DNA from: Parcubacteria group bacterium
GTDB taxonomy: Bacteria > Patescibacteriota > Minisyncoccia > Phycocordibacterales > CSBR16-119
DNA: 64,000 nt
Reading direction: 5' to 3'
NCBI GenBank assembly: GCA_943356745.1
Contig: CALRFT010000002.1
Location: 7,124-71,123 of the forward strand
Shown: positions 1 through 64,000 of the stretch, one piece after another
Numbering within the stretch: the first letter of the stretch is position 1
How the letters are laid out: the number at the start of each line of letters is the position of its first letter
Notes under the pieces: generated by a model
The model's database searches: none
What the model saw: the letters and a program-made list of their open reading frames with translations, nothing else
What the model was told of the DNA's origin: nothing
Made by a program: the position numbers and the translations under genes

Positions 1-1877
1 AAAGTCTCCCAAAAGACTCTCTTGATTATTTTTCAAGTAAAGAAATTTCACTTGGAGATCTCGTTGAAATACCGATTCGTAAACAAACTCACAAAGCAAT
101 CGTGGTAGCAATCAGTGATGCAAAGGAACAAAAAGCAGAACTCAAAGAAGCAGGTTTTCAACTTCGCCCTATAAAAAAAGTTATAGGACCTTCACCTTTT
201 GATGCTCAATTTTTAAAAACACTCACAGAATTACAAAAATATTACATCGGTAACACAAGCCAATTTTTCTCAGAATCAATTTCTCAAGTTATTCTTGATT
301 CAGTCGAATCACTCAAAAAACCAGATTTTGAAATTAAGAAAAATGAATTCAAAAAAGAAACCCTTGTACTTCAAAAACCACTGAATGAAAGAATTGGATT
401 TTACAAGACACTCATCCGTGAATCTTTTGCAAAAGGAGAATCTGTACGTTTTATAGTACCAACCATCCAAGATGCGAATATTCTTTTTGAAACTCTATCA
501 AAAGGTATTCAGGATTATTCTTTTTTGATTCATAGTAAAAAAAATCAAAAACAAATCATCGAGTCTTGGAATACTATAGTTTCGAAAGACCACCCAATCT
601 GTATCATTCACACACCTCAGTTTCTTTGTATTCCAAGACACGACACTGGCGTGATTATTCTTGAACAAGAAAATTCACACCATTTTCAATCAAACAAAAG
701 ACCTTATATTGACGGACGAATTCTAACAGAACTGTTTGCTCGCATACACAACACGAAGCTTATTATGAGTGATACACTTCTCCGAACAGAAACTCTAGTG
801 AGACAACAAAACCAAGAACTCGGAACAGTTGATAATTTGTTTTTCAGAATTGATTCACCTGCTGAACATATTGTGGTGGACATGAGAAAAGAAGAACATA
901 AGGGAGAAATTTTGAGTTCAGAAGTAGCCAAGCAAATTGCAGAAACTTATAGACAAGGAAAAAAAATTCTTCTATTCGCTCTTCGCCCAGGACTCGCAAC
1001 TACAACAATTTGCAATGACTGTGGAACAACTCAAACCTATAAAGGATCACCTCTCACACTACACAGCAACCCTGATACAGGAGAACGATTTTTTAAAAGT
1101 AAAAAATATAATAAAGAATTCAGAACGAATGTAGTCTGCCACAATTGCTCGAGTTGGAATCTCCAAGCGCTTGGTATAGGAACAGAAACTGTTGAATCTT
1201 TGGTTACAAAAAATAATCAAAACCTAACCGTGTTTCGAATTGATCAAAATCAGAATCATACTCCGAAACAAATAAAAACGACTCTTGAAAAATTTGAAAA
1301 ACATGAAGGTGGAGCAATTTTAATTACGAGTCAGATTGGAATTCCCTATCTTTCTCAAAATATTTCTTTGTCTTGTATTGTTTCTCTTGATAGCTTGTTC
1401 AATATTCCTCAATTTAATATGTATGAAAAAATCACACATATTATTATGGACATTTCTTCAAAAACAACGGAAACTTGTTTTTTACAAACCAGATTCGCCG
1501 ATCAAAAAATCACCTCAATTCTTCAAAGTAAAAAATTATTTGATTTTTTTGAATACGACATGGAAGAAAGAAAATTTTGGGAATATCCACCTTTTTCAAC
1601 TATCATAAAAATGTCTTATGAAGGACCGAAGAAAGAAGTTTCATTGATTGAAAACTATTTAAAAAAGACTTTTGAAGGCTATGAATTTTATACCTATCAC
1701 TCTCGAGGGACCTCAGAAACAAAAACACTAACACATGTCATCATTAAGGTTCCAGCAAAATTCTGGCCTTTTCCTTGGGAAAAAGGAACCCAAGAAGAAA
1801 CTAAAAAGCTCAAGGAAAAACTTGATATTTTCCCACCATCTTGGTCTATTGCTATAAATCCCCAAAATATTTTATAA
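1..1877 (+). CDS. priA: Primosomal protein N' (PriA)-like, 5' partial. Frame is open to the window start. Contains the C4 zinc-binding cluster CNDCG...CHNCSS; the helicase core looks degenerate.
   Basis: The ORF continues upstream of position 1 without a stop. Cys-x2-Cys...Cys-x2-Cys zinc finger and segment similarity to PriA (HS..S..R, IIGTRS-like, DEEHD-like region degenerate). Confidence 0.5.
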   Translation, partial: SLPKDSLDYFSSKEISLGDLVEIPIRKQTHKAIVVAISDAKEQKAELKEAGFQLRPIKKVIGPSPFDAQFLKTLTELQKYYIGNTSQFFSESISQVILDSVESLKKPDFEIKKNEFKKETLVLQKPLNERIGFYKTLIRESFAKGESVRFIVPTIQDANILFETLSKGIQDYSFLIHSKKNQKQIIESWNTIVSKDHPICIIHTPQFLCIPRHDTGVIILEQENSHHFQSNKRPYIDGRILTELFARIHNTKLIMSDTLLRTETLVRQQNQELGTVDNLFFRIDSPAEHIVVDMRKEEHKGEILSSEVAKQIAETYRQGKKILLFALRPGLATTTICNDCGTTQTYKGSPLTLHSNPDTGERFFKSKKYNKEFRTNVVCHNCSSWNLQALGIGTETVESLVTKNNQNLTVFRIDQNQNHTPKQIKTTLEKFEKHEGGAILITSQIGIPYLSQNISLSCIVSLDSLFNIPQFNMYEKITHIIMDISSKTTETCFLQTRFADQKITSILQSKKLFDFFEYDMEERKFWEYPPFSTIIKMSYEGPKKEVSLIENYLKKTFEGYEFYTYHSRGTSETKTLTHVIIKVPAKFWPFPWEKGTQEETKKLKEKLDIFPPSWSIAINPQNIL

Positions 1878-1920
1878 AATCTTGCGTTTTTAAATCCTTT
1901 ATGGTATTGTTTTTGACGTT

Positions 1921-2151
1921 ATGAAAAAAACCGTTATTATTGAAGATAAACGACAAGGAAACGAAAGTAGTGCAAATCTCTTGCGACGATTTTCACGACG
2001 CGTGAAGGATTCAAATATCGTTCGAGAAGTTCGAAATAATCGATACGCCTCACGAAAACCTTCTTCTCTTGTAACCAAAAAGAGTGCTTTGCGAAGAATC
2101 ACAAAACAAGCAGAGATTACAAAACTCAAAAAACTTGGTAAGATAGGATAG
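1921..2151 (+). CDS. rpsU: 30S ribosomal protein S21
   Basis: 76 aa and very basic. The motif ANLLRRFSRRVKDSNIVREVRNNRYASRKPS resembles the S21 consensus (RRF.R...G...E.R.R..Y.KP). Confidence 0.65.
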   Translation: MKKTVIIEDKRQGNESSANLLRRFSRRVKDSNIVREVRNNRYASRKPSSLVTKKSALRRITKQAEITKLKKLGKIG

Positions 2152-2547
2152 ATGGAACGCACTGACGGTAATCTCACTATCACCCGCACAACAAAAGGCA
2201 AGCTTCCAAGCTTGCCTTTTTTGGCTGTAAAAAATCATATTCTCGGAAAAAAGTTTACTCTTTCTCTTGCTTTCATTGATTTACCAACAATGAAAAAACT
2301 CAGCAAAGAATACAAAGGTGACGACACTCATACAAACATCCTCACCTTCCCTCTTGATACACAAGAAGCCGAGATTCTTATGAATCTTCAAACTGTTCGA
2401 AGTGCCGCAAAACACTTTGACATGAAATACCAAGAACATCTTCTATTTCTTTTTATTCACGGATGCCTTCACCTGAAAGGATACAAACATGGACCTGAAA
2501 TGGAAGCTTTGGAAGAAAAACTTTTGGTAAAATTTTGGGAAAAATAA
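2152..2547 (+). CDS. ybeY: Endoribonuclease YbeY (rRNA maturation factor)
   Basis: Motif H-G-C-L-H-L-K-G-Y-K-H matches the YbeY zinc-binding signature HGxLHLxGYDH. Confidence 0.8.
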   Translation: MERTDGNLTITRTTKGKLPSLPFLAVKNHILGKKFTLSLAFIDLPTMKKLSKEYKGDDTHTNILTFPLDTQEAEILMNLQTVRSAAKHFDMKYQEHLLFLFIHGCLHLKGYKHGPEMEALEEKLLVKFWEK

Positions 2548-2664
2548 AAAGCCTCTTTGGAGGTTTTTTATTTTTCCCCTTATATAAAAAAAACTTTGTA
2601 GTACAATATCTATGTACTTTTTCAAGGAAATGTCTTTAATACATTTCTTTCTTTTATGTAGTAT

Positions 2665-3840
2665 ATGTCAAAAAATATTACAGTTGGTATTGATATTGGA
2701 AGTCACGAAACACGCGTGATGGTTGTTGAGTATGCAGATGATGGACAAAGAAAAACAACACGAATCATTGGGATGGGATCTTCTGAAACAAAAGGTGTTC
2801 GACATGGGTATGTAGTAAACCCGGAACAAGCATCTGAATCAATCCAAAAAGCAGTATCTCAAGCAGAGCATGCTTCAGGAATCAGAATAAAACAAGCTGT
2901 TATCTCAATCTCAGGAATCAGCCTCGCTTCTCACATTGGTACTGGATCTTCAATTATCTCAAAAGCAGATAACGAAGTAACTCATCTCGATATACAAAAA
3001 GCTCTCAACGACGCAGAAAGCAAACTTTCTGTTCCAAATAAGCAAATCATCGAAACTCTTGTTCTTGAATACAAACTCGATGCAAAACGTGTCTTTGGAC
3101 GTCCAGAAGGAATGAAAGGAATCAAACTTGATGTTACTGTTTTGTATGTAGCAGCTCTGAAGCAACATATTGACGATCTTATTCTTTCAGTTAACCAAGC
3201 AGGGGTTGATGTCATCGATGTTGTTCCGAGTCCTCTTGCTACAAGTTTTGTTACTCTTTCTGAAAAACAAAAAACTGCAGGTTGTATGCTTCTTGATATT
3301 GGTGCTGAAACAGTTTCCCTTACTGTTTTTGAAGATAACCAAATCATCTCACTTCATGTATTTACCATTGGATCAAATGACATAACAAACGACATCGCAC
3401 TTGGTCTCAAAATACCACTTCCAGAAGCTGAAGAAATAAAACAAGGTGTCTTGATTGGAAATGTTCCCCAAGGAGATGTTGAAACAATCATAGAAGCAAG
3501 ACTTACAGATATTTTTGAACTTGTTCAAAAATATCTCAAAAAGATTAAACGAGACGGACTCTTGCCTGCTGGAGTTGTTATAACAGGTGGAGGATCTCAA
3601 ATCCCAATCACTGAAACTCTCGCAAGAAAAATCCTGAATGTTCCCGCAAGTCTTGCTCGTATTCCAACAAATAGCAAGAAAAATCCTCTTCTTAAGGACA
3701 TGAGCTGGCTTGTCGTATATGGCCTTTGTATGTCAAAACGATACACAGCAAGTGGAAACACAAGCTACAACCCTGTTTCAAAAACACTTTCTCATATAGG
3801 ACAATTCTTCAAATCCATCATTAAGCAGTTGAAGCCGTAA
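2665..3840 (+). CDS. ftsA: Cell division protein FtsA
   Basis: Actin-like ATPase motifs: VGIDIGSHETRV, ISISG, VITGGGSQIP. Sits immediately upstream of ftsZ. Confidence 0.85.
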   Translation: MSKNITVGIDIGSHETRVMVVEYADDGQRKTTRIIGMGSSETKGVRHGYVVNPEQASESIQKAVSQAEHASGIRIKQAVISISGISLASHIGTGSSIISKADNEVTHLDIQKALNDAESKLSVPNKQIIETLVLEYKLDAKRVFGRPEGMKGIKLDVTVLYVAALKQHIDDLILSVNQAGVDVIDVVPSPLATSFVTLSEKQKTAGCMLLDIGAETVSLTVFEDNQIISLHVFTIGSNDITNDIALGLKIPLPEAEEIKQGVLIGNVPQGDVETIIEARLTDIFELVQKYLKKIKRDGLLPAGVVITGGGSQIPITETLARKILNVPASLARIPTNSKKNPLLKDMSWLVVYGLCMSKRYTASGNTSYNPVSKTLSHIGQFFKSIIKQLKP

Positions 3841-3979
3841 GTAGTCAATAAGGACAAGCCCTGAAAATATTGATACTATATAACCAGCTTTAATCGGTCA
3901 TTAACATTTAAAACAAAAGCTCTTTTTTGATAGAGCTTTTTGTTTTGATAAAGCAACTTAATTTATAAATATCACTATT

Positions 3980-5233
3980 ATGGCAAAAATTAATTCAGAC
4001 GTAGAAACTTTTGCACGCATCAAAGTTATCGGAATTGGTGGTTCAGGTGGAAATGCAATAAACCACATGATCACTCGTGGAGTACAAGGTGTTGAATTCA
4101 TTGCAATGAACACGGACGTGCAAGATCTTCACCACTCAAAAGCAGATAAGAAAATTCATCTTGGTAAAAATCTCACCAAGGGACTTGGTGCTGGAATGAA
4201 TCCAGAAATTGGACGAAAAGCAGCAGAAGAAACCCGATCAGAAATTCAAGATTTCGTAAAAGGATCAGATATGGTGTTTATCACAGCTGGAATGGGAGGA
4301 GGAACAGGAACAGGAGCTTCTCCAACTGTTGCGCGAGCTGCGAAAGAACAAGGGATTCTCACTGTTGCAGTTGTAACACGACCTTTCTTCTTTGAAGGTA
4401 ATCAACGACTTCGAATTGCGGATGAAGGTATCCGAGCACTTGAAAAAGAAGTTGATGCCATCATTACAATTCCAAACGACCGACTCCTTCAAATCACTGA
4501 AAAAAATACAAGCTTCAATGAAGCCTTTGAAATGGTAGATGAAATCTTGCGACAAGCAGTAGAAGGTATTTCTGATATCATTACAAACCCAGGAAAAATC
4601 AACGTGGACTTTGCAGATATCAAAGCAATCATGGCAGACGCAGGATCAGCACTCATGGGAATCGGATATGCAGCTGGAGAAGGCCGAGCAGAAAATGCAG
4701 CGCTTCAAGCAATCAATTCCCCACTTCTTGAAATCTCAATCAATGGAGCAAAAGGAGTTCTTTTCTCTGTTGCAGGAAGTGAAGATCTTGGAATCCAAGA
4801 AATTCAAGCGATTGCAAAAATCATTACTGAATCAATCGACAAAGACGCAAAAGTTATTTGGGGTAAAACTCAAGATGACAAACTCAAAAAAGGAGAAATC
4901 CGAGTTACTGTTATCGCAACAGGTTTTCCAAATAGCACACAAAGAAAATCTTTGTTTGGTGCTCAACAGCAACAACAAATGATGTCAGCAACGACTTCAC
5001 GACCAAAAGAAGAGACTCGAGAAGAAATGATTGTTGAAGAAGAGACACAAGAAAGAAAATCTCAAAGACGAGAAGAACCAAAAGAAATTCGAAACTCTAT
5101 CCCAAAGGTAGAAGATTTTGAAGAACTGAAAGTACCAGAAAAAGAACCTATTGAAATTGTCGACGGTGATGATTTTGAAGAGGATGACGAAGACTGGTCA
5201 GCGGTTCCAGCGTTTCTACGAAGAAAGAAATAA
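3980..5233 (+). CDS. ftsZ: Cell division GTPase FtsZ
   Basis: IGIGGSGGNAINHM start and the tubulin signature GGGTGTGASP. Acidic C-terminal tail. Confidence 0.95.
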   Translation: MAKINSDVETFARIKVIGIGGSGGNAINHMITRGVQGVEFIAMNTDVQDLHHSKADKKIHLGKNLTKGLGAGMNPEIGRKAAEETRSEIQDFVKGSDMVFITAGMGGGTGTGASPTVARAAKEQGILTVAVVTRPFFFEGNQRLRIADEGIRALEKEVDAIITIPNDRLLQITEKNTSFNEAFEMVDEILRQAVEGISDIITNPGKINVDFADIKAIMADAGSALMGIGYAAGEGRAENAALQAINSPLLEISINGAKGVLFSVAGSEDLGIQEIQAIAKIITESIDKDAKVIWGKTQDDKLKKGEIRVTVIATGFPNSTQRKSLFGAQQQQQMMSATTSRPKEETREEMIVEEETQERKSQRREEPKEIRNSIPKVEDFEELKVPEKEPIEIVDGDDFEEDDEDWSAVPAFLRRKK

Positions 5234-5244
5234 TTACTCACCCA

Positions 5245-5270
5245 AAAACCGCATGAATGTGCGGTTTTTG
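5245..5270 (+). terminator. Rho-independent terminator after ftsZ
   Basis: aaaaaccgcatgaatgtgcggttttt hairpin followed by a T-run. Confidence 0.6.
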
Positions 5271-5299
5271 ATTTACTTAATCATGTATAATACCAAAGT

Positions 5300-6370
5300 A
5301 TGCGAATAATAGAAGAAACAAAACTAGATTATCAGGATGTATTACTTCGTCCAAAACGAAGTACTCTCACATCTAGAAAAGATGTTGATCTTGAACGTGA
5401 GTTTACTTTTTACCATTCCCCAAAAACATGGAAAGGAATTCCAATCATGACAGCAAACATGGCAACCTGTGGAACTTTTGAAATGGCACAGGTTCTAGCT
5501 CCGTACAAAATGATTACAACATTTCACAAATACTACACTGTAGAACAATTTGAAGAGTTTTTCAAAAGTTTTAATAACCCAGATTATGTTGCCTATACAC
5601 TTGGAATTCGTGATGAAGATTTTGAAAAATTAAAAATAATGCAAGAAAAAGATTTATTGAAACATTTTTCTTTTATCTGTCTCGACGTTCCAAATGGATA
5701 TCTTCAAAAATTTTTAGACGCCATTAAAATGGTTCGTACAATCTGCAAGGAACATATTATCATTGCTGGAAATGTTGTTACAAATGAAATGGCAGAAGAA
5801 ATTATTCTCGCTGGAGCAGATATTGTGAAGGTTGGAATAGGTCCTGGTTCTGCTTGTACAACCCGAAGACAAACGGGTGTTGGATATCCACAACTTTCAG
5901 CTGTGATTGAGTGTGGTGACGCAGCACATGGAATGTCAAACTCTCAAGGGGTTGGACGAATCATTGCAGATGGAGGACAACAGTTCCCTTCTTGTGTAGC
6001 GAAAGCATTTTGTGGTGGTGCAGATTTCAATATGTTTGGATCAATGTTTTCTGGATTTGAAGAAAGTGGAGGAAATTTGATTGAAAAAGATGGAAAACAA
6101 TTCAAAGAATATTTTGGATCTTCTTCAAACAAAGCAATGGAAGAATTTTATGGGAAAAAAGATTCGCACCGAGCAAGTGAAGGGCGATACACACTCATTC
6201 CATTCAAAGGAAGTATTCATAATTTCATTCAAGACCTTCTTGGCTCACTTCGAAGTACTGGAACATATATCGGCGCACAATTTCTGAAAGAATTCCCCAA
6301 ACGAGCAACTTTTATTCGAGTAAACAGACAGCTCACAACCTATCTAGAAACTTTTGATACGGGAAAATAA
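5300..6370 (+). CDS. guaC: GMP reductase (IMPDH/GMPR family)
   Basis: N-terminus [23 protein letters not shown] matches the GuaC start. TIM-barrel IMPDH/GMPR motifs [19 protein letters not shown]. Confidence 0.7.
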
Positions 6371-6391
6371 GCCTCTCAAGAGACTTGACTC

Positions 6392-7330
6392 ATGTGCTAT
6401 AATACAAATATGACTTACGAATTAATCATTATCGGAGGTGGACCAGCAGGATGCTCTGCTGCTGTTTACGCTGCACGAAAAAAACTTAAAACCTTACTCA
6501 TCACCTCAGAATGGGGCGGGCAATCAATAGTTTCTGAAACAATCTACAACTGGATTGGAACACCTGAGATCTCAGGTCATGATCTTGCCGAAAGTTTCAA
6601 AAAACATGTTGAATACTATCAAGGAGAAGATCTAGAACTCAAAACTGGATCATATGTAGAAAAGGTAGAAAAAACAGCTGAAGGATTTAAGGTATCTCTT
6701 TCAAATGGAGAATCTTTTGAAACAAAAACAATTCTCATCTCTTCTGGATCAGGACGACGAAAACTTGAAGTAAAAGGTGCTGATGTTTTGGAACACAAAG
6801 GACTTACCTACTGCGCAACCTGTGACGGACCGCTATTTTCTGGACAAGATGTCGCTGTCATTGGTGGAGGAAATGCTGCCTTTGAAAGTGCTTCACAACT
6901 TGCTCAGTATTGCAAAAGTGTAACCATTATTCACCGAGGTTCTGAATGGAGAGCAGAAGCAGTAACGGTTGAAAAAATTCTTGCAAGACCAAATGTAAAA
7001 TCAATCATGAATGCAGACACAACAGAAGTCTATGGAGAAAAATTTGTTGCTGGAATGAAATATAAAGATAAGGAAGGAAATGAACATGATCTTCCCGTAA
7101 CAGGTATCTTTGTTGAAATTGGACAAATTCCAAATACTGGAATTGCAAGTGAGGTAGTTGAGCTTGATGACTACAAACGAATCAAAATCGACTACGCAAC
7201 CCAAAAGACCACCACTCCTGGAATTTGGGCTGCTGGAGATTGCACCAATGTCCTCTATCACCAAAACAACATCGCAGCTGGAGATGCAGTTCGAGCACTT
7301 GAGGATATATACAAATACTTACACGCATAG
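6392..7330 (+). CDS. trxB: Thioredoxin reductase. The likely true start is the MTYEL Met at 6410.
   Basis: FAD-binding motif IIGGGPAGCSAA and redox-active CATCDG. Confidence 0.85.
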   Translation: MCYNTNMTYELIIIGGGPAGCSAAVYAARKKLKTLLITSEWGGQSIVSETIYNWIGTPEISGHDLAESFKKHVEYYQGEDLELKTGSYVEKVEKTAEGFKVSLSNGESFETKTILISSGSGRRKLEVKGADVLEHKGLTYCATCDGPLFSGQDVAVIGGGNAAFESASQLAQYCKSVTIIHRGSEWRAEAVTVEKILARPNVKSIMNADTTEVYGEKFVAGMKYKDKEGNEHDLPVTGIFVEIGQIPNTGIASEVVELDDYKRIKIDYATQKTTTPGIWAAGDCTNVLYHQNNIAAGDAVRALEDIYKYLHA

Positions 7331-7341
7331 CGCATACAAAG

Positions 7342-7366
7342 AACCCACCTTGAGTGGGTTTTTTGT
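7342..7366 (+). terminator. Rho-independent terminator after trxB
   Basis: aacccaccttgagtgggtttttt. Confidence 0.6.
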
Positions 7367-7425
7367 ATGTATTGACATAATTATATAATATTATATAATA
7401 TAAAAAATATTTAAAACTTAAGACG

Positions 7426-7683
7426 ATGAATAAAACAAACTCTCGAAAAGTAACTGAAACCAACTGGGAAAACCTCTTTATTGGGCTTATCGCACTTTTA
7501 TTATCTACAGCATCATTGTGTATCTTCATTGTTAATGCATTCAATCTAGAGTGGTCTTTTCCCGGGACTCTCGTAAGAGATATCCCCACCACCACAACTG
7601 CCCTTTTGGTATTCGCATTTACTCTTCTTCCTGCAGTTATTGCATTTCAAAACAGTAAAAGCGTTAGAACTGAGTGGTGCTAA
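7426..7683 (+). CDS. Hypothetical small membrane protein
   Basis: 85 aa with two hydrophobic helices. A terminator follows at 7708-7738. Confidence 0.3.
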   Translation: MNKTNSRKVTETNWENLFIGLIALLLSTASLCIFIVNAFNLEWSFPGTLVRDIPTTTTALLVFAFTLLPAVIAFQNSKSVRTEWC

Positions 7684-7796
7684 CATATTCAAAAGTATGA
7701 TCTTTCCCAAAACCCTTCTTCTGAAGGGTTTTTGTTTTATCTTTACATAAATACATATTTATGTCACAATAGCACCAAACCCTAAAATGTTATTTT

Positions 7797-8486
7797 ATGT
7801 CTCAAAAACAACTACGTTTCTTAAGTGATGGAACTCTTTGTTCCCTTTTTTCTCAAGGTTCTGTTAAAAGAAAACCTCGAATTGATCCATTTCTTTTCTG
7901 TGAATTTATTAAAAAAGACCAGGTGATAATTTTTAAAAAAGAAAAGATTCGCAAATTTATCATGGGAACCCTAGCGGTAAGCATAGTGTTCTCTGTTGGA
8001 CTTTTTGTGTTCAATTTTATCGATGAAGGAATTCTGGGAGTTTGTCTAACAATGTCTTTTATCGGAAGCCTCATGGTACATTACCTTTTGTTTCCCAAAG
8101 AAGACAGGAATAAAAAAACAAACAAAGAATACAGGGAAGCATTTTTCTCAATTCTTGAAAAAGAACAAACTCTTACTGAAGTCGGACTGAAAGAAATCTT
8201 TTACAGCCTCATTAAGCGAATCCAATTTTTAATGATTGGAGAGAAGAAATCTTCAACAGAAAATTTAAATCGAATCAAAAACATTATCTACTGCATCAAC
8301 CAGACACACGAAGAGAGAGGTATTGTATTAAAAGTTCCGTCAAATTTTAGTGGTATTTGTTCCCAGCTAAAACAACTGTTTCCCCAAGATGCCGACATTG
8401 ATCAATTCATTCAACAGCAATCTTTTATCATTCCCCCTGGAGTTACAGTAGACAAAACCATTCACATTGAAGAAACTCTTGCGTAA
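7797..8486 (+). CDS. Hypothetical membrane protein
   Basis: 229 aa with predicted TM helices near the N-terminus. A terminator follows at 8494-8528. Confidence 0.35.
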   Translation: MSQKQLRFLSDGTLCSLFSQGSVKRKPRIDPFLFCEFIKKDQVIIFKKEKIRKFIMGTLAVSIVFSVGLFVFNFIDEGILGVCLTMSFIGSLMVHYLLFPKEDRNKKTNKEYREAFFSILEKEQTLTEVGLKEIFYSLIKRIQFLMIGEKKSSTENLNRIKNIIYCINQTHEERGIVLKVPSNFSGICSQLKQLFPQDADIDQFIQQQSFIIPPGVTVDKTIHIEETLA

Positions 8487-8552
8487 AGCAAGGAACCGCG
8501 TCGCACAAGCGACGCGGTTTTTATTTTTCCCATTTATGAGTATAATCAAACC

Positions 8553-9179
8553 ATGCAAGGTTTCAGTGAACTCTTCTCAAATATTCTTTTCAGTCTTGGG
8601 CCAGTAACTCGAGAAGTTTTCATATTCTTTCTTGGTTATATCGAAGGACTTCCAATCATCGGCTCTCTTGTTCCTGGTGGCACCATGGCAATCCTCATCG
8701 GTAGTCTTTCAAAGGATGGATACATTGCCCCACTTCTCGCTATCAACCTCATTGCTCTTGGAAGTTTCCTCGGTGACCTCACAGGTTTTGTCTTTGGAAA
8801 ACAACTTCGAAAACTTGAATATGTAAAAAAGATGATGGAAAGTGAGAAGAACAAAAAACACTGGGATGTTTTTGACAGACACATTGCACTTGTAATCATC
8901 ATCGGAAAGGTTTTGCCGGTTGTGAGATCTACTCCTTCTCTTTTTGCAGGAATGCGAAAAATTCCTATTCATCGGTACGTAATCTACACACTCATCGGAT
9001 CATATCTTTGGGCTGTGATTGGAATCTATTCAGGAAGTGCTCTTGCAAATATTCTCGGGGACTATGCAGTACCAGTCATCATTCTCACAGTATTCGTACT
9101 TACATTTGGAAGTTTTGCTTACAATAAAATCAAAAAATATCAAAAACAAAAAAGACAAATAAAAGAAGCCGTCGAGTAA
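8553..9179 (+). CDS. DedA/SNARE-associated family membrane protein
   Basis: Multi-pass membrane protein with the DedA-like motif pattern (LGYIEGLPIIGSLVPGGTMAIL ... GKQL). Confidence 0.65.
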   Translation: MQGFSELFSNILFSLGPVTREVFIFFLGYIEGLPIIGSLVPGGTMAILIGSLSKDGYIAPLLAINLIALGSFLGDLTGFVFGKQLRKLEYVKKMMESEKNKKHWDVFDRHIALVIIIGKVLPVVRSTPSLFAGMRKIPIHRYVIYTLIGSYLWAVIGIYSGSALANILGDYAVPVIILTVFVLTFGSFAYNKIKKYQKQKRQIKEAVE

Positions 9180-9197
9180 ACTCGACGGCTTTTGTTT
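9166..9197. terminator. Bidirectional terminator hairpin between dedA (+) and the TrpF-like gene (-)
   Basis: aagccgtcgagtaaactcgacggctttt with A/T runs on both sides. Confidence 0.55.
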
Positions 9198-9970
9198 TAA
9201 ACTCTCACCCCTTGAAAAAGCGGAATAGACGCTTCCAAATACTTACGAACCTCGGAAAGATCCAAACCACCATGAGCAGCCTGCAACTTCCCTTCTGCAT
9301 CGGTAGAAATGTCTGGATACTGGTTTACAATATCAAGCAATTTCTGCTGAACATTTTCAGGAGATAAACCTCCTGCAACTCCGACTCCAAGATATGAAAT
9401 CGGACTAAACTCAGAAACAAGACTACCAATTTTTTGATGATCCAAATCGAGACCTCTTCCTCCCGACATATCAAGAAGAATGTGATCAATCGCTCTGTCG
9501 TATCCTAGAACAGCTTGGTAAATTTGTGTAAGGTCATTTCCTTTTTGAGAAAAAGCCTCATGTCCAACCTGAAGAACAAATTCAGCATTAGGATACTTTT
9601 CCTTATACCTCAGCAAATGTTCTTTGTCAGGCCAAGCCATATTGAGCTGAAACCCATGAAGGTTCTCACCTGCAAGTTGTGTGATTTGCATCAAATCATC
9701 AAAAAGGTTTGTAGGGTTATCACTTGAAAAATGAACCAAGTTGAGACAACCTTCATCATTCGTAAAAATTGATCCCAAATCTGTCATTTTTGGATATCGC
9801 AGAGGCCATTTGTTTTGAATTCCTTGCAAAGTCTTTGAACTCACAAGGACTCCGACCATTAAACGTCTTCCGACTATCGACGGATGAGTGTTTCGATTTT
9901 TGAGAACAATTTCAACTTGTCCTTGGTTCATAAAACCAGTAACTCCAATGTAGGGTGTTTTTTTATTCAT
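9197..9970 (-). CDS. Phosphoribosylanthranilate isomerase (TrpF)-like TIM-barrel protein
   Basis: Segments resemble the PRAI consensus: IGVTGF (KICGit), LHGFQ (qLHG.E), LLDMSGGRGLDLD (lLDa..GGtGk.fdW), VAGGLSPENV (lAGGlnpeNv). Confidence 0.45.
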   Translation of the reverse strand: MNKKTPYIGVTGFMNQGQVEIVLKNRNTHPSIVGRRLMVGVLVSSKTLQGIQNKWPLRYPKMTDLGSIFTNDEGCLNLVHFSSDNPTNLFDDLMQITQLAGENLHGFQLNMAWPDKEHLLRYKEKYPNAEFVLQVGHEAFSQKGNDLTQIYQAVLGYDRAIDHILLDMSGGRGLDLDHQKIGSLVSEFSPISYLGVGVAGGLSPENVQQKLLDIVNQYPDISTDAEGKLQAAHGGLDLSEVRKYLEASIPLFQGVRV

Positions 9971-10006
9971 AAAAGTACAATTTAAAGGGTTTATTTAAAT
10001 CATACT

Positions 10007-10537
10007 CTAGCATAAAAACCCACAAATCGAAAACACCTCGCAAGAGGTGTTTTTGATTTGTATAGCCATACGTTCACGAACCCCTTTCAAAAACATATCA
10101 GGATTATTTTTAATTTCTTTTTTTAGCTCTTCTTCCGTAAACCACCTTATTTCAGCGACCTCATCTTCTTGTATTGTAAAATCATTAAATCCAGAAGGTA
10201 ATGTTAACAAAAATTCCTGACTAAAATATTGATACTTTGTACTAACTCTTCTCTTCTTTCCAAGAATAGGCTTTATGTTTACAAGTCCTAATTCTTCTTG
10301 AGACTCTTTTATAATATTTTCTTCATAAGTTTCATTTTCTTCAACAGTTCCCGCAACTGCTGGTCCCCATTTACCTGGATCATGTTTTTTATGAAGTGCC
10401 CGTTTTGCAAGTAATATTTTTCCATCGGTATCAGTGATCCACAAGTAAGAAACACGGTAGATAGAATTCTCATCACGACCGTCTCTTTCTTTGTAATCTA
10501 TAATGTTGTCATTTTCATCAACTATCGGTATTTTCAT
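10007..10537 (-). CDS. NUDIX hydrolase
   Basis: Nudix box GTVEENETYEENIIKESQEELGL (Gx5Ex7REuxEExGu). The last ~15 codons are encoded by a palindromic terminator hairpin. Confidence 0.75.
   Translation of the reverse strand: MKIPIVDENDNIIDYKERDGRDENSIYRVSYLWITDTDGKILLAKRALHKKHDPGKWGPAVAGTVEENETYEENIIKESQEELGLVNIKPILGKKRRVSTKYQYFSQEFLLTLPSGFNDFTIQEDEVAEIRWFTEEELKKEIKNNPDMFLKGVRERMAIQIKNTSCEVFSICGFLC
10012..10051. terminator. Palindromic bidirectional terminator-like hairpin (copy 1)
   Basis: acaaatcgaaaacacctc-gcaa-gaggtgtttttgatttgt. ~18 bp stem with A/T runs on both sides. Confidence 0.5.
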
Positions 10538-10685
10538 GTTTAAATATTATCACAAAAACAGCTCCGAAAGGAGCTGTTTTGTATGCTTCTCGTGCTAGCA
10601 CGAAATGGTGACCCCTCTCCGAGGACTGCGTTTTACATACAATCGCTTTGCTCTTGTGTAAAACGGGAGCCTCCGGTACCCTCCG

Positions 10686-10733
10686 GGTCACAAATCAAAA
10701 ACACCTCTTGCGAGGTGTTTTTGATTTGTGACC
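10686..10733. terminator. Palindromic bidirectional terminator-like hairpin (copy 2, near-identical to 10012-10051)
   Basis: ggtcacaaatcaaaaacacctc-ttgc-gaggtgtttttgatttgtgacc. Perfect 22 bp stem. Confidence 0.5.
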
Positions 10734-10842
10734 CCAAGACCTGGATTTCAGAACTTGTTAAGGAAAGTTTAACAATAAAATCCAGCATAAGCGATCTCCA
10801 AGGTATCTTTGTGAATAGCCCCTATAATTTAGCTAGGCAAAG

Positions 10843-11493
10843 TTAATCTTTTTGCTTTCCGATCAGTTTTGCAAATGATCTTGCAATTGGTTCACCTAGA
10901 TGAACCACAAATAAACCGTCAATAGAAAGCTCCTCTTTTATGTCCCAAAAGAAACGCTCGATCCTTTTAGTTATTCTTCTCAGATATCTTGGGTCAAATT
11001 GTACAGGTCTATTAATCTGCATATGACCATTCTCATGGATGTTTAGTTTGGTATTAAAGTGAGCAACCTGGTTACCTCTGGCTCGAACAAGAGGATTGAT
11101 GCTGAGTTTTATGGCTTTCAATCTTTTTAGATATCTATTCTTAATCTTTACATCTTGTATATGATCTACCAGTGTAAAAAGAGAGGATGTTTGCTTATCT
11201 TCATCTAATATATTTCCCAAAATGATGATGGCATCACGAGAATAAACATCCCATAAAGAAATGACAAATGTGGTTGTAATCTTAGGATTGGAGTCTTTGA
11301 CGATAAAATCGTCCTTGTGTTTAGCTAGATACTGCAGTAACTCAGCATGATCAAGCAATCGACTTGTACTACTAAAAATATAATCTGTTATATTTCTTAG
11401 CTTTCTTTCTTCACTTATTGTTACCTTTTTCTTTTGGCTCATATTAATTAGTTGGAATAAGTTTATCAGTCCAAGACTTCTTATCTTCCTCAT
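10843..11493 (-). CDS. Uncharacterised protein co-operonic with the Gabija-like pair. Has an R-x5-H motif (possible HEPN-like RNase). The likely true start is the Met at 11442.
   Basis: The ATG at 11442 lies 1 nt after the upstream helicase stop (TAA-T-ATG). Motif VRARGNQVAHF is at 11059-11079. No recognisable family otherwise. Confidence 0.5.
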   Translation of the reverse strand: MRKIRSLGLINLFQLINMSQKKKVTISEERKLRNITDYIFSSTSRLLDHAELLQYLAKHKDDFIVKDSNPKITTTFVISLWDVYSRDAIIILGNILDEDKQTSSLFTLVDHIQDVKIKNRYLKRLKAIKLSINPLVRARGNQVAHFNTKLNIHENGHMQINRPVQFDPRYLRRITKRIERFFWDIKEELSIDGLFVVHLGEPIARSFAKLIGKQKD

Positions 11494-13168
11494 CAGGTAC
11501 TGCGATTACTAGAACTTTGCTCGGTCGAGAGATTGCTACATACACATTCCTCAACTCCTCATCCTGAGACACGCTACTAGTTTCAAGAAGAGTTTTATAG
11601 TTTTTAGAAACTTTCTTCTTCAGGAATAGTAGGACAGCTTCGAATGTTTCTCCTTTGACTTTATGAATGGTGCTTAATCTATAGTCACGCTGAATATTGT
11701 CCGTGTATTCTTGGGGAAATACACGAGAAAATTCGAGTTCTTTTGCCTCTGTGTTGTATGTGAAAGTGATAGGAATTTCAATTGATTTGAGCTGTTCACT
11801 GGCTGATTGAAGCCAAGCGCCTAGTTTAATATTTGTAAGCGGAAGAACTGCGAGTATAGCCTTGATTTCTTTTCTGAACTCAACAAAACCACGTTCATCA
11901 TGGAAATCATCCAAATCTTTTTCCGAGCAATAGTGTGCTTTCTTTAGAAATTTAAAGTAGCCCTTTTCTATATACTTTATTCCTCGATTGTAATCTTTGT
12001 TGTCTATGAGAAACTTGCCGATAGCAAAATCTCTTGCATAAGGACAACTATTTAACCAAGGCTTAATTTCTACGGTAAATGTGCCAGGAATAAAAAATCC
12101 TTTCGATCTAGCTAAGACTACAGTGGTTTTGGGTGTAATTTCTATGTCATTGGCTTTACATTTCTCTATAAAGTTCTTTACGATATCTTTTGTTTGTCCG
12201 TCAGTGTATGTGATAACCTCTGGCATACATTCAAAGTCCTTTACATCAACATTCGTTGCCAATATCTTGTTATCTCCCAATGAAGACAGGTTGTATACGG
12301 CATTACAAATTTTTTCTGAACTTCTCCAACTTTCATCAAGCACAATAGAGTTATCTTTCCAAAGTACTTGCTTCTCGATGAAAAGCTCTGGCTTTGCATT
12401 ATTCCATTCGAAGATTGCTTGATCAGGATCACCAACTAGCATTACATTTTGATCTGCATTTTCCGCTATTAATAATTCGATTATCTTCATTTGTATGTCG
12501 GTCGTATCCTGTGCCTCATCGACAATTAACCAAGGAAACTTCGAGGCAAGACTTTTTCTTACTGCGGGATATTTTTCAAGAATGACCATTGCGAAATAGT
12601 TTGCATCTGACTGAGTTGCGTAACCTTTCTTAGTAAACGCATCTTTCATCTGCTTCAATTTGAGATAGTTCTTATTTTCATCTCCGCCCTGGTTTAGTTT
12701 CGGCGGGAACGCTCCATGAAAATACTTTCTTTCTTTTCCATAAAGATCGCCATTTATTTCGTAACTTACTTTGTCAAAATAGTAAGGTGCGTCCTGGTCA
12801 TTCATACCCAGTCCCCATACACCATATGGTTCTCCAACCATAACGGGTCTTTGGTCGCAACCTAATACTAAATGCCCAAATGGAAGAAAGATGAATTTAT
12901 TTATAAAGCTATCAATTGTTCCGAGAAAGTGAGGGTAAGATACTTTTGTATTAAAATCTTCAGCACACTTCTTTTCGATTTCTTGCCAAGCAGTGTTAGT
13001 AAAAGAGATCGTGGCAATCCCTTGGTGTGGCAAAGTCCAATTTGAAATTAGCTTTGAAAGCTTTGCTGAAACACAGTATGTCTTTCCGCTCCCAGGACAG
13101 GCACGAACGACAAATTTACCCGTTCTATCGAGGACAACTTTTTGTTTGGTTGATAATTTCTCATACAT
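11444..13168 (-). CDS. gajB: UvrD/PcrA-like SF1 DNA helicase (Gabija GajB-like)
   Basis: Walker A ACPGSGKT, motif II LIVDEAQD, motif III VGDPDQAIFEW, motif V IHKVKGETFE, motif VI VYVAISRP. The start overlaps the stop of the upstream OLD-family gene. Confidence 0.8.
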   Translation of the reverse strand: MYEKLSTKQKVVLDRTGKFVVRACPGSGKTYCVSAKLSKLISNWTLPHQGIATISFTNTAWQEIEKKCAEDFNTKVSYPHFLGTIDSFINKFIFLPFGHLVLGCDQRPVMVGEPYGVWGLGMNDQDAPYYFDKVSYEINGDLYGKERKYFHGAFPPKLNQGGDENKNYLKLKQMKDAFTKKGYATQSDANYFAMVILEKYPAVRKSLASKFPWLIVDEAQDTTDIQMKIIELLIAENADQNVMLVGDPDQAIFEWNNAKPELFIEKQVLWKDNSIVLDESWRSSEKICNAVYNLSSLGDNKILATNVDVKDFECMPEVITYTDGQTKDIVKNFIEKCKANDIEITPKTTVVLARSKGFFIPGTFTVEIKPWLNSCPYARDFAIGKFLIDNKDYNRGIKYIEKGYFKFLKKAHYCSEKDLDDFHDERGFVEFRKEIKAILAVLPLTNIKLGAWLQSASEQLKSIEIPITFTYNTEAKELEFSRVFPQEYTDNIQRDYRLSTIHKVKGETFEAVLLFLKKKVSKNYKTLLETSSVSQDEELRNVYVAISRPSKVLVIAVPDEEDKKSWTDKLIPTN

Positions 13169-13171
13169 AGA

Positions 13172-14926
13172 TTATTCATTTTTTACAGCATACTTTATGG
13201 CATCCTGAATATAAGTTGGAATAACAAAATTTGTCAGAGCACCCGCATCTTCTTCAAGTCGAATTGATAACCGATGCGCCAACTCTGATTTGCCCTGCTG
13301 GTCTGCCACTTTTTTAGCAAAGTTTTTTGCATATGTCGGAATGTCAGCGTCCACAGTAATGGTAGTTTTTGGATGAAATTCTTTATATATCTCTAAAAGA
13401 ATTTGTCTGTTGAAATCACTTGCCAAGAATAGTTCGTATTCAAAAGTGACTGCACCAACGAAGACTTTCAGTAAGTTATTTTCCATTGCCTTTATCTTTG
13501 TTGCCCTTGGTGATCCATCGTCATCGTCCTTTGTTCTATCGTCATCAGTGATAATCGAACATCTATTTTTAAGACCTTTTTCTGGTTTTGCAGAATTGTA
13601 TAACTTTGCAAAATGTTCAAACGCAATTCCGTTTATATTTACAATTTCACAACCTGCTTTCTCCACATCGTAATCCGCACCCATTTTTCTACTAAAAACT
13701 GGAAGAAGTAGGGCTTCAGAAATACCCTCTACAAATATGACGCTATTTGCAAAGAATAACTGTGACTTCGTAACATCTAAGAACTTGTGCAGAAATTTTT
13801 TATTCGCTTCGTCTAGGTCTGAGTTTCTTAATGAAAGTGCAGATATTTCACCAGCTTGATGTTGCAAAACGTTGATTGAATTTAAATCTGCCTTAGCAGT
13901 AATTGTTGGAGAGTGTGAAGAAACAAAAATCTGAAAGTCCTTGTCTGTAGCAAGTTCATTTAGGTAGTTAAAAAATAGGTCTTGGAGCTGAGGATGGAGG
14001 TGAGCTTCTGGTTCTTCAATCAAGAGAGAAAAGTACGCTTCTGGTTCAATCTCTTTTTTCTGTTTTATGTCACCTAAAACTGTGGCTATATAAATCAAGT
14101 TATTATAACCAAGACCGTTTTGCCAAATGCTTAAATATTTCTGTTCATTCGATGGATCGAGTTTAAGTACTTCTTCTGAAAAGAATGGTAACTGAACATG
14201 TAAATTATTTAAGATATCACCAAATTCTAGTCCGCTAAAAGTAACCTCAATCTCTTGCTTCTTATCAAGAAAGGTTGTTCTGCCAAGATGCTCGTTTACT
14301 TTTTCCTTACCCTTAGTAATAAAATCTTTCCATTTGTCACCTTTAAGTACGGTTCTGACCTCTGTTGCTAAAGCTTGCTTCTCAGCTTCAGTATGAGATT
14401 GTGTATCACCGTACAAACGAGCCAATTTGCTATCTCTAAATGGTTTCAAAAATTGTTCTGCGTCACGTAGGGCATCGAGATGAACATAATTTATGAGCTG
14501 TAAAATTTCTGTAGAGATTTGCTGTCCCTCATTTGTTCCGCCCCAGACTTTGTATTTCAGTTTATTTTTCTCATCAAGGTAGTATTTTAAATGAAGCTGT
14601 AAATCTGCCTTATCGTTCTCATCTATAGCCAATAGCTCTCTGTATATAACAGGCTCGAGATCATCTTCTATTTCAAAATGCAGATCAAAAATCGTTTCAT
14701 TCTTTGCATCTTTAGGATCAGACTTGTTTATGTAAAAATCACATTCCTTTGAGAAGTAAATATCTCTCCTGATACTTCCGTATCCAAGGCAAAGTCGTAA
14801 GGCATCAATGATTGCAGTTTTACCTGCATTGTTTTCTCCAATAAGAATATTTAACCCCTTGTTAAAATCTAAGGAGAGTTCTTTGATTGATCTAAATCTA
14901 TTAATTTTTAGTTCTTTTATATACAT
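13172..14926 (-). CDS. gajA: OLD-family ABC ATPase plus TOPRIM nuclease (Gabija GajA-like / class 2 OLD)
   Basis: N-terminus IKELKINRFRSIKELSLDFNKGLNILIGENNAGKTAIIDAL (Walker A). LLIEEPEAHLHPQLQ (Walker B/H-loop typical of OLD/GajA). C-terminal TOPRIM motifs VIFVEGISE and IITDDD. Confidence 0.85.
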   Translation of the reverse strand: MYIKELKINRFRSIKELSLDFNKGLNILIGENNAGKTAIIDALRLCLGYGSIRRDIYFSKECDFYINKSDPKDAKNETIFDLHFEIEDDLEPVIYRELLAIDENDKADLQLHLKYYLDEKNKLKYKVWGGTNEGQQISTEILQLINYVHLDALRDAEQFLKPFRDSKLARLYGDTQSHTEAEKQALATEVRTVLKGDKWKDFITKGKEKVNEHLGRTTFLDKKQEIEVTFSGLEFGDILNNLHVQLPFFSEEVLKLDPSNEQKYLSIWQNGLGYNNLIYIATVLGDIKQKKEIEPEAYFSLLIEEPEAHLHPQLQDLFFNYLNELATDKDFQIFVSSHSPTITAKADLNSINVLQHQAGEISALSLRNSDLDEANKKFLHKFLDVTKSQLFFANSVIFVEGISEALLLPVFSRKMGADYDVEKAGCEIVNINGIAFEHFAKLYNSAKPEKGLKNRCSIITDDDRTKDDDDGSPRATKIKAMENNLLKVFVGAVTFEYELFLASDFNRQILLEIYKEFHPKTTITVDADIPTYAKNFAKKVADQQGKSELAHRLSIRLEEDAGALTNFVIPTYIQDAIKYAVKNE

Positions 14927-15010
14927 GCATCTTCAAGCCCAACCGTTGAGGTTAGTAATCGCATTTTAACATCTTTGGAGCATAAAAGCCTATCCTCCAA
15001 TTCATTTTTT

Positions 15011-15233
15011 TGCTAGAATGAGATTACAGTTGAATACAGTCGCCTAACCCTTGGCATCGAAAACCAAGGCATGGCGCAAAACCCGCTAAAGTGTAAAAAC
15101 CTCCTCGTCAGGAGTCACTTTAGCGGTCATACCTGGAAACGGGTATGGGTTCAGCCGAAAGGTTGGATCGCAACTGGCGAGGAGATTTTTGCATCTTCTC
15201 GGATTATTAGTCTCATAAAAACCGCTAAAGTTT
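15011..15233 (+). ncRNA. GC-rich structured 5' leader (candidate cis-regulatory RNA or riboswitch-like element) upstream of the 141-aa ORF
   Basis: Extended -10-like TGCTAGAAT at 15011-15019. Nested hairpins: ccttgg...ccaagg; ccgctaaagtg...cactttagcgg enclosing ctcct-cgtc-aggag; cagcc-gaaa-ggttg. A third copy of ccgctaaagt at 15222-15231 abuts the start codon and gives mutually exclusive pairing. Confidence 0.4.
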
Positions 15234-15659
15234 ATGAATACAAATATCTCTTCCTGGAGTACGGGAAGAAAGTTAGTCGTTTTTTTATTAGTTCCCATCT
15301 TCATCATCGTTGTCATAGGAATGGCAAACAGTCCAACTCCTGCTTCTGTTCCCAAGACGGCAGAAGAGATCGCATACCAGAAGAAACATGACTTTGCTTC
15401 ACTGGCGAAGATGAATGTCGAGATGACGCTCAAAGCTCCCTCTACAGCGAAGTTCAACACTTCACCAGTAGTGAAAGAAGAGAATGGTATCTACTCGATC
15501 AGCTCTTGGGTTGATAGTGAAAATAGCTACGGTGCAATGATCCGAAGTCAGTGGTCAGTAAAGGCTCATTACATCGGAGGGGACACTGAAGATGAGATCG
15601 GGACAGGTGCAAACTGGATCATCGATGAGTTCATTTTTGATGGGAAAAAGGTGAAATAA
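15234..15659 (+). CDS. Hypothetical small exported or membrane-anchored protein (island cargo)
   Basis: 141 aa with an N-terminal hydrophobic helix (LVVFLLVPIFIIVVIGMA). No recognisable domain. Confidence 0.5.
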   Translation: MNTNISSWSTGRKLVVFLLVPIFIIVVIGMANSPTPASVPKTAEEIAYQKKHDFASLAKMNVEMTLKAPSTAKFNTSPVVKEENGIYSISSWVDSENSYGAMIRSQWSVKAHYIGGDTEDEIGTGANWIIDEFIFDGKKVK

Positions 15660-15660
15660 G

Positions 15661-15900
15661 TGCAAGTACATTAACAGTGCTGAAAACAGTGCTAGAGGGT
15701 GAAAAACAGGCGAAAAAACACGCAAAACGGTAAGTAATGGATTTGGACAAAAACAGTGGAAAAAACAGTGAAAACGGCATCAAAAACACAGTCTCGAAAT
15801 GTGCATTAACAGCGACAAAAACAGCGACAGACTCTCTAGATTGATTTGACCAAAAACAGCGTGGAAACAGTGTGAGAAGCATCAATTTAGGGGTCTAAAA
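15661..15900. repeat. Iteron-like array: at least 10 copies of AAAACAG(T/C)G and close variants in ~240 bp
   Basis: aaaacagtgcta, aaaacaggcg, aaaacagtgg, aaaacagtgaaaacgg, aaaacacagtc, taacagcgac, aaaacagcgac, aaaacagcgtgg, aaacagtgtgag. Located directly upstream of the 232-aa ORF. Confidence 0.55.
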
Positions 15901-15916
15901 TGCTAGTATAAAGATT

Positions 15917-16615
15917 ATGGATTTAAGGACATCATTACAAGTTATTAACCGTGACAATATCTCAGATATTGAGAAGTTTTTAGCGTATGTACTTGATGCC
16001 TCTACTCAGGAACTTAAAGAAGCTCAGAAGAGAACTTTAGCGATCGTATACCACAGACTGTGGTGGTATCGAGATCAGGAGATCAAACGCTTTTTCCCAA
16101 AGACAGAGAAGTTTCAGGAGTATGTACCGTTTGTGTTTTCAGATCACAAGCTAACTGCTGAGCAGGATTTAAAAAACTTATTACTGAACAATAAAGATCG
16201 ATTTGGAAATCCAGACTACCCAGCTCTATTAAAGTTATTTAAATCGGATATCTCTGAGACCCTATCTTTCTTCACAAGCAAAGAAAACAGAACTGTAGAG
16301 GGTACACAGCTAATTCTTCGTTACAACAATTATGGAAAGTTTTGGCATGGAGACATAACAAAATCTTGCTATCCCATCAATTCTAAAAGTAAGCGGTTCA
16401 AGTTACTAAGGTATCTAATTGAAAACGAGGGCTTTCAGGACACTAAGGATATCTTGGCTTCTGTGGGTGGCAAAGATACACACTCTATTCGTACTGCAGT
16501 TAAAGAGATGAGATTGCTTATAGAGAAAAAACTTGATTTAGACGATGTTATTCTCTCTAATCCACCCGATGGATATGCTCTAAATCCTAAATATAAAGTT
16601 GTTTTTGAGAAGTAG
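15917..16615 (+). CDS. Hypothetical protein with a C-terminal winged-helix-like segment. Possible replication initiator or regulator of the island.
   Basis: 232 aa. C-terminal KRFKLLRYLIENEGFQDTKDILASVGG...IRTAVKEMR resembles a wHTH. Preceded by the iteron-like array. Confidence 0.4.
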   Translation: MDLRTSLQVINRDNISDIEKFLAYVLDASTQELKEAQKRTLAIVYHRLWWYRDQEIKRFFPKTEKFQEYVPFVFSDHKLTAEQDLKNLLLNNKDRFGNPDYPALLKLFKSDISETLSFFTSKENRTVEGTQLILRYNNYGKFWHGDITKSCYPINSKSKRFKLLRYLIENEGFQDTKDILASVGGKDTHSIRTAVKEMRLLIEKKLDLDDVILSNPPDGYALNPKYKVVFEK

Positions 16616-16730
16616 CTCTTTCGTAGTGTTGATATCTGTATTTGTTCCTTATTAAATAAACGTTTTCTGATGCAAAAAGCTACCCGAGCCTCATGGACGA
16701 ACTACGGGGTCAGGTTGGTATCGTTCGACT

Positions 16731-16916
16731 ATGGAAGTCGAGCAACTATTCTCAAAAGAAGAAATACAGAACATTTCCGATCTTGGGAATGTGCTACGGG
16801 AGATACGCTCCAGGCTTAAACGTGAGGGTGTCTCAATAGATGAAGCTCGCAAAAAGTTACGAGCCACACGAAAAAGAACTTATGCCTCAAAACAAAGACA
16901 AAAACAATCCGCATAA
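16731..16916 (+). CDS. Small basic protein upstream of and overlapping the recombinase gene. Possible DNA-binding protein or recombination directionality factor.
   Basis: 61 aa, K/R-rich C-terminus. Its position relative to the serine recombinase gene. Confidence 0.25.
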   Translation: MEVEQLFSKEEIQNISDLGNVLREIRSRLKREGVSIDEARKKLRATRKRTYASKQRQKQSA

Positions 16917-18552
16917 AAATGAGTATCTGATCTACTCACGTAAGAGTACGGACGATGCTATTAATCAAAAGAACTCCATTTCCTATCAAGTAGTGGAGGC
17001 ACTTAAATATGCAAAGCATGAGAGACTGCCGATTGCGAAAGTTGATATTGAGGGATTTTGTACAGAGGGCATTATCCGTGAAAGACATACGGCATTTAAA
17101 GAAGACGATAATCTTAATTTTAGTGATGATGGATATATAAAATATCGTATACAAAGACCCAAGTTTAAACGCCTAGTCGATGCTCTGGTTAAAGGAGAAT
17201 ACAAAGGCGTAATTTTTTTATGTTGGGATCGTGCCAGTCGCAACAAGAGTGATAACAGTGTTATTTCAAAGATGATAAATCTTGGAGTTGATGTACTATT
17301 TGTTCAGGCGACATACGAAAAAACTAGCTCTGGTGGTCTTCATATGAATATCGATGGTGTCTTCTCTGAGCATTACTCACTGGTGATTAGAGAGAAAGTA
17401 ACGAACACGAGAAAGAAAATGAGAGACGAGGGTATCTGCACTTACAAAGCCCCGATAGGATATTTAAATAATGGCGATCCTCGCCACAAGCCTTTTGACC
17501 CAGATCGTTCACCACTCGTAAAACAACTTTTTGAAAAATACGCTGAGGGAAATTGGACACTTGCTGATCTTGCACGTTGGGCTAATGAGAACGGTTTGAT
17601 CACTGTACCTGCTCGTCGAAAGAGAACGGAGCAGGAAATGTTGATGGACGATGAGGTTACAATAGATGCGGTCTCTCGTCCTATGACGTTTAATCATATC
17701 CATAAGATATTAACTAACCAGTTCTATATAGGTAAAGTATTAGGAAACGAAAACCAATGGGTGAAAAGTGTTAGTCATGCCCCGCTTGTTGATGAAGATT
17801 TATTTTATAGAGTTCAGGGATTGCTCCGTTCAAAGAAAGTTAGTGTCCACTACAAAACCAAGCCTTATTTCGCCTACAGAGGGCTTGTACGGTGTGGAGA
17901 GTGCCACAGAGTGTATTCGCCTTACATGCAGAAAGGTATAGCGTATTATGGCGCACGATGCATTCTTGGCTGTAAGAATAAGAACCGTAATATAAACGCT
18001 AATTTCATTGAGGAGAAAGTGGGATCAAAGCTATTTAACCTCAATTTCACTAAAGAAGAATTGGCTGATATCGATCGTCAGACCAGAGGTGAAGTTGCTA
18101 CTCTCGATGATAAGCGCAGGGGGCGTTTAAATGTTATTGATCAAGAGAAACGAAAGCTTCGAGATGATCTATCGTACTTACGCAACAATAAATTGTCTCT
18201 GCTTAAAAATCAGGTCTATAGCCATGAAGAATATCTTGAACAAGAGAGTGACATTGCTTCTAAACTTCAAAAGCTGAGGAATGAAGAAGAAGCATCGGAT
18301 GTTTCGATGCAAGAAGTCATTAGAGATGTGGTTCTACTTTCCGAACTCCTAGAAGACGCTTATTTGTATTACTCTTTGGCAAATCCAACAGAAAAGCAAC
18401 AAATAATAACGAAAGTCTTTTCCGAACTTACATTATTTGGTAAAACCCTTGATTACCAATGTAAAAACGGTTTTAAAGTCTTCGAGAAGAAGAAAAATAT
18501 CTTGTGTGACCCTACGGAGAATCGAACTCCGATTTCCAGGATGAAAACCTGA
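16840..18552 (+). CDS. Large serine recombinase (integrase)
   Basis: Catalytic motif LIYSRKSTDDAINQKNSISYQ (YxRxST...SxxxQ). RPKFKRLVDALVKGEYKGVIFLCWDRASRN (DRLSR-like). Recombinase domain, zinc ribbon CGECHRV...CILGC and a C-terminal coiled coil. The last ~15 codons are encoded by the tRNA-Glu 3' half. Confidence 0.85.
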   Translation: MKLAKSYEPHEKELMPQNKDKNNPHKNEYLIYSRKSTDDAINQKNSISYQVVEALKYAKHERLPIAKVDIEGFCTEGIIRERHTAFKEDDNLNFSDDGYIKYRIQRPKFKRLVDALVKGEYKGVIFLCWDRASRNKSDNSVISKMINLGVDVLFVQATYEKTSSGGLHMNIDGVFSEHYSLVIREKVTNTRKKMRDEGICTYKAPIGYLNNGDPRHKPFDPDRSPLVKQLFEKYAEGNWTLADLARWANENGLITVPARRKRTEQEMLMDDEVTIDAVSRPMTFNHIHKILTNQFYIGKVLGNENQWVKSVSHAPLVDEDLFYRVQGLLRSKKVSVHYKTKPYFAYRGLVRCGECHRVYSPYMQKGIAYYGARCILGCKNKNRNINANFIEEKVGSKLFNLNFTKEELADIDRQTRGEVATLDDKRRGRLNVIDQEKRKLRDDLSYLRNNKLSLLKNQVYSHEEYLEQESDIASKLQKLRNEEEASDVSMQEVIRDVVLLSELLEDAYLYYSLANPTEKQQIITKVFSELTLFGKTLDYQCKNGFKVFEKKKNILCDPTENRTPISRMKT

Positions 18553-18578
18553 TGTCCTAACCGTTAGACGATAGGGCC
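18507..18578 (-). tRNA. tRNA-Glu (anticodon TTC)
   Basis: Cloverleaf GGCCCTA-TC-GTCT-AACGGTT-AGGAC-A-TCAGG-TTTTCAT-CCTGG-AAAT-CGGAG-TTCGATT-CTCCG-TAGGGTC-A. Anticodon loop TTTTCAT. T-loop GTTCGATTC. Confidence 0.8.
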
Positions 18579-18624
18579 AATATAACTTGTGACTTTCCAG
18601 AAATTTTGTTATTTTCAGGTTTTT

Positions 18625-18671
18625 GAAAACCTGATGTCCGCTTATCATCTTTCTGGTTAGACGATAGGGCC
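18625..18671 (-). pseudogene. Partial tandem copy of the tRNA-Glu 5' half (acceptor 5' strand to anticodon stem) with an altered D-loop
   Basis: gaaaacctgatgtcc...ggttagacgatagggcc matches 18543-18578 but carries a 15-nt replacement in the D-loop region. No T-arm or 3' acceptor strand. Confidence 0.5.
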
Positions 18672-18816
18672 TTAAAAATCAATCCAAGATTGACGAAAAA
18701 TAGTATAGCATATTTTATAGGCTTTGCAAGATAAAAATACTTTAGTTTTTCCATTAATTCACTAGAAAAACAAAGACTAGTCAATACTAGCTGTTTTTGC
18801 TACAATCGTCCCGTAT

Positions 18817-19998
18817 ATGAAAATCCTCGCAATAGAAACAAGCTGTGATGAAACAGCACTTTCGATACTGGAAATAGAGGGCGACAAACAATCGCCCGTC
18901 TTTCGTATTCTTGCAGATGAAACACACAGCCAGATTGCTCTTCATGCGGAATTTGGAGGTGTCTTCCCCACTCTTGCAAAACGAGAACATGCAAAAAATA
19001 TTCCAGTGATTCTCGAAAAGGTTTTGAAAGATGCAAAGCTTTTTGAATCAGGAGAAACAGAATTTGATACTGAAAAAATGAATAGTATCCTTGAAAGAGA
19101 ACCAGAACTTCTTGCAACAATTTCTTCTTTTTTGAGAAATACAAAGAAACCAGAGATTGATCATATTGTAGTTACAAGCGGACCTGGTCTTGAGCCGACA
19201 CTTTGGATTGGAATCATGTTTGCGCGAGCTCTTTCGCTTGCTTGGAATATTAGAGTGACGCCAGTAAACCACATGGAAGGTCATCTTCTTTCTGTTTTGA
19301 TTGATAGTACTCAAGAAGAAGACAAAACAATCAATCTTACAGAAATTCAATTTCCCGTACTTGGAGTTCTTATTTCTGGAGGACATACAGAGTTTGTAGT
19401 GATTGAAAAGATTGGATCATATAAAAAGATTGGACAAACTGTCGATGATGCGGTCGGAGAAGCATTTGACAAGGTTGCGAGAATTCTCGATCTTCCCTAT
19501 CCAGGTGGACCAAAAATTTCAAAACTCGCACTCGAAGGAAAAAAAAATGAACTGGTAAAACTTCCCCGCCCTATGATTGCAACTCCAGACTACAATCTTT
19601 CTTTTTCAGGACTCAAAACAGCAGTGCTTTATCTTTCAAAAAAATTACAAGAACAAAATTTGTGGAATGAAGAAACAAAGCAAGATATTGCAAGAGAATT
19701 TGAACACGCTTGTGCTGAGGTTTTGACAAGCAAAGCAAAGAAAGCTATCAAAGAGTTTGATATTCAAAGTCTTGTGATTGGTGGTGGCGTAGCAGCAAAT
19801 ACCCACATTCGAAATGAATTTTCAAAACTTGGAATTCCACTTCTTCTTCCAAAACATAAACTTGCAACAGACAACTCAATCATGATTGCAATTGCTGGAT
19901 ATTTTGAAATCTCACAAGGTAAAGAATCATATTTGTACGGCACAGAAAAAACACCAGACGAAATAAAGGCAAATGGAAATTGGAGTGTGGATGCATAA
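18817..19998 (+). CDS. tsaD: tRNA N6-adenosine threonylcarbamoyltransferase TsaD (Kae1/YgjD family)
   Basis: MKILAIETSCDETALSIL, VVTSGPGLEPTLWIG, and GG..AN..IR C-terminal motifs. Confidence 0.85.
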   Translation: MKILAIETSCDETALSILEIEGDKQSPVFRILADETHSQIALHAEFGGVFPTLAKREHAKNIPVILEKVLKDAKLFESGETEFDTEKMNSILEREPELLATISSFLRNTKKPEIDHIVVTSGPGLEPTLWIGIMFARALSLAWNIRVTPVNHMEGHLLSVLIDSTQEEDKTINLTEIQFPVLGVLISGGHTEFVVIEKIGSYKKIGQTVDDAVGEAFDKVARILDLPYPGGPKISKLALEGKKNELVKLPRPMIATPDYNLSFSGLKTAVLYLSKKLQEQNLWNEETKQDIAREFEHACAEVLTSKAKKAIKEFDIQSLVIGGGVAANTHIRNEFSKLGIPLLLPKHKLATDNSIMIAIAGYFEISQGKESYLYGTEKTPDEIKANGNWSVDA

Positions 19999-20000
19999 AT

Positions 20001-20040
20001 AAAAAAGGCCCGAAGCGAAGCTTCGGGCCTTTTTGCTTTT
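20001..20040. terminator. Bidirectional terminator between tsaD (+) and the aspartokinase-like gene (-)
   Basis: aaaaaaggcccgaagcgaagcttcgggccttttt. Confidence 0.6.
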
Positions 20041-21016
20041 AATGAACAATAGAATGAGCAAGAATCTTAGGCGCTTCTGTTGACTGATAAATAGTCACAG
20101 CTTTTTCCGATACAATCATCTCAAAAGATGGGTCGTTTTTGCACAAAATTCGAAAAGGAATTTGGTATTTCTGATACATCTTAACAGCGGCCACATGAAT
20201 ATATGGCTGTTGCCCTTCAAACTGCGTCGAGAGAAACTCTTTGTACGAAACAGTTCTTTTTCCTTTTACAAAACCCTTAATACCTTCGAATGGTTTCTCC
20301 TTGTAATAAGTAGAACTGGGATAAATACCAGATTTAAACAATTCACAAGCTGCAATCGCAGCTGTTGTGTCCGAACCATTTCTGCCAAGATTTTGATGTT
20401 TAGCAGCAATGTACCCTTCCATAATAACTCGACTACCTCGAAAGCGATCAATTCGACCTCTCATTTTTTCACTCGTAAGACTTTCTTCAAGTCGTCCTTC
20501 ACTATCAACAAAGATAGATGTTGCTGAATTAAGGTGGTGAAAAATTCTAGATGAGTCAGCGTTTTGATTGAGATACTGTCCCACGATTTCGCGAGAAACA
20601 ATTTCTCCAAAAGAAGTAAGTCCATTTACAAATTCTTGATCAGAAAGATCTGAAAGAAATCCATCTTTCTTTTTCATAAAGAAATCATGAGATCGAGCAA
20701 AAGAAGAAATTTTTGAAGTATTCAATTCAAGTTCACCACAAATGCTTCTGTGAGGGTTGATAAACTCTTTTTCGAAAAGATTCTCGGACTCTATCCAACT
20801 TCTTGTAAGTGCAATATGTGCAATCTCTTCAAGTTTTGAGGTAACGCCAGACATAGCACTTACAACTAAAAAATGAACATCATTCTCCTCAATAACTTTC
20901 TTGAGGTGTTTGATATCATGAGAACATGAAAGACTTGCTCCACCATATTTCATAATGGGTAGAGTTTGATCATTTCTAAATACTTTCCAGGGTTTTTCTT
21001 GATACTCTTTAAACAT
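20039..21016 (-). CDS. Aspartokinase-like amino-acid kinase, catalytic domain only (no obvious ACT domains)
   Basis: MKYGGASL and VVSAMSGVT near the N-terminus. LGRNGSDTTAAIAACEL matches the aspartokinase LGRGGSDTTA motif. Confidence 0.55.
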   Translation of the reverse strand: MFKEYQEKPWKVFRNDQTLPIMKYGGASLSCSHDIKHLKKVIEENDVHFLVVSAMSGVTSKLEEIAHIALTRSWIESENLFEKEFINPHRSICGELELNTSKISSFARSHDFFMKKKDGFLSDLSDQEFVNGLTSFGEIVSREIVGQYLNQNADSSRIFHHLNSATSIFVDSEGRLEESLTSEKMRGRIDRFRGSRVIMEGYIAAKHQNLGRNGSDTTAAIAACELFKSGIYPSSTYYKEKPFEGIKGFVKGKRTVSYKEFLSTQFEGQQPYIHVAAVKMYQKYQIPFRILCKNDPSFEMIVSEKAVTIYQSTEAPKILAHSIVH

Positions 21017-21138
21017 AAAAAGAACTTTTTTAGGGTGTTTATATAATTTGTATTGTATTTCAAATCAATACTACATTATTTTTCAGTAGTGTCAACTACA
21101 TTGAAAAAAGCTCAAAAATAAGGTATTGTGGAGAAGTT

Positions 21139-23301
21139 ATGGCAATAGATGAAAAATTTTTAAGCGGATACGAACCGCACAAATATGAGGGTGATATCTA
21201 CAAGACTTGGGAAGAGTCAGGATTTTTCAATCCTGATGTTTGTATTGAAAAAGGTGTCGTCTCAGAAGATGCTGAAAAATTTTCTATTGTTCTTCCCCCA
21301 CCAAACGTGACAGGGACACTTCACACAGGACATGCTTCAATGCTTGCAATCCAAGACACGATGGTACGTTTTGCTCGTATGAAAGGATTCAAAACTCTTT
21401 GGCTTCCTGGAACAGACCACGCGGCAATTGCAACTCAATCAAAAGTTGAAAAACTTTTGGAAAAAGATGGGATTCGAAAACATGATCTAGGTCGAGAGGA
21501 ATTCTTGAAACGAGTTGAACAATTTGCACAAGATTCTCACGATACTATTGTTTCGCAGTGTCGAGCAATGGGATCTTCACTCGACTGGTCACGAGAAGCG
21601 TACACACTCGACAAAACACGCCACAAGGCTGTATTTCTTGCATTTAAAAAAATGTATGAGGATGGACTCATCTACCGAAAACACCGAATCGTAAACTGGG
21701 ATCCAAAAGGACAAACAACAATCTCAGATGATGAAGTGGTGCGAGAAGATAGAAAAGGAATGATGTATACATTTAAATACTCTCACGATTTCCCGTTCCC
21801 TATCGCAACAACTCGTCCAGAAACAAAACTTGGTGATACAGCTGTTGCTGTGCATCCAGAAGATTCACGATACAAGGACTATATCGGAAAAGAATATTCT
21901 TTTAATTTTGCAGGTGAAGATGTAACAGTTCGAATTGTTGCTGATGAAGCTGTGGATCCAGAATTTGGCGTGGGAGCACTTGGAGTAACTCCAGCACACA
22001 GTCAAACAGACTGGGAAATAGCAGAGCGTCACAATCTTCCTGTAAAACAAGTTATCAACGAATACGGAAAAATGATGGTTGGAATGGAAGGTGTTCGCGA
22101 TGTGAAAGTTGAGCAAGCTCGAAAAGCTGTTGTGGAATGGCTTCGAAGTGAAGGACTTTTGATGGAAGAAAAAGAAATCGACCAAAGTGTGGGGACAGCA
22201 GAGCGGACAGGAGCAGTTATCGAACCACTTCCAAAAATGCAATGGTGGATTGATGTAAACAAGCCAATCAAAGACGGAAAATCTTTGAAAAACCTCATGC
22301 TCGATGTTGTGCGAGATGGAAACATAGAAATTCTTCCAGAGCGATTTGAAAAAGTATATTTCCACTGGATTGAAAACTTGCGAGATTGGAATATTTCACG
22401 ACAAATTTGGTATGGTCACAGAATCCCAGCTTGGTACAAAGAAGGAGAAACACAAATCTCAATAACTTCACCGGGTGGAAATTGGATTCAAGATGAGGAC
22501 ACACTCGATACATGGTTTTCTTCAGGACTTTGGACCTTCTCTACCCTTCTTGATCCTGAAAAATATGAAGAAGATTTCAAAGTATGGCTTAAAAATTCAC
22601 GAGATGGAATCTATCACCCAACAACTGTTCTTGAAACTGGATATGACATTATTTTCTTCTGGGTAGCTCGAATGATTCTCATGACAACCTACCTAACAGA
22701 TGAAATTCCTTTCAAGACAGTATATCTTCACGGACTTGTGCGAGATAAACAAGGACGAAAGATGTCAAAATCTCTGGGAAATATTATTGACCCAGTAGAT
22801 GTCATCAAAGATTCTGGAGCAGACGCACTTCGAATGGCGCTGATAGTTGGAATCGGACCTGGTGCTGACAACAACCTTTCAGATGACAAAATCAAAGCAT
22901 ATAGAAAGTTTGCAAACAAAATCTGGAATGCATCTCGGTTTGTTTTGGAAAATATCGAAGGAACAAATCTTTCAGATATTCCAGAACTGCAAGACTCTCA
23001 CAAAGCATACATTGAAGAATGGAAGACTCTTGTACAAGAAATCACAAAAGAAATGGAGGAATACAAGTTGTATCTTGTAGGAGAAAAACTGTATCATTTC
23101 TTCTGGCACCGATTTGCTGATGTTGTAATTGAAGAATGTAAAAAAGATTTGAATGAATCTTCCAAATACACACTTCTATTTCTTCTTACAGAGCAACTCA
23201 AAGCACTTCATCCTTTCATGCCGTTTATTACTGAAGAAATTTGGAAATCTCTTGAAAATAAAGATTCTGAACTTCTCATGGTTTCAAAATGGCCAAACTA
23301 A
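21139..23301 (+). CDS. valS: Valyl-tRNA synthetase (short form)
   Basis: PPPNVTGTLHTGHA (class I HIGH region typical of ValS), KMSKS, and a short C-terminal helical region. Confidence 0.85.
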   Translation: MAIDEKFLSGYEPHKYEGDIYKTWEESGFFNPDVCIEKGVVSEDAEKFSIVLPPPNVTGTLHTGHASMLAIQDTMVRFARMKGFKTLWLPGTDHAAIATQSKVEKLLEKDGIRKHDLGREEFLKRVEQFAQDSHDTIVSQCRAMGSSLDWSREAYTLDKTRHKAVFLAFKKMYEDGLIYRKHRIVNWDPKGQTTISDDEVVREDRKGMMYTFKYSHDFPFPIATTRPETKLGDTAVAVHPEDSRYKDYIGKEYSFNFAGEDVTVRIVADEAVDPEFGVGALGVTPAHSQTDWEIAERHNLPVKQVINEYGKMMVGMEGVRDVKVEQARKAVVEWLRSEGLLMEEKEIDQSVGTAERTGAVIEPLPKMQWWIDVNKPIKDGKSLKNLMLDVVRDGNIEILPERFEKVYFHWIENLRDWNISRQIWYGHRIPAWYKEGETQISITSPGGNWIQDEDTLDTWFSSGLWTFSTLLDPEKYEEDFKVWLKNSRDGIYHPTTVLETGYDIIFFWVARMILMTTYLTDEIPFKTVYLHGLVRDKQGRKMSKSLGNIIDPVDVIKDSGADALRMALIVGIGPGADNNLSDDKIKAYRKFANKIWNASRFVLENIEGTNLSDIPELQDSHKAYIEEWKTLVQEITKEMEEYKLYLVGEKLYHFFWHRFADVVIEECKKDLNESSKYTLLFLLTEQLKALHPFMPFITEEIWKSLENKDSELLMVSKWPN

Positions 23302-23304
23302 TAT

Positions 23305-23332
23305 AAAAAATCCCCAAACATGGGGGTTTTTT
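23305..23332 (+). terminator. Rho-independent terminator after valS
   Basis: aaaaaatccccaaacatgggggtttttt. Confidence 0.6.
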
Positions 23333-23465
23333 ATTGTGGCCATGTATCAAGTGTATATTATGTCGCCAGCGGGTGGGTTTGGCTGGGGCGCAAGACAGAA
23401 TATACACTTGATACAAATACAAACTTTCAACAAAAGAAAAATAAACTTTCTGATACAATAAACCT

Positions 23466-24179
23466 ATGCAGAATTTTGATTATCAAACGATTGGAATAGC
23501 ACTTCTCGGTGGACTCATTCCTGCTTTCATATGGCTTTGGTTTTGGCTCAAAGAAGATAGCGCCAACCCAGAACCAAAAGGACTTCTTCTTCTCACATTC
23601 ATTGGTGGAATACTTTCTGTTTTTGCTGTTTTGCCACTCCAAAGACTTACAGAAGGTCTCCTCCCTGACGGAACCACTAGAATGGTAGTGTGGGCTGGAA
23701 TAGAAGAAGTTGTAAAATATCTTTTTGTGGCAATGATTGCTCTTCGTTCACGTCACTGTGACGAACCAGTAGACTTTGCGATTTACATGATCACAGGCGC
23801 TCTTGGTTTTGCAGCGCTCGAAAATGCCCTCTTCCTTCTTGATCCTGTGAGTCTACAAGATTCAGTTGTAAGTTTACTCACAGGAAATCTACGGTTTATT
23901 GGTTCAATGCTTCTTCATGCAGTTGCTTCAGGTGTTATCGGTATGGCGATGGGTTTTGCGTATTACAAAAATTTTGCAAGACGAGAATTTGCATTATTCA
24001 CAGGAATAGTACTCTCCATCGCATTGCACAGCGCTTTCAATTACTTTATAATTAACAGTAGTCAAAATGTATTTTCGGTATTCACACTACTCTGGATTGT
24101 GACAATTGTATTTATATTCTTATTCGAATTATTAAGAAGATTAAGTGGTCGAAATTATAGACCAAGATTTGAACACTAA
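23466..24179 (+). CDS. PrsW-family intramembrane metalloprotease-like protein
   Basis: Multi-pass membrane protein with an EExxK motif (AGIEEVVKY), a His-containing helix (LLHAVASG) and HSAFN, as in the PrsW/CPBP family. Confidence 0.55.
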   Translation: MQNFDYQTIGIALLGGLIPAFIWLWFWLKEDSANPEPKGLLLLTFIGGILSVFAVLPLQRLTEGLLPDGTTRMVVWAGIEEVVKYLFVAMIALRSRHCDEPVDFAIYMITGALGFAALENALFLLDPVSLQDSVVSLLTGNLRFIGSMLLHAVASGVIGMAMGFAYYKNFARREFALFTGIVLSIALHSAFNYFIINSSQNVFSVFTLLWIVTIVFIFLFELLRRLSGRNYRPRFEH

Positions 24180-24181
24180 TT

Positions 24182-24703
24182 ATGTTTAAAAGAAAAAAAT
24201 CACTATTGAGTAGAATAACAGGACGTCTTCGAATGGATGATGACGTGTATGAAGATGACGATATCCAAGACGAGGACGACATCGACACAATCGTAGACAC
24301 AAATCGGTCTATCCGAATTACACCAAATGATGGAGGTGGAAACGATTCACCAGCATGGGCAGATGAAGAAGAATCCGCAGAACTTTCACTTGATTTGTTC
24401 GATAATGGAAAAGAAATTATTGTTCAAACTATGGTTGCAGGAGTTCGTCCGGAAGATTTATCTATCGACATAAGACGCGACTCAATCACAATCGAAGGAA
24501 GCCGAAAAGAAGCTCACACGACAAAAGAAAATAACTATGTTGTACGTGAACTCTACTGGGGATCATTTTCAAGAACAATGGATCTCCCAGAAGAAGTTGA
24601 TCCAGATCTTGCAGAGGCAACAGAAAAACATGGACTTCTTGTGATCCGCCTTCCAAAAATCGATAAAGGAAAGCAAAAGAAAGTTAAGGTTAAATCGATA
24701 TAA
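24182..24703 (+). CDS. Hsp20/alpha-crystallin small heat-shock protein with an acidic N-terminal extension
   Basis: The alpha-crystallin domain pattern ...VDIRRDSITIEGSRKE...RELYWGSFSRTMDLPEEVDPD...LLVIRLPK is typical of IbpA/Hsp20. Confidence 0.75.
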   Translation: MFKRKKSLLSRITGRLRMDDDVYEDDDIQDEDDIDTIVDTNRSIRITPNDGGGNDSPAWADEEESAELSLDLFDNGKEIIVQTMVAGVRPEDLSIDIRRDSITIEGSRKEAHTTKENNYVVRELYWGSFSRTMDLPEEVDPDLAEATEKHGLLVIRLPKIDKGKQKKVKVKSI

Positions 24704-24740
24704 AAAAGAAAAAGCACGGAATTTTCTCCGTGCTTTTTTA
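24703..24740. terminator. Palindromic terminator hairpin (copy A) after the hsp20 gene
   Basis: aaaaagaaaaagcacggaattttctccgtgctttttta. Confidence 0.55.
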
Positions 24741-24742
24741 CC

Positions 24743-25231
24743 CTAATTTTGCAACAAATTGATTTCAAAGAAAAGATAGTCGTCTTTATAAAACAGTGAA
24801 GCATACCCTCCCCAAATTTTATTTATGGCTTCAATCTTTTTTGCGACAGATTCTTTTCGTTTTATACCTGTCATATCTTCAAGACTAGGGATAAAAAGTT
24901 GTGTCTCAATGATACCAGAATTCATTCCGCTGAAACAAGCATCATTGATAAGTCTTTCCAAAAGACTTATCTTTCTACCATCTTCAGGGAAATTAGGGTC
25001 TGAAGAGTGCCAATGCTTATGTTTTAGAATTTTCTTTTGTGAAGGAGTTAGGTCTTCAAGTAAGCGCTCCATAGCGATTCCGTAGACAGCTTTTCGAAGT
25101 TTGTTATGAAGATTTGCACTTCCTTGAAAATACTGAAACATTCTTGATTGAGTAAGCAACACAGTTAGTCGTTCCATGATTATATAATTTTGATTTGTAT
25201 ATGTTTTACTATAAAACACGCTGAAAAACAA
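24743..25231 (-). CDS. Hypothetical protein. An alternative start at MERL gives 144 aa. Flanked by two near-identical terminator hairpins.
   Basis: ORF only. No recognisable motif. Confidence 0.35.
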   Translation of the reverse strand: MFFSVFYSKTYTNQNYIIMERLTVLLTQSRMFQYFQGSANLHNKLRKAVYGIAMERLLEDLTPSQKKILKHKHWHSSDPNFPEDGRKISLLERLINDACFSGMNSGIIETQLFIPSLEDMTGIKRKESVAKKIEAINKIWGGYASLFYKDDYLFFEINLLQN

Positions 25232-25242
25232 GGCAGTTGAAA

Positions 25243-25280
25243 ATCGAGATAAAAAGAAAAAGCACGGAGAATTCTCCGTG
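25243..25280. terminator. Palindromic terminator hairpin (copy B, near-identical to 24703-24740)
   Basis: aaaaagaaaaagcacggagaattctccgtgctttttta. Confidence 0.55.
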
Positions 25281-25285
25281 CTTTT

Positions 25286-25740
25286 TTAAGTAAAGGACAA
25301 ACTACCCGCTTTAGCAGTATTTACACATGTTGAGTATTCTCTTTCCGCAAGTCTGGAAAGTTCCCGTAAGCTTGTTTCTGGCTTTGTAAAAATTTTCAGA
25401 TAAACCAACAATGATAATATTTTTGAAAATTTTAACTCCTCTAACTCTGAAAAGTCTTTTATAACCCACTCATGACCATTGTCAGGCATTGGAACATATT
25501 TTTGAACCAAGTAAACAAAAGGGCTAGAATTTAAATGTAACATTAAATGGACCTCATAATAACCAGAACTATCACCACCGTCGCCAAAAGCATGACCTAT
25601 CTCAATCAGACCATCACTCTCTGCAACGTGGCTGATTTTTAAAAAAAATCATTATTCTTAAAAAATTCATTTTTAATAAAACCATTCTTTTCCAAAAGAA
25701 TTTTTATCTCCTCACTTCTTTTCATATTTTCTTCAAACAT
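25286..25740 (-). pseudogene. Hypothetical gene apparently interrupted by a frameshift at an A8/T8 homopolymer (25641-25648). The 33-aa N-terminal ORF and the 85-aa ORF would fuse with one extra base.
   Basis: Minus-strand ATG at 25740 sits 2 nt after tRNA-Arg. That ORF stops inside the T8 run. The downstream 85-aa frame is open back to the run with no internal Met. Confidence 0.35.
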
Positions 25741-25741
25741 G

Positions 25742-25813
25742 TGTCTTCGGCGGGAATCGAACCTGCAATAACTCCTTAGGACGGAGCAGTTATATCCATT
25801 TAACTACGAAGAC
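25742..25813 (-). tRNA. tRNA-Arg (anticodon CCT)
   Basis: GTCTTCG-TA-GTTA-AATGGATA-TAAC-T-GCTCC-GTCCTAA-GGAGT-TATT-GCAGG-TTCGATT-CCCGC-CGAAGAC-A. One A-C mismatch in the T-stem. Confidence 0.7.
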
Positions 25814-25841
25814 TTTATTCTGTGGAAAGGTATTTCCACTT

Positions 25842-26711
25842 TTGCATTGTATAATAGAGTTTGTAATGCACGCAAGACGCACAAAGAAAAAAGAAAAAAT
25901 TGCACTCATCCTTGCTGGAGGTGGAATGACTACAAGTTATATCGTAGGTTCTTTACTTGCACTCAAGAAAAAATATAAGATGACTCCTGATATTATCATT
26001 GCAGGATCTGGAAGTGCTGGAACTGCGAGTTTTTTTGTTTCAGAGCAATTCAACACTGGAATCAAAAAAGTCTGGCTGAAAGAAATCCTCAATCCAAAAT
26101 TTATATCAGGAAAAGGTTTCTTCAAAAAAATTGATATTGATTTTCTCATTGATGAAATCTTTCGTAAAAAAACAAAACTCAATACAGAAAAAATCCACGC
26201 ATCTTCTACGACTCTCGTAATTCCAATGGTTGATGCAAAATCTGGGAAACTTAAGTATTTTACAAATCATGACAAAGTAGATTGGTTTGAAGTACTTCGC
26301 GCAGCAAAAGCTATACCAATTTTTTACAACAAAGATGTCAAAATTGGAACGAGAACATATCATGACTCACATCTTTCGGCTTCTCCAGAAACACATACAA
26401 AACTTGCTCGAAAAATCGGCGCTACAAAGATAATAAGTATTCACTGTTCTGACATAGCACTTCGTCTTGAAACAGACCTTATTGAATCAGTTTGGTTTTG
26501 GATGAAAAAAGATAGAGCATTCAGAAAAAATTATTACAAAATAAATCAGATTCAAGAAAGTATTGGAGATGACACATTTTTAATTTTCCCCTCACGAAAA
26601 CCTTTTGCAAATCTTCTAGATACAAAATATGACGATATTGTCGACACTATCGAGCTGGGTTACAATGACATTATTACAAACAAACCTCTTGAGAGGTTTA
26701 TAAAAAATTAA
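25842..26711 (+). CDS. Possible patatin-like/alpha-beta hydrolase family protein
   Basis: Gly-rich motif ALILAGGGMTTSY and AGSGSAG near the N-terminus resemble a patatin oxyanion hole and nucleophile elbow. This is weak. Confidence 0.35.
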   Translation: MHCIIEFVMHARRTKKKEKIALILAGGGMTTSYIVGSLLALKKKYKMTPDIIIAGSGSAGTASFFVSEQFNTGIKKVWLKEILNPKFISGKGFFKKIDIDFLIDEIFRKKTKLNTEKIHASSTTLVIPMVDAKSGKLKYFTNHDKVDWFEVLRAAKAIPIFYNKDVKIGTRTYHDSHLSASPETHTKLARKIGATKIISIHCSDIALRLETDLIESVWFWMKKDRAFRKNYYKINQIQESIGDDTFLIFPSRKPFANLLDTKYDDIVDTIELGYNDIITNKPLERFIKN

Positions 26712-26717
26712 TACGAT

Positions 26718-26990
26718 ATGGAACACGACGATTCTCTACTTCGAGAAATACATAAACTTGCAAAGGAAAACAATACCATGCTTCATAGACTTGATCGAGA
26801 AGCAAAACGAGCACGTTTTTGGAAAACACTGCGACTTATAGTAATGGCGGGACTTTTGTTTGGTGCATACTACCTCATTCAACCTTTCATTGAAAATCTT
26901 ACAAGTGCATATGCTTCAATCCAAGAAAGCTTTGCCCAATTACAAGAAACAAAAGATTCTTTGTCAAACTTTGGGAATTCCCTTCGATAG
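26718..26990 (+). CDS. Hypothetical small membrane protein
   Basis: 90 aa with one TM helix (LRLIVMAGLLFGAYYLI). Confidence 0.3.
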   Translation: MEHDDSLLREIHKLAKENNTMLHRLDREAKRARFWKTLRLIVMAGLLFGAYYLIQPFIENLTSAYASIQESFAQLQETKDSLSNFGNSLR

Positions 26991-27030
26991 CTTGAAAAAA
27001 ACAACCTAATAGGTTATTATATTATCTGTT

Positions 27031-27103
27031 GCTCGGGTAGCTCAGATGGTTAGAGCATTCGCCTGAAGAGCGAAGGGTCGGCAGTTCGAGTCTGCCCCCG
27101 AGC
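27031..27103 (+). tRNA. tRNA-Phe (anticodon GAA)
   Basis: GCTCGGG-TA-GCTC-AGATGGTTA-GAGC-A-TTCGC-CTGAAGA-GCGAA-GGGTC-GGCAG-TTCGAGT-CTGCC-CCCGAGC-A. Confidence 0.9.
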
Positions 27104-27119
27104 ACAGAATAAACCATAA

Positions 27120-27150
27120 AGAAAAACCGCTGAAAGGCGGTTTTTCTTTA
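27120..27150. terminator. Bidirectional terminator after tRNA-Phe (+) and the glutaredoxin gene (-)
   Basis: gaaaaaccgctgaaaggcggtttttc within a longer palindrome at 27111-27156. Confidence 0.6.
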
Positions 27151-27155
27151 TGGTT

Positions 27156-27398
27156 TTACATTCCAATCATTTCTCGGACTTTTGCCTCGCTAAATCCAAT
27201 GAGGATTTCATCACCTATTTTTATAACCGGAACTCCCATTTGACCTGTGATTTCAATCATCTCTTGTCGCTTTTCTGCGTCTTCTGCAACGTTAAAATCT
27301 TTATAGGCAACCCCATTATTTTGGAAAAAGGCCTTTGCCATTTGGCAGTAGTGACATGCTGAGGTGCTGTAAATAGTTACTTCTTTTTGATTATCCAT
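27156..27398 (-). CDS. Glutaredoxin-like protein
   Basis: 80 aa. TIYSTSACHYCQMAK (CxxC active site in glutaredoxin/NrdH context) and the GVP...P..I motif GQMGVPVIKIGDEILIGFSE. Confidence 0.7.
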   Translation of the reverse strand: MDNQKEVTIYSTSACHYCQMAKAFFQNNGVAYKDFNVAEDAEKRQEMIEITGQMGVPVIKIGDEILIGFSEAKVREMIGM

Positions 27399-27442
27399 AA
27401 TTTAGAAATATATTTATTGAGTAATAAAAGTATTATATCAAA

Positions 27443-27799
27443 TTAATTCCCTTCTTCATCTTGACCAGTTTCATCTTCCCTTGGCTCATTGTCCTTATTT
27501 TGATGATTTACAATAACCACCACTTTTTCTCCTGGTTTTGAAACCCCAAAGTTTTCTCGAACATACCTCTCAAAACCAAAATCATTTTCAAAATTAGTTA
27601 AAAGATTTTCAATATCCTGACCTCTTTCATATAGTTTTTCATACTCATATTTCATATCCTGCAAATCTTGTTTTGAAACTTGGATGTTTTTCGCAGCTCC
27701 AAAAAGACTTTTAAGGAACAGAATAATAAGCCCAGCTAGAACTATGAGGATTATCCAATTTCTTGTATTACTTTCACTTCGTTTTGTGTGCTTGTTCAT
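27443..27799 (-). CDS. Septum formation initiator (FtsB/DivIC family)
   Basis: N-terminal TM helix, coiled coil, and the ERYVRENFGVSKPGEKVV motif characteristic of FtsB/DivIC. Confidence 0.6.
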   Translation of the reverse strand: MNKHTKRSESNTRNWIILIVLAGLIILFLKSLFGAAKNIQVSKQDLQDMKYEYEKLYERGQDIENLLTNFENDFGFERYVRENFGVSKPGEKVVVIVNHQNKDNEPREDETGQDEEGN

Positions 27800-27976
27800 T
27801 TTTTGGTATGATATGGCTTATATGATGAATAAAAAGAAAAAAGGGAGAAAAATACTGGCTTCTGTTATTGTTATTATTGTAATAATTCTGATGTTGGTAC
27901 TGTATAGTGCTCCAACACTATTTTACTAGAAAAATCAAAAATCCCCCACTTTTTGTGGGGGATTTTTGATTTCGAT

Positions 27977-28004
27977 TTGACTTAGAATGAGTTTCCGTTA
28001 CAAT
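27977..28004 (+). promoter_or_regulatory. Sigma70-like promoter (TTGACT-16-TACAAT) upstream of the 115-aa ORF
   Basis: ttgact at 27977-27982 and tacaat at 27999-28004. Confidence 0.45.
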
Positions 28005-28027
28005 ATGGCCGAAACCCTATATAAAAA

Positions 28028-28375
28028 ATGAAACAAGTACATTTAAGATTACTACCTTTTTTCAACAAAAGAAAAACAAGAATCAGAAGAACCAAAGGAT
28101 TTACAGTTATTGAGAAACAAAAGCCTCTTGAAATTACAGTGATTGAAAGAATTTCAGGATCGGCGCGTGGAATTATTGAATCTTTTCAAAAAAGACACGA
28201 GGTTTATTTTGTGGTAACTTGGAAAAAAACAAAAGGTTCTCAAGTTTTGAAATATACTCACATGACAAATGAGTCTACGGTACACCGAGCTCATTTTGTC
28301 TCAATTCACCTTGAGCAAGAATTTCAAATCTTTTCCAGAATTAAAAGTATTAAAAAAGTCACTCTTAAAGAGTGA
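28028..28375 (+). CDS. Hypothetical basic protein
   Basis: 115 aa. Preceded by a consensus-like promoter. No recognisable domain. Confidence 0.3.
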   Translation: MKQVHLRLLPFFNKRKTRIRRTKGFTVIEKQKPLEITVIERISGSARGIIESFQKRHEVYFVVTWKKTKGSQVLKYTHMTNESTVHRAHFVSIHLEQEFQIFSRIKSIKKVTLKE

Positions 28376-28379
28376 CTTT

Positions 28380-30182
28380 TTAATTTTTCATCATTTTCAA
28401 GAAAACATCATGTGGAATATTTACCTTACTTTTTCCAAGAGATTCCATTTTCTTCTTTCCCTTCTTTTGTTTTTCTCGAAGTTTCATTTTTCGAGTAATA
28501 TCTCCTCCGTACATATGTTGAGTAACATCTTTTCGAAACGCCTTTACTGTTTCTGAAGAGATGATTCGCCCAGACGCTTTTGCTTGAATTTTCATAACAA
28601 ACTGCTGGCGAGGCATCACGGCGTGAAGTTTTTCGACAGCCTTTTTTGATTCTTCTTCAACACGTCGTCTTGAAACAACCCGAGTAAAAGCCACCACAGG
28701 TTCATCAGCAACTAGAATATCGAGACGGACAACATCTGCTTCTCGATATTCACCAATTTCATAAGAGATTGAAGCATATCCAGAAGAGACACTTTTCAAG
28801 GTATCAAAAAATCCTCGCATAAGTTCTCGGAGAGGCATGAGGGCGTCAATTTCCGCTCTATCATCTCCAAAACTTTCAGTTCTGTTAGTTTCAGCCTCGT
28901 GTTCATAGAGTAATTGTGCGATTGGACCAAGATATTCTCGTGGTGTAATGATTCGAACAGAAACCCATGGTTCTTCAATCTTGCTCGCTAGCCCATCATT
29001 TGGAAATACATGTGGAGAATATATTGTTTCTGTTTCTCCTGATTGTTTGTAAGTAACTACATAGGTAATACTTGGACTTGTTACCACAAGATTCAAATCA
29101 AACTCACGATACAAACGTTCTGTAACAATCTCTAAGTGTAACATTCCGAGGAAACCACATCGAAACCCTCGCCCAAGCGCCCCTGAACTTTCTTCTTCAT
29201 ACGTAAATGAAGAATCGGTGAGTTTAAGTTTTCCAAGAGAGGCTTTGAGTTCATCAAAATCATCTTGGCTTTCTGGATAAATTGAAGCCCATACCACAGG
29301 TCGTGGTTCTTCATACCCAGACAGTGCATCAAGCTGATCCTTAAAAAGAGTAATCGTATCTCCCACACGAGCGATTCCTGGTTTTTTAACTCCAGTTACA
29401 ATATATCCGATCTCACCAGCTCGAAGTTCATCTTTTGGTTTTCGATCAGGTGAAAAAATACCAATTTCTGTTGTGATGAATTTTTCTCCAGCAATCTTAA
29501 ATATGAGTTGATCATTTTTCTTTACTGATCCATCAAATACTCGAACATAGACAATCACACCTTGGTGATTTGAATATTCAAAATCGAACACAAGTCCTCT
29601 AAAACTTTTTGAATCAATAACCATTTCTTGCGGAGCAGGAACTCGTTTGATAACTTCTTGTAAAAGAAGATCAACACCCTGACCTGTTTTTCCAGAAACC
29701 TCAAGAACGTCTTCAAGTTCACAATTCAAAAGCGCTGCGAGTTCAAGTTTTGTATCATCAACACGAGAAAGTGGTGAGTCAACTTTTGTGAGAACTGGAA
29801 TAATAGTAAGCCCAAATTTTTGTGCCATTGCAAGTGTGGTAAAAGTCTGAGCTTGAACACCCTGTGTTGAGTCAACAAGAAGAAGAGAGCCTTCGACAGC
29901 TTTCAGGGCTCGAGAAACTTCATATGAAAAGTCGATATGCCCTGGAGTATCAATAAGATTCAAAATATAATTTTGTCCCGCAAAATCATAACTCATTCGA
30001 ACAGGCTGCATTTTAATAGTGATCCCCCGTTCTTGTTCAAGTTCCATTTTGTCGAGCACCTGATCACGCATAAGACGCTCATCGATAGTATGAGTAATTT
30101 CAAGCATTCGATCCGAAAGGGTTGATTTCCCGTGATCGATGTGTGCTATAACAGAAAAATTTCGAATATTAGAAAGATTCAT
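28380..30182 (-). CDS. lepA: Elongation factor 4 (LepA)
   Basis: IRNFSVIAHIDHGKSTL, DTPGHIDF, and the LepA-specific C-terminal domain. Lys-rich C-terminal extension. Confidence 0.9.
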   Translation of the reverse strand: MNLSNIRNFSVIAHIDHGKSTLSDRMLEITHTIDERLMRDQVLDKMELEQERGITIKMQPVRMSYDFAGQNYILNLIDTPGHIDFSYEVSRALKAVEGSLLLVDSTQGVQAQTFTTLAMAQKFGLTIIPVLTKVDSPLSRVDDTKLELAALLNCELEDVLEVSGKTGQGVDLLLQEVIKRVPAPQEMVIDSKSFRGLVFDFEYSNHQGVIVYVRVFDGSVKKNDQLIFKIAGEKFITTEIGIFSPDRKPKDELRAGEIGYIVTGVKKPGIARVGDTITLFKDQLDALSGYEEPRPVVWASIYPESQDDFDELKASLGKLKLTDSSFTYEEESSGALGRGFRCGFLGMLHLEIVTERLYREFDLNLVVTSPSITYVVTYKQSGETETIYSPHVFPNDGLASKIEEPWVSVRIITPREYLGPIAQLLYEHEAETNRTESFGDDRAEIDALMPLRELMRGFFDTLKSVSSGYASISYEIGEYREADVVRLDILVADEPVVAFTRVVSRRRVEEESKKAVEKLHAVMPRQQFVMKIQAKASGRIISSETVKAFRKDVTQHMYGGDITRKMKLREKQKKGKKKMESLGKSKVNIPHDVFLKMMKN

Positions 30183-30223
30183 AAGATGGAGAAACTATAC
30201 CAGAAAAACCGAGGAAAATCTAG

Positions 30224-30262
30224 AGAAAAAGAGCGAAGCCGGAGGCTTCGCTCTTTTTCTCT
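30224..30262 (-). terminator. Terminator after murJ
   Basis: agaaaaagagcgaagccggaggcttcgctctttttct. Confidence 0.55.
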
Positions 30263-31943
30263 ATCCAATATCCTCATGAGTCACAGATATGGTCTTTACA
30301 CCCTTAAATTTGCGCTGAATGGCATTTTTAAGTGAAATATACTCCTCATTATCAAGAAGATGGAAAATCCATATACCGATAACCATAGCAAACAATCCCG
30401 CAAAAAGACCTTGGAAAAATATTCCAGAAAAAGTAGAAAGTGACAACAATCCATCAAGTATATGAAGTCCCACGTAAGCAGCAAGTCCCATTACAAGTGA
30501 ACCAATAAGTGAATCACCTAGAGTTTTACCTAATCCAAATTCTTGTTTTTTAACATGAAGTCTTTGGAAAACTTTCATCAAAACAAGTGCATTGAAAATT
30601 GATCCCAAAGAATATACAAAAGCAAGTGTAATCACTTGCGCTCCAAAGATTCCAGAAACACCCATGATATCACTCAATATTGCTTGTATGAATACAAAAT
30701 ATTTTGTTTGAATAAGCAACAAAGAAACCCCAACAATAATAACCGAAGAAATGATATTTATAAGGGTCGGCCTTCTTGTGTCACCGGTTGCATAAAACGA
30801 CCGAGTGAAAAGCAAAATTAAACTCTGTGCTGTTACTGAGATAACAAATAAAGCAAGAGTCGCTGCAGCAAGTCTTGTATCATTCCAAGAAAATTGTTGA
30901 GAACCCAAAATAATACGAACTATCTGAGCTCGAAGAACAATAAACAAAATAGTAATTGGAATTGACCAAAAAATAATTTGTTTTGCCGCGCTTGCAACCG
31001 TTGCAAGAAATTCTTTTGTTTTTCCATTAGTAAAATCTTTTGCGAGCGCAGGAAAAGCAGCAACTGAAAAAGAAGCTCCTACGAGAGCGAGTGGAATGTT
31101 TTGAAGATTCATCGACAGTCTAAAAATCGAAGCCGAACCTTCCCCGAGAGTTGTTGCGATTGAAATAAGCACCAGAAGTACCAGATTATGAGAAACCAAA
31201 CCAAGCGTTCGTGGAAGTGAAATCAAAATAAGTTCTTTAATTGAAGCCCAATCTACAATCTTTGCAAAACGTGGAAGCATATTATCTTTTATAAGTGCTG
31301 GTACTTGTATGAAAGCATGCATGATTGAACCAAGAACAACTCCATATGCAAGTCCTCGTATTCCAAATGATTCATAAAAAAATACAATTCCAAAAATAAT
31401 TCCGAGATTATACAAAAGTGGACTGAGAGCAAAAAGCATAAATCTTTTTGACATTTGAGTAATCGAACCGAAAATATTTGAAAGACCAAGAAATATTGGA
31501 GAAATGAGTATTATCCTTGAAACATGAATAAGCTCTTGAATTTGAAGAGGAGAAAATCCTGGAGCAACCTTATCAGCAATGTGTGGGATAAGGAAAAATC
31601 CTGCAATACACACCACAATAATTAAACCGAAGAAACCTGTAAAAACTTGGTTAAAAAATTTTTGAGCCGCCTCACTTCCCTTTTGTTCCGTGATTTTCAA
31701 AATCATAGGAAGAACCACCATGACAGAAATGAGAGTGGCAACAAGATTGAAAATAAAATCAGGAACTTGAAAAGCAGTGTAATAAATATCTAGCTGTTCT
31801 CCGACACCAACCTCTGAAGTAAGAAGTCTATCTCGAACAAGTCCAAGAAGTTGAGATATGAGTGTAAATACACCAAGAAGAAGCGCAGCTTGATTAACCG
31901 CGCCTACTTCTTTATTGAAAAATTGTAATACTTTTGATACCAC
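30261..31943 (-). CDS. murJ: Lipid II flippase MurJ (MviN family)
   Basis: 14-TM MOP-superfamily protein with the MviN-like N-terminal region (LLGLVRDRLL...GVGEQLDIYYTAFQVPDF). Confidence 0.8.
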   Translation of the reverse strand: MVSKVLQFFNKEVGAVNQAALLLGVFTLISQLLGLVRDRLLTSEVGVGEQLDIYYTAFQVPDFIFNLVATLISVMVVLPMILKITEQKGSEAAQKFFNQVFTGFFGLIIVVCIAGFFLIPHIADKVAPGFSPLQIQELIHVSRIILISPIFLGLSNIFGSITQMSKRFMLFALSPLLYNLGIIFGIVFFYESFGIRGLAYGVVLGSIMHAFIQVPALIKDNMLPRFAKIVDWASIKELILISLPRTLGLVSHNLVLLVLISIATTLGEGSASIFRLSMNLQNIPLALVGASFSVAAFPALAKDFTNGKTKEFLATVASAAKQIIFWSIPITILFIVLRAQIVRIILGSQQFSWNDTRLAAATLALFVISVTAQSLILLFTRSFYATGDTRRPTLINIISSVIIVGVSLLLIQTKYFVFIQAILSDIMGVSGIFGAQVITLAFVYSLGSIFNALVLMKVFQRLHVKKQEFGLGKTLGDSLIGSLVMGLAAYVGLHILDGLLSLSTFSGIFFQGLFAGLFAMVIGIWIFHLLDNEEYISLKNAIQRKFKGVKTISVTHEDIG

Positions 31944-31944
31944 G

Positions 31945-34875
31945 TTACAAAACGATACTTATGAGTTTATTTGGAACAAAGATAATTTTCTTTGGCTCAC
32001 CGGTTATATGTCTTGCGATTGATCCGTTTTCTTGTACCTTCTGCCAAACATCATCCTGAGATGCACCAAACGAAACTGTGAGACTTCCTTTTATTTTACC
32101 ATTAATTTGAACAGCGATATTCACTTCATCTTGGGTCATTTTTGATTCATCAAATTCAGGCCAAACACTCTTGTGAATTGACGATTGTTGCCCAATAAAA
32201 TCATTCCAAAGCTCTTCTGTAATATGTGGTGCGAAAGGCGCAAGAATTTTTACAAAATCAACAAAAGACTGCTCTGTCATTCCACCTTCTTTTTCCACTA
32301 AGTTTACAAAAGTCATCATAGCAGCAACGGCGGTATTAAACTTAAATGCTGGGATATCTAAAGTTACTTTTTTGATAAGTTTATGAAGTTCTCGAGTTAG
32401 GATTTCTTTTTCTTCATCTACAAGATTTTCTGAAATACGAACAACTCGTTCCACAAAACGCCGTGTCCCAACAAGACCATCTGTGTTCCATGCAATAGCA
32501 TCATCAAATGGACCCATAAATGCTTCGTACAAACGAAATGCATCTGCACCAAAACGTTCCACCATATCATCAGGATTGATAACATTTCCCCATCGTTTTG
32601 ACATTTTTCGTCCATCTTCTGCCAAGATAAGTCCTGGCGCATGAAGTTCAGCAAATGGTTCTTCTGTATTCACTACTCCAATATCAAACAAAAACTTATG
32701 CCAAAATCGCGCATAAATAAGATGCCGAGTTGCATGCTCCATTCCACCCACATACACATCTACTGGTTGCCAGTATTGTTCAAGATTTCTATCTACCAAC
32801 ACTTCAGAATTGTTTGGATCAATATATCGCAAGTAATACCAACATGACCCTGCCCACTGTGGCATGGTATTTGTTTCTCGTCGTCCTTCAATAATTTCTT
32901 CACCATTTGGTGATTTTCCTGCCACAACAAACTCTCCCAGAGAGTTGATATATCCTCGGACATTCACCCACTCTGAAATATCAGCGAGTGGAGATTCTCC
33001 ACTATCACTTGGTTCATAGTTTTCTACTTCTGGAAGTTTGAGTGGAAGATCACTTTCTGGAATTGAATATACTTTTCCTCCAGCGTGAACAAGCGGGATC
33101 GGTTCTCCCCAATATCTCTGACGAGAAAATACCCAGTCACGAAGTTTGTAGGTTGTTTTCATCTTTCCTCCAACAAATTCTGTGATTTTTGCTTTTGCTT
33201 CTTCGGAAGTAAGTCCTTTAAAATTCTGAGAATCGATTAAAACACCACTTTCAACAAAAGGCTTTTTATCATTTTTAATTCTATCAAGCCAAAAAGGTAG
33301 TTCTACGTTTGTAATATTTTCTGGAATGAATTGCTTTGAATCCATCCAGACAATATCAAACAAATCTTTTTCAGATGAAGAAACTTCTTCTTGTTCATCA
33401 TTAATTAATTCGAAATAAAGTCCATGAGAGTAGGCAATACGGTTTTGTTGTTTATGATCTGCTGAATATAATGACTGGATTGGACTTCCAAGATATTTTT
33501 TAAATTCAATATTTTTATATCCTGTTTCCTCAAGAACTTCTCTTTTCGCAGCAGCTATTAAGTCTTCACCTTCATCTATTCCACCAAGTACTATTGTTTT
33601 CCAGTTGTGATTTTTCCAAGCAAGAGTGAGATATGAATCATTTTTAGGATTATACACAACTGCATGTATATTATTACGTTCAACAACAGGCCAATTTTCT
33701 TTATGAGAATTTTTGTGATCTATTATTGAAGGAATTACCACATCTCGTATCTCAAGATTATATTTCTTCGCAAACTCAAAATCTCGTTCATCATGAGCTG
33801 GCACCGCCATCACAGCACCTGTTCCGTAATCGGCCAAAACATAGTCTGCGATCCAAACTGGAACCTCTTCATTGTTTGCTGGATTTACTGCAAAAACACC
33901 CTGAAGCTCTACTCCAGTTTTTTCTCCTTTTTGTCTGTCGAGTGGAGATTTCTTTTTTGTTTCTTCGATATAATTCTTAACCTCGTCCCAGTTTTGAATT
34001 GAATCTTTCAAATCAAAAACAAGCTTACTTTCTGGAGCAAGTACAACATATGTCACACCAAAAAGTGTATCAGGTCGTGTGGTAAATACAGAAATAAAAT
34101 ATGGAGACGAATGGTCTTTTGAAAACGGTTGGGCTTGGGTCTGGGTTTTCAAAAGACTATTCGTTGTAATCTGAAAAGTTATTTCCGCACCTTCTGACTT
34201 TCCAATCCAGTTTCTTTGACTCATTTTTACAGAGTCAGGCCACTTATCGAGTTTGTCCAAATCAGCAAGCATTCGCTCTGCATAGTCAGTAATACGAATA
34301 ACCCACTGACGAAGCGGTTTCTTTTCTACCTCACTTCCACATCGTTCACACTTTCCATCTTCCAAATCTTCATTTGCAAGACCAGTTTTACATGACGGAC
34401 ACCAATTGATTGGTTCATGTGATTCAAATGCGAGACCTTTTTTGAACATTTGCAAAAATGCCCACTGTGTCCATTTGTAATATGCAGGGTCAGTTGTTTT
34501 TAATTCTCGTGACCAGTCATAGTCAAGACCAATAATTGAAAGTTGTTCTTTAAATGTTGCGACATTTTGATCTACTGCAATACTTGGGTGCATTTTGTTT
34601 TTAATTGCAAACTGCTCTGCTGGAAGTCCAAAAGCATCCCATCCCATTGGATGAAGCACATTGAAACCTTGCATTCGATACATTCGAGAAAGAATATCTG
34701 TCGCAATATATCCTTTTGGATGACCAACATGAAGCCCAGCTCCTGATGGATATGGAAACATATCCAAAATGTATTTTTTAGGAAGAGAAGAAGAAGAGTT
34801 TGCCTTATACACCCCTTGTTCGTTCCAAAAATCCTGCCATTTCTTTTCGATGGCTTTATGGTCATACTTTTTCAT
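31945..34875 (-). CDS. leuS: Leucyl-tRNA synthetase carrying an inserted NUDIX-hydrolase-like domain (~aa 385-540)
   Basis: HVGHPKGY (HIGH), GTGAVMAVPAHD (CP1 editing domain), KMSKR (KMSKS). Nudix box GGIDEGEDLIAAAKREVLEETGY at 33517-33585 between the CP1 and leucyl-specific regions. Confidence 0.9.
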   Translation of the reverse strand: MKKYDHKAIEKKWQDFWNEQGVYKANSSSSLPKKYILDMFPYPSGAGLHVGHPKGYIATDILSRMYRMQGFNVLHPMGWDAFGLPAEQFAIKNKMHPSIAVDQNVATFKEQLSIIGLDYDWSRELKTTDPAYYKWTQWAFLQMFKKGLAFESHEPINWCPSCKTGLANEDLEDGKCERCGSEVEKKPLRQWVIRITDYAERMLADLDKLDKWPDSVKMSQRNWIGKSEGAEITFQITTNSLLKTQTQAQPFSKDHSSPYFISVFTTRPDTLFGVTYVVLAPESKLVFDLKDSIQNWDEVKNYIEETKKKSPLDRQKGEKTGVELQGVFAVNPANNEEVPVWIADYVLADYGTGAVMAVPAHDERDFEFAKKYNLEIRDVVIPSIIDHKNSHKENWPVVERNNIHAVVYNPKNDSYLTLAWKNHNWKTIVLGGIDEGEDLIAAAKREVLEETGYKNIEFKKYLGSPIQSLYSADHKQQNRIAYSHGLYFELINDEQEEVSSSEKDLFDIVWMDSKQFIPENITNVELPFWLDRIKNDKKPFVESGVLIDSQNFKGLTSEEAKAKITEFVGGKMKTTYKLRDWVFSRQRYWGEPIPLVHAGGKVYSIPESDLPLKLPEVENYEPSDSGESPLADISEWVNVRGYINSLGEFVVAGKSPNGEEIIEGRRETNTMPQWAGSCWYYLRYIDPNNSEVLVDRNLEQYWQPVDVYVGGMEHATRHLIYARFWHKFLFDIGVVNTEEPFAELHAPGLILAEDGRKMSKRWGNVINPDDMVERFGADAFRLYEAFMGPFDDAIAWNTDGLVGTRRFVERVVRISENLVDEEKEILTRELHKLIKKVTLDIPAFKFNTAVAAMMTFVNLVEKEGGMTEQSFVDFVKILAPFAPHITEELWNDFIGQQSSIHKSVWPEFDESKMTQDEVNIAVQINGKIKGSLTVSFGASQDDVWQKVQENGSIARHITGEPKKIIFVPNKLISIVL

Positions 34876-34911
34876 ATGTTATCAATATTACCGCAAAATG
34901 ACCTTAAAATC

Positions 34912-34950
34912 AAAAATAAAAACCCCCTTTCGGGGTTTTTATGAAAAACT
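34912..34950. terminator. Bidirectional terminator between the leuS 5' region and the surface protein gene
   Basis: aaaaataaaaaccccctttcggggtttttatgaaaaa. Confidence 0.55.
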
Positions 34951-36856
34951 AGTTTACAGTATTAGTTTCTGTAGTTTCTTCTTCTTTTACAAACATTTCT
35001 GTTGAGTATGTTCGTCCTGTATCTTCAAGAACTTGTGACGCTTCTCGACAATCAAGAAGTTCATTTGCCCAAGCTCTTGTTGTTTTGTACCATCGTCCCG
35101 TAGTGTCTTCTGAAAGTTCAGGTGTCCATGGTTTGATAGTTTGTTCCCAATATTTTTGTTGGAATGCATGTACCGCTTTCTCTGTTGCTGGACCATATAC
35201 TCCATCAACAACAAGTCCTGCTTGCATATGATCATTCAAAAATTGTTGAATCATTTTCACATCTCCACCAATGTCTCCTCGTTTGTGGAATTGTGTAAAT
35301 GCTGGACAAGTTGCGTCATCTGAAGCACCAAGTACTTCACCTGATGAAAATGCTCCAAGTACAGATCCTCGAGAAGAAGCAAAACTTCCTGTAGTTGATG
35401 TAGATTGATTATTTTCATCAGAAGGATTTTCTTCTTCTCCATCAATTGGATCTTCATCTCCTGGATTTTCTTCTTCTCCATCTCCCTCTTCGTCATCTCC
35501 ACCATCATCAACAATAACATCTCCGCATGTTACAGAAACATTATCTAGAAACATTCCGTAAGTATTTTCAACTCCAGTATATTCAAATTGAATATATGTA
35601 TATTCATATTGTGCAATGAATGAATACTCATGATGTACCCATTCATTTGTTCCTACGATTGAGTGAGTTTGGGTTGTTTCTTTTCCTTGTTGAATTGAAA
35701 AATCAAGAGAGTTTTCTGATTCATTTGTATCTGGTCTTGCGTGTGTATAGAAAGAGACTGTATATTCTTTTCCTTCAATGGTTTCAATTGATTGACCAAT
35801 TGCAACCCCTGCAGGTTCCCCGTTTCCAAATCCCCAATCAGTGTCGAGCTCAACATATTGATTTCCATCTTGAGCTGTTACTGAAAGATTTGATTGAATT
35901 TCAAGCAAAGCTTCTTCTGGTTGACCTTCGTAGTCTCCAGTCCAAGCAATGTCCCATCCTGTTTCTTCTGAAGAAAAGAGTGACCATTCACTTTCAAGAA
36001 TTGGATTTTCAAAACTTCCATTTTCTATCAGATTTCCCACTGGACAGAATTGTGGTTCTTCAATAACAATTTTTTCTTCCACGTTAAAACCAACGCAGTA
36101 ATATGTTGAATCAGCTTGTGGGTTGTTAATCCAATCCCAGTTATCGTAATTCAAAACATCATTATGGCAGTAAAATTCTGCAGAAATTGAATCCTCATTA
36201 TTTCCATTTGCAGTATAGGTAAATGCAAGATCTCCTTCTTCAAGAACTTGTCGCATTTCAATTCGATTTGATGATTCAAGATCATTAAGGTCTACAGTGA
36301 ATTCAACTCGTCCATTTGTATCTGTTGGATCAGTTGTAAACCACCCTAGAGCTTCTCCGAGAAATGTATCCCCAGGAAAAGAAACGAGGTCATCTCCCCA
36401 TTGGAAAAGTCGCCCTGATTTAAATCGACATTCTTCTCCAGACTCAAGAACAAAATCTTGAGCGGTTGTACTTGTAATATCAAAATATCCATTTCCCCAA
36501 TTTGGTAATAGATTTTCTGAATCACAAACAATCATATCTGCAACAATTGTAACAATTCTAGAATCTTCAATGATTTCTACGGCAACAAGAGATTCTTCTG
36601 TTGCTATTTCCTCCTCAACAAATTCCTTTATTTCAAAATCTTCAGAAACAACTGTTTCTTGCTCAGACTCAGAAATAACAACTTCTTCAGAAACAATAGT
36701 TTCTTGAATAATTTCTTCAGCAGAAACAATAAATGTTCCTCCAAATGAAAACATCACTAAAAAGAGTGATAGAAAAACCTTTTTTATCATAATTCTGTAA
36801 TACACCACATTACTTATTAAACATATATAAAATAACACACTGACATGAAAAAACAA
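34949..36856 (-). CDS. Secreted or surface protein with acidic E/V-rich repeats and a C-terminal peptidoglycan-binding (PG_binding_1-like) domain. The likely start is at MIKKVF.
   Basis: Signal/TM segment VFLSLFLVMFSFGGTFIVSA. Acidic linker DDGGDDEEGDGEEENPGDEDPIDGEEENP. The C-terminal motif GDIGGDVKMIQQFLNDHMQAGLVVDGVYGPATEKAVHAFQ is typical of PG_binding_1. Confidence 0.5.
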   Translation of the reverse strand: MFFHVSVLFYICLISNVVYYRIMIKKVFLSLFLVMFSFGGTFIVSAEEIIQETIVSEEVVISESEQETVVSEDFEIKEFVEEEIATEESLVAVEIIEDSRIVTIVADMIVCDSENLLPNWGNGYFDITSTTAQDFVLESGEECRFKSGRLFQWGDDLVSFPGDTFLGEALGWFTTDPTDTNGRVEFTVDLNDLESSNRIEMRQVLEEGDLAFTYTANGNNEDSISAEFYCHNDVLNYDNWDWINNPQADSTYYCVGFNVEEKIVIEEPQFCPVGNLIENGSFENPILESEWSLFSSEETGWDIAWTGDYEGQPEEALLEIQSNLSVTAQDGNQYVELDTDWGFGNGEPAGVAIGQSIETIEGKEYTVSFYTHARPDTNESENSLDFSIQQGKETTQTHSIVGTNEWVHHEYSFIAQYEYTYIQFEYTGVENTYGMFLDNVSVTCGDVIVDDGGDDEEGDGEEENPGDEDPIDGEEENPSDENNQSTSTTGSFASSRGSVLGAFSSGEVLGASDDATCPAFTQFHKRGDIGGDVKMIQQFLNDHMQAGLVVDGVYGPATEKAVHAFQQKYWEQTIKPWTPELSEDTTGRWYKTTRAWANELLDCREASQVLEDTGRTYSTEMFVKEEETTETNTVN

Positions 36857-36890
36857 CTGGCGTCAGTTGTTTTTTCGTTGCCTTAACAAA

Positions 36891-37943
36891 TTAAGACTCT
36901 ATGAAAGTTTGAGCTTCTTCTGGTGCTATTTCTGTAGTCATAAAGAATTCTTTCTGAAGAAAAAGAGTTCCAAGAAGTCCGAGAATGACCAAAATAAGGA
37001 GAAGAACTCGTCCAATATGGTGCCTTTTAAACTCTATAATAATTCTAAACAAGATTGCGAGAGATAGTACAGCGACTATTCCAAGAATAGCAATTCTTCC
37101 AACCGAAAGCGGAGAGACCGCCATTCTTTCAATAGTATTTGTTTCTGAGGCAAATGATGTTTGTTCATCTTGGGCTCCAAAAACTTGTGTAGTTGGATTT
37201 GTTTCCGTATCAGGACCAGCAAACACAATTGGGACAGTATTTACATTTGCAGTATTTGCAGTATTTGAAATATTTGGAAGGAGTGAAGCTCGAGGTTTTC
37301 CAAACATTTGAACAACAAAAGTTGCTTTTCTACCTTTGTAAAAACCATCAGATGTTGCAATCCCCACTTCTGTAAATCTCTGATCAAGGATATTTTTTTT
37401 GTGTGTTGGTGAAGCAATCCATGCTTTGTGAACATCAACAGATTCTGTGAAGTTTACTGCGAGATTTTCCCCTGCATAGATGTAATTGTAATTTACATCT
37501 TTAAACCAATACCATGGTGTAAGTCCTTCAGGAGAAGTATGTGCGAAGTAACCTTTTGTAGCCATGTCATTTGCTTTCCTTTGAGCAGCTTCCACTAAAA
37601 CAGGGTTTATCGTAAGTGTAGCAACATTTTGTTCTACTCTATCTTCATTTGCCAAGTCAACCAAAAAAGCAGTTTGTATAGACGCAAGAAGATTTGTATT
37701 TTTAATTACGAAAGTACCAAGATAAGATACAAGAGTAATAATAATTCCAAGAAGTAAGATAAAAAGCATGTTTTTTGTCTTAAAAACATGTGGCTCATAT
37801 TTATTTCCCTTGTGTGGAATAAGGTAATTTTTCATGTAAAAAATAATACCACAAAAAATAAAACCACTCAAGATGAGTGGTTTTATTTTTATTTTTCGTA
37901 TTTTCGCCCTGTTTCTGGGTTGATAACAGGTGCTGGAGTCCAA
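36891..37943 (-). CDS. CAP/SCP/PR-1 domain membrane-anchored protein
   Basis: N-terminal TM helix. CAP-domain motifs KGYFAHTSPEG, YAGENLAVNF and HKAWIASPTHKKNIL. C-terminal hydrophobic helices. Confidence 0.6.
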   Translation of the reverse strand: MDSSTCYQPRNRAKIRKIKIKPLILSGFIFCGIIFYMKNYLIPHKGNKYEPHVFKTKNMLFILLLGIIITLVSYLGTFVIKNTNLLASIQTAFLVDLANEDRVEQNVATLTINPVLVEAAQRKANDMATKGYFAHTSPEGLTPWYWFKDVNYNYIYAGENLAVNFTESVDVHKAWIASPTHKKNILDQRFTEVGIATSDGFYKGRKATFVVQMFGKPRASLLPNISNTANTANVNTVPIVFAGPDTETNPTTQVFGAQDEQTSFASETNTIERMAVSPLSVGRIAILGIVAVLSLAILFRIIIEFKRHHIGRVLLLILVILGLLGTLFLQKEFFMTTEIAPEEAQTFIES

Positions 37944-39796
37944 GAATAATTATCTTGTGACTCTTGCGCTGATGTTTCAGAAAGCACCTCTGGTGTTACT
38001 ACCTGCTTTCGAATAACCGGCTTACCATTATACAAAATGTATTCTGGATTTGGATCAATAATCGTTCCATTTGGGTAAATAAGATTTCCTGTGGTTGCAC
38101 AATACAGGATAGGCATTTGGATATTCAACTCTGGACACATAATATTATTTATTCGTCGCACAGTTGTTTCTCTTGTAATACCTGTTGATTCTGTAATTCC
38201 CCATGGTTTAAGAATTTCATCAAATTCTTGTGTTTGGAAACGCTTCACAGCGTCAAAAGTTGCTTGTCCATAGATACCATCCACTTTCAAGTTTTCCCCC
38301 ATATATTCATTCAAGAATATCTGAAGTTTTTCAACATCTGATTTGAGATTCGCTTCACCCATTTGCATATAGGTTGTGAGATATGGTTCACATGTGGTCG
38401 CACCAAGAACTTCACCTTCTGGTTTTTCTTGTCTTGAACCACTTCGTTTACTTCCACCTCCTCCACCTCCATTATCATCTTCCCCCGAAACAACAAGTGT
38501 TACTGTTTGAGAAGACACACATCCTTCATTGTCAGTGAGTGTGATTGTGATTGTGTAGACTCCTTCATTTTGAAATGAAACCGAAGATAGATTTGAAGTG
38601 ATTGAAACCAATCCTTCCCCATCCAAATCCTCAGCAACAATTTCAAACAAAGCAAAAATTTCTTCTTCAGTAAGTGTTGTATTTTCATCAATTGTAACCG
38701 TTGATGTAATTGAAACAATAGAAGGTCCGCCAAATGCTGTACACACATCCACTGGACATTCTTCTGCTTGAAAATCAATCAAGGCAACATCTCCTGAAAA
38801 TGCCATCGCTGACACGACAGAACCTCCTGAAAAATCTACAGAGTTTGCGATTGAATCTGCTAGTTCTGAAGCGTTCACAACACCCGGAGCAACATTTACA
38901 AATAAAGTTGTTCCAACTCGTGTAATCGCAATATCAGGATTTGTCGTAATATTTGATTCACTTTCTGAAAAAGTGGAACCATCAACCATTACCGGAAACC
39001 ATTCACCACTTTGAACACTTGCATTTGTTCCAAGTGAAGCTGTAAGAGTTTCTGGAAAAGTTATTTTTGCATACACAAAACCAGATTGACATACTGGCTG
39101 TTCTTGCGAAATAACAAAAACATCAACAGTTACTGTTGTAACACAACTAACAGAATTTTGTGCTGAAAACTCAACCTGATTAAATCCAGGATTGAGTGTG
39201 ATCGAATCGATATTGTTTGAAACACTAAGTATTCCATCAATTCCAAGCCCGTCTACTGCTGTTGGGTTCACAGTATTTATTATCTGAGATGTAAAATCGT
39301 CTGCAAGAGAAATTTCTACATAATCATTTTGAATTGTAATGATTGGAGAATTTGTCTCATTGCAAATTTTTACATCAATTCTTTCAGATTCCTCTGGAAT
39401 ATCTTGAACCAAAAAATTTTCTTCCTCTTGTTCTGGAATAGTTTTTTCAAGTGGATCCACTTCTACTTGTTGTGAAAAAACAACTTCAGAATCTAAAGAA
39501 GCAATTTCTTCTTGATTCACTAATTCTTGAGAATCTGTAGATTCGACTAGTTCAATACTAGAAACTTCCTCTGATACTATTTCAGAAATACTATCAGTAA
39601 CTGTTTCTGCTTGAGCAGAAGAAAATGAAAAGAGCGAAGTCGCAAGATACAATATCGAAAACGATACTGTAGCTACGCTACGCAAAAAATGAGAATATCG
39701 CTTCATAATTAAAATATGTAAATTGTGACTTATAAATATATGAAAGATCAAGGGTCTATTTACCTTGTATCTTACAGATATGGACCACCCTGTCAA
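37889..39796 (-). CDS. Secreted or surface protein (635 aa, paralogous architecture to 34949-36856) with a C-terminal PG_binding_1-like domain
   Basis: Signal peptide MKRYSHFLRSVATVSFSILYLATSLFSFSSAQA. Gly-run linker DDNGGGGGGSKRSG. ANLKSDVEKLQIFLNEYMGENLKVDGIYGQATFDAVKRFQ. Confidence 0.5.
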   Translation of the reverse strand: MTGWSISVRYKVNRPLIFHIFISHNLHILIMKRYSHFLRSVATVSFSILYLATSLFSFSSAQAETVTDSISEIVSEEVSSIELVESTDSQELVNQEEIASLDSEVVFSQQVEVDPLEKTIPEQEEENFLVQDIPEESERIDVKICNETNSPIITIQNDYVEISLADDFTSQIINTVNPTAVDGLGIDGILSVSNNIDSITLNPGFNQVEFSAQNSVSCVTTVTVDVFVISQEQPVCQSGFVYAKITFPETLTASLGTNASVQSGEWFPVMVDGSTFSESESNITTNPDIAITRVGTTLFVNVAPGVVNASELADSIANSVDFSGGSVVSAMAFSGDVALIDFQAEECPVDVCTAFGGPSIVSITSTVTIDENTTLTEEEIFALFEIVAEDLDGEGLVSITSNLSSVSFQNEGVYTITITLTDNEGCVSSQTVTLVVSGEDDNGGGGGGSKRSGSRQEKPEGEVLGATTCEPYLTTYMQMGEANLKSDVEKLQIFLNEYMGENLKVDGIYGQATFDAVKRFQTQEFDEILKPWGITESTGITRETTVRRINNIMCPELNIQMPILYCATTGNLIYPNGTIIDPNPEYILYNGKPVIRKQVVTPEVLSETSAQESQDNYSWTPAPVINPETGRKYEK

Positions 39797-39858
39797 ACCA
39801 ACAAATCAAGGCTTGCACGTCAAGACTAATCGTGTATAATATTCTCTGTTATACATAT

Positions 39859-39931
39859 GGGCCCGTAGCTTAGCTGGTAGAGCGCCCGCCTTGCACGCGG
39901 GAGGTCAGGAGTTCGAATCTCCTCGGGTCCA
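39859..39931 (+). tRNA. tRNA-Ala (anticodon TGC)
   Basis: GGGCCCG-TA-GCTT-AGCTGGTA-GAGC-G-CCCGC-CTTGCAC-GCGGG-AGGTC-AGGAG-TTCGAAT-CTCCT-CGGGTCC-A. Confidence 0.9.
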
Positions 39932-39940
39932 CAATATATA

Positions 39941-39966
39941 AAAACCGGAGAAATCCGGTTTTTTAT
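39941..39966 (+). terminator. Terminator after tRNA-Ala
   Basis: aaaaccggagaaatccggtttttt. Confidence 0.6.
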
Positions 39967-40015
39967 ATTTTTTTACCAAGAACAAAATTTGTTTATTTTA
40001 ATTACTAATACGTGT

Positions 40016-40972
40016 TTAAATTTTATTCAAAATTATTTTCTGTTGTTCAATTTTCCAGTTAATATCTTGCAACTTTAATTCTAAATCTTTAAATTCTGAT
40101 GAAAATTTTTTATATGTATTTTGATAATCTAAACCAGCTTGTTGAGCTTCAATTTCTAATAAAGAAATATCATATTCATATTTACGATTAATTTCTGCCT
40201 TCATTGCATTTGCCTGAACTATAGACATTCCGGGCGCATTATTAACTTTTTGTAAGTCTTCAAGATATTTTTTTTGTCTATCTATTATCTTCTGGTCTAT
40301 ATCAGATTTATATAAATTATAATCTTTATTTAAATCTTCAATTTCATCATTAATATCATTCATTTGATATTGAATTTTACCGTAATACTCTGTTAGTCCT
40401 GCGATTTTATCTTGAGCTTCTTTTTGTTCACGTGTAAGATTTTTTACTGAAGACTTCACATTTTCGATAGCTAGAGTTTTACTTTCGAGAGAATCTTGCT
40501 CAATTTTAACTATACTAGAGTTTATCTTCTTTTCACTTTTTAAAGAGATATCTTGATTAGTATCTAAAATATCTTCCGTTGGTTTAATTTCTTGTGGAGA
40601 ATTTTCTTTTGATTTAGATAAACTTTCTTTTATTACAGAAACTCTATCATTAACTAATGTATTAAATTCGACATCTAAATTATTAGTATATTTATCAAGC
40701 TTAGTCATTCTTTCCTCTACCTTTCTTTTAATAGAGAGCTTTTTAAAATCATCAACTTCAGACTCATAGGTAAGTAAATCATCCTCTGAAAATTCAAGTA
40801 TTTTTTGTACTTTTTTTTCGGGAGAGAAAGTAAAAAATAATGATATTTTTTGTATAAAAAGATTGGGATTTTTATCTTTCGCAGCAAAAACCAGTCCTGG
40901 GGTTATCAAAAATGTAAAAATAAAGCTTAATATAATTATTTTCTTCATATTACATATTGTATATATAAACAA
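40016..40972 (-). CDS. Secreted coiled-coil protein (K/E/Q-rich)
   Basis: N-terminal signal/TM (IIILSFIFTFLITPGLVFA), then a long heptad-like K/E/D/Q-rich sequence. Confidence 0.4.
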   Translation of the reverse strand: MFIYTICNMKKIIILSFIFTFLITPGLVFAAKDKNPNLFIQKISLFFTFSPEKKVQKILEFSEDDLLTYESEVDDFKKLSIKRKVEERMTKLDKYTNNLDVEFNTLVNDRVSVIKESLSKSKENSPQEIKPTEDILDTNQDISLKSEKKINSSIVKIEQDSLESKTLAIENVKSSVKNLTREQKEAQDKIAGLTEYYGKIQYQMNDINDEIEDLNKDYNLYKSDIDQKIIDRQKKYLEDLQKVNNAPGMSIVQANAMKAEINRKYEYDISLLEIEAQQAGLDYQNTYKKFSSEFKDLELKLQDINWKIEQQKIILNKI

Positions 40973-40997
40973 AAGATAATCAAATGTTTTTTATTTT

Positions 40998-41477
40998 GTG
41001 AATACAAAGAAAAAAGATAGTGGTAGAATGAATTATATGACAATACAATCTTTTGATTCAAAGCTTATTAGATTTTTTAGAAAAATAAGTATACCTTCTG
41101 CACGTTTTGGTTTATTTGTAGTTTTCTTTTGGTTTGGAGCCCTCAAGGTGCTTGGTCTCAGCCCCGCGAGTGGACTCGTTCAGAGTTTGTTCGAACAAAC
41201 AATTCCATTCATTTCTTTTTCAACTTTCTTAGTTCTCTTTGGTTTATTTGAATGTCTCATTGGTATTCTTTTCCTCATTAAAGGAATGGAACGAATCGTA
41301 ATCCCCCTTCTTCTCATTCACATGATCACAACTTTTGGACCACTTGTATATCTTCCACAAGACAGCTGGCAAAGCTTCATGGTTCCAACACTTGCAGGAC
41401 AATATATTATCAAAAATCTTGTCATTGTCGCAGCGGGAATTGGAATTGCAGCACATCTCCACCCACTGAAAAAATAA
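40998..41477 (+). CDS. Hypothetical 4-TM membrane protein
   Basis: Hydrophobic helices GLFVVFFWFGALKVLGL, FLVLFGLFECLIGILFLI and NLVIVAAGIGIAA. Confidence 0.35.
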   Translation: MNTKKKDSGRMNYMTIQSFDSKLIRFFRKISIPSARFGLFVVFFWFGALKVLGLSPASGLVQSLFEQTIPFISFSTFLVLFGLFECLIGILFLIKGMERIVIPLLLIHMITTFGPLVYLPQDSWQSFMVPTLAGQYIIKNLVIVAAGIGIAAHLHPLKK

Positions 41478-41480
41478 AAC

Positions 41481-41512
41481 AAAAAAAACCCGCCTTGTGC
41501 GGGTTTTTTATT
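41481..41512. terminator. Bidirectional terminator
   Basis: aaaaaaaacccgccttgtgcgggtttttta. Confidence 0.6.
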
Positions 41513-42557
41513 GTTCTTTCCTTTTTAAAAGACGAGCAACTCTAGAGAAAATAAATTCATCGGGTGATGAACCTGTGTATTCAAGTCCTCTATACAAAGG
41601 AGCTTGTTCGTGAAGCTCTGGATTATCCTGAACACTAATCACATACAAACCTTTTGGAGACATAATGAAATGGAATACAGCTGTATCATCAAGATTAAAA
41701 TCGTTATGGAGTTCGTGTGTCAGTTCTTCAATAAGTTGTTTAATTTTTGGAGAAATCTGAATAGCAGGTATCATTTCAAAACTTCCTGTTCGACTCGTGT
41801 GGTGAGTAAACATTTCTTTACCATGACGAACCTCGTGTGGAGGAATAATATATTTTTCTTTTCCTCGAAATTCTGGAATAGCACTTGAAACAAACTCTCG
41901 TCCCTGAATGTATTCTTCCACTAAAACATCATCAACATCAAGTGAGATTATTCGAAGTGCAGTAAGAAGTTCTGGGAAAGTTTTTGCAAGATACGTATGA
42001 AATCGCGCTGAAAAGGCAACTGGTTTTACAACCCAAGGCCCAGGAAGTTTTCCAAACACCTCAAATGCTTTCTCTTCGATATGTCTTTCTCGCATATCTT
42101 CTTCCATATCACCTGTATATACATTTTCGAGTTGAATATGATCTGGAGTTTGAAGTCCAAGATCTTTTATTCTTTGTTTCAACCGAGCTCGATTGAAGGT
42201 AAGATCCGCAGTAACAGGATCTGAACCAAGGTATGGAATTTTAAGAGTTTCTAGATGATGCTGAATACTTCCGTTGTCTCCGTGAATAGTAAGCCAAGCA
42301 AGATCGATATAATCTGCTAAAAACTTTTCATTAATTTCCCTTCCATCAACATGCCAGATTCCATCTCGATCAATCAAAACATCAACTACCTTATAAGCAT
42401 GTTTATTTTGAAGACGTTTGAGAATTTCAGCACCTGTTTTAAGAGAGAGTTCAAATTCTGGAGTTTGTCCACCACGAATAACCCCAACCTTTGTTTGGTG
42501 CGAAAATACATCCGAGAAAGAAGTTGATTGATACTTCGACATGTTTTTATTATACAA
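41508..42557 (-). CDS. ddl: D-alanine--D-alanine ligase (ATP-grasp)
   Basis: KVGVIRGGQTPEFELSLKTGAEI (N-domain motif similar to the Ddl GG.S.E.EVSL motif). ATP-grasp core PGPWVVKPV. C-terminal Mg-binding region. Confidence 0.7.
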   Translation of the reverse strand: MYNKNMSKYQSTSFSDVFSHQTKVGVIRGGQTPEFELSLKTGAEILKRLQNKHAYKVVDVLIDRDGIWHVDGREINEKFLADYIDLAWLTIHGDNGSIQHHLETLKIPYLGSDPVTADLTFNRARLKQRIKDLGLQTPDHIQLENVYTGDMEEDMRERHIEEKAFEVFGKLPGPWVVKPVAFSARFHTYLAKTFPELLTALRIISLDVDDVLVEEYIQGREFVSSAIPEFRGKEKYIIPPHEVRHGKEMFTHHTSRTGSFEMIPAIQISPKIKQLIEELTHELHNDFNLDDTAVFHFIMSPKGLYVISVQDNPELHEQAPLYRGLEYTGSSPDEFIFSRVARLLKRKEQ

Positions 42558-42587
42558 CGAAATTATATAACAAACTGTTGAAAGTTT

Positions 42588-43823
42588 TTATATTTTTGAT
42601 CGTCGCTTTCTATGAAATTCAACAGCAAACCGATGAGCCTCTGCGTTAGCTAGAATAATTTCACTTTTATACTTTTCAGTAAATTTTTTAAGACCTAGAA
42701 TTCCTTTTGGTTTATGCTTTTCGTTTTTTACAACAGCAACCACTGGAATTTGAATCCCTTTCAAATTAAGAATCGATTCAAGTTTTGATTTTTGAGGAAG
42801 TGCACCATCTACCACAATAAGGTTTGGGAACTGCCACTCTGTATGCGCAAGTCTTCTTGTAAAAACTTCCCCAAGTGCCCCAATGTCATTCGCACTTGTA
42901 AATCCTTTCACAATAAATTTTCGATATTCTTGTTTGTTTGGTTCTCCATTTTCAATCACTGTCATAACACCGACCATATTTGTTCCTGAAATATGAGCAA
43001 TATCGTAACTTTCAATACGGAAATCAGAAACACGTTTTTCTATGTCTTCTTTTTTAATAAGAGATACATCTTTAATATGTTCAAGAGCAAAAATTTTCTT
43101 TTTAATTTCATTTGCTTTTTCAAACAAAAGTTTTTTTGCATACATATCCATTTCTTTTTTCAAAGCAAGAAGAAGAGTTTGTTTCTTACCCTTAAAAAAT
43201 AAAATAATATGCTTAATTGTTTCGTTGTAACGTTTTTGAATTTCGCTATTTCCAAGATCGGGCGCAAGTTTGATTTGTCTATAAAATTCAGCCTGATCTT
43301 TCTTAATCGAATCTTTATCATTAAATGGAAAAATCTTTCGAATGATTCGAAGTGCTTCTTTGAGTTGTGAACCATATGGAAAAGGACCAAATTTATGTGA
43401 AATTGAAAGTTCTTTTTGGGTAACTTTTTTTTCAATATCACGCCCACGCATGATAAGCACTCTTGGAAAATCTTCTTTTGTAACAACGACAAAATAAAAT
43501 GTTTTATCATCTTTTCCAATCGCATTATATTTTGGTTTATGTTTTGAAATGAGATTTGCCTCAAGAATAAGAGCTTCAAGTACCGAATCTGTAATTTCGT
43601 ATCTCACTGTTTTTGCAAGTGTCACCATATCCACAAGGCGCTTACCTCGCTCTTCTACCAAGTCATTAGAAAAGTAACTTCGCACTCTGTCTTTGAGCGA
43701 AGTTGCTTTTCCAATATATAAAATAGTATTTTTTTCATCGACAAAGATATACACTCCTGGCTTATCTGGAAACTGAAGTGAGTCGAATTCAGACTTTTTC
43801 ATAGGTTTTGTAGTATATATCAA
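42588..43823 (-). CDS. uvrC: Excinuclease ABC subunit C, short form. Has the GIY-YIG and UvrC endonuclease domains; the C-terminal HhH region is apparently absent.
   Basis: FPDKPGVYIFVDEKNTILYIGKATSLKDRVRSYF (GIY-YIG). PNLIVVDGALPQKSKLESILNLKGIQIPVVAVVKNEKH (UvrC RNase-H-like endonuclease region). Only 411 aa. Confidence 0.75.
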   Translation of the reverse strand: MIYTTKPMKKSEFDSLQFPDKPGVYIFVDEKNTILYIGKATSLKDRVRSYFSNDLVEERGKRLVDMVTLAKTVRYEITDSVLEALILEANLISKHKPKYNAIGKDDKTFYFVVVTKEDFPRVLIMRGRDIEKKVTQKELSISHKFGPFPYGSQLKEALRIIRKIFPFNDKDSIKKDQAEFYRQIKLAPDLGNSEIQKRYNETIKHIILFFKGKKQTLLLALKKEMDMYAKKLLFEKANEIKKKIFALEHIKDVSLIKKEDIEKRVSDFRIESYDIAHISGTNMVGVMTVIENGEPNKQEYRKFIVKGFTSANDIGALGEVFTRRLAHTEWQFPNLIVVDGALPQKSKLESILNLKGIQIPVVAVVKNEKHKPKGILGLKKFTEKYKSEIILANAEAHRFAVEFHRKRRSKI

Positions 43824-43826
43824 AAA

Positions 43827-45026
43827 TTACTCTTCTGGAATACATTCTGTATATACAGTAATAATACCTTCTGGAACAGGATTGCACACACGCTTGAAAA
43901 GTAAATCAAAATCTTTGGTATTTTCATCGAAAATATTCCATGAGATTTTATGTGTTCTTCCTTTGTATTGATTAGCGGTATCTAGTGCTTCTTCTGTTAT
44001 ATACAAATTACTCAATGACCTTACGACGATTCTATCTGAGGTTTGCGGAGCTGGATACGCTTTCCCATCACGAAGATCAAGAAGATATGCTGGTCCATTT
44101 GGAACAACATATGTTCTATAAAAATTTGAAAACAAAGGTGGAGCTTGAAAAAAAGAAGGAGTGATAATTTCTTTCAAAAAGTCCGGAGCAGACGAATCTA
44201 TAAAAGGAGATCTATCAAAAGACGAAACTGGTTCTAAAGCATAATCTTGAAATGTTGGAGGAACATAGACATAGTCACCTGTTTCTATGGTGAAAAATTC
44301 ACTTGTTGCAGAATATGTATTATTCGCATACGAAATAGTCAGTTGATATTTGTGAGGTTCAAGAAAATTAACAACAGGCAACAAACAGCTCTGATTTGTA
44401 TACTCAGCAGAACTTTCTTCAAGAAAATCTGGAATCAGCCAAGAAATTTCTTGTGACTCACCCTTGCTTTCAAGCCCAGCTACACAATGAAGAGAGAAAG
44501 TATGTTCTTTTTGATTTGTTTCAATATTATATACATCCATCATTGCAGTATTAAAAAGTGAGGGATTAATCCCACAAAGTTCCCAAGAAAAAACAAGTGT
44601 TTCTCCAACTTGAAATACGCCATCTTTTTCAGGTGTCAGCATTTTTATAAACGGACTTCCTCCACACGTTAAAGAATCGGAAGGTGTATTATCTTCTTCT
44701 GAATTTTCTGAAAGCATAAAATCATCTGGCGACAGGGGTGTAAATTCATTTGGATTAAATGTTTGGAAACGAGAATCTACAAGAATTTGAGCAATACTTA
44801 CAATCGCAACAAGAGCAACAAAAACTGCCACGATGACAAGTATAGTTATTTTTTTCTTATTCAAAGGTTGCTTTATTGGTTCTTCCGAAACTTCTTCTTT
44901 ATTTTCTTCTTTATTAAAAAGTAAAGGAGAATTAAAGCCTGGTTGAATTTCAGGTGTTTTTGTTGGTTCCGGTGGAACAATTATTTCTTTTTGTTCTTCA
45001 TTGTTTTGAGGAGTTTGTTGGTTCAT
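43827..45026 (-). CDS. Hypothetical secreted or membrane-anchored protein
   Basis: N-terminal low-complexity region, then a TM helix ILVIVAVFVALVAIVSIAQIL. No recognisable domain. Confidence 0.35.
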   Translation of the reverse strand: MNQQTPQNNEEQKEIIVPPEPTKTPEIQPGFNSPLLFNKEENKEEVSEEPIKQPLNKKKITILVIVAVFVALVAIVSIAQILVDSRFQTFNPNEFTPLSPDDFMLSENSEEDNTPSDSLTCGGSPFIKMLTPEKDGVFQVGETLVFSWELCGINPSLFNTAMMDVYNIETNQKEHTFSLHCVAGLESKGESQEISWLIPDFLEESSAEYTNQSCLLPVVNFLEPHKYQLTISYANNTYSATSEFFTIETGDYVYVPPTFQDYALEPVSSFDRSPFIDSSAPDFLKEIITPSFFQAPPLFSNFYRTYVVPNGPAYLLDLRDGKAYPAPQTSDRIVVRSLSNLYITEEALDTANQYKGRTHKISWNIFDENTKDFDLLFKRVCNPVPEGIITVYTECIPEE

Positions 45027-45038
45027 GTGTATATTATA

Positions 45039-45076
45039 GCAAACAAAAAAGACCTTTCGGTCTTTTTTGTTTGCTA
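45039..45076. terminator. Perfect palindromic terminator between uvrA and the upstream gene
   Basis: gcaaacaaaaaagacctttcggtcttttttgtttgc. Confidence 0.6.
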
Positions 45077-47755
45077 TTTGTTACTCATCGCTTTTTTTGT
45101 TTTTGCAAGAACTTTCTTAAGATAGTGTCCAGTATGAGATTTTGGATTATTTGCAATTTCCTCGGGCGTTCCTTTAGCAATTACTTTTCCACCTCCAATA
45201 CCTCCCTCTGGCCCCATGTCGATAATATAATCGGCTGTTTTAATAAGATCGAGATTGTGTTCAATAGTTACTACCGAGTTCCCTTTTGAAAGAAGTTTTT
45301 GAATAACCTGAATCAAGTTTTGAACATCATCATAATGAAGTCCAACTGTTGGCTCATCAAGAAGATATAGTCCTTTTTCCACAAATGGTCGATACAACTC
45401 TGATGCAATTTTCACACGTTGAGCTTCTCCACCAGAAAGCGTTGTCGCTGGTTGTCCAATTTTGATATACCCAAGTCCAACATCATCAAGAGTTTTGAGT
45501 CTGTCATAAATCGCTGGAATTTCTTTAAAGAATTCAATTCCTTCTTCAACAGTCATTTCCAGAATATCATGAATACTTTTATCTTTGTATTTTACTTTCA
45601 AAGTTTCTTTTTCAAACCGTTTTCCTTCACAAACATCACAAGTGACATACACTGTTGGCAAGAAGTGCATCTCAACAGCAACCACTCCTTTTCCTTCACA
45701 AGCTTCACATCGTCCACCTTTTACATTGAAAGAAAAACGATTTGATTTCCAACCTCGCAAACGCGCCTCACTTGTTTCAGTGAATATATCTCGAATATGC
45801 GTCCACGCTCCCGTGTAAGTCGCAACATTTGACCGAGGTGTTCTTCCAATTGGACTTTGATCAATCAAGATTGCTCTGTTGAGTAAATCCAAACCTTCAA
45901 TTGACGCACAGTTGTACACTTTTGCAGACCGATATTTTCTATCGAAACGAGCCTGAATATTTTTATGAAGAACTTCATACATAAATGAAGATTTTCCAGA
46001 CCCTGAAACTCCAGTAATACAAACCATTTTTCCGAGTGGAATTTCAAAATTTTGATTTTCAATATTATTTACCGTCGCACCTTTTACAACAATTTTTCCT
46101 TTATCTGCGGTTCTTCGTGATTCAGGAAGTGGGATATATGCTTCTTCTCGAAGATATTTCAAAGTTCTACTTTTTGCATCATCTCCTGTTAAAGTTTTCT
46201 TTGAAAGAAGCTCGTTTAAATATCCAGATGTTACAACATTTCCTCCATGAACTCCTGCCCCAGGACCAATATCAACAATATAGTCAGCCGCATAGAGCGT
46301 GTCTTCATCGTGCTCAACAACAATCACAGTATTTCCAATATCTCTCAAATCAAGCAAGGTATCAATAAGTTTGTCATTATCTCTTTGATGAAGTCCGATT
46401 GTTGGTTCATCCAAAACATACATTGCCCCAACAAGTCTACTTCCAAGTTGTGAAGCGAGACGAATACGCTGTGATTCTCCACCAGAAAGTGTATTTGCTT
46501 TTCGATCAAGAGTCAGATAATCAAGACCGACATTCAACATGAAAATAAGTCTATCTTGAATTTCTTTCAAAATAACTTTCGCAATTTCACGTTCTTTATC
46601 GGTAAGTTTTACTTGAGTAATAAAATCATACGCATCTTTTACAGAAAGATTTGTAAACTTCAAAATATTCACCGCACCCTGCTCTTTTGGACCAAGAAAA
46701 ATATTCAAAGCTTCTTCTCGAAGTCTTGCACCCTGACAAGTGTCACATGGCTCATCTCCAAATAAATGCTTTGTTCCAAGACCATTACAAGCCGGACATG
46801 CTCCGTATGGAGAATTGAAAGAAAAAAGTCTTGGTTCTACTTCCGGGAAAGTGTATCCATCTTCTGGAGAAACAAGTTTTGCAGAAAGAAATGTTTCTTC
46901 AATTTTTTCAGTTTTCTTTTCGTCTGGCTCACCGACAATAATTCGAACAAAACCGGAAGCTTCGTCAATTGCCTTTTCAACCGCTTCGCCGAGACGCATT
47001 TCAAAATCATCTTTATTGTCAGAAAATTCGTGAACTGCAAGAGAGTCAACCAAAAGGTCAATATCATGCTTTTTGGTTTTGGTCATTATAATTTGATCAC
47101 GAAGTTTTTTAACTCGTCCATCGAGACGAATTTCTGAATATCCTTTTCCAAGATAGTCATACAACATTTGATAATGTTCACCTTTTCTCCCTCGAACAAT
47201 CGGGGCGTAAATATGAATCATTGTATCATCAAAAGAAACACCCATGATTTCTTTTTTGTTTCCTCGATCAGCGATAATCCGAACTTGTTTTTTAACAAAT
47301 TCCATAATTTCTTGATTTGAAAGTTTTTTTACTTCCTTTCCTGAAATTGGAGAATATGGACGTCCAATACGTGCATACAAAACCCGAAGATAATCATAAA
47401 TTTCGGTAATTGTTGCAACTGTTGAACGCGGATTATTTGATCGTGTTTTTTGATCAATTGATATCGCAGGAGAAAGTCCAGAAATTTCATCCAGATCTGG
47501 TTTTGGCATTTGTCCCAAAAATTGTCTTGCATATGCCGACAAAGATTCAACGTACCGTCTTTGGCCTTCCGCAAAAATAGTATCAAACGCGAGTGATGAT
47601 TTCCCAGATCCTGAAAGACCCGTAATAACCACCATCTTATCTCGTGGCATTTCAACAGTAATATTTTTGAGATTGTGAGTTCTCGCACCTCGAACCACAA
47701 TCATCTTTTCGTCTTCTTTTTTGTTAATTTTTTTAACCATAGAATTTGACCCCAC
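45074..47755 (-). CDS. uvrA: Excinuclease ABC subunit A. The likely true start is MIVVRG (~47704).
   Basis: [61 protein letters not shown]. Two ABC modules and zinc-finger Cys clusters. Confidence 0.9.
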
Positions 47756-47854
47756 CAGTTGTTCCTAGGGGGTGTATATAAATTTATTATTACTATATCG
47801 AAACTATACCACAACAAGAAACAATACAAAACCCCGCGTTTTGCGGGGTTTTTC

Positions 47855-49546
47855 TTACATTTTTGGATGTTCCTGTCCAATTTCTTTACGTTTTTTAAGT
47901 TTTCGAATATGAGTTTTTCGAACGTCATCTCTTTTATGTGGTTCTTCATGAAGCTTGACCACAAGCTGTGAAGCATAGTGACCACCAAGAAAATGAGGGA
48001 GAATAACGTAGTCTATTCCTCGTTCATAATGTTCAAGCGCTTCATCAATTTTATGCGACACAACCATCACAAGTGCTTTTGGATGTTTTGCGTGAATAGT
48101 TTTATGGATCAAAGTATTTGTGTGCGCGTCCGGAATAGTCGAAACGACCAAATGAACTTTTGACATATCGATTGACTCAAGAAGGTCAAGATTACTTGCA
48201 TCTCCAAAAATTACATCATGTCCATCTTGTGAAATTTTTTCAACTAATTCAGGATTGTGATCAACAACAAGAAATGATTCTCCAGTCGCCTTAAAACTTT
48301 CAATGAAATCATGACCAATACGATTTCCTCCAAACAAAATAATCGAGTGGCGTTTAAGTCGAATTGGTTTCTCATGAGCATTTTTCTTTTCAAAAATTCC
48401 AAGGTATGGTTCAAGCCATTCGTAAATTACATCTGAATACATTACCAAATATGTTGAACCAAATATTGTTACGATTCCAACAAGTGTCACGAGAGAAAGT
48501 GCTTCTTGCGACACGTGACCATATGTCATACCAAGCGTAAGCAGAATCAGAGAAAATTCACTAATCTGAGCAACAGTAAGACCTGTTTGAAGTCCAGTTT
48601 TTTTCTTATACCCGAAGAAACGCATCATGGTCATAAGAATAAGAGGATTTCCGATCAATACCAAAGCAGACAAGATAAGTGCTTTTGGAAGAAGAGCTTG
48701 AATATCTCCAAAGGTCATATGTGTACCAAGCAAGATAAAGAAAATAACAATGAAGAAATCTCGAAGCGGAGACATTCTCGAATGAATCTCATGACGTGAA
48801 GGAAGCATTGAAAGTGAGATACCAGCAATCAAAGCACCAATTTCTATTGAAAAACCTGTCAGTGTGAACAAACTCGCAATACCCATTCCCCACACCGTCG
48901 CAAACAAAAAGAGCATCTCACTTGTTCGAGAAAGGAAACCATTGATTTTTGGGAAAACTCTAAAGCCAACCCAAAGGACTGCAACAGAAAGAAGAATTCC
49001 TTTCAAGGTTCCAATTCCAACAGTTGCTATTGTTGCATCACTCGCAGAAAGAATTGGAATTGCAAACATGATAAGTATTGCAATAAAATCTTGAACCAAA
49101 AGAAAACCTACAGAGATTTTTCCGTACAAAGTTTCCATATCACCCTTATCAGAGATGAGTTTCAAAATAATAATTGTACTACTAAAGGCAAGTGCGATTG
49201 CCATATATACCGCAGTAATACTTTCAAACCCAAGTGCTCGTATTAAGAAATAACCAAGAAGTGAAGTGAATACCACCTGACCAACCCCAGTAACTAGAGA
49301 AACTGCTCCAAATTCCTTGATTGTTTTAGGACTCAAATTGAGACCTACGGTAAACAAAAGAATCGCGATTCCGATCTCAGAAAAAAGCTTGAAAGTTTCC
49401 GGAGAAACAGAACCTGCAATAATTGGACCGACAATAAGTCCAGTAATAATATGACCAATAATAAGTGGCTGACGAAGCATTGTCATAATAATTGAAACAA
49501 CAAAGGCGACCCCGATTATGATACTTAATTCTCCAAATAGTGACAT
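47855..49546 (-). CDS. CPA2-family monovalent cation:proton antiporter with a C-terminal TrkA-N/KTN domain (KefB/KefC-like)
   Basis: ~12 TM helices, then ILFGGNRIGHDFIESF (Rossmann GxGxxG of a KTN domain). Confidence 0.75.
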   Translation of the reverse strand: MSLFGELSIIIGVAFVVSIIMTMLRQPLIIGHIITGLIVGPIIAGSVSPETFKLFSEIGIAILLFTVGLNLSPKTIKEFGAVSLVTGVGQVVFTSLLGYFLIRALGFESITAVYMAIALAFSSTIIILKLISDKGDMETLYGKISVGFLLVQDFIAILIMFAIPILSASDATIATVGIGTLKGILLSVAVLWVGFRVFPKINGFLSRTSEMLFLFATVWGMGIASLFTLTGFSIEIGALIAGISLSMLPSRHEIHSRMSPLRDFFIVIFFILLGTHMTFGDIQALLPKALILSALVLIGNPLILMTMMRFFGYKKKTGLQTGLTVAQISEFSLILLTLGMTYGHVSQEALSLVTLVGIVTIFGSTYLVMYSDVIYEWLEPYLGIFEKKNAHEKPIRLKRHSIILFGGNRIGHDFIESFKATGESFLVVDHNPELVEKISQDGHDVIFGDASNLDLLESIDMSKVHLVVSTIPDAHTNTLIHKTIHAKHPKALVMVVSHKIDEALEHYERGIDYVILPHFLGGHYASQLVVKLHEEPHKRDDVRKTHIRKLKKRKEIGQEHPKM

Positions 49547-49628
49547 ATGTTTCTAGTATATCATTTGATTTTTATTTTCCTTGTGAAAATAGTTTGTTTT
49601 TGTTATAGTCCACCCAAACCCTACAAAC

Positions 49629-49922
49629 ATGAAAGAAAACCAAAAAGATCTTTTAGAAAGAATTCTTGTTATTCTACAAAAATGTGATCCTTCAGATGAG
49701 AAAACTTTAAACCCAGCAAACAATCTCATTACCTACATTGGACGTGCGTACAAGAAAAAATTACGCTTAGTTCCTGGTAGTTATTGGGATTTTGCACAAC
49801 AGATGAAGCATAACTATCCGGCATTTAAGGAATTAAAATGTAACCAAGACAGGCTTGATCTGTTGCAAAAGATAGTGAAAGAATGTCACACCACATTAGA
49901 ATTACAAGAAAATGTTGCATAG
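49629..49922 (+). CDS. Hypothetical protein
   Basis: 97 aa ORF. A terminator follows at 49923-49960. Confidence 0.3.
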   Translation: MKENQKDLLERILVILQKCDPSDEKTLNPANNLITYIGRAYKKKLRLVPGSYWDFAQQMKHNYPAFKELKCNQDRLDLLQKIVKECHTTLELQENVA

Positions 49923-49960
49923 CAAAAAAAACCGCACCCAAAGGTGCGGTTTTTTTATTT
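49923..49960. terminator. Bidirectional terminator
   Basis: aaaaaaaaccgcacccaaaggtgcggtttttttatttt. Confidence 0.6.
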
Positions 49961-51742
49961 TCTTTCAGCTTTTTTTCTATCAGATTCTTTAAGTAATGCT
50001 TTTCGAAGACGAATAGCTTCTGGAGTTACTTCCAAATACTCATCATCTCGCATGAGCCCAAGTGCTCGTTCAAGAGTAAGGTCAAGCGGTGGAACAACGC
50101 GGATAGCTTCATCAGTTCCTGATGCTCGCATGTTTGTGAGCTGCTTTCCTTTTGTTGGATTCACCATCAAGTCTTCTCCTTTTGCAGTATTTCCAATTAC
50201 CATTCCTTCATATACTTCTGTGTTTACATGAATATACAAAGTTCCTCGTTCTTGAAGATTTGCAAGTGAGAATGCAAGCGCTTTTCCTCCTGCCATTGCA
50301 ACCATTGAACCATATTCTGTCTTGATAACATTTCCAGCGTGAGGTTTAAATCCAGAAAAGATTGTTGTCAAAATTCCTTCTCCTTTTGTATCAACAACGA
50401 ATTCGTTTCGATACCCAAGAAGTCCTCGAGTTGGAACATCAAAAATCATTTTTGTTGTTCCATTATCTGAATTCATATAACTCATAAGTCCTCGTCTTTT
50501 TCCAATTTTATCAATTACAGATCCTGATGATTCATCTGGAACGAGAATTGTTACTTCTTCAAAAGGTTCGAGAGTTGCTCCATTTTCTTCTTTCAAGATT
50601 ACTTCTGGATTTGAAACAGCCAGCTCAAAACCTTCTCGTCGCATGTTTTCAATGAGAACAGCAAGGTGAAGTTCCCCTCGTCCAAAGACAGAGAATTTTG
50701 ATTGATCAGCAAAATCAACACGAAGTCCCACGTTGATTTCCAATTCTTTTTCAAGTCGTTCTCGGATTTGTCGTGAAGTCAAAAACTTTCCACTCTTTCC
50801 AGCAAACGGAGAATCGTTTACGAACATTTTGAAAGAGATTGTTGGTTCATCCACCGCAATCGCTGGCATTGCTTCACCTGTTTCGTTTGCAAGAAGAGTT
50901 TCCCCAATGTAAATATCTGGAATACCTGCAATCATGACAATGTCTCCAGCTGTTGCTTCTGCAACATCTTTTCGGCTCATACCTTCAAAGGTAAAGAGTT
51001 TTACAATTTTACCCTTATAGGTTTTTCCTTGATCGTTTTTAATAACGAGCTGTTGTCCTTGCTTCAAAGTTCCTTTATAGATTCGGCACACACCCATACG
51101 TCCAAGAAAGTTGTCATAAGCCAAGTTAAATACTTGTGCCTGAAGAACTTCTTGTTCAAGTCCATTACCTGAAGCACTCGGAACTTTTTCAAGTACCACA
51201 TCAAGAAGTGGAGAAAGATCTTTAAATTCTTCATCCATTGATCGCTTTGCAACTCCTTCACGCCCAATCGCATAGACAGTTGTGAAATCAAGTTGTTCAT
51301 CTGTTGCACCAAGATCGAGGAAAAGTTCGTACACAGCTTCTTCTGCCCATTTCACATCAGCTGCTGGTTTATCAATTTTGTTCAATACCAAAATCGGCTT
51401 AAGACCAAGCTCAAGAGATTTTTTCAATACGAATTTTGTTTGTGGCATTGGACCTTCTGCCGCATCCACCACCAAAAGCACTGAGTCGATTGAACGAAGA
51501 ACTCGTTCTACCTCAGAACCAAAGTCGGCGTGACCTGGTGTGTCTACAATGTTAATTTTTGTACCCTTATAAAAGGTAGATGTATTTTTTGCATAAATAG
51601 TAATACCACGCTCTTTTTCAAGGTCGTTTGAGTCCATTGAAGAACCATCCCCCACCATTTGAGTTTGTGTCAAAATAGCGTCTGTAAGGGTTGTTTTTCC
51701 GTGGTCTACGTGTGCAATAATTGCGATATTTCGGATTTCCAT
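49955..51742 (-). CDS. typA: Translational GTPase TypA/BipA
   Basis: IRNIAIIAHVDHGKTTLTDAIL, DTPGHADF, NKIDKP, and the BipA-specific C-terminal domain. Confidence 0.85.
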   Translation of the reverse strand: MEIRNIAIIAHVDHGKTTLTDAILTQTQMVGDGSSMDSNDLEKERGITIYAKNTSTFYKGTKINIVDTPGHADFGSEVERVLRSIDSVLLVVDAAEGPMPQTKFVLKKSLELGLKPILVLNKIDKPAADVKWAEEAVYELFLDLGATDEQLDFTTVYAIGREGVAKRSMDEEFKDLSPLLDVVLEKVPSASGNGLEQEVLQAQVFNLAYDNFLGRMGVCRIYKGTLKQGQQLVIKNDQGKTYKGKIVKLFTFEGMSRKDVAEATAGDIVMIAGIPDIYIGETLLANETGEAMPAIAVDEPTISFKMFVNDSPFAGKSGKFLTSRQIRERLEKELEINVGLRVDFADQSKFSVFGRGELHLAVLIENMRREGFELAVSNPEVILKEENGATLEPFEEVTILVPDESSGSVIDKIGKRRGLMSYMNSDNGTTKMIFDVPTRGLLGYRNEFVVDTKGEGILTTIFSGFKPHAGNVIKTEYGSMVAMAGGKALAFSLANLQERGTLYIHVNTEVYEGMVIGNTAKGEDLMVNPTKGKQLTNMRASGTDEAIRVVPPLDLTLERALGLMRDDEYLEVTPEAIRLRKALLKESDRKKAERK

Positions 51743-51785
51743 AACCCGAACATATTACATTATTTTTTAGATTTCGTCAAAAATC

Positions 51786-53021
51786 TTATACCGACTTCCC
51801 CACAACAAAACCTGTTGTCCAACAAAGCTGGAGAGAATATCCTCCGCTCGGACGAGTAATGTGAAGCATATCCCCTGTAAAAAATAGGTTTGAAAATATC
51901 TTTGACCGAAAATCCTGAGCATCCACTTCTCGAAGTGGTATTCCCCCATCGGACACAACAGCCTTGTCGTAGCCAAGAGAACCTGAGATTGTCAGTGGTG
52001 ATTGCTTTAAAAATCGCACAATACTTTTTCTTTGTTCTTTTGTAACACTGTGAACTTTCAAATCATCGCTTAAAGAAAGCTCCTCACACAAAACCGGAGC
52101 AAGTGCCGCTGGTATTATTTCTTTCAAAATATTTTTAAGATTTTTGTTTTTGTTTTTTTCAAACAATTCCACAACTTTTTTCTCAAGACTTCCAATATCA
52201 AGTGCTGGAAACATATCAATAAGACAAGTTACTTTTCCTTTTTCGAGTAATTGCAAAACTTCATACGCGGAGTTTAAAACAAGTGGACCCGACATTCCAA
52301 AATGCGTACAGAGAATATTTCCGCGTCTATCAAAAATTCGTTTTTCATCGAGATAAAAATAAAGCTTCACATCAACGAGTGTGGCTCCCGAGAGTTTTTT
52401 GATCCACTTCTCTTTGACCTTGAGTGGAACAATATTTGGATTTGGAGCAACCACAGTGTGTCCGATTTCTTTCATCCAAGAGAATCCATCTCCTGTTGAT
52501 CCCGTTTCTGGATGAGAAAGTCCTCCAGTTGCAATCACATATGACTTTGCAGTATATTTCTTTCCTTTTGTAATCACACCTGAAATGACATTGTTTGTGT
52601 ATTCGATTTTTTCCACCGGAGTACTTGTTTGGATTGAAACCTTATTCGCACGAAGCCAATCTTCCAAAACCCGCACAACATCAAGAGCATTTTCTGTTTT
52701 TGGAAAACATCTATTCCTCTCCTGCACAACCACAGGAAGACCAAGCTTTTTAAAAAAAGCTTTTGTTGTTTCTTTGTTAAATTTTGAAAAAGAAGAATAA
52801 AGGAATTTTTGAGAATCTTTGTATTGGGATAAGAAAGTATGAATATTATCTTCATTGTTTGTAATATTACATCTTCCACCACCAGAAATAGCAAGCTTTG
52901 CTCCAAGCTTTTTGTTTTTCTCAAGCACAAGTACGCGAAGCCCTCGCTCCGCAGCGGTTCCAGCTGTCATCATTCCTGATGCTCCGCCACCTATAACAAT
53001 GAGATCATACATGTAGTTCAC
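51786..53021 (-). CDS. HI0933/YhiN-family FAD-dependent flavoprotein
   Basis: YDLIVIGGGASGMMTAGTAAERGLRVLVLEKNKKLGAKLAISGGGRCNITN is the characteristic N-terminus of the HI0933 family. Confidence 0.7.
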   Translation of the reverse strand: MNYMYDLIVIGGGASGMMTAGTAAERGLRVLVLEKNKKLGAKLAISGGGRCNITNNEDNIHTFLSQYKDSQKFLYSSFSKFNKETTKAFFKKLGLPVVVQERNRCFPKTENALDVVRVLEDWLRANKVSIQTSTPVEKIEYTNNVISGVITKGKKYTAKSYVIATGGLSHPETGSTGDGFSWMKEIGHTVVAPNPNIVPLKVKEKWIKKLSGATLVDVKLYFYLDEKRIFDRRGNILCTHFGMSGPLVLNSAYEVLQLLEKGKVTCLIDMFPALDIGSLEKKVVELFEKNKNKNLKNILKEIIPAALAPVLCEELSLSDDLKVHSVTKEQRKSIVRFLKQSPLTISGSLGYDKAVVSDGGIPLREVDAQDFRSKIFSNLFFTGDMLHITRPSGGYSLQLCWTTGFVVGKSV

Positions 53022-53078
53022 AATACCTATAGCTTACTCTAGTTTGAAATCAAAATCTACATGCGTATCTAACTATAT

Positions 53079-53107
53079 TTGACATACATTCACTAAAAAT
53101 GCATAAT
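53079..53107 (+). promoter_or_regulatory. Near-consensus sigma70 promoter: TTGACA, 17 bp spacer, TG-CATAAT
   Basis: ttgaca at 53079-53084 and tgcataat at 53100-53107. Precedes a 46-codon ORF. Confidence 0.5.
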
Positions 53108-53127
53108 ATGGACAAATTCTTTACACT

Positions 53128-53268
53128 ATGAAAAAAACACAAGTACCTACAAAAAAACCTCTCTCTCTTCATGTGATGGTTTTACAATTTGGCGATGAGA
53201 AAAAAGTGCCTGAAGAAATCGTGACACAGGAAGTACTTCGCAGAACTGAAGCTGAAATAACTTCCTAA
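53128..53268 (+). CDS. Small ORF of 46 aa (MKKTQVPTKKPLSLHVMVLQFGDEKKVPEEIVTQEVLRRTEAEITS). Not in the six-frame track because it is under 60 aa.
   Basis: Near-consensus promoter upstream. Terminator at 53289-53322 downstream. Confidence 0.3.
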   Translation: MKKTQVPTKKPLSLHVMVLQFGDEKKVPEEIVTQEVLRRTEAEITS

Positions 53269-53288
53269 CATGAAAAAAGGTAAATTCA

Positions 53289-53322
53289 AATCCCCCGCGA
53301 ACTGCGGGGGATTTTAAATAAA
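53289..53322. terminator. Terminator hairpin
   Basis: aaatcccccgcgaactgcgggggatttt. Confidence 0.55.
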
Positions 53323-53325
53323 TAT

Positions 53326-53829
53326 TTAAGGAATTATAGGATTCCAAGAATCCCAACCAATCCCTCTCTTCTTACTATCTGTACCAAAATGATTAACTTC
53401 TTTTAACAATGCCTCTGTTTTAATTAAACGACCAAAAATATCTCTATACTCAATAGTTATTTTTCCATTATGTTCTTCATTTTTTTGTAAAATGAAATCA
53501 ATATTATATCTGATAATTACATTATCCGATGTACCAACATCTAAAGAATTTATAGTAACATCTGGTTGTCCAGGAAAAATAATTTTTGGCTTTATTGCAA
53601 TTCCTTTACCACAATTAGTCAATGAGATATTTAAAATATTATCAGTAGAGCTATACGCACGTAAACCAAGTATTAAAACAGGTAAAAAATCTGCTTTTAT
53701 ACTATTCTCCATTTCTTTAACAGACATTTTTGCCCATTTCATCTGCTTATATGTAATACAAAGAAGAACTGCAGTTGATACCACTGAAGCAGTGGATGTA
53801 ATTATTTGAATGTTTTCTGAAGTGATCAT
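53326..53829 (-). CDS. Hypothetical protein with an N-terminal TM helix (AT-rich islet)
   Basis: 167 aa. ITSTASVVSTAVLLCITY helix. Lies 6 nt downstream of the 74-aa ORF. Confidence 0.3.
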   Translation of the reverse strand: MITSENIQIITSTASVVSTAVLLCITYKQMKWAKMSVKEMENSIKADFLPVLILGLRAYSSTDNILNISLTNCGKGIAIKPKIIFPGQPDVTINSLDVGTSDNVIIRYNIDFILQKNEEHNGKITIEYRDIFGRLIKTEALLKEVNHFGTDSKKRGIGWDSWNPIIP

Positions 53830-53835
53830 GGCAAA

Positions 53836-54060
53836 TTACTTATCAATAGTAGAAACATAATCTTTGGCTTCTTTTAATGTTTTAAAAGATTTGTACGCTG
53901 AAAAAATAATCTCTTTTTGATTATTTTCTGAATAAGATTGTTGTTCATCAGTTTTAATATAAATTGTATAAATATTATCTATATTAAATATACGATATTC
54001 TACACCTTTTTCATTTATTCCTTTAAATACGACTTTTGGTCCCATACAAATATAATACAT
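53836..54060 (-). CDS. Hypothetical small protein (AT-rich islet)
   Basis: 74 aa ORF. The first gene of a two-gene unit. Confidence 0.3.
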   Translation of the reverse strand: MYYICMGPKVVFKGINEKGVEYRIFNIDNIYTIYIKTDEQQSYSENNQKEIIFSAYKSFKTLKEAKDYVSTIDK

Positions 54061-54314
54061 CTATAGAAATAATTTTACAAACTTTTTTATCAAACTGACC
54101 CTTACTTGAAAAAGCGTCAAGAAAACCCCTGGAAATTTCAGAGAAAACGAGTACTTGAAGCGAAGCGGTTAGCGAGTTTCTGAAATTTCCAGGGGTTTTT
54201 AGTCTTTTCAAGGGGCCCTAAAGGATTGCATTTTACACAGACTCGTTCCTTGTCTAATAAAACGGGAATCTAGACTTTTTGTTTCTTTTTGGGTGATGCA
54301 AAAAGAAAAATCTT

Positions 54315-54698
54315 TTATTGCTCCAAAACCGATTTCAACTTTTCTAAAACCTCCTGTTTGAAAGGATTTGTAAGTTCACCATTTTCCATCCATTCAAAAT
54401 ATTCCAATTCTGTTACTTGAAAGTCTAAAACCGTATAGGAATATCGTACATGATAGTTACTCTCGGAGTCAGAAAGTGTAAATATTTTATTTGGTAAAAA
54501 TTCAACTACCTTATAAACATCCCAATCCACCCCATTACTTGTATTTTTATAAATAGTATCAATTTCTGGAGGATATTTTTCTACTATTTCTTCTTGAATA
54601 CTTTCAATCCAAACATGGGTATTTATTGGATTTGTTGTAAATTCAAAGACAGCTTCTACTGGTCTATTAATTATTATTGTTAGTTTATTTTCTTTCAT
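54315..54698 (-). CDS. SRPBCC (Bet v1/START-like) superfamily protein
   Basis: 127 aa. The N-terminus IIINRPVEAVFEFTTNPINTHVWI is typical of SRPBCC ligand-binding proteins. Confidence 0.45.
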   Translation of the reverse strand: MKENKLTIIINRPVEAVFEFTTNPINTHVWIESIQEEIVEKYPPEIDTIYKNTSNGVDWDVYKVVEFLPNKIFTLSDSESNYHVRYSYTVLDFQVTELEYFEWMENGELTNPFKQEVLEKLKSVLEQ

Positions 54699-54701
54699 AG
54701 A

Positions 54702-56744
54702 TTATTTCTCAACCATCTCCTTTAAAAACAACATCTCATCGCGTAAAATCGCAGCGGTTTCGAAGTCGAGTTCTTTTACAGCTTCATTCATTTTCTTTTC
54801 TTTTTCTTTAATGAGTTTTTTCAAAGCAGTAGCTTTTTTCTTTGGATCTTGAATATTAAATACCTTCGCATCAAGTTCAAGCTCAGCCTGCACAGCCTTG
54901 TCATGCTTGCTTTCCAAATCTTTTGTAATATCTTTGATTTGTTTTTTGATAGTTTGCGGAGTGATTCCGTTTGCTTTGTTGTACTCTTCCTGCTTTGCGC
55001 GACGACGTTCTGTTTCGCCAATCGCTCGCTCCATTGAACCCGTGATTTTGTCAGCATAGAGAATCACTCGCCCATCTACATTTCGCGCTGCTCGTCCGAT
55101 GGTTTGAATCAGTGAAGTCTCACTTCGAAGAAAACCTTCTTTGTCTGCATCGAGAATTCCAATCAAAGAAACCTCTGGCATATCGAGTCCTTCTCGAAGC
55201 AAGTTTACCCCCACCAAAATATCATAGTCACCTCGACGGAAATTTGTGATAATTTTGATTCTATCGATTGTTTCTACATCTGAGTGAATATATTCTGTTT
55301 TGATTCCCTCACCTTTCAAATAATCTGACAAATCTTCTGCCATCTTTTTTGTGAGAGTTGTCGCAAGTACTCGCCCGCCTTTTTCGATTTCTTTTTTTGC
55401 TTCTTGGATAAAATCCTGAACCTGTCCTGTATAGCCATCTTTTTCCTTTGCAACAATAGGACGGATGACAATCTGTGGATCGAGAAGTCCCGTTGGACGA
55501 ACAATCTGTTCTGCGATTTGTTCGGACTCTTCACGTTCATAGTCGCTTGGTGTTGCAGAAACATACACCTGCTGTCCAACACGTTCTTCAAACTCTTCTG
55601 AGCGAAGTGGTCTGTTGTCCTTTGCACTTGGAAGACGAAAACCGTGTTCAACAAGATTTTCTTTTCGCGCTTGATCGCCTCGATACATTGCTCGAATCTG
55701 TGGAAGAGTCACATGCGACTCATCGATGATTGTGAGGAATTCTGGATTGCCGTTTTCGTCGTGTGGGAAATATGACAAAAGAGTATCAGGCGCTTCACCT
55801 GCTTTTTTCCCTGACAAATGCCGTGAATAGTTTTCAATTCCAGAAACATACCCCACTTCGCGAATCATTGCAATGTCATAGTTTGTCCGTCTTTTGAGTC
55901 GTTCATATTCCAAAACCTTTCCAGCTTTTTCAAGTCTTGCGAGTTCTTCATCGAGTTCTTTTTGAATATTTTTCAAAGCTTCTTCTTTTGCATTCTCTGC
56001 CATCATGAAGTGCTTTGCTGGAAAAACCACCAAGTTTTGAAGTGTTCCCGCGACCTTTGAAGACACAGGGTCAATCTCTAAAATTTCTGTGATGACATTT
56101 CCTGACATTTCGATTCGATAGAGAGAGGTTTCCGAAACAGGAATAATTTCAAGCATTGTTCCAAGAGCGCGGAAAGAACCAGATTTTAAATCAGCCGTAG
56201 TTCTTTCATATTGCATATCAATCAGAGCTTGCATGATATCTTTTCTTGTCCAAGTATCGCCGACAGATATAAAAAGGTTTTTTGCCTTGTATTCTTCTGG
56301 TGAACCGAGTCCGTAGATACAAGAAACTGACGCAACAATAATCACATCGTTTCGAGAAAGAAGTGACTGTGTCGAGGCGTGGCGAAGACGATCAATCTCT
56401 TCGTTGATTTGTGCATCTTTTTCGATATAGGTATCTGTGGTTGGGATATATGCTTCTGGTTGATAGTAGTCGTAGTAGGAAACAAAATAATGCACAGCAT
56501 TTTCTGGAAAAAATTCTTTAAACTCTTGAGCAAGCTGCGCTGCAAGCGTTTTGTTGTGAGCAATCACCAAGGTTGGTTTTTGGATTTCTTGAATCACATT
56601 TGCCATAGTGAAGGTTTTTCCAGAACCGGTAACACCAAGAAGGGTTTGCTTTCGCATTCCCTTGAGGAGCCCAGAAACCAATGTTTTGATAGCTTTTGGT
56701 TGATCTCCAGCTGGAGCGTATTCACTCTGTAGTTTGAATTTCAT
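54702..56744 (-). CDS. uvrB: Excinuclease ABC subunit B. The start is taken at MKFKL; the track ORF extends to 56804 across an upstream terminator.
   Basis: YAPAGDQPKAIKTLVSGLL, GVTGSGKTFTMANVI, YFVSYYDYYQPEAY, and the C-terminal UVR motif ELDFETAAILRDE. Confidence 0.9.
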   Translation of the reverse strand: MKFKLQSEYAPAGDQPKAIKTLVSGLLKGMRKQTLLGVTGSGKTFTMANVIQEIQKPTLVIAHNKTLAAQLAQEFKEFFPENAVHYFVSYYDYYQPEAYIPTTDTYIEKDAQINEEIDRLRHASTQSLLSRNDVIIVASVSCIYGLGSPEEYKAKNLFISVGDTWTRKDIMQALIDMQYERTTADLKSGSFRALGTMLEIIPVSETSLYRIEMSGNVITEILEIDPVSSKVAGTLQNLVVFPAKHFMMAENAKEEALKNIQKELDEELARLEKAGKVLEYERLKRRTNYDIAMIREVGYVSGIENYSRHLSGKKAGEAPDTLLSYFPHDENGNPEFLTIIDESHVTLPQIRAMYRGDQARKENLVEHGFRLPSAKDNRPLRSEEFEERVGQQVYVSATPSDYEREESEQIAEQIVRPTGLLDPQIVIRPIVAKEKDGYTGQVQDFIQEAKKEIEKGGRVLATTLTKKMAEDLSDYLKGEGIKTEYIHSDVETIDRIKIITNFRRGDYDILVGVNLLREGLDMPEVSLIGILDADKEGFLRSETSLIQTIGRAARNVDGRVILYADKITGSMERAIGETERRRAKQEEYNKANGITPQTIKKQIKDITKDLESKHDKAVQAELELDAKVFNIQDPKKKATALKKLIKEKEKKMNEAVKELDFETAAILRDEMLFLKEMVEK

Positions 56745-56760
56745 AATGACTTCATTATAC

Positions 56761-56800
56761 ATAAAAAAAGCCCGCGCGAAACGCAGGCTTTTTATCACAT
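56761..56800 (-). terminator. Terminator between the vWA gene remnants and uvrB
   Basis: aaaaaagcccgcgcgaaacgcaggcttttt. Confidence 0.5.
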
Positions 56801-57416
56801 ACAAGGATCAAATTGTTTGAGTAGGTCTTCATAGACCCACACAAATCCATTAAAATAAATTCCATTATGCAACATGCAATTTTTTAAGTCTTCAATACGA
56901 CAAGCGTCTGTAGCAGCATCCATCTCCATGAGAATAAAAAATACATCTGTCATATTTGAATAAATAAATTCACAAGATTCTACCGGATCAGAAACATCCA
57001 AATCAGTTACTAGAACTACAATCCGAGGTACTGTTTCCTCTCTCTTTTTCACTTATATCAAACATTTCATTGGCGCGACTAAGTGCTGGCTCAATGTAGG
57101 TTCCAGAAGAGCTACAATTTTTACCTTGCAAAATTTTCTCATCCAACAAAATCTTATCATCGGTAAGATGACATGCAAACTGACAAACATCAGCACTAAA
57201 AAATAGAAGACCCGCTTTCAATTGAGAAGAAAGTGGAAGTTCTCCTGCTGTTGCCCGAAGCCATGGTTCATAATATGGAATAGTATTTGACATACTACCA
57301 GAGTAATCAATAACAAAAATAATATCAGCTTTATAACAAGGGGTTACAGGCTGATAGTTTTCCGATTTTGCACCCAGCAAAAATGGAATACACAGGATTG
57401 CAAATAACTTTTTCAT
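56795..57416 (-). pseudogene. Secreted von Willebrand factor A (vWA) domain gene split into two overlapping ORFs by a frameshift (137 aa plus 85 aa)
   Basis: The first ORF has a signal peptide and the MIDAS motif DIIFVIDYSGSM. The second ORF continues with IVVLVTD (vWA beta-strand). The ORFs overlap at 57003-57052 in different frames. Confidence 0.45.
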
Positions 57417-57514
57417 GGTTTTCCTTTTTTTCTTTGTACTGTACGCCTTCTGTTACTTTTTTGCAAGAATTTGATTTAGAACCAAAAAGAATATAAGATA
57501 AGAAAAAAAATAAA

Positions 57515-57676
57515 ATGAGTACACAAAATGAAATACCAATCTGCCCTAATCCAAACTGTAACTCAACAAATGTAAAACAGCACATGGAGCATCCCAGAAG
57601 AGTTCTACTTGGTCCAATCCCAGAAAAATACCTGAAACAGCAGTACAAATGCTGTGAATGTAAGAAAATTTTCTAA
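57515..57676 (+). CDS. Small zinc-ribbon protein of 53 aa (MSTQNEIPICPNPNCNSTNVKQHMEHPRRVLLGPIPEKYLKQQYKCCECKKIF). Not in the six-frame track.
   Basis: CPNPNC...CCEC four-Cys arrangement. A terminator-like hairpin follows at 57680-57710. Confidence 0.3.
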   Translation: MSTQNEIPICPNPNCNSTNVKQHMEHPRRVLLGPIPEKYLKQQYKCCECKKIF

Positions 57677-57705
57677 ACAAAACACTCGCTTTTAAGCGAG
57701 TGTTT

Positions 57706-58947
57706 TTATTTTTTATAATACCTCTTCATAAACTCATCTTTAAATTCATGGAATGTATCATTCAAAATTGATTCTCGAATCTTTTTTACAAGAGAGATAA
57801 TGAAATAAAGATTGTGAACAGATGCAAGTGTCCCACCAAGACTCTCTCCTGCTCGAAACAGATGACAGAGATAGCTTTTTGTAAAACGTTGTGAGGTATA
57901 TGAAGGAATTTCAGGATCAATCGGTGAAAAATCTTCTTTGTATTTTGCATTTGAAATGTGAACTGGACCATCCATGGTGTATACAATCCCATGTCTTGCA
58001 ACACGTGTCGGTGACACACAGTCAAAAAGATCACAGCCATTTTCAACTCCATTAAACAAATCCATCGGTTCACCAATTCCGAGCAAGTGACGAGGTTTTC
58101 CTTCTGGAAGATTTTCATTCACCCACTTCACCGCTGTTGCCATATCGTCTTTATCAAAAGATCCTCCAATCCCAAAACCATCAAACTCATGTCCATCTTT
58201 TGTTTTCATTTCTGCCAAAATTTTTGCGGATTCTTTTCGTAAATCTTCATGTCGTCCACCTTGAACAACACCAAAGAGTGCTTGTACATTTTCAGGATCA
58301 AGTTCCCAGTGTTTTTCAAGAGAGCGAAGTGCCCATCGGTGAGTTCTATCCATTGCTTCTTTTTGGTAATCATAACTTGCTTGGGGTGAAGTACATTCAT
58401 CAAAAGCAAAAATCATATCCGCTCCCAAATTCCACTGAATCTCCATAGAGATTTCTGGTGTGAATCTATGCATTGAACCATCACGATGAGATTTGAAAGT
58501 TACACCTTCTTCATCAATTGTAGCGAGTTTCTTTTTGTTTCCTGTTCCTCCATCTTTCACGCTATTCTTTTTTGTTTTTGAAAGTTCAATATCACCTTTT
58601 GCAACCTTTGAAACATTTGATCCAAAGGCGGCACCGAGAGAAAAAACCTGAAAACCTCCAGAGTCAGTCATGGTTGGGCCATGCCAATCCATCATTGGAC
58701 CAAACCCTCCAGCTTTTTTCACAATCTTGTCTCCTGGTTCAAAATACAAGTGGTAAGTATTTGCCAAAACAACCTGCGTTTCAATATCTCGAAGCATTTC
58801 TGGTGTGACACCTTTTACATTTGCCTTTGTTCCCACCACAACAAAAGAAGGAGTCTGAACTTCTCCGTGTGGGGTACTGATTTGGCCGGCGCGCCCAAGC
58901 GCGCCGGCCATTTTCTTTTCAATTGTAAAATTAAAATTGTTCTTCAT
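57706..58947 (-). CDS. tgt: Queuine tRNA-ribosyltransferase (tRNA-guanine transglycosylase)
   Basis: TPHGEVQTPSFVVVGTKANVKGV, ANTYHLY, the catalytic Asp region, and the zinc site CDLFDCVSPTRVARHG. Confidence 0.85.
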   Translation of the reverse strand: MKNNFNFTIEKKMAGALGRAGQISTPHGEVQTPSFVVVGTKANVKGVTPEMLRDIETQVVLANTYHLYFEPGDKIVKKAGGFGPMMDWHGPTMTDSGGFQVFSLGAAFGSNVSKVAKGDIELSKTKKNSVKDGGTGNKKKLATIDEEGVTFKSHRDGSMHRFTPEISMEIQWNLGADMIFAFDECTSPQASYDYQKEAMDRTHRWALRSLEKHWELDPENVQALFGVVQGGRHEDLRKESAKILAEMKTKDGHEFDGFGIGGSFDKDDMATAVKWVNENLPEGKPRHLLGIGEPMDLFNGVENGCDLFDCVSPTRVARHGIVYTMDGPVHISNAKYKEDFSPIDPEIPSYTSQRFTKSYLCHLFRAGESLGGTLASVHNLYFIISLVKKIRESILNDTFHEFKDEFMKRYYKK

Positions 58948-59719
58948 ATCCAGGTATTACTTCAACAAATTGAATTTGATTTATATTCACAGCACTTTGC
59001 GCAAAAACAGTTTGCACAGGGTCTGTGGCTTCAAATTGAATTTCTTCTATTGTTCCAAACAAAAGCCCGTTTCGAGCAGGGAGAGAAAGTATATCTCCAA
59101 TAGTAATAGAAATATCTCTTGGAACAGTAAACTTCACCATTCCACCTCCATGACCAACAGCATCAATATATGTAGCAGTTTGATTATGTACTAAAACAGA
59201 AGAAATCTCACTTTCGGTAAACAACTCAACAAAAGAAATATTTTTTCTCACGTCAACAATTTTTCCAAGTGCAACAGTTCCATATCCAACCACCAAATCT
59301 CCTTCCTGAATTCCATCCTGAACCCCAGCATCAATAATCAAAGTATCGTACAGTGTGTAGTTTGGTTTTATCAAAATCGCAGCAGTTTTTGCATTTGAAG
59401 ATGTGCTTACAATATCCTTCAAAGAATTATTTTCTACTTCAAACATTCGAAGTCTCATAATCTCAATATCTTTTTGGCGAAGTTCATTTTCTAAATCTTG
59501 AACCTGTCTTTGCAAATTTCTTTTATCTTTCAATACAAAAGAAAGTGATCCATCTTCATTATTTCCCATACTCCAAAATGCAGATGCAAGTGGATGGAAA
59601 CCGCTGGAAAGCCATCTATAGATTCCAGAAAATCCGAGAATAACCAAAAACACGATCACGAAGAAAGCGAGACCGAGTTTTTTCTGTTCTTTTTTCTTTT
59701 TAGCGGAGTGGAAGTTCAT
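58931..59719 (-). CDS. mreC: Rod shape-determining protein MreC
   Basis: N-terminal TM, coiled coil (QRQVQDLENELRQKDIEIMRLR), C-terminal beta-domain. Sits immediately downstream of mreB. Confidence 0.65.
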   Translation of the reverse strand: MNFHSAKKKKEQKKLGLAFFVIVFLVILGFSGIYRWLSSGFHPLASAFWSMGNNEDGSLSFVLKDKRNLQRQVQDLENELRQKDIEIMRLRMFEVENNSLKDIVSTSSNAKTAAILIKPNYTLYDTLIIDAGVQDGIQEGDLVVGYGTVALGKIVDVRKNISFVELFTESEISSVLVHNQTATYIDAVGHGGGMVKFTVPRDISITIGDILSLPARNGLLFGTIEEIQFEATDPVQTVFAQSAVNINQIQFVEVIPGYEEQF

Positions 59720-60755
59720 CGTCGTTTGAAACTAATACATCTTTATATTTTTCAAAATCTTGCAATATAATCCCTGTACCCCTTGCAACTGCAGTAAGCG
59801 GTTCTTCAGCAACATAAATCGGCATCTTTGAAACCTTTTGAAGAATAATATCAAGACCTCGAATAAGAGACCCTCCTCCAGTCAACACAATTCCTCGTCC
59901 CATAATATCAGACAAAATTTCCGGTGGAGTATTTTCGATTACTTGTCGCACGCCATCAATCAAAACTTTAAGTGAGGGCATAATTGCTTCTCGAATATCA
60001 GAATCTGTTACAACTACTTCTCGAGGAAGTCCCGTCACTAAATCTCGTCCACGAACTGGTGTTTCTATTGGTTCTTCTAGTGGAAGAGCAGAACCAACTT
60101 TTATTTTTACCTCTTCTGCTGTTTTTTCTCCAACTAATATTTTAAACTCATCTCGAAAATAAGAAACAATGTCAGCATTAAGCTTGTCACCTGCCATATT
60201 CAAACTTTTTGATTGAATCACACCAGCGAGAGAGATAACAGCAACATCTGTTGTACCACCTCCAATATCGATAATCATTGAACCTGACGCATCATGAACA
60301 GGAAGTCTGATTCCAATCGCAGCAGCCATTGGTTCTTCCACAATATACACTTCTCGTGCACCAGCAGATTTTGCAGCGTCATATACTGCTCTTGTTTCTA
60401 CATTTGTAATTCCAGATGGAACTCCAACAACAACTCGCGGTCGGAACATTTTCTTCCCCATCTTATCTGCTTTGTTAATGTAGTACGCAAGCATTTCTTC
60501 CGTCACTTCAAAATCTGAAACAACACCTTCCACCAAAGGACGCACTGCTTTTATATGACCCGGTGTTCTACCAATCATTTTTTTTGCCTCTGCGCCAATT
60601 GCAACAATCTGACCTGTTTTTTGATTCACTGCGACAACAGAAGGTTCATTAATCACGATTCCCTTTCCAGACAAATACACCAAAGTATTTGCGGTACCAA
60701 GGTCAATTCCAATGTCGTTTGAAAATGATCGATAAAAGTTTTGTAGAAATTTCAT
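59700..60755 (-). CDS. mreB: Rod shape-determining protein MreB
   Basis: DIGIDLGTANTLVY, actin-fold phosphate motifs, IDIGGGTTDVAV. Confidence 0.9.
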   Translation of the reverse strand: MKFLQNFYRSFSNDIGIDLGTANTLVYLSGKGIVINEPSVVAVNQKTGQIVAIGAEAKKMIGRTPGHIKAVRPLVEGVVSDFEVTEEMLAYYINKADKMGKKMFRPRVVVGVPSGITNVETRAVYDAAKSAGAREVYIVEEPMAAAIGIRLPVHDASGSMIIDIGGGTTDVAVISLAGVIQSKSLNMAGDKLNADIVSYFRDEFKILVGEKTAEEVKIKVGSALPLEEPIETPVRGRDLVTGLPREVVVTDSDIREAIMPSLKVLIDGVRQVIENTPPEILSDIMGRGIVLTGGGSLIRGLDIILQKVSKMPIYVAEEPLTAVARGTGIILQDFEKYKDVLVSNDDELPLR

Positions 60756-60761
60756 AATTAA

Positions 60762-62030
60762 TTAAGATATTGTTCTTTGAATTTGTTCGAAAGAGAAAAT
60801 TGAAGAGCTTTGTTCATTTCGTTTTTTATATTCATAACCACCAGCTTCAAGACTTTTTGCAGAAACAACGATTCTATGTGGGATTCCAATCAGATCTGCA
60901 TCTGCAAGCTTTGCTCCCGCAGAAGTATCTCTATCATCAAACAACACTTCAACACCTTGCGCTGTAAGTTTTTTGTATAAATCTTCTGCTTCTTCATTTT
61001 TACCAAGTGAAATAATATGTACTTGAAATGGAGCAACCGATTCTGGCCAGACAATTCCCTTTTCGTCGCTTAAAGTTTCTACGATAGTTCCCATAAGTCT
61101 AGAAATTCCAATTCCATACGATCCCATAAATACTGGGATATTTTTTCCTTCTTCATTTTTATAAGTTAAATCAAATGGCTCAGAAAATTTAAAACCAAGT
61201 GAAAAAATATTTCCAACTTCAATAGATTTTTCCTCCTTGAGAGAATCTTTTGAAACACCCAAATCAGATAAAACTTCATCAGTGAGAACTTCTTTATTGA
61301 TTGCAATATTTTTTGTACTATCAATATAAATGATATCTTCACCAGCATCTGAAAGAGCTTGGAACTCGTGAGAATATTTTGAAAATGTTCCACCAGAAGC
61401 AAAAGTTAGATAAGTTATGCCTCCCAATCCAACACGATTGAAAACATTAATATATGAGTCTGTTATTTTTTTATAAAACTCATTATGTTCATTTTCATCT
61501 TTTGAAAATGAATACAAGGCTTTCCAATGAAACTCTCTCCCTCGCATGATTCCTGATTTTGCCCGAGTTTCATTTCGAAATATTGTTTTAAAATCGTATG
61601 GATATAGTGGTAAATCTTTATATGAACTAATAAACCCTTTCATGAGATTTGAAAAAGCTTCTTCATTTGTAAAAGAAAGTCCTAGCTGTGTTCCATTCTT
61701 AAGTTCTGTCTTAAACCAATTATCTACAACATCATCACTCCATCGATTTGTTTTTTCCCAAACACTTTTTTCTTGAAGCGCAGAAGTTCTCATTTCACTT
61801 CCACCTATAGCATCCATCTCTTCTCGTGTTATCTGTTCAATTTTTTTAAGAACACGAAGTCCGAGCGGAAGATAACTATACACACCAGCAATTTCTTTGG
61901 TGATAAATCCAGCACGAATAAGCAGTTGTGCGTTTTTTGAAACCTCATCAGCTGGAGCTTCTTTTCGAGTCTTGGTGAATAGTTTAGATTGATACATACG
62001 AGTTAAATTTAGCCTTAAAATACAAGACAA
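60762..62030 (-). CDS. proS: Prolyl-tRNA synthetase (short form, 422 aa)
   Basis: N-terminus MYQSKLFTKTRKEAPADEVSKNAQLLIRAGFI matches the bacterial ProRS start. Class II motifs and a C-terminal anticodon-binding domain. Confidence 0.8.
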   Translation of the reverse strand: MSCILRLNLTRMYQSKLFTKTRKEAPADEVSKNAQLLIRAGFITKEIAGVYSYLPLGLRVLKKIEQITREEMDAIGGSEMRTSALQEKSVWEKTNRWSDDVVDNWFKTELKNGTQLGLSFTNEEAFSNLMKGFISSYKDLPLYPYDFKTIFRNETRAKSGIMRGREFHWKALYSFSKDENEHNEFYKKITDSYINVFNRVGLGGITYLTFASGGTFSKYSHEFQALSDAGEDIIYIDSTKNIAINKEVLTDEVLSDLGVSKDSLKEEKSIEVGNIFSLGFKFSEPFDLTYKNEEGKNIPVFMGSYGIGISRLMGTIVETLSDEKGIVWPESVAPFQVHIISLGKNEEAEDLYKKLTAQGVEVLFDDRDTSAGAKLADADLIGIPHRIVVSAKSLEAGGYEYKKRNEQSSSIFSFEQIQRTIS

Positions 62031-62268
62031 GTGTACCGTAAATATAAGCTTTGGTCAAAATTGACATGGGAATTGAAAATACTTGAAAAAAAGCAAAAAG
62101 TATAGTAAAGTACAAATGTCTGAATCAACCTCCCTATGGCGGAGGTGCCCAGAGCCACAAGGCGTCGAAACTGGGTCAAACAAGAGATATTGTGACGTAT
62201 GTTCCCTTTTTGGGATCTTACTTCACCATTATAAGTCCTATCTCTCGTGACAGACGTAAAAAAAACAT

Positions 62269-62943
62269 ATGGATAAACAAACACTCGTAAAAGAACTTAT
62301 CGAACGAGGTGCACATTTTGGTTTTTCAAAATCACGACGACACCCGTCAATGAAGCCTTTTATCTTTACTACAAAAAACAAGACTGATATTTTCGATCTT
62401 GAACGAACAGCAGAAAGACTTGCAACTGCACTTGAGCTTGTAAAAAAAGCAGCAGCTGACAAAAAACAAATTCTTTTTGTTGGAACAAAACCAGAAGCAA
62501 AAATCGTAACTCGAGAAAATGCTGACAGTACAGGAAACCCATTCATCACAGACCGATGGATTGGAGGAACCCTTACAAACTGGAATGAAATTCAAAAACG
62601 AGCAAATCGTCTTGAAACTCTTCGAAAAGAAAAAGAAAACGGAGAACTTAACAAATATACAAAGAAAGAGCGACTAGGTCTTGAACGACTTATGGCAAAG
62701 CTTGATCGATACTTTGGTGGTATTACTATCATGAAAGAACGACCAGCACTTCTTGTTGTTGTTGACCCTAAAAAAGAACATATTGCTATTAAAGAAGCAA
62801 AACAACTTAATATTCCAATTGTTGCAATTGCAAATACAGACTGTGATATTAGTGATCTTTCACTCGCAATTCCTGCAAACGACGCTTCAAAAGCAAGTAT
62901 TGAATACTTCCTCAAGAAGATTACTGCAGAATATAATGCATAA
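62269..62943 (+). CDS. rpsB: 30S ribosomal protein S2
   Basis: LIERGAHFGFSKSRRHPSMKPFIF ... ILFVGTK ... TDRWIGGTLTNW. Confidence 0.9.
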   Translation: MDKQTLVKELIERGAHFGFSKSRRHPSMKPFIFTTKNKTDIFDLERTAERLATALELVKKAAADKKQILFVGTKPEAKIVTRENADSTGNPFITDRWIGGTLTNWNEIQKRANRLETLRKEKENGELNKYTKKERLGLERLMAKLDRYFGGITIMKERPALLVVVDPKKEHIAIKEAKQLNIPIVAIANTDCDISDLSLAIPANDASKASIEYFLKKITAEYNA

Positions 62944-62985
62944 ATCTTAGTTTGATTTTTATTATTTAAATGTTCATTTATATCT

Positions 62986-63750
62986 ATGTCTATAGAACTC
63001 ATTAAAGAACTTCGAGACGCTACAGGACTTTCAGTAATGCAATGTAAAAAAGCACTTGAAGAAACAAATGGAGATATTGAAAAAGCTCTTATGCTTCTTA
63101 AGAAAAAGTCTTCTGATGCTGCTACAAAAAAAGCAGACAGAGACACGGGAGCAGGACGAGTTGCTGTTGCTTCTTCTGAAGGAAAAACAGCTGTTATTAC
63201 TTTGTACTGCGAAACAGATTTCGTAGCAAAAAATGACGACTTCGTAGCTCTTGCAAATGATGTTGCAGCATACGCACTCACAAACGGAAAAGAAGTACTT
63301 GAAACAAACGTTACAGAACTTATCAATCCTCTTATCCAAAAGATTGGAGAAAATATGAAGCTTGGACAAGTTGATATCCTCGAAGGAGAAACAATTGGTT
63401 CATACATTCACAACGGAGCAATTGCTGTTGCTGTAAATCTTCAAGGAGGAAATGTTGATCTTGCAAAAGATATTGCAATGCATATTAGTGCAATGAAGCC
63501 AAGTTACCTTACAAAAGAAGATGTTCCAGCTGAAGCTCTCCAAAAAGCAAAAGAAACTTTTGGAAATGAAGTTGATACTTCAAAGCCAGCTGATATTCAA
63601 GAAAAAATTCTACAAGGAAAGATTGATTCATACTTCAAGGAACAAACTTTGATGGAACAAACTTTCATTAAGGATCCTTCAAAATCAATCAAGCAACTCC
63701 TTTCTGAGAAAAATGCGACTCTTACAAACTACGTAATGCATTCTATCTAA
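62986..63750 (+). CDS. tsf: Elongation factor Ts
   Basis: LIKELRDATGLSVMQCKKALEETNGDIEKALMLLKKK (UBA-like N-terminus of EF-Ts). Immediately downstream of rpsB. Confidence 0.85.
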   Translation: MSIELIKELRDATGLSVMQCKKALEETNGDIEKALMLLKKKSSDAATKKADRDTGAGRVAVASSEGKTAVITLYCETDFVAKNDDFVALANDVAAYALTNGKEVLETNVTELINPLIQKIGENMKLGQVDILEGETIGSYIHNGAIAVAVNLQGGNVDLAKDIAMHISAMKPSYLTKEDVPAEALQKAKETFGNEVDTSKPADIQEKILQGKIDSYFKEQTLMEQTFIKDPSKSIKQLLSEKNATLTNYVMHSI

Positions 63751-63751
63751 C

Positions 63752-63982
63752 ATGTTCCCCTTAGCTACATTTATACTTTCACTTCTTATTCTTCTTGGTA
63801 TGATTATTTACCGAGTAGACGAACTACGTCTCCATGACGATCAGGACGAAATAAAGAATAAATTACCAGAAGTAAAGATTGTAGGTAGCATTAAGCGAGG
63901 AATTGATTCTGTTATCTACTTTGTAGGAATTAGAATCTGGAGACTTATTCGTAAAATCAAGAAAAGATTTCACAAGAAATAA
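63752..63982 (+). CDS. Hypothetical small membrane protein
   Basis: 76 aa with an N-terminal hydrophobic helix. Start codon overlaps the tsf stop. Confidence 0.25.
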   Translation: MFPLATFILSLLILLGMIIYRVDELRLHDDQDEIKNKLPEVKIVGSIKRGIDSVIYFVGIRIWRLIRKIKKRFHKK

Positions 63983-64000
63983 TTGACAGAAACGAGTAAA

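Follow-up and report, generated by a model that had tools for sequence, protein, structure and literature searches.

In the characterised large serine integrases, to our knowledge, attP lies outside the coding sequence and a separate factor is needed for directionality. An attP located within the integrase gene is known from the 'suicidal' integrases of the SSV1 type (SSV1, SSV2, pTN3 and pT26-2), in which insertion into a tRNA gene divides the integrase gene between the two ends of the element and excision restores it (PMC8371274). According to the same review, self-disrupting integrases are tyrosine recombinases found exclusively in Archaea, and splitting of the archaeal gene probably disables the integrase; indeed, reviews such as this one (PMC8371274) describe the own-gene attP layout only for archaeal tyrosine integrases. 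Regarding insertion sites, the authors of Islander stated that no serine integrase was known to insert into tRNA genes (PMC4383910). A non-exhaustive literature search gave no paper on a serine integrase whose ORF contains attP. The recombinase family described here contradicts, as written, both the Archaea-only claim (PMC8371274) and the claim that tRNA genes are not targeted (PMC4383910).

The window analysed, 64,000 nucleotides of a Parcubacteria group bacterium genome (GCA_943356745.1, contig CALRFT010000002.1, positions 7,124 to 71,123 of the forward strand), had been predicted from its letters alone to hold an integrative island inserted at tRNA-Glu that carries a large serine recombinase together with defence genes. 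Our results support that prediction, and we give a probability of roughly 0.88 to the following account: the element sits at the 3' end of tRNA-Glu, carries attP within its own recombinase ORF, and splits that gene upon insertion. The island extends over approximately 10727-18512 (7,778 bp) and has the 8-bp direct repeat TGTGACCC at both ends, read directly on the forward strand as the attL core (10727..10734) and the attR core (18505..18512), the latter covering recombinase codons C556-D557-P558 together with the last bases of the tRNA. This repeat is the longest string common to both junctions and corresponds to the core shared by the left junction and the tRNA end that the original prediction had anticipated. 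The limits first proposed had to be corrected on both sides: the true left end is ~170 bp further in than 10560, and the real right end is at 18505-18512, not at 18671. An 8-bp repeat has no significance by itself, and the case for TGTGACCC as the core is built on its position and on coding evidence.

The integration target, which forms the right half of attB, is an intact host tRNA-Glu(UUC) gene on the reverse strand (anticodon TTC), placed at 18506-18578 by ARAGORN and at 18507-18578 by Rfam (61 bits). The locus hence has the features of a tRNA-targeting island, namely end repeats, one of them within an intact tRNA gene, and an integrase gene inside. The flanks are housekeeping genes, as initially described: PRAI-like, NUDIX and VTT/DedA genes stand to the left of the island and TsaD to its right. 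Base composition showed no contrast between the island and its surroundings that could mark it, and the 64 kb contain no second 3' half of the tRNA, which would be the classic signature of islands. Such a fragment is not detectable here because the crossover takes place in the terminal 6-7 nt of the tRNA gene.

On the left, the attL core forms the end of the right arm of a host terminator hairpin (10685..10734), a 23-bp perfect inverted repeat. Before the insertion, this hairpin stood directly after tRNA-Glu. Two hairpins had been put forward as candidates for the left end; the second one was correct, in that the end is the right arm of 10685-10734, while the other (10012-10051) is not the end. 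With the original hairpin now 7.8 kb away, a scan for a terminator serving the tRNA transcript gave nothing above shuffles.

The recombinase gene (16840..18552, forward strand) encodes the integrated, truncated form of the enzyme, of 570 aa, with Pfam matches to Resolvase (PF00239, E 4.5e-13) and Recombinase (PF07508, E 9.8e-14), and has 539 homologues. Its residues 1-558 are native, while the last 12 (TENRTPISRMKT) are antisense tRNA; the ORF runs over the final 47 nt of the tRNA gene on the opposite strand, in whose 3' half the original prediction had already seen it end. Both motifs reported earlier, YSRKST and DRASRN, are in the translation. Catalytic-domain residues R34, S36, T37, D38, D130, R131, R134 and N135 are invariant across 38 homologues, and so are cysteines C352, C355, C374 and C378, which bears out the predicted zinc ribbon. 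The island protein retains every invariant residue of the family and att-type repeats are present, so that it is not a pseudogene devoid of them. The coiled coil that had also been proposed is seen in the AF2 model of P0053, a homologue with 53% identity (not the island protein), as a long coiled coil in helices 387-495; the top Foldseek matches of this model are the SPbeta, PhiC31, Bxb1 and LI integrases (E 1e-15 to 1e-9). The enzyme is therefore a large serine recombinase with resolvase, recombinase and zinc-ribbon domains plus a coiled coil, and its predicted role would be attP x attB integration, mobilising the 7.8-kb element.

The C-terminus of this protein is encoded at the other end of the island. 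A profile HMM of the tail, built from 34 intact homologues, matched positions 10724-10807 with 36.2 bits (E 6.4e-9), and the displaced piece (10735..10846, forward strand) comprises the last 36 codons and the stop, KTWISELVKESLTIKSSISDLQGIFVNSPYNLARQS in translation. Rejoining body and tail in frame yields a protein of 594 aa, alignable over its whole length with intact homologues; for five of these, the alignment comes to within 1-13 residues of their end. Both junctions are reciprocal and in frame, and the codon phase (TGT GAC CC-) is identical in the left and right copies of TGTGACCC. The crossover thus falls within codons 556-558 (C-D-P) of the recombinase gene itself: attP is within the integrase ORF, and the gene is parted to the two ends of the element. 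The recombinase ORF runs into the tRNA because integration through this in-gene attP removed its last 36 codons, and the displaced C-terminal piece therefore marks the left end that the earlier reading could not fix.

In our preferred account, the element inserted at the extreme 3' end of tRNA-Glu(UUC) via TGTGACCC, and recombination with the matching tRNA 3' bases left the tRNA sequence unchanged while splitting the recombinase gene. In the integrated state, the body, with all catalytic and DNA-binding domains, stands at the right end, followed by 12 antisense-tRNA codons, and the last 36 codons are found at the opposite, left end. Excision would restore the in-frame 594-aa enzyme, with AAAAATATCTTGTGTGACCCCAAGACCTGGATTTCAG as the predicted attP junction and GGTGTTTTTGATTTGTGACCCTACGGAGAATCGAAC as the predicted attB junction. 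Regarding the att sites themselves, conserved quasi-palindromic motifs are located ~21 bp to each side of the crossover, and a dyad-symmetry scan for the central dinucleotide gave no clear peak.

The same island could be read in a more conventional way, with attP outside the gene, the tRNA overlap as an incidental run-on and the left tail as a chance ORF. The common core is indeed only 8 bp, serine integrases do not need long homology, and a circular form of the island was not recovered. Yet the left fragment, with its 36 bits, completes the protein from one end to the other, and the arrangement recurs in independent assemblies. Relatives were retrieved with an alignment query, a single-protein query having given none. 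The family is a common one: among 8,000 candidates scored, 539 proteins had E <= 1e-10; the family was placed at 217 loci in species-representative genomes, and its hosts are Patescibacteria plus other Bacteria. Our locus survey comprised 80 related GTDB loci, mostly from Patescibacteria. The recombinase ORF ends within an opposite-strand tRNA gene in 50 of them (Glu 40, Ala 4, Arg 2, Leu 2, Trp 1 and Val 1). Displaced tails were on the recombinase strand in 32 out of 32 cases and never on the other strand (29 of them upstream), and they start at a C/G-D-P codon following unrelated DNA. At least 12 loci have cores of 6-15 bp at the tRNA 3' end.

The two states of the gene are also visible at the protein level. 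The C-terminus ...W[LI]SE[LA]...SI.[DE]L is found in 34 of 120 homologues, and most of the others finish with a peptide read from antisense tRNA, for example CDPTGNRTPI. Three clusters at 90% identity contain tRNA-fused and intact forms together (P0076/P0243, P0074/P0282 and P0079/P0310), so near-identical recombinases exist in both states. The tail, the strand bias, these clusters and an attP/attL/attR set from a sister element (L178/L012) that puts the crossover within the ORF all contradict an attP outside it, and we rejected this reading as very improbable.

An assembly artefact, that is, a chimeric contig joining a plasmid-borne recombinase to a chromosomal tRNA, is a further way to obtain an ORF running into a tRNA gene, and this tRNA is indeed a point where metagenome contigs break (L083). 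Nevertheless, the same neighbourhood is found on two contigs, the junction type is common to fifty independent loci from many studies, and both junctions of the island are reciprocal and in frame; we consider the chance of an artefact negligible.

In the sister-element set, L178 has an 8,991-bp period with an intact recombinase, and is either a circle or a concatemer. Its attP is identical to the attR of the integrated element in L012 up to TTTGTGA, and to the attL of L012 from TGTGAACCC onwards, providing the full attP/attL/attR set of one element; a further 6.6 kb of L178 is 90.8% identical to the L012 element. The two repeat units of L178 are only 95.5% identical, which fits a tandem array as well as a circle whose assembly mixed several strains. 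In the island the crossover falls within the 8 bp of TGTGACCC, and in L178/L012 within the 6-bp TTGTGA.

Comparison with relatives also provided sites without the insertion, as the original prediction expected, and the synteny is accordingly not conserved in all relatives. In another species, L085 (TsaD 77% identical), the order FtsZ...tRNA-Glu...TsaD is kept with no island; the equivalent hairpin is followed by 'gtatt TGTGACCC TACGG', and the tRNA-Glu sequence is the same as that of the island host. In L175, likewise not of the same species as the island host, a hairpin of the same kind is continuous with the 3' end of tRNA-Glu. The closest relative by TsaD (97%, L083) is uninformative because its contig ends within the tRNA. 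The same tRNA site is occupied in L087-L092 by a different recombinase of 523 aa; for this other element, no second TGTGACCC was found within 10 kb as a left end in L087. For the exact island, we found neither an excised circle nor an empty-site allele, and one scan of JGI metagenomes with a degenerate attP/attB/attL/attR pattern returned a single foreign attB only.

The family is not restricted to tRNA-bound copies: at ~17-20 loci, mostly outside Patescibacteria, an intact recombinase is located on long chromosomal contigs without a tRNA. Two contigs with intact recombinases carry TrwB-type ATPases and ArdC. The phage, plasmid and IMG/VR collections contained relatives of at most 28% identity, and therefore no characterised close relative.

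The cargo of the island includes the defence operon of the original prediction, which we identify as Gabija. GajA, an OLD-family ATPase with a TOPRIM domain (13172..14926, reverse strand; PADLOC E 3.7e-157; Pfam AAA_15 and OLD-like_TOPRIM), and GajB, a UvrD-like helicase (11444..13168, reverse strand; PADLOC E 6.3e-179; Pfam UvrD-helicase E 2.8e-31), both have full-length PADLOC matches and share a strand, with 3 bp between them. The third gene of the operon (10843..11493, reverse strand) is HEPN-like according to a below-cut-off Pfam match to HEPN_AbiU2 (E 0.0011), and had no match in PADLOC; it overlaps the stop of GajB, the start chosen by the gene caller being 11442 (199 aa).

The structured leader noticed earlier is the LOOT RNA of Rfam (RF03000; 15041..15169, forward strand), scoring 84.1 bits where the gathering threshold is 46.4. 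It sits between the divergent GajA and small-protein genes, and our own covariance model gave the island copy 112 bits. Across 27 copies, 95.9% of cells pair, compared to 28-42% in slid controls, and compensatory double changes are found in 25 of 29 pairs. LOOT recurs in 26 sister loci of the element family. The first gene 3' of it encodes a 141-aa small membrane protein with a hydrophobic N-terminal segment (15234..15659, forward strand), without matches in Pfam or PADLOC; in sister elements the genes at this place are variable, and several of those inspected have a hydrophobic N-terminal segment too.

Between this gene and the next lies a region of imperfect short repeats (15666..15874), with 11-12-nt units of the AAAACAG[T/C]G type and three 31-nt copies, where TRF gave three short arrays. 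The repeats that had been called iteron-like are thus present, although, being imperfect, they support the iteron interpretation in part only. They precede a gene for a 232-aa protein (15917..16615, forward strand) that had been described as wHTH-like; it does match a C-terminal winged helix (Pfam Trans_reg_C, E 6.7e-4), although below the cut-off, and a single weak relative was found, in L078. The protein may serve the element as a regulator or in replication.

Conservation of the island cargo in the 80 sister loci is essentially null. Sister elements have recurrent genes of ~455, 168, 205 and 78-82 aa beside the recombinase, all missing from the island, which may hence be a reduced, non-autonomous derivative. 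They also encode RepSA/REP_ORF2-like or Prim-Pol proteins. The 78-82-aa ORF is conserved and abuts the recombinase start; Pfam returned nothing for it or for the ~455-aa core protein.

The missing core genes bear on the fate of the island. Splitting might inactivate or lock the recombinase, in the 'suicidal' sense, leaving a fixed relic that exits only with the help of an intact copy in trans, or never. Such an outcome would agree with the absence of those genes, with the lack of an excised form or a same-species empty allele among our results, and with the archaeal precedent as described in PMC8371274. On the other hand, both pieces of the gene, the recombinase ORF and the tail of 36 codons, are intact with the invariant residues kept, and all recognisable domains remain in one polypeptide, unlike in SSV1-type splits. 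In addition, the displaced tails detected in sister loci are all uninterrupted through the conserved motif, which suggests continued use, though detection by HMM favours intact pieces. We regard a fixed relic as possible, on the unlikely side, and infer that excision is probably still possible for this copy.

The exchange of C-termini presumably alters the behaviour of the enzyme. It could act as a directionality switch, in which the 594-aa form made from the circle would integrate, the 570-aa form made from the chromosome would perform attL x attR, and the tail would replace a directionality factor. The enzymes of the two topological states differ only in the tail, which is conserved at the protein level well beyond the typical span of an att half-site and is predicted, in the homologue model, as two helices (block-mean pLDDT 75 and 89). 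No recognisable directionality factor was found in the island with Pfam or PADLOC, and changes in the C-terminal region of the PhiC31 integrase reportedly unlock attL x attR. Against such a switch, the 78-82-aa ORF of the sister elements could be an ordinary directionality factor, and conservation of the tail (WLSEL, encoded by GGCTTTCAGAAC) may partly reflect a role as the right half-site of attP. We consider a switch unlikely. The broader proposal, that the family encodes its integration or excision state in its own C-terminus (full length on the circle, a tail-less antisense-tRNA fusion on the chromosome, with different directionality or activity) and that LOOT is an element-encoded regulatory RNA, is likewise speculative and rather doubtful. 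If true, it would represent a directionality control without a separate factor, widespread in serine integrases of mainly Patescibacteria.

An in-gene attP in a serine recombinase offers a natural experiment on the directionality of these integrases, as the same enzyme exists with or without a 36-residue tail depending on topology; a dependence on the tail would be relevant to the use of serine integrases in genome engineering. The displaced tail is also a simple sequence marker for delimiting islands in Patescibacteria genomes. Moreover, LOOT, an orphan RNA motif, is now in a defined mobile-element context, and a bacterium with a reduced genome carries Gabija on such an element.

When compared to known systems, the island enzyme resembles the PhiC31, Bxb1, A118/LI, SPbeta and TndX recombinases in its resolvase, recombinase and zinc-ribbon domains, its coiled coil, its short att sites with little common sequence, and an integrase gene adjoining att. 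It departs from characterised serine integrases in having attP in the ORF, a tRNA 3' end as its target, and an extra two-helix C-terminal tail. With the tyrosine-integrase islands of the Islander type it shares an intact tRNA at one end and a second copy of the tRNA 3' terminus at the opposite end, an integrase gene next to the tRNA, and a cargo that includes, for example, defence genes, while its repeat covers only 6-7 nt of the tRNA. Targeting of a tRNA by a serine enzyme is not wholly unprecedented: phage phiRSM has a small serine recombinase whose attB is in a tRNA-Ser gene. The pSAM2-type AICEs are also small tRNA-integrating elements, with plasmid-type replication genes like those of our sister elements; they use a tyrosine integrase and Xis, whereas the island lacks replication or transfer genes of that kind.

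A C-terminus that depends on integration is known from the integration-dependent immunity of mycobacteriophages BPs and Brujita (cluster G and related), where attP lies in the 3' end of a gene and the C-termini of the integrated and free forms differ, acting as a state sensor. In these phages it is the repressor gene that is split, by a tyrosine integrase, and the effect is exerted via a degradation tag; in the island, the recombinase gene itself is split. In this respect it resembles the SSV1-type integrases, which also have attP in their own ORF and their gene parted to the ends of the element. The island enzyme is nonetheless a bacterial large serine recombinase instead of an archaeal tyrosine recombinase, and loses only the last 36 of 594 residues, its recognisable domains staying together. 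It works like the SSV1-type self-splitting integrases without being one of them.

The original prediction placed an integrative island at a tRNA-Glu gene, with a large serine recombinase ending inside the 3' part of the tRNA on the opposite strand. We recovered both genes: a 570-aa ORF with Pfam Resolvase and Recombinase domains (16840-18552, + strand) and a complete tRNA-Glu (anticodon TTC; 18506/7-18578, - strand) called by ARAGORN and Rfam, overlapping by 47 nt. The expected YSRKST and DRASRN motifs are both in the translation, and in sequence, as in the fold of a 53%-identical homologue, the enzyme matches large serine integrases. None of the characterised large serine integrases is close to it, and IMG/VR, INPHARED phages and PLSDB plasmids gave no match above 28% identity. 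The window is part of a 518,649-bp ENA metagenome contig, and a second contig has the same neighbourhood. Base composition showed no contrast between the island region and the rest of the window.

The tRNA-Glu 3' half has no second copy anywhere in the window. The suggested search for a crossover core common to the left end and the tRNA returned the 8-mer TGTGACCC, at 18505-18512, overlapping the last bases of tRNA-Glu, and again at 10727-10734, at the tip of a hairpin (10685-10734). Of the two palindromic hairpins proposed as the left end, this second one stands, since its tip carries the left copy; the one at 10012-10051 is not the end. An 8-bp repeat by itself proves nothing, and the adjoining coding sequence is decisive. 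Just right of the left TGTGACCC, on the + strand and in the same codon phase, the sequence reads KTWISELVKESLTIKSSISDLQGIFVNSPYNLARQS followed by a stop. Among the 120 best homologues, 34 end in ...C/G-D/A-P-x-x-W-[LI]-S-E-[LA]...S-I-x-[DE]-L..., and most of the others end like the window protein, in CDPTGNRTPI or CDPTENRTPISRMKT-type peptides, which are antisense tRNA translated. An HMM built from the 34 native tails matches 10724-10807 (36 bits, E 6e-9), and when 16840-18512 is fused to 10735-10846 the frame is kept, yielding a 594-aa protein whose alignment extends to 1-13 residues from the C-termini of intact homologues. Because the left fragment is the native tail, in phase, and rejoins in frame, the crossover lies within recombinase codons C556-D557-P558. 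Integration thus cut off the last 36 codons and transferred them to the opposite end of the element, and the ORF now continues through 12 antisense-tRNA codons. The interpretation as an integrative island is therefore supported, with the island at 10727-18512 and 7,778 bp between repeat copies.

Relatives without the insertion gave two empty sites. In L085, a locus whose TsaD is 77% identical, the order FtsZ...Pyr_redox...tRNA-Glu...TsaD is kept without recombinase or Gabija; downstream of an identical tRNA-Glu it has a terminator hairpin and then gtatt TGTGACCC TACGG, to be compared with tgatt TGTGACCC at 10722-10734 of the window. A degenerate pattern able to match attP (the site in the element), attB (its tRNA target), attL or attR (the junctions) was run on JGI contigs and matched one, L175, in which the hairpin GGGGTCACAAAACAAAAACACCTGCA/TGCAGGTGTTTTTGTTTTGTGACCCC is directly continuous with tRNA-Glu; the window hairpin has the same architecture, but with the island between hairpin and tRNA-Glu. 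In the relative with a 97%-identical TsaD (L083) the contig breaks inside the tRNA. A relative with a 67%-identical TsaD carries a different 523-aa large serine recombinase with a Zn_ribbon_recom domain (L087 8120-9691; L088 7952-9523; L092 311-1882), whose gene is uncalled in three of the six assemblies shown, with the ORF intact in one of those (L088). The C-terminus of this enzyme, ...VCDPTENRTPISRMKT, falls within the same tsaD-linked tRNA-Glu, which makes the site a hot spot, and the same crossover is used by unrelated recombinase lineages.

L083 has an extra 160-aa gene (226-708) between a pseudo-tRNA half and tsaD that the window lacks, a further small indel at this hot spot. At a distance of 46 bp upstream of the real tRNA, the window has a partial second tRNA-Glu 5' half (18625-18671, - strand), which the 97% relative shares (L083 71-121) and L085 lacks. 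The copy matches the tRNA exactly in the acceptor and D stems and in the anticodon stem as far as position 37; 16 nt take the place of its D-loop, and its anticodon arm forms a perfect 8-bp hairpin. This recombinase's 3'-end crossover does not account for it; it could have been left by another integration or have arisen by duplication. A 41-bp palindromic terminator-like hairpin has only two copies in the 64 kb (10021-10061 and 10689-10730), which lie inverted on either side of the NUDIX gene and are 98% complementary. Since the hairpins enclose this gene, and since a sister element, L012, carries a distant NUDIX homologue as cargo, the NUDIX segment might be what is left of an earlier insertion at this tRNA end.

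Near-identical enzymes in both states were found in three 90%-identity clusters of homologues with tRNA-fused and intact-tail members (P0076/P0243, P0074/P0282, P0079/P0310). P0243 lies on L178, a 13.6-kb JGI contig that repeats with an 8,991-bp period and bears two intact recombinase copies, and hence is a circle or a tandem multimer, states that its two units (95.5% identical) do not distinguish. The L178 attP (...CTTGCTGTTTGTGAACCCATTGCGTGGCTTTCAGAAC...) is identical to the attR of the integrated L012 element up to TTTGTGA and 98% identical to its attL from TGTGAACCC on, and a further 6.6 kb is 90.8% identical between the two. L178 and L012 together supply a complete attP/attL/attR set for a sister element and place its crossover within TTGTGA.

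When species-representative genomes were scanned with an alignment as query, 217 loci came back, and 80 of them were retained. In 50 of the 80, nearly all from Patescibacteria, the recombinase ORF terminates within a tRNA gene on the opposite strand (Glu-TTC 26, Glu-CTC 14, Ala 4, Arg 2, Leu 2, Trp 1, Val 1), and the crossover codons follow the target: CDP/TGTGACCC for tRNA-Glu, TGCGGGC for tRNA-Trp and TGTGGGCA for tRNA-Leu. Among the 32 tRNA-ended loci whose upstream flank reaches 9 kb or more, 16 have a displaced tail within it. The displaced tails scoring at least 19 bits number 32, all on the same strand as the recombinase (29 lie upstream of it, 3 downstream, 0 on the opposite strand); every one begins at a C/G-D-P codon, is preceded by unrelated DNA and has no interruption as far as the end of the conserved motif. 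[quoted passage not shown] The split-gene arrangement is a family rule. In some 17-20 loci, from Chitinophagaceae, Kordiimonas, Verrucomicrobiae, Acidobacteriota and Hyphomicrobiales, the recombinase is intact and no tRNA lies near it on the long chromosomal contig; three of these loci, from Bacteroidota, have a second tail 1.7-2.5 kb downstream of the intact recombinase (L027 7867, 9608; L044 4192, 6682; L076 11606, 13980). Two Patescibacteria loci show 3-4 tails arrayed at the left end, 0.6-1.3 kb apart (L024 3-2250; L034 3325-6180). Such multiple copies suggest tandem accretion or cassette-like insertion at the internal att site as possible origins.

In the mechanism we propose, the circle would express the 594-aa enzyme, which would recombine the internal attP with the tRNA 3' end; the tRNA would stay intact whatever the exchange point, because the identity block spans its last bases. 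After integration only 558 native and 12 junk residues could be made. This version retains the catalytic, recombinase, zinc-ribbon and coiled-coil parts, and it is possible that tail loss changes nothing. The removed piece comprises, in a homologue model, two predicted helices (540-549 and 551-569; block-mean pLDDT 75 and 89). The tail is conserved at the protein level well past a normal att half-site, and its first motif, WLSEL (GGCTTTCAGAAC), may double as the attP right half-site. Possibly the truncated enzyme is inactive, giving a lock by gene splitting such as has been proposed for archaeal suicidal integrases (PMC8371274). Truncation might also alter directionality, with the tail replacing a separate directionality factor; against this, sister elements have a 78-82-aa ORF abutting the recombinase start that could be an ordinary one. 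Every detected tail is intact, which argues for excision and re-use. The terminator hairpin of tRNA-Glu is now 7.8 kb from it, read-through would be antisense to the recombinase 3' end, and no substitute stood out in a terminator scan.

The predicted cargo and flanks were largely confirmed. The defence operon left of the recombinase contains GajA (13172-14926) and GajB (11444-13168), near full length in PADLOC (E 1e-157 and 1e-179). A third gene of the operon (10843-11493) overlaps its neighbour, matches Pfam HEPN_AbiU2 weakly and has no PADLOC model; its product may act as an accessory effector in this variant of Gabija. The structured leader is the orphan Rfam RNA motif LOOT (RF03000; 15041-15169, 84 bits). 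Left of the recombinase the island also encodes a 141-aa protein with a hydrophobic N-terminus. The supposed iterons are short repeats, present but imperfect, and the wHTH-like protein is a 232-aa ORF whose Pfam winged-helix match is below threshold. Housekeeping genes do flank the island (PRAI-like, NUDIX and VTT/DedA on the left, TsaD on the right).

LOOT, with strong covariation, occurs in the window and 26 sister loci (L003, L007-L011, L015, L017, L023-L025, L028, L030, L037, L041, L043, L049, L051, L057, L060, L068, L069, L072, L077, L078, L082), including 20 of the 50 tRNA-integrated loci, and is a recurrent component of these recombinase elements. Its 27 copies usually lie between divergent genes, 0-80 nt (up to ~320 nt in a few) ahead of a cargo gene that varies; in most loci the RNA is antisense to the recombinase. 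The ten following genes that we read include several secreted or membrane-type proteins and two DNA methyltransferases.

The family consists of small integrative, plasmid-like elements. Two intact-form homologues are on ~34-kb contigs with TrwB/TraG-type ATPases, ArdC, HTH proteins and methyltransferases; delimited integrated elements have variable cargo (PG-binding surface proteins, methyltransferases, an EcoRI system, ImuB/UmuC-type genes), and some carry Prim-Pol, RepSA/REP_ORF2 or D5_N replication proteins. Of the 18 delimited elements analysed, 10 encode a ~455-aa protein that matches nothing in Pfam; its gene lies 0.4-1.7 kb upstream of the recombinase, with 1-3 small ORFs between (L004 7707-9071; L007 8213-9580; L010 7057-8448; L012 6958-8331; L178 6959-8329; L176 428-1774; others), accompanied by conserved 168-aa, 205-aa and 78-82-aa ORFs. 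The window island has none of these four genes and shares with its relatives the recombinase, the tail and LOOT only; lacking the sister-element core genes, it may be a reduced derivative.

The self-splitting layout works as in SSV1-type integrases; these are archaeal tyrosine recombinases, whereas the window enzyme is a serine recombinase and so falls outside that family. Suicidal self-splitting integrases have been described as exclusive to Archaea (PMC8371274), and the authors of Islander stated that serine integrases are not known to target tRNA genes (PMC4383910). Searches of the full-text literature, coverage of which is incomplete, turned up no account of a serine integrase whose attP lies within its own gene, so a prior description is possible. 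The small serine recombinase of phage phiRSM reportedly does target a tRNA gene. What is new here is the split-gene mechanism, its breadth and the association with LOOT.

Follow-up and report, generated by a model that had tools for sequence, protein, structure and literature searches.

The closest described relative of the locus reported here is the Gabija system of Bacillus cereus VD045, whose GajA and GajB make up a class 2 OLD system (PMC10781630, PMC10822852, PMC10568477), a class that is distinguished by a specific helical insert within the TOPRIM domain (PMC10568477). There, a gene encoding an OLD-family ABC ATPase with a TOPRIM domain is followed by one encoding a UvrD/PcrA/Rep-like SF1 helicase, and the same arrangement is found in our locus. 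HEPN genes have been described as solo genes inside R-M and other defence operons (PMC3710099, PMC3632139), as is the one considered below, and HEPN-R-M pairings have been proposed to act as layered defence (PMC3710099).

We analysed a 64-kb stretch of DNA, referred to throughout as the window, in which three ORFs had been predicted to form a Gabija-like operon. All three ORFs are present (Table 1), and the claim that two of them encode the hallmark pair of Gabija / class 2 OLD systems was borne out by full-length PADLOC matches together with Pfam and PDB matches. [quoted passage not shown] Its PDB matches are TsOLD (6p74, E=8e-14) and the BpOLD Toprim (6nk8, E=2e-8), and the PDB search gave no match to a PDB GajA at 1e-5. 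Every motif that had been quoted for this protein was located, namely the Walker A GENNAGKT (30-37), the Walker B/H-loop LLIEEPEAHLHP (301-312), and the TOPRIM motifs VIFVEGISE (396-404, with the E in VEGISE) and IITDDD (458-463, with DDD at 461-463). GajB matches the PADLOC profile PDLC00138 full-length (residues 1-571, E=6.3e-179), Pfam UvrD-helicase (E=2.8e-31) and, in the PDB, the B. cereus GajB entries 8jqb/8j4t as well as Rep. The SF1 UvrD-like motif set attributed to it was also found, with motifs I-VI located (ACPGSGKT 23-30, LIVDEAQD 214-221, VGDPDQAIF 245-253, ESWRSS 279-284, TIHKVKGETF 500-509 and VAISRPS 544-550). One detail of the original prediction had to be corrected, as the start of gajB does not overlap the stop of gajA: the gajA stop codon (13172-13174) and the gajB ATG (13166-13168) are separated by a 3-nt gap (TAA TCT ATG).

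By profile and motif, gajA and gajB can be assigned as a Gabija / class 2 OLD pair. We read the pair as a canonical two-gene system; the locus itself has three co-oriented genes. Like the B. cereus system, the pair has intact catalytic motifs and both genes match the PADLOC Gabija profiles over their full length. It differs in that the sequences are only distantly related (GajB against PDB GajB, E ~1e-12), and in its setting, a serine-recombinase element of a CPR genome with a co-oriented HEPN gene lying 1 nt downstream.

Table 1. Features of the integrative element and its borders (positions within the 64-kb window)
Feature	Coordinates	Strand	Evidence
Perfect 23-bp hairpin, arm includes att core	10685..10734		Repeat/hairpin position
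Distal att core TGTGACCC	10727..10734		L004, L015 and L016 identical up to core, unrelated past core
Detached serine recombinase 3' end (C-D-P, then KTWISELVKESLTIKSSISDLQGIFVNSPYNLARQS and stop)	10727..10846	+	Last 38 codons of recombinase gene
Third gene, divergent AbiU2-family HEPN, predicted RNase, 199 aa	10843..11442	-	Profile, motif, model, dN/dS
gajB, UvrD/PcrA/Rep-like SF1 helicase, 574 aa	11444..13168	-	PADLOC, Pfam, PDB matches, motifs
gajA, class 2 OLD-family protein, 584 aa	13172..14926	-	PADLOC, Pfam, PDB matches, motifs
LOOT RNA (Rfam RF03000)	15041..15169	+	84.1 bits vs gathering score 46.4
141-aa ORF, N-terminal hydrophobic segment, phage-related	15234..15659	+	phrog_13160, E=6e-14
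Iteron-like AAAACAG[TC]G repeat cluster, upstream of wHTH gene	15666..15870		Repeat families D1, D6, D9, D14
232-aa protein, weak C-terminal winged-helix match	15917..16615	+	Trans_reg_C, E=6.7e-4
Large serine recombinase, 570 aa in the integrated form	16840..18552	+	Resolvase PF00239 and Recombinase PF07508
tRNA-proximal att core TGTGACCC	18505..18512		3' end of tRNA-Glu, minus strand
tRNA-Glu(UUC), intact integration target	18506..18578	-	ARAGORN; Rfam tRNA, 61.1 bits

The operon had been placed in an apparent integrative island at a tRNA-Glu gene of a CPR-type genome, and our analysis agrees, with a serine recombinase gene and tRNA-Glu flanking the cluster. The element measures 7.8 kb (~10727-18512) and has 8-bp TGTGACCC cores at both ends. 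Its recombinase has more than 500 homologues and matches the phrog_95 integrase (E=2.8e-54). In the integrated gene, the last 16 codons are antisense tRNA-Glu, and joining 16840-18512 to the detached end restores the C-terminus of intact homologues, with up to 16/27 identities to P0084. Joined in silico, the ends also regenerate the predicted attP and attB. Among 120 homologues, 62 have this 'WxSE' tail and 48 an antisense-tRNA tail. The detached end is convergent with the HEPN gene, the two ORFs sharing 4 nt where their stop codons meet. From locus to locus, its Ser codons alternate between TCN and AGY, showing coding constraint. On this comparison of sequences, the serine recombinase gene was split when the element integrated into tRNA-Glu, and the borders of the element are exact to the base pair. 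The hairpin at the distal border is probably the tRNA terminator, since in the predicted empty site it would lie directly past the tRNA-Glu 3' end. Housekeeping genes occupy the remainder of the window.

SSV1-type integrases, which belong to the tyrosine family and are found in archaeal viruses, have attP inside the integrase gene, which is split on integration into a tRNA gene. The element described here is similar in that attP lies inside the recombinase ORF and the 3' end is detached on integration while the tRNA stays intact. However, the enzyme here is a large serine recombinase of CPR bacteria, and what it loses is confined to the last 38 codons, in whose place stand 16 antisense-tRNA codons, so that the catalytic and DNA-binding domains are kept in one piece.

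Related recombinases at tRNA-Glu belong to elements with other cargo. All intact related tRNA-Glu elements have the orphan LOOT RNA, which was found in the related elements L029, L033-35 and L001. In our element, the LOOT RNA points away from gajA and runs in the same direction as the genes on the recombinase side. In L028, gene calling gave the 141-aa ORF as a gene of 112 aa. The 232-aa protein is homologous to a 216-aa protein upstream of the L029 recombinase (E=3.7e-16), and its gene, just upstream of the recombinase, is assigned on sequence to the element backbone.

The third ORF is an open frame at 10843-11493 on the minus strand. The start with biological support is its ATG at position 11442, 1 nt past the gajB stop (TAA-T-ATG) as had been described. 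Its length of 199 aa is agreed by homologue alignment and independent gene calls. Whether this ORF is conserved had been named as a point on which the prediction could fail; we found 47 homologues of equal length, and dN/dS values of 0.11 and 0.07 indicate purifying selection. The protein scores 19.2 bits against Pfam HEPN_AbiU2 (PF18734), below the cut-off of 26.8. With E<=0.01, this profile is matched by 29 of the 48 family members (the best at 2e-6), and five distant proteins found with the family profile pass the same Pfam cut-off, at 29.5-49.9 bits. The HEPN motif R122-G-N-Q-V-A-H128 (R-x5-H) has R122 and H128 invariant in the 48 sequences, down to 39% identity, and N124 at least 90% conserved, as expected for a catalytic site; the invariant motif thus predicts an RNase. 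The predicted structure is an all-alpha helical bundle (pLDDT 86.8), a kind of fold evidence that is generic. We regard the third gene, from profile and motif, as probably a divergent AbiU2-family HEPN gene with predicted RNase activity, and its family as a CPR-restricted, divergent branch with 18 representatives in 1.84 billion.

With lactococcal AbiU2 (PF18734) the protein shares this profile relationship, the R-x5-H motif and a size of ~200 aa. Unlike AbiU of Lactococcus lactis, it has no AbiU1 (ParB/AIPR) partner here; MTase/ParB-like genes do neighbour the family in L017-19. The likeness to PrrC-EcoprrI and RloC is in concept only, namely that of a latent HEPN RNase which is linked genetically, as a second layer, to a defence acting on DNA: PrrC and RloC have their own ATPase domain and a demonstrated R-M enzyme partnership, whereas the window protein is a bare HEPN domain and any partnership would be hypothetical. 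PADLOC did not detect the third protein. A HEPN-MNT toxin-antitoxin pair, which calls for an adjacent minimal nucleotidyltransferase antitoxin, was considered and rejected: neither the window nor any of the fetched loci has an NTase-domain gene beside the HEPN gene. Could the protein instead be regulatory, a HEPN fold without nuclease that modulates, for example, the upstream defence operon? Generic fold evidence and the sub-threshold Pfam score would suit such a role, and lactococcal abiU2 reportedly modulates AbiU resistance without itself conferring it (Dai et al. 2001). Given the invariance or near-invariance of R122, H128 and N124, we regard a non-catalytic protein as quite improbable.

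A comparison of ~16 distinct genomic contexts of the HEPN gene linked it to Gabija in one narrow clade only, comprising three contigs (the window, L024 and L036), while the modules that the family follows elsewhere, at least 13 of them and unrelated, are free of Gabija. Besides the MTase/ParB-like genes mentioned above, the contexts include type III R-M (L001), a degraded R-M with an OLD-like DUF4435 ATPase (L003), a DGR (L004), Panacea TA-like modules (L025 and L027), a DUF3800-like gene (L020) and an AbiV HEPN (L022). Related CPR loci were full of defence genes. Because the HEPN gene follows many unrelated defence or TA modules and is often the last gene before the att end of an element, the three-gene cassette is better read as two stacked modules. 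The third gene had been called unusual for Gabija, and this is right in so far as the GajB relatives with 71% (L037) and 58% (L038) identity both belong to two-gene systems, a GIY-YIG gene occupying the slot after gajB in L037; it is not, however, a peculiarity of Gabija. Our preferred reading, to which we give a probability of roughly 60%, is an ordinary Gabija system plus a separate mobile HEPN gene, i.e. two known defences stacked as mobile cargo and no new kind of Gabija.

If this reading is correct, the element would have entered a CPR (Parcubacteria-like) genome at the 3' end of tRNA-Glu through the action of the large serine recombinase, with a cargo of two separable defence modules in one leftward transcription unit. 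In the first module, GajA would be the class 2 OLD ABC-ATPase/TOPRIM DNA nuclease and GajB the UvrD-like helicase; a GajA4:GajB4 complex is expected by homology, and would cut phage DNA when nucleotide pools fall. The second would be the self-contained AbiU2-family HEPN, a latent RNase that may act against phages independently of GajAB, as an RNA-level, abortive-infection-type second layer. The small CPR-restricted family travels as a solo gene, typically last in whichever defence operon precedes the att end, and in this element would have landed directly behind gajB. Given the TAA-T-ATG junction, the gene is probably co-transcribed with gajB and translated by re-initiation.

The position of the HEPN gene allows a further reading, as in 8 of the ~16 contexts it lies immediately next to the att core and the detached 3' end of the recombinase gene. 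Such a gene may encode an addiction or stabilisation toxin, an RNase that kills or arrests cells losing the element, with a small ORF or RNA as the antidote. Candidate antitoxins are a conserved ~57-aa ORF (..IVGxFxxLLKVDxRxNPHLYE..) that overlaps the HEPN start in L001, L003 and L011, and its 79-aa analogue in L010/L025. Panacea antitoxin-domain genes are also found near the HEPN gene in L025 and L027. However, the window has no such small ORF or antitoxin candidate, gajB being in that position, and the elements of the closest recombinase relatives lack the HEPN gene altogether. In addition, lactococcal AbiU2 expressed alone in Escherichia coli was non-toxic (PMC3985639), so RNase toxicity of the HEPN protein cannot be assumed. 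We consider an addiction role rather unlikely.

The junction between gajB and the HEPN gene, ccaactaattaatATG, is identical in the window, L024 and L036 despite a HEPN-gene dS of ~1. The two genes lie on the same strand, with neither a promoter-like nor a terminator-like site between them. The Gabija-HEPN block is kept together in L024 too, where the flank downstream is a different one from 4 nt past the stop codon onwards. To judge from these sequences, block cohesion and the conserved junction could reflect selection for the trio, as would be expected of a three-component Gabija variant in which GajAB and the HEPN protein are functional partners. The HEPN protein might then act as an RNase effector that the GajAB complex activates, or it might stand guard and respond once Gabija is blocked by a phage inhibitor (Gad1-like), by analogy with PrrC guarding EcoprrI; the layered defence already proposed for HEPN-R-M pairings also speaks for a partnership of this kind. 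On the other hand, the family occurs behind many modules other than Gabija, the nearest Gabija relatives have no HEPN gene, the HEPN gene is intact in L036 where an IS transposase cuts gajB, and in L027 an identical 1-nt junction joins it to a 146-aa gene that is unrelated. A three-component variant is thus possible but unlikely, and we continue to favour an ordinary Gabija system carried together with a separately mobile HEPN gene. Were the partnership real, an RNA-degrading abortive arm would have been added to a DNA-nicking system, and the same HEPN 'plug-in' would be a portable guard module for first-line systems of CPR bacteria, type III R-M among them.

We identified the gene pair as Gabija, as the original prediction had held. 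Over their full length, the 584-aa protein matches a PADLOC GajA profile (E=3.7e-157) and the 574-aa protein a GajB profile (E=6.3e-179). Pfam assigns AAA_15 and OLD-like_TOPRIM (PF20469, residues 391-463, E=7e-14) to GajA and UvrD-helicase domains to GajB. Among PDB sequences, GajA matched T. scotoductus OLD (6p74) and the Toprim domain of the class 2 B. pseudomallei OLD (6nk8), and GajB matched the B. cereus GajB entries and Rep/UvrD/PcrA. The B. cereus system forms a GajA4:GajB4 complex with DNA nicking inhibited by nucleotides, and its GajB hydrolyses (d)ATP/(d)GTP (PMC10781630, PMC10822852, bioRxiv 10.1101/2023.05.02.539174). By analogy, the GajA and GajB of the window would be expected to form a GajA4:GajB4 complex with nucleotide-inhibited DNA nicking. 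A tblastn search of GajB against plasmids returned only relatives of <30% identity, which were of no use for context.

All three minus-strand ORFs were found where they had been predicted (Table), and every motif quoted was located at a defined position within them. The third ORF starts 1 nt past the gajB stop, at the ATG at 11442 (TAA-T-ATG), as had been claimed; the supposed overlap of gajA and gajB proved to be a 3-nt gap (TAA TCT ATG) between the gajA stop at 13172-13174 and the gajB ATG at 13166-13168. A separate gene call on the source contig also gave a third gene of 199 aa, and the HEPN homologues (n=47) are all ~197-203 aa long, with N-termini at an equivalent M-x-KKK. Both a chance ORF and a start at the upstream ATG 11493 were ruled out by dN/dS and the homologue N-termini. 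In the leftward unit gajA-gajB-HEPN the spacers are 3 nt and then 1 nt. Neither gajB nor HEPN is preceded by a recognisable Shine-Dalgarno sequence, and nothing resembling a promoter or terminator was seen between these two genes; therefore, co-transcription and translation by termination-reinitiation are likely.

Against Pfam HEPN_AbiU2, the third protein scored 19.2 bits, under the cut-off of 26.8. That model was matched by 29 of the 48 HEPN family members at E<=0.01, and a search of 1.84 billion representatives with the family profile retrieved only 18 proteins; five of the distant proteins from the family-profile search exceed the Pfam cut-off. R122 and H128 (R-G-N-Q-V-A-H, the HEPN R-x4-6-H motif) are invariant in sequences down to 39% identity, and the AlphaFold model is a confident, all-helical bundle (pLDDT 86.8). 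The family matches, profile search, conserved residues and predicted fold support the putative HEPN_AbiU2 assignment, and we consider it highly improbable that the protein is a non-catalytic regulator. Foldseek of the model against the PDB gave no significant match, the family profile found nothing meaningful among PDB sequences, an IMG/VR scan for the family found nothing, and no model in PADLOC, NCBIfam or PHROGs covers the protein. A HEPN-MNT toxin-antitoxin pair was ruled out, there being no nucleotidyltransferase neighbour. A role as an element-addiction toxin is rather unlikely. In several non-Gabija contexts, the start codon of HEPN is overlapped, in a different frame, by a conserved ORF of ~57 aa (..W[TS]xEE+xxIVGxFxxLLKVDxRxNPHLYE..; Table), and L010 and L025 have a 79-aa analogue (L025 7826-8065). 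The small ORF has no match in Pfam and is missing from the window, where gajB ends in the same frame; its product may act as an antitoxin to the HEPN protein or as its partner.

About 16 distinct genomic contexts were retrieved for the HEPN family. Among these, GajA/GajB lie upstream of HEPN only in the window and in two fetched loci, L024 (96% identity) and L036 (86%), and the gajB-HEPN junction is identical in all three (...ccaactaattaatATG). Other contexts are listed in the Table. In the reverse test, the GajB relatives of L037 (71%) and L038 (a Parcubacteria MAG, 58%) belong to two-gene GajA-GajB systems. In L037, gajB is followed not by HEPN but by a gene for a 103-aa protein with a GIY-YIG nuclease domain (9770-10081; E=1.5e-6). 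In L036 (1-575), an rve-family (IS3-like) transposase gene has displaced the 5' half of gajB, with the 3' part of gajB, the TAATATG junction and the HEPN gene all intact. HEPN is also joined by a 1-nt stop-start junction in L027, where the gene before it is an unrelated one of 146 aa. Thus, as judged from these sequence comparisons, the Gabija association is confined to one shallow clade. A true three-component Gabija, in which the HEPN protein is a component, stays alive through the junction conserved in three contigs and the differing downstream flank in L024, but it is quite unlikely. The HEPN gene behaves as a portable solo module, in keeping with an earlier comparative-genomics account of R-M operons that contain AbiU2-type HEPN genes (PMC3710099). 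We read the gajA-gajB-HEPN unit as most likely two stacked layers: Gabija at the DNA level and, at the RNA level, a latent abortive HEPN module.

Features of the window and of the fetched homologous loci
Feature	Locus	Position	Strand	Remark
gajA	window	13172-14926	-	584 aa
gajB	window	11444-13168	-	574 aa
HEPN gene	window	10843-11442	-	199 aa
Recombinase gene	window	16840-18552	+	large serine recombinase
Distal att core	window	10727-10734		element border
tRNA-proximal att core	window	18505-18512		element border
LOOT RNA	window	15041-15169	+	RF03000
LOOT RNA	L029	8188-8310		RF03000
LOOT RNA	L033	5523-5647		RF03000
LOOT RNA	L034	8578-8702		RF03000
LOOT RNA	L035	6164-6288		RF03000
LOOT RNA	L001	2552-2668		RF03000; no recombinase gene seen
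~57-aa ORF	L001	~7890-8060
~57-aa ORF	L003	~7960-8130
~57-aa ORF	L011	~900-1075
Division-gene block	window	2152-7330		YbeY-FtsA-FtsZ-(IMPDH)-TrxB
Division-gene block	L001	12280-16177
Division-gene block	L003	10644-14632
Division-gene block	L033	12563-18089
HEPN context	L001			downstream of type III R-M operon
HEPN context	L003			decayed R-M / UvrD-like / OLD-like DUF4435 ATPase island
HEPN context	L004 family			adjoins diversity-generating retroelement
HEPN context	L025, L027, L010			downstream of Panacea-domain TA-like modules
HEPN context	L017-19			adjoins MTase/ParB-like genes
HEPN context	L020			downstream of DUF3800-like gene
HEPN context	L022			downstream of AbiV-type HEPN

The recombinase ORF enters tRNA-Glu antisense at TGTGACCC (...NILCDP/TENRTPISRMKT*), and a plus-strand ORF fragment just past the HEPN stop (10727-10846; ...CDP/KTWISELVKESLTIKSSISDLQGIFVNSPYNLARQS*) starts at a second TGTGACCC. 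In L001, L003, L004 and L015-18, HEPN is followed by the same peptide-coding fragment, which on the HEPN strand ends in GGGGTCAC; L004, L015 and L016 are identical as far as the core and unrelated past it. Serine codons of the fragment alternate TCN/AGY between loci, which argues for constraint at the protein level. Using the two parts joined as a query, we read the tails of the best 120 of >500 recombinase homologues (P0048-P0167): 62 carry 'DPxxW[LI]SEL...IKxSIxDL', and 48 (about 40%) the antisense-tRNA tail 'DPTGNRTPI...CPNR'. The recurring fragment, the divergence at the core, the serine codons and the homologue tails hence place attP within the 3' end of the recombinase gene, which was split when the element integrated into the final 8 nt of tRNA-Glu. 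The C-termini annotated for the 48 homologues are in fact translated antisense tRNA, these recombinases having been caught integrated and split. The cores border an element of about 7.8 kb, with AAAAATATCTTGTGTGACCCCAAGACCTGGATTTC as the predicted circular attP junction and GGTGTTTTTGATTTGTGACCCTACGGAGAATCGAAC as the predicted empty attB site; on excision to a circle, the HEPN and recombinase genes would converge and overlap by 4 nt. The partition is similar to that of SSV1-type integrases, with attP inside the ORF, but the window enzyme is a large serine recombinase. An IMG/VR scan for the recombinase found nothing. We rejected a non-coding RNA, an antitoxin RNA and a relic of a tRNA as readings of the conserved sequence 3' of HEPN, since opposite-strand codon conservation (Ser TCN/AGY) and the match to intact recombinase C-termini mark it as coding; Rfam gave only spurious miRNA-type matches there, to a hairpin. 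A 41-nt hairpin sequence occurs twice in the window, at 10689-10729 (att core after HEPN) and at 10021-10061, where it overlaps the 3' end of a Nudix ORF (10007-10537) and supplies its last codons.

Recombinases 66-69% identical to that of the window (L029, L033-35) are likewise fused to antisense tRNA-Glu, and a detached recombinase tail lies at the far end of the L033 element. The cargo of these elements is wholly different and includes no HEPN of the window's family. The comparison answers the refutation condition that came with the original prediction: at tRNA-Glu the Gabija genes are accessory cargo and are not conserved at the locus. An obligate backbone role for the HEPN gene was rejected, as the gene is missing from the elements of the closest recombinase relatives (L029-L035). 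In L037, a recombinase remnant and tRNA-Asn lie upstream of gajA. A second att-like site in the window (10577-10621; GGGGTCAC/CATTTCGTGCTAGC...), with a degenerate tRNA 3' end adjoining, shares 95% identity with the sequence that flanks HEPN on its 3' side in Nomurabacteria L001, and a pseudo 5' half of tRNA-Glu (18624-18672) lies just upstream of the real one; both are probable scars of earlier integrations at a hotspot. In four different CPR genomes, the division-gene block lies within a few kb of the defence/element locus, which suggests that this neighbourhood is a conserved integration/defence hotspot.

LOOT RNA (orphan Rfam motif RF03000) was found at 76-87 bits in every intact tRNA-Glu serine-recombinase element fetched, 1.3-1.7 kb upstream of the recombinase and co-oriented with it. 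In 6/6 loci it lies 55-65 nt upstream of the next ORF; L001 apart, HEPN loci that have no recombinase lack it. It has the appearance of a leader or backbone RNA of CPR mobile elements of this kind. At least 10 iteron-like AAAACAG[TC]G repeats (window 15666-15870), between a 141-aa ORF and a 232-aa winged-helix-like gene, may serve the element as operator or origin. Outside the island the 64-kb window is housekeeping; its leucyl-tRNA synthetase ORF (31945-34875, minus strand, 976 aa) carries, after its editing domain, an inserted NUDIX domain (residues 401-518, E=6e-12).

Gabija, AbiU2-type HEPN genes and serine-recombinase islands are each already known; the host is unusual, and we found no description of a Gabija-HEPN operon, or of Gabija on CPR mobile elements, in the literature searched. 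The window provides a case of complete Gabija carried as mobile cargo in a CPR bacterium, and our analysis shows base by base its delivery by a tRNA-Glu-targeting serine-recombinase element whose attP lies within the element's recombinase gene. The orphan LOOT RNA can now be placed in the element backbone, so that its function becomes testable. A tightly abutting downstream gene need not be a component of the upstream defence system; the third gene here is a portable HEPN module joined to many different operons. If the minority reading were true, layered or guard-type immunity would have a simple model in a bare HEPN domain that plugs into Gabija, R-M and other systems.

Follow-up and report, generated by a model that had tools for sequence, protein, structure and literature searches.

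The gene that was the focus of this study lies at the 3' end of a minus-strand operon, immediately behind gajA and gajB, in the window (the whole stretch of 64,000 nt that was analysed, to which all positions below refer unless a locus number, L001-L034, is given). The features of this region and of the loci compared with it are listed in Table 1. On the minus strand, the open reading frame extends over 10843-11493 (216 aa) when read from the first ATG, and over 10843-11442 (199 aa) when read from the ATG at 11442; the stop codon occupies 10843-10845. The position 11442 is the likely start because, in an alignment of 48 sequences (the window protein and 47 homologues), the homologues begin at the 199-aa position, their M-x-x-K-K-K aligning with this start. 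The same start had been chosen in an initial annotation of this DNA, and the other elements described there (the open reading frame, an R-x5-H motif encoded at 11059-11079, and the gap of 1 nt after the helicase stop) were all confirmed in the sequence; residues R139 and H145 of that annotation, numbered from the 216-aa start, correspond to R122 and H128 here. The third gene, referred to below as the HEPN gene, is intact and under purifying selection: dN/dS values among the window gene and two close relatives were 0.13, 0.07, and 0.06.

Table 1. Features of the window and of the compared loci. Positions without a locus number are those of the window.
Feature	Location	Strand	Basis or remark
HEPN gene: 199-aa AbiU2-family protein, predicted metal-independent RNase	10843-11442	-	ORF, Pfam, hhalign, dN/dS, AF2
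Codons of R122-G-N-Q-V-A-H128, R-x5-H catalytic signature of HEPN domains	11059-11079	-	Conservation, AbiU2 alignment
gajB/HEPN junction: gajB stop TAA 11446-11444, one T (11443), HEPN ATG 11442	11443-11446	-	
gajB, UvrD-type helicase of Gabija	11444-13168	-	PADLOC GajB PDLC00138 6e-179, full length; Pfam UvrD-helicase 3e-31
gajA, OLD-family ATPase-TOPRIM nuclease	13172-14926	-	PADLOC GajA PDLC00091 4e-157, full length; Pfam AAA_15, OLD-like_TOPRIM
Perfect 23-bp hairpin, GCAA loop	10685-10734		Inverted repeat and RNA fold; 109 nt past HEPN stop
Micro-ORF, 87 aa, convergent with HEPN gene, stops overlapping	10583-10846	+	Conserved peptide, codon-position substitutions
LOOT RNA (Rfam RF03000)	15041-15169	+	114 nt upstream of gajA, divergent from gajA
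LOOT RNA copies at 5' border of defence operons	L002 2549-2665; L024 499-619; L028 3011-3130		
Large serine recombinase gene, 570 aa	16840-18552		3' end overlaps tRNA-Glu
tRNA-Glu	18506-18578	-	Overlaps serine recombinase gene
Type III Mod-Res	L002		Upstream of/adjacent to HEPN homologue
N6/N4 methylase and ResIII helicase (and transposase), type III R-M	L030		Upstream of/adjacent to HEPN homologue
C5 methylase and HpaII endonuclease	L032, L033		Upstream of/adjacent to HEPN homologue
Adenine methylase and DUF262/HNH protein	L011; L003, L012, L013		Upstream or downstream of HEPN homologue
ResIII and PDDEXK nuclease	L023		Upstream of/adjacent to HEPN homologue
GmrSD fragments	L031		Upstream of/adjacent to HEPN homologue
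SocA_Panacea protein and 146-152-aa protein	L004, L019, L020, L022		Upstream of/adjacent to HEPN homologue
AbiV HEPN gene	L016		Upstream of/adjacent to HEPN homologue
RNase H gene	L015		Upstream of/adjacent to HEPN homologue
PrsW-like membrane protein	L007-L010, L017		Upstream of/adjacent to HEPN homologue
Other neighbours	L001, L005, L014		Upstream of/adjacent to HEPN homologue

The two upstream genes, previously described only as Gabija-like, were found by PADLOC to encode full-length GajA and GajB with their catalytic motifs present: a Walker A motif (GENNAGKT) in the gajA product, GSGKT and DEAQD in the gajB product, and the Walker A, Walker B, and TOPRIM signature residues in the pair. 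The HEPN ATG is joined straight onto the gajB stop codon, and the HEPN gene is therefore very probably co-transcribed with gajA-gajB in the window lineage; it is perhaps also translationally coupled to them. No promoter-like site was recognised before the HEPN start within gajB, and no Shine-Dalgarno sequence was recognised before the ATG. The junction in L018 and L021 was identical to that in the window (1-nt gap). At the beginning of L021 (1-576), a fragment of an IS3-like DDE transposase replaces the first 319 gajB codons, and the downstream HEPN gene is intact.

The initial annotation had recognised no family for the third protein; AbiU2 is a described family, to which the protein is related at the profile level, with the motif aligned. 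Pfam HEPN_AbiU2 (PF18734) was the sole credible family match (E = 9e-4), with a score of 19.2 bits that falls below the gathering cut-off of 26.8 and covers profile positions 3-141 of 193, and scans of the protein with PADLOC, NCBIfam, and PHROGs gave nothing significant (no family, or only E = 0.07). Among 5.8 billion proteins, 47 homologues with 38-96% identity were found, nearly all of ~190-225 aa and nearly all without a name or recorded as "hypothetical protein"; the named sources (Lloydbacteria, Nomurabacteria, and Saccharibacteria) are all Patescibacteria. PF18734 was matched at E < 0.01 by 29 of the 48 sequences, the best E value being 2e-6. When a profile of this clade was searched against 1.84 billion cluster representatives, only 18 proteins were detected at E <= 0.001, and distant matches of the clade profile (P0174, P0176, P0178, P0179, and P0181) exceeded the PF18734 cut-off (29.5-49.9 bits). 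The remote-homology search that had been suggested with the initial annotation led to the same family: in hhalign, the clade was linked to an alignment of seven AbiU2 hits, four of them clearly above the Pfam cut-off and three below, with a probability of 99.6% (E = 1e-24), and RGNQVAH of the clade aligned with R-N-x-x-V-A-H of the AbiU2 proteins. Judged from these profile comparisons, the window protein is a HEPN protein of the AbiU2 family, divergent within it, from a clade seen only in Patescibacteria (CPR) in a small sample (48 homologues with the window protein included, ~16 contexts).

The motif is encoded within VRARGNQVAHF, with the codons of R122 and H128 at 11079-11077 and 11061-11059, respectively. 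Since an R-x4-6-H occurred once or more in 80% of 20,000 shuffles of the window protein (mean 1.5; observed 1), the motif alone has no evidential weight, and it was dropped as evidence by itself after this shuffling test. In the 48-sequence alignment, R122 and H128 were invariant (48/48) and N124 was conserved in >90% of the sequences; other invariant residues were D65, Y67, and S68 of the DVYSRD block, and S86 and S87. The AF2 model of the protein, built as a monomer, was all-helical (pLDDT 86.8, pTM 0.82), with helices at 11-41, 58-78, 88-93 (short), 98-113 continuing as 117-127, and 151-171. In the model, residues 122-128 span the junction between the third long helix and the loop that leads to the 151-171 helix, and the invariant D65 falls in the helix of 58-78, i.e. 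helix 2. In HEPN domains, the motif is located where helix 3 ends, and an acidic residue is present in helix 2 (Anantharaman et al., PMC3710099), and the placement predicted by the model agrees with this description. A Foldseek search of the predicted structure against the PDB returned no significant match, fold searches giving generic helical bundles, and the clade profile, when searched against the sequences of all PDB chains, had no match below E = 0.1. The initial annotation had guessed a HEPN motif, and had named the conservation of R and H and a predicted all-alpha fold as checks; this guess was borne out by the invariant R/H pair and a predicted helical fold in which helix 3 ends at the motif, together with the profile link to AbiU2.

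Thirty-four loci were compared, and the homologues occupied 16 distinct contexts. GajA and GajB were searched for by tblastn (E <= 1e-3) in L001-L029, and through the recorded Pfam hits of called genes in L030-L034. Besides the window, gajB was located upstream of the HEPN gene only in L018 (96% identity) and L021 (86% identity), and one of the 16 contexts, that of the window's own lineage, contained Gabija. In the 15 other contexts, in which the homologues show 38-72% identity, neither GajA nor GajB was found by these searches, and about half of them contained restriction-modification (R-M) or GmrSD-type genes. A tblastn search against 72,556 plasmids gave no match. A trio consisting of a SocA_Panacea protein (162-214 aa), an unannotated protein of 146-152 aa, and the HEPN gene recurs in L004, L019, L020, and L022, and could represent a Panacea toxin-antitoxin pair to which the HEPN cassette was appended; in L022, the HEPN ATG lies 1 nt past the preceding stop, as in the window. 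A TATAAT-like box 13 nt before the ATG in L007, L009, and L012 was considered as an own promoter of stand-alone cassettes; the consensus scan did not call it, and no such promoter is claimed.

The closest relatives of GajB (89, 71, 69, and 58% identity) each have a neighbouring GajA (92-66% identity), but none of these four loci contains the third gene. In blastn, the similarity of the window to the locus of the 89% relative (L024/L026) stops at 11443, the single T that separates the HEPN ATG from the gajB stop, and its similarity to L018 or L021 ends at 10839 or 10843, respectively, at the HEPN stop. It follows from the breakpoints at 11443 and at the HEPN stop that the HEPN ORF is a precisely bounded insert or replacement. 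The flanks downstream of gajA-gajB-HEPN differ among the window, L018, and L021; a shared block with differing flanks, the 1-nt junction, and the lack of a recognised promoter or Shine-Dalgarno sequence all fit a unit moving together, so that a functional coupling to GajAB retains some probability. The initial annotation had suggested an undescribed three-component Gabija variant, and had proposed the co-occurrence of homologues with gajAB as a check: this co-occurrence held for the two near-identical relatives (96 and 86% identity) only and failed in all 15 other contexts, where no OLD/UvrD pair was found. A three-component system thus fails as a conserved entity, and the idea of such a variant is not supported.

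The hairpin behind the HEPN gene is likely a two-way terminator of the operon; the RNA fold of the surrounding region (10660-10845) has an energy of -73 kcal/mol (z = -6.7). Homologous cassettes carry differing hairpins at the corresponding place, and the stretch of 109 nt that separates the hairpin from the HEPN stop is conserved in many otherwise unlike loci. Near-identical palindromic hairpins of 41 nt with a GCAA-type loop (10021-10061 and 10689-10730) flank a Nudix hydrolase gene (10007-10537), and could represent a terminator that is repeated or else a small hairpin element that is mobile.

In 13 loci (the window, L002, L003, L007-L013, and L032-L034), the peptide of the convergent micro-ORF was detected just behind the HEPN gene, on the opposite strand, with the consensus G-D-P-x-x-W-L-S-E-L-x3-R-D-Y-I..., and substitutions at codon positions 1, 2, and 3 were distributed as 101:60:145, a coding-type pattern. 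In the window, the conserved part (DPKTWISEL...) extends from 10730 as far as the stop. The micro-ORF is interrupted here, in frame, by 120 nt of inserted DNA (10616-10735) that contain the hairpin; copies of the direct repeat GTGACCCC, at 10608-15 and 10728-35, flank this insert. Called relatives in the database are 36-47 aa long (one 79 aa), several of them starting with MLLVLAR[IN]GDP. A remnant of a larger gene was considered and rejected, every database relative being short and the loci containing no longer paralogue. Since the micro-ORF is absent after intact HEPN genes in L018, L021, L014, and L015, it cannot be an essential antidote; in L007 and L009, it has no canonical start. Another peptide, VVEDVRTVFE.LNDATIYIP, occupies the place of the micro-ORF in L001, L004, L019, L020, and L031.

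We consider it probable (roughly 70%) that the HEPN gene is functional and represents a mobile AbiU2-HEPN cassette fused to the 3' end of gajAB, probably acting alone and not as a conserved part of Gabija. The clade would then be a self-contained cassette of defence islands, consisting of the HEPN gene, often with the convergent micro-ORF and a terminator, which would attach 3' of many unrelated immune operons, most often of the restriction-type, DNA-targeting kind; in the window lineage, the HEPN ATG would have been joined directly onto the gajB stop codon. The protein may dimerise as other HEPN domains do, and R122, H128, and N124, together with D65 of helix 2, may form a metal-independent RNase site. 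When an infection has passed the DNA-targeting first line (here GajAB), the putative RNase, presumably independent of GajAB itself, would cut host or phage RNA and thereby stop growth, an outcome of the abortive-infection type. To our knowledge, there is no AbiU2 protein with demonstrated RNase activity. AbiU2 HEPN genes were listed "in R-M operons" in the HEPN survey of 2013 (Anantharaman et al. 2013, PMC3710099), in which a two-layer strategy was proposed: restriction first, and then shutdown by an RNase if restriction fails.

Several alternatives were weighed against the mobile cassette. The 1-nt junction points to co-expression, there being no promoter-like site upstream of the HEPN start in gajB, the trio was found together on three contigs with three differing downstream flanks, and type II Gabija, which consists of GajB and a MazF-like GajC (PMC13069673), offers a precedent for GajB combined with a predicted RNase; these points favour a true three-component Gabija, in which the HEPN RNase would be a second effector licensed by GajAB and sensing would release the cleavage of both DNA and RNA. 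Such a system is nevertheless unlikely, because the association is confined to at least 86% identity, i.e. one lineage, GajA and GajB are missing from every other context, the four closest GajAB loci lack the HEPN gene, homologues elsewhere have their own upstream regions, and the RNase of type II Gabija replaces GajA, which is retained here. There is a similarly small chance that, in the window lineage, GajAB and HEPN form one integrated system, in which Gabija would gate an RNA-cutting arm or HEPN would tune Gabija, and that the micro-ORF is an undescribed regulator of AbiU2-type HEPN cassettes. If this is true, the GajAB-HEPN integration would be a natural intermediate toward type II Gabija-like systems, with a helicase driving an RNase.

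It is quite improbable, although a live alternative in view of AbiUii, that the HEPN protein is a negative modulator and dampens the DNA-targeting system encoded upstream, for instance through cleavage of the mRNA of its own operon. According to what PMC13064643 summarises of Dai et al. 2001, the founding AbiU2 protein, AbiUii of Lactococcus, lowered the resistance due to AbiUi, that is, reduced its activity; AbiUi is described as nuclease-like, and the order of a nuclease gene followed by AbiU2 recurs here and in R-M contexts. This is, however, a single old observation on a distant relative; the variety of upstream partners is too great for a regulator acting by specific protein-protein contact, and the invariant residues of the catalytic type point to an enzyme. 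Numerous HEPN proteins act as the toxin in toxin-antitoxin pairs (PMC3710099), and the conserved micro-ORF that overlaps the HEPN 3' end in 13 loci, with its coding-type substitutions, might be read in this sense: a HEPN toxin, with the micro-ORF or an antisense transcript as the antidote, would form an addiction module that stabilises the island and has no anti-phage role. We regard this as very unlikely given that the HEPN genes followed by no micro-ORF (L018, L021, L014, and L015) are intact and selected, that the micro-ORF lacks a canonical start in two loci and is interrupted in the window, and that no MNT-type partner was identified, the flanks in the window being gajB and non-coding DNA, and no nucleotidyltransferase match appearing among those neighbours of homologues for which a Pfam result was available. 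That the protein is no HEPN enzyme, and instead a helical protein of other function with a structural R..H pair, is most improbable: the score below the Pfam cut-off, the generic helical bundles returned by the fold searches, and a motif expected by chance are in its favour, but they are opposed by the strong profile-level link to AbiU2, by R, N, H, and the aspartate of helix 2 being invariant or nearly so, and by every context being a defence island.

Gabija reportedly consists of GajA and GajB. The proposed cassette is preceded here by these two genes in full length, but Gabija is a two-gene system, and the third gene is absent from the PADLOC models as well as from the closest GajAB loci. 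The proposed cassette resembles AbiU2/AbiUii (PF18734; PMC3710099) in the R-N/G-x-x-V-A-H motif, in the length (~190-220 aa among the relatives examined), and in the location within or behind R-M operons, whereas it differs in belonging to a divergent clade limited to Patescibacteria, in its position behind Gabija, and in the convergent micro-ORF that often accompanies it. Type II Gabija (PMC13069673) also encodes a GajB-type helicase beside a predicted RNase; however, this RNase has a MazF fold and replaces GajA, whereas the window keeps GajA and adds a HEPN domain. The single-gene abortive-infection proteins AbiV, AbiD, AbiF, and AbiJ, and HEPN genes embedded in R-M, BREX, or Hachiman loci (HEC-08 is an example), resemble the present case in that a HEPN protein that is small or stands alone is encoded in a defence island, but AbiV, AbiD, AbiF, AbiJ, and HEC-08 belong to HEPN families other than the window clade. 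Mutation of the motif histidine in HEC-08 abolished defence (bioRxiv 10.1101/2024.01.29.577857), which by analogy, and from another HEPN family, may support the idea of an embedded or appended defence gene. HEPN-MNT toxin-antitoxin systems share a HEPN domain with R-x4-6-H, and differ in that the neighbours of the HEPN gene in the window are gajB and non-coding DNA; no match to a nucleotidyltransferase was found among ten upstream neighbours of homologues scanned against Pfam, nor among the called genes with recorded Pfam hits.

No description of a Gabija-HEPN operon was found among the top-ranked literature mentioning both terms. What is new is a divergent, Patescibacteria-restricted member of AbiU2 behind Gabija; the family and the role of an appended gene are known, HEPN genes attached to DNA-targeting defence operons having been described since 2013 (PMC3710099), and this is not a new kind of system. 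Through this analysis, 48 related proteins predicted in CPR bacteria, the defence repertoire of which is poorly charted, can be placed in a family. It also provides a clean example of the assembly of defence islands, with one HEPN cassette behind type II/III restriction, GmrSD-type, Panacea, and Gabija genes, and sometimes, apparently, at one shared chromosomal hot spot but beside another partner system. These varied contexts support the earlier proposal that DNA-targeting immunity is backed up by an attached layer that cuts RNA, and the case advises caution, in that tight operon spacing is not proof of a multi-component system.

The surroundings of the operon have further features of mobile DNA. 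Two 16-nt pieces of the tRNA-Glu are repeated at 18624-18639 and 18656-18671, and the serine recombinase/tRNA-Glu region together with the Gabija-HEPN block looks like a tRNA-associated mobile island. In L028, two serine recombinase genes flank GajAB. The four copies of LOOT RNA score 69-87 bits (cut-off, 46), each closes with its own terminator, and the ORFs downstream of them are unrelated; LOOT RNA could mark an insertion hot spot of islands. In L032 (3645-9260), an HTH gene, a C5 methylase, an HpaII endonuclease, and the HEPN gene adjoin trxB-ftsZ-ftsA, and in the window (3980-11442), Gabija and the HEPN gene are separated from ftsZ and trxB by a few kb: apparently, L032 and the window share one chromosomal hot spot, in which the first-line system was swapped. 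Downstream of the HEPN gene, a gene for a 257-aa protein (9197-9970 in the window) is present in both the window and L001.

Follow-up and report, generated by a model that had tools for sequence, protein, structure and literature searches.

Genomic Setting of the Leader

The DNA analysed here (the window) is a stretch of 64,000 nucleotides from contig CALRFT010000002.1 of a Parcubacteria group bacterium. It is bacterial chromosome coding for ValRS, LeuRS, UvrA, LepA, PriA and TsaD. A small integrated island found within it includes an RNA of the LOOT family (Table 1). Upstream of this RNA, on the opposite strand, lie the two genes of a Gabija system and a weakly assigned HEPN/AbiU2 gene. On the + strand the RNA is followed by the gene for a 141-amino acid (aa) protein, an iteron-like array of AACAG[TC]G repeats, a weakly assigned winged-helix gene and a large serine recombinase, a phrog_95 integrase whose 3′ end overlaps tRNA-Glu.

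Table 1. Coordinates of the leader elements and neighbouring genes in the window.
Feature	Position	Strand	Basis
GajB (Gabija), upstream of LOOT	11444–13168	opposite	
GajA (Gabija), upstream of LOOT	13172–14926	opposite	
TG-extended −10-like box, TGCTAGAAT	15011..15019	+	sequence
Recurrent motif ACARYTKAW, here ACAGTTGAATA, at the inferred transcription start	15026..15036	+	enrichment upstream of LOOT
LOOT core, RF03000	15041..15169	+	covariance model
P1	15041–44 / 15073–76	+	LOOT model
P2, ccttgg / ccaagg	15049–54 / 15064–69	+	LOOT model
AAAA junction	15078–81	+	LOOT model
P3, ccgctaaagtg / cactttagcgg	15083–93 / 15116–26	+	LOOT model, MFE
a1 (P3 5′ arm), CCGCTAAAGTG	15083..15093	+	Rfam alignment, MFE
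b1 (A-run, P3a 5′ arm and loop), TAAAAACCTCCTCGTCAG; 5′ strand of helix B	15094..15111	+	RNAduplex, covariation
P3a, ctcct / aggag, loop cgtc	15101–05 / 15110–14	+	LOOT model
a′ (P3 3′ arm), CACTTTAGCGG; partner either a1 or a2	15116..15126	+	sequence, constrained folding
P4, GAAA loop	15128–35 / 15140–47	+	LOOT model
P5, GAAA loop	15148–56 / 15161–69	+	LOOT model
b′ (3′ tail), CTGGCGAGGAG + ATTTTTG, beyond the Rfam model; complements b1 and holds the U-run	15174..15191	+	covariation
b2, ATCTTCTC, partner GAGGAGAT (15179–86); the hairpin loop holds the U-run	15193..15200	+	MFE structure
a2 (third copy of the P3 5′ arm), CCGCTAAAGT, at the ribosome-binding position	15222..15231	+	covaries with P3 across loci
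141-aa gene	15234..15659	+	ORF

Relatives were collected with a search pattern built from the invariant nucleotides of the LOOT junction, which yielded at least 120 matches each in the genome and in the metagenome collections. Seventeen of 18 sampled matches are LOOT above threshold; the false one (L054) was excluded. A looser initial pattern gave nine matches in IMG/VR, LOOT being only one of them (L001). After removal of duplicates 237 loci were analysed. Among the genome matches listed, 60 of 80 are MAGs labelled as Patescibacteria/CPR lineages.

The flanks available for these loci are a few kb long. They carry a large serine recombinase in 98 of the 237 loci, a phage-type N6/N4 methylase in 31, and the small and the large terminase subunit in 27 and 20 loci, respectively. 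LOOT is therefore a component of temperate phages and of phage-derived integrative islands. A search for similarity to isolated phages found none. Among loci orthologous to the window for the 141-aa gene, L254 and L257 share the order integrase (− strand), LOOT and 141-aa homologue (+ strand), small ORF and methylase (− strand). L256 has the same right flank and its contig stops before any integrase, while in L251 to L253 a recombinase is found elsewhere within the flanks. L252 and L253 carry type I restriction-modification (R-M) cargo and L251 codes for an OLD-family ATPase and HpaII R-M.

An RNA of the LOOT Family

A covariance-model scan, proposed as a check in an initial annotation of this DNA, identified LOOT RNA (Rfam RF03000) on the + strand of the window with 84.1 bits, compared to a gathering threshold of 46.4. 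The match is full-length (model positions 1–121 of 121; E = 2e-14 for the whole window) and is the sole non-tRNA match of the Rfam scan. No family besides LOOT was found in the segment 14900–15300, even at E ≤ 1 with permissive filters, and the C4 covariance model had no match there at E ≤ 1. The structured stretch is a genuine RNA and a member of the LOOT family. In the model alignment it has the six helices around a junction with the invariant CCUAA, GCAUGG, AAAA and GU, as well as the GAAA-capped P4, a hairpin that was missing from the initial annotation. The invariant columns in the alignment of 60 loci include C4–A8, G30–G35 and A39–A42.

The leader had been described as GC-rich and folded into nested helices, which is borne out by its composition and stability. 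The GC content is 52% in the LOOT core and 46% in 15011–15233, compared to 36.5% in the whole window. The minimum free energy (MFE) of 15011–15260 is −89.3 kcal/mol while dinucleotide shuffles of the same segment average −60.7 ± 4.4 kcal/mol (z = −6.6; none of 200 shuffles is as good). The individual pairings listed initially are found on the + strand: P2, P3 enclosing the P3a hairpin, and cagcc-gaaa-ggttg (15152–56 / 15161–65), which is the part of P5 around its GAAA loop. The 3′ arm of P3 is present as announced, 4 nt downstream of the position 15112–15122 given for it. It is the partner of the P3 5′ arm both in the Rfam alignment and in the MFE structure. P3a covaries as well, with a mean energy of −5.2 kcal/mol for arms from their own locus against −2.5 kcal/mol in chimeras (p = 1e-40); this local hairpin competes with helix B (see below). 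An outer helix (“P0”, CAGUUG 15027–32 / CAACUG 15171–76) is part of the window MFE structure and was discarded as inspection showed that the relatives lack it.

LOOT is one of the 224 motifs reported by Weinberg et al. in 2017 (PMC5737381). Rfam holds it as a metagenome-based family of unknown function, typed as sRNA (“Gene; sRNA”; PMC7779021), and elsewhere in the literature searched it appears with covariation statistics only (PMC7657543; PMC11701678). No functional study of LOOT was found in this literature. LOOT is a real covarying family and it is not a known riboswitch class, which explains why the initial annotation could not place the RNA in any class.

Position of LOOT in the Transcription Unit

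The longest downstream ORF is co-oriented with LOOT in 194 of 210 loci (92%) and found ~70 nt away; the median distance between P4 and the called start codon is 74 nt. The upstream neighbour is divergent in 118 of 208 loci. The TG-extended −10 element pointed out initially before the leader is a feature of the family: of 229 loci, 63 have TGnTAnnAT in the 68 nt before LOOT, compared to 4/229 and 7/229 (2–3%) in two controls, and the median distance of this box to CCUAA is 21 nt. The motif ACARYTKAW is found upstream of LOOT in 87 of 229 loci (2–3/229 in controls), starting 6–8 nt past the −10 box and 9–20 nt before P1. The window carries both elements. A simple scan of the window for full sigma-70 −35/−10 pairs gave none. 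A promoter at a fixed position was also considered and rejected, the upstream regions having no sharp position-specific signal beyond the enrichment of the extended −10 and the start-site motif. The location of these two elements just upstream of LOOT implies that the RNA forms the very 5′ end of the transcription unit.

Occurrence in potential 5′ UTRs was considered by the discoverers of the motif to indicate a cis-regulatory RNA (PMC5737381). The 5′ UTR of the presumed target gene holds a structured domain that is conserved, as expected for riboswitches. Note that the typing of LOOT as a free-standing sRNA by the Rfam curators, which counts against the switch model presented below, is at variance with the frequency of co-oriented genes and with the copy of a P3 arm at the start codon, yet a terminated short RNA may still be made, as a U-run follows the tail in 69% of the loci. 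Database gene calls that translate the LOOT RNA as protein N-termini are corrected by the present analysis.

The Genes Downstream of LOOT

The product of the 141-aa gene is a phage-type membrane protein of unknown function. It has an N-terminal transmembrane helix followed by an extracytoplasmic alpha+beta domain (NTF2/cystatin-like), no match in Pfam, and a match to phrog_13160 (E = 6e-14). It has 121 homologues, several of them with an added N-terminal zinc ribbon. The best structural matches of its AF2 model (pLDDT 83) are uncharacterised phage lipoproteins and membrane proteins.

The 223 downstream proteins of the LOOT loci group in 156 clusters, and 139 of them have an N-terminal hydrophobic segment. 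No Pfam family is common to the 150 proteins scanned, the commonest families having at most four members each. The matches are scattered and include Ltp-type lipoprotein, Imm_superinfect, DUF4352, SHOCT, zinc ribbons, SNase, Mrr, RadC, DUF6804 and others. These genes are typical prophage accessory (“moron”) cargo, mostly coding for membrane or secreted proteins. The functionally coherent regulon that characterises classical riboswitches is absent from this set, and the diversity of the downstream genes counts against a switch model.

A Conserved Helix with the 3′ Tail

Directly 3′ of P5, beyond the Rfam model, a G-rich tail and then a U-rich run are found in nearly all loci. In the window, the tail and its AUUUUUG end (b′) pair with the A-run, the 5′ arm and the loop of P3a (b1) in a long helix, named here helix B, whose energy is −24.8 kcal/mol (RNAduplex). 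Together with the family identity, this more widespread competing helix was absent from the initial annotation. Covariation was counted on a plain MAFFT alignment (A1) of 60 diverse loci that was not fitted to the structure. Over 16 aligned pairs in these 60 loci, 89.8% of the cells are paired, compared to 43–50% when one strand is shifted by 1–3 columns. Fifteen of the 16 pairs are changed on both sides, which is comparable with the P4 control (for instance, columns 75/173 have GC in 22 sequences, CG in 18, AU in 11 and UG in 6). Strands of the same locus form duplexes with a mean energy of −25.9 kcal/mol, compared to −15.7 kcal/mol when strands are combined across loci (p = 2.6e-88). Many pairs are G-U, with UG in 46 and in 54 of the 60 sequences at two positions; the helix B signal therefore belongs to the + strand RNA. 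The tail also tends to pair with its alternative partner, b2 (−10.7 kcal/mol for b′:b2 of the same locus against −8.8 kcal/mol across loci; p = 8e-8).

Helix B has 11 GC-rich base pairs followed by AUUUUUG but, unlike riboswitch terminators that close a small loop, it encloses ~60 nt, including P4, P5 and part of P3. In a simple scan the only terminator-like match is the local hairpin 15178–15201, with a poor tail. A run of at least four T follows the tail in 69% of the loci and is missing in ~31%, and some loci, L160 and L098 among them, keep helix B with no U-run at all, so helix B is not simply a terminator. Helix B crosses P3. Only 4 nt (15112–15115) separate its 5′ strand from the 3′ arm of P3, a spacing from which we infer on steric grounds, not by computation, that a 17-bp helix B and an intact P3 would exclude each other in one chain.

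A Third Copy of the P3 Arm at the Start Codon

The initial annotation placed a third copy of the P3 5′ arm (a2) immediately upstream of the 141-aa gene. It is found exactly there, with 2 nt between its end and the ATG at 15234. Of the 237 loci, 26 repeat 9 nt or more of their own P3 5′ arm exactly, 30–260 nt downstream; with arms swapped between loci this occurs in 5 of 1179 controls, and the 10-nt third copy of the window is therefore not due to chance. A sense copy of at least 9 nt of the P3 3′ arm was never found downstream in the 237 loci. Thirty-three loci have a copy of at least 8 nt. In 23 of these its end falls in the range −3 to +12 nt relative to the called ATG, and in several of the other 10 another ATG comes directly after it. 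The copies have 29 distinct sequences. Measured as pairing energy, complementarity between the P3 3′ arm and the region −28 to +6 of the start reaches −12 kcal/mol in 12.4% of the loci and in 0.7% of the controls. The third copy, ending 0–12 nt before an ATG, is present in ~12–15% of all loci, a low proportion that counts against the switch model.

Comparison of homologous leaders, also suggested initially, identified five arm/copy pairs in the loci orthologous for the 141-aa gene. The arm and its copy read CCGCTAAAGT in the window and L256, CCGTCCAAAGT in L254 and L255, CGCAAGCAACG in L251 (whose protein is 92% identical), TCCTACGCAAA in L252, whose P3 arm is shared by L257, and TCGCGACAAACG in L253, L258 and L259. 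In the window and the nine orthologous loci, the start region of L257 aside, the copy ends 2–5 nt before the ATG. Hence a1, a′ and a2 change together, as foreseen by the proposal that a′ has alternative upstream and downstream partners. The same arrangement precedes unrelated genes in ~30 other loci. The a′:a2 pairing is thus conserved and compensated within a subset of the family, in contrast to the lack of conservation and covariation in homologous loci that would have spoken against the initial proposal.

We also considered whether LOOT segments in general sequester the start region, and set this aside. In the loci that lack a third copy the signal is weak, the complementarity of LOOT to the start region being −12.9 kcal/mol within a locus and −11.7 kcal/mol across loci (p = 0.0075). 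Likewise, an ATTATTA-like motif before the third copy was not retained as its enrichment is modest (32 of 218 loci compared to ~13 expected).

A Proposed Bistable Leader and Its Alternatives

The leader is viewed here as the 5′ part of a gene on an integrated phage-derived element that would be transcribed from its own extended −10 promoter. The LOOT RNA is a five-way, GNRA-capped fold in which three segments have conserved second partners, so that two global states are possible. In state I, the Rfam fold, P3 (a1:a′) and P3a would form and the tail would fold back on b2; a2 and the start codon would remain single-stranded and translation could proceed. In state II the tail b′ would invade P3a to form the long helix B with b1. 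Helix B, crossing P3, would open it, and the freed a′ would cover the ribosome-binding region by pairing with a2, which ends 2 nt before the AUG. If helix B formed while RNA polymerase is on the U-run (15186–90), intrinsic termination might result, and a′:a2 would block initiation on read-through transcripts; both outputs would thus be off in state II. A factor stabilising the LOOT junction (a small molecule, a protein, or RNA polymerase itself) would turn the downstream gene on. Nested folding of the window gives −82.0 kcal/mol for state I, which is the MFE structure, −75.4 kcal/mol with helix B enforced and −72.6 kcal/mol with a′:a2 enforced. These nearest-neighbour energies favour the LOOT fold by 6.6–9.4 kcal/mol in the window, which counts against a switch; the gap is nevertheless small, so a factor binding the junction could decide the outcome.

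We regard it as somewhat probable, judging from sequence comparison, that LOOT is such a cis-acting, bistable, riboswitch-like leader and not a free-standing small RNA. That it is a true small-molecule riboswitch, which is a subset of this model, appears doubtful. Equally tentative is the proposal that LOOT, in temperate phages and integrative defence islands of Patescibacteria, might be the sensor domain of a riboswitch class not yet described, or of some other RNA switch that responds to a signal, and turn on its cargo when it senses a signal from the cell or related to infection. The observations described above comprise the family identity, the three covarying pairings, the position before co-oriented genes and the prophage context; the model would add to them which way the switch turns, what it acts on (termination, translation) and that a trigger exists. 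The riboswitch-like logic proposed initially is retained for the fold in the 5′ UTR and, on comparative evidence, for the mutually exclusive pairings (a1:a′ versus a′:a2; P3/P3a versus helix B and U-run). A coherent regulon, as riboswitches would have, is not found. Within the reach of sequence comparison the initial reading of the leader is supported.

Four other explanations were weighed. LOOT could be a trans-acting small RNA of the c4/CI kind, with its own promoter and ending at the tail and U-run, for which the a and b repeats would be antisense target sites. The c4 RNA of phages P1 and P7 and the CI RNA of P4 are immunity RNAs co-transcribed with their targets. Once processed, the RNA with its a′ and b′ segments binds copies on both sides, a1 and b1 upstream as well as a2 and b2 downstream; the latter two cover the ribosome-binding site (RBS) of the next gene, resulting in element-specific immunity. 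The order a1 b1 … a′ … b′ b2 a2 of the LOOT leader parallels the c4 layout of P1 immI, including a2 at the RBS of the next gene, and recurs in relatives. LOOT shares with c4/CI a phage-borne setting, in temperate phages or integrative elements, and has a and b segments that are hypervariable between elements around a constant core, as specificity determinants would be; the frequent U-run after the tail also fits this explanation. In the Rfam scan neither C4 nor another non-LOOT family was matched by sequence or structure at E ≤ 1. The LOOT RNA is larger and built on an invariant multi-helix junction that has no counterpart in c4/CI, its a′ and b′ are already base-paired within its own most stable fold, a2 is absent from most loci, and the downstream genes code for diverse membrane or secreted proteins, not for an antirepressor or a replication function. 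A trans-acting LOOT is on these grounds unlikely. It is quite improbable that LOOT is a static structural or processing element devoid of switching. Such an element could stabilise the mRNA at its 5′ end, serve as a site for RNase III or, as the put RNAs of phage HK022 do, bind RNA polymerase and render it terminator-resistant. The RNA does sit right after a promoter and right before a terminator-like feature, helix B would provide a long, nearly perfect dsRNA of 17–20 bp, and cargo genes of any kind could make use of an element like this, in line with their diversity. A single structure, however, does not need both of the crossing pairings P3/P3a and helix B, nor both a1:a′ and a′:a2, all of which are kept by covariation, and a third copy exactly at the start codon points to translational control.

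The conservation of both P3 and a full helix B, hard to combine in one chain if judged from loop lengths, could also be reconciled if helix B was intermolecular. Dimers or higher assemblies, comparable to those of the ornate bacterial RNAs ROOL, GOLLD and OLE, would arise by pairing of the tail of one molecule with the P3 apex of a second, and exchange between molecules would remove the conflict with P3. Homo-oligomers made of RNA only are documented for phage-associated RNAs (PMC12286853). Assembly would leave unexplained the third copy at the start codon and the strict position before genes, and we consider it very improbable. A leader-peptide attenuator or a DNA-level site (recombination site or origin) in place of a structured regulatory RNA is hardly credible. 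The invariant GCAUGG holds an AUG, from which an ORF starts at 15071 in the window, and the region lies in a mobile element, next to an integrase and iteron-like repeats. The ORFs initiated at the conserved AUG have no conserved length across loci (median of 13 codons, 10th percentile of 2) and 62% of them end inside LOOT. The covariation is of RNA type throughout, and in DNA, or read from the opposite strand, the many G-U pairs would turn into C-A mismatches. The G-U pattern and the ORF lengths essentially refute this explanation.

Comparison with Known Systems and Significance

The window RNA has the helices, the invariant nucleotides and the GAAA loop of RF03000. It differs from the Rfam entry in that a conserved 3′ tail helix is found beyond P5, where the Rfam model ends, in that it behaves as a 5′ leader to a co-oriented gene, where Rfam types the family as an sRNA, and in that the loci analysed here lie in prophage-like elements which, among the matches listed, belong mostly to genomes labelled Patescibacteria. 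The bistable leader model relates LOOT to riboswitches and other cis-acting leaders: a conserved complex fold at the mRNA 5′ end, one strand of which has an alternative partner at the ribosome-binding site while the alternative partner of another strand is followed by a U-run, and a constant core with platforms that differ between members. Unlike in riboswitches, the LOOT-linked genes form no coherent pathway and the leader has three interlocked alternative pairings instead of one.

The LOOT unit also resembles moron or lysogenic-conversion cassettes. Promoter, leader and gene form a self-contained module with the integrase on one side and the remainder of the element on the other. Among the cargo are Ltp-type lipoproteins, Imm_superinfect proteins, nucleases and small membrane proteins, and defence systems adjoin the module (Gabija in the window, OLD/HpaII or type I R-M in relatives). 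Morons are normally described with a promoter and a terminator only. To our knowledge, an ornate structured leader shared by interchangeable cargo has not been described before.

LOOT has been an orphan since 2017, known from metagenomes only, typed as an sRNA and lacking host, context and mechanism. Its leader role, its tail helix and its prophage and Patescibacteria setting are not described in the literature searched; relative to it the leader position, the tail helix, the start-codon copy and the context of Patescibacteria prophages and defence islands appear to be new. If the present interpretation is correct, LOOT would gain hosts, mostly Patescibacteria, in which almost no gene regulation is characterised, as well as a genomic niche, which is the position for cargo next to the serine integrase in prophages and defence islands. 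A concrete switching model with named nucleotides would be available for testing. Unlike metabolite riboswitches, one ornate RNA leader would be reused before hundreds of unrelated accessory genes, and it might be useful as a portable regulatory part. On the more tentative reading of a signal-sensing switch, the cargo switched on would be superinfection-exclusion lipoproteins, membrane proteins or nucleases, and LOOT would amount to an inducible promoter module that is portable, made of RNA and used by prophages to protect their host.

Translation start and conserved motifs of the 141-aa protein homologues

The database gene calls of several homologues of the 141-aa protein (L251 6001-6519, on a homologous island from another genome; P0001, P0016 and P0018) begin within LOOT, the structured RNA (Rfam RF03000) that probably forms the leader of this gene. 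The surplus N-termini of such calls, for example MRRFALERERDNSERSCRRSCVAICV, are translated LOOT RNA structure, and the true start of these proteins is the ATG directly 3′ of the third copy of the P3 5′ arm. The core motif LKAPSTAKF...VDSxNxxGA is kept across the alignment of homologues of the window gene at 15234-15659 (A3) and is followed in most of them by MIRS. Many homologues also carry a CxxC...CxxC zinc ribbon added N-terminally, ahead of the TM helix; it is absent from the window protein and its nearest relatives.

Genomic context of LOOT

A conserved motif ACARYTKAW was found upstream of LOOT in 87 of the 229 loci. Its position, 9-20 nt ahead of helix P1, coincides with the inferred start of transcription; it may serve as an operator or as a signal in the initial transcript, or belong to the RNA itself. 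Further upstream, a block transcribed divergently from LOOT includes a complete Gabija defence system identified by PADLOC (see table). Between the 141-aa gene and the 232-aa gene that follows it, a 260-nt spacer holds about ten iteron-like copies of the repeat AACAG[TC]G, of which five match AAAACAGYG exactly. The 232-aa product has a weak winged-helix (Trans_reg_C) match, and the repeats may be its binding sites or an origin of the element. Elsewhere in the window, GC content dips locally to 0.25 (40001-41000) and 0.29 (53001-54000) against a background of 0.36.

Features in the vicinity of LOOT (window coordinates)
Feature	Position	Strand	Remark
Gabija block	10843-14926	-	
HEPN/AbiU2-like gene	10843-11493	-	weak match
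GajB	11444-13168	-	PADLOC E = 6e-179
GajA	13172-14926	-	PADLOC E = 4e-157
ACARYTKAW instance	15026-15036		
AACAG[TC]G repeats	15660-15890		
Large serine recombinase gene + tRNA-Glu overlap	16840-18578	opposite strands	recombinase end inside tRNA-Glu
tRNA-Glu	18506-18578	opposite to recombinase gene	

Integration, copy number and hosts

The integrase/tRNA overlap is common to the window and the L251 island, where it falls at L251 8179-9810, which suggests that island integration is targeted to the tRNA. The LOOT module is multi-copy within a host in some genomes, since these hold two loci at separate places: L037 and L089 on one 876-kb chromosome (OY969557.1), L017 and L027 in one MAG. LOOT contigs L014, L031, L047, L048, L049, L051, L053, L061, L063, L068, L079 and L088 belong to MAGs labelled Gammaproteobacteria, Flavobacteriaceae or Sediminibacterium rather than Patescibacteria. 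Mis-binning of phage or CPR contigs or wrong labelling of the MAGs may account for this, as may a broader host range of LOOT.
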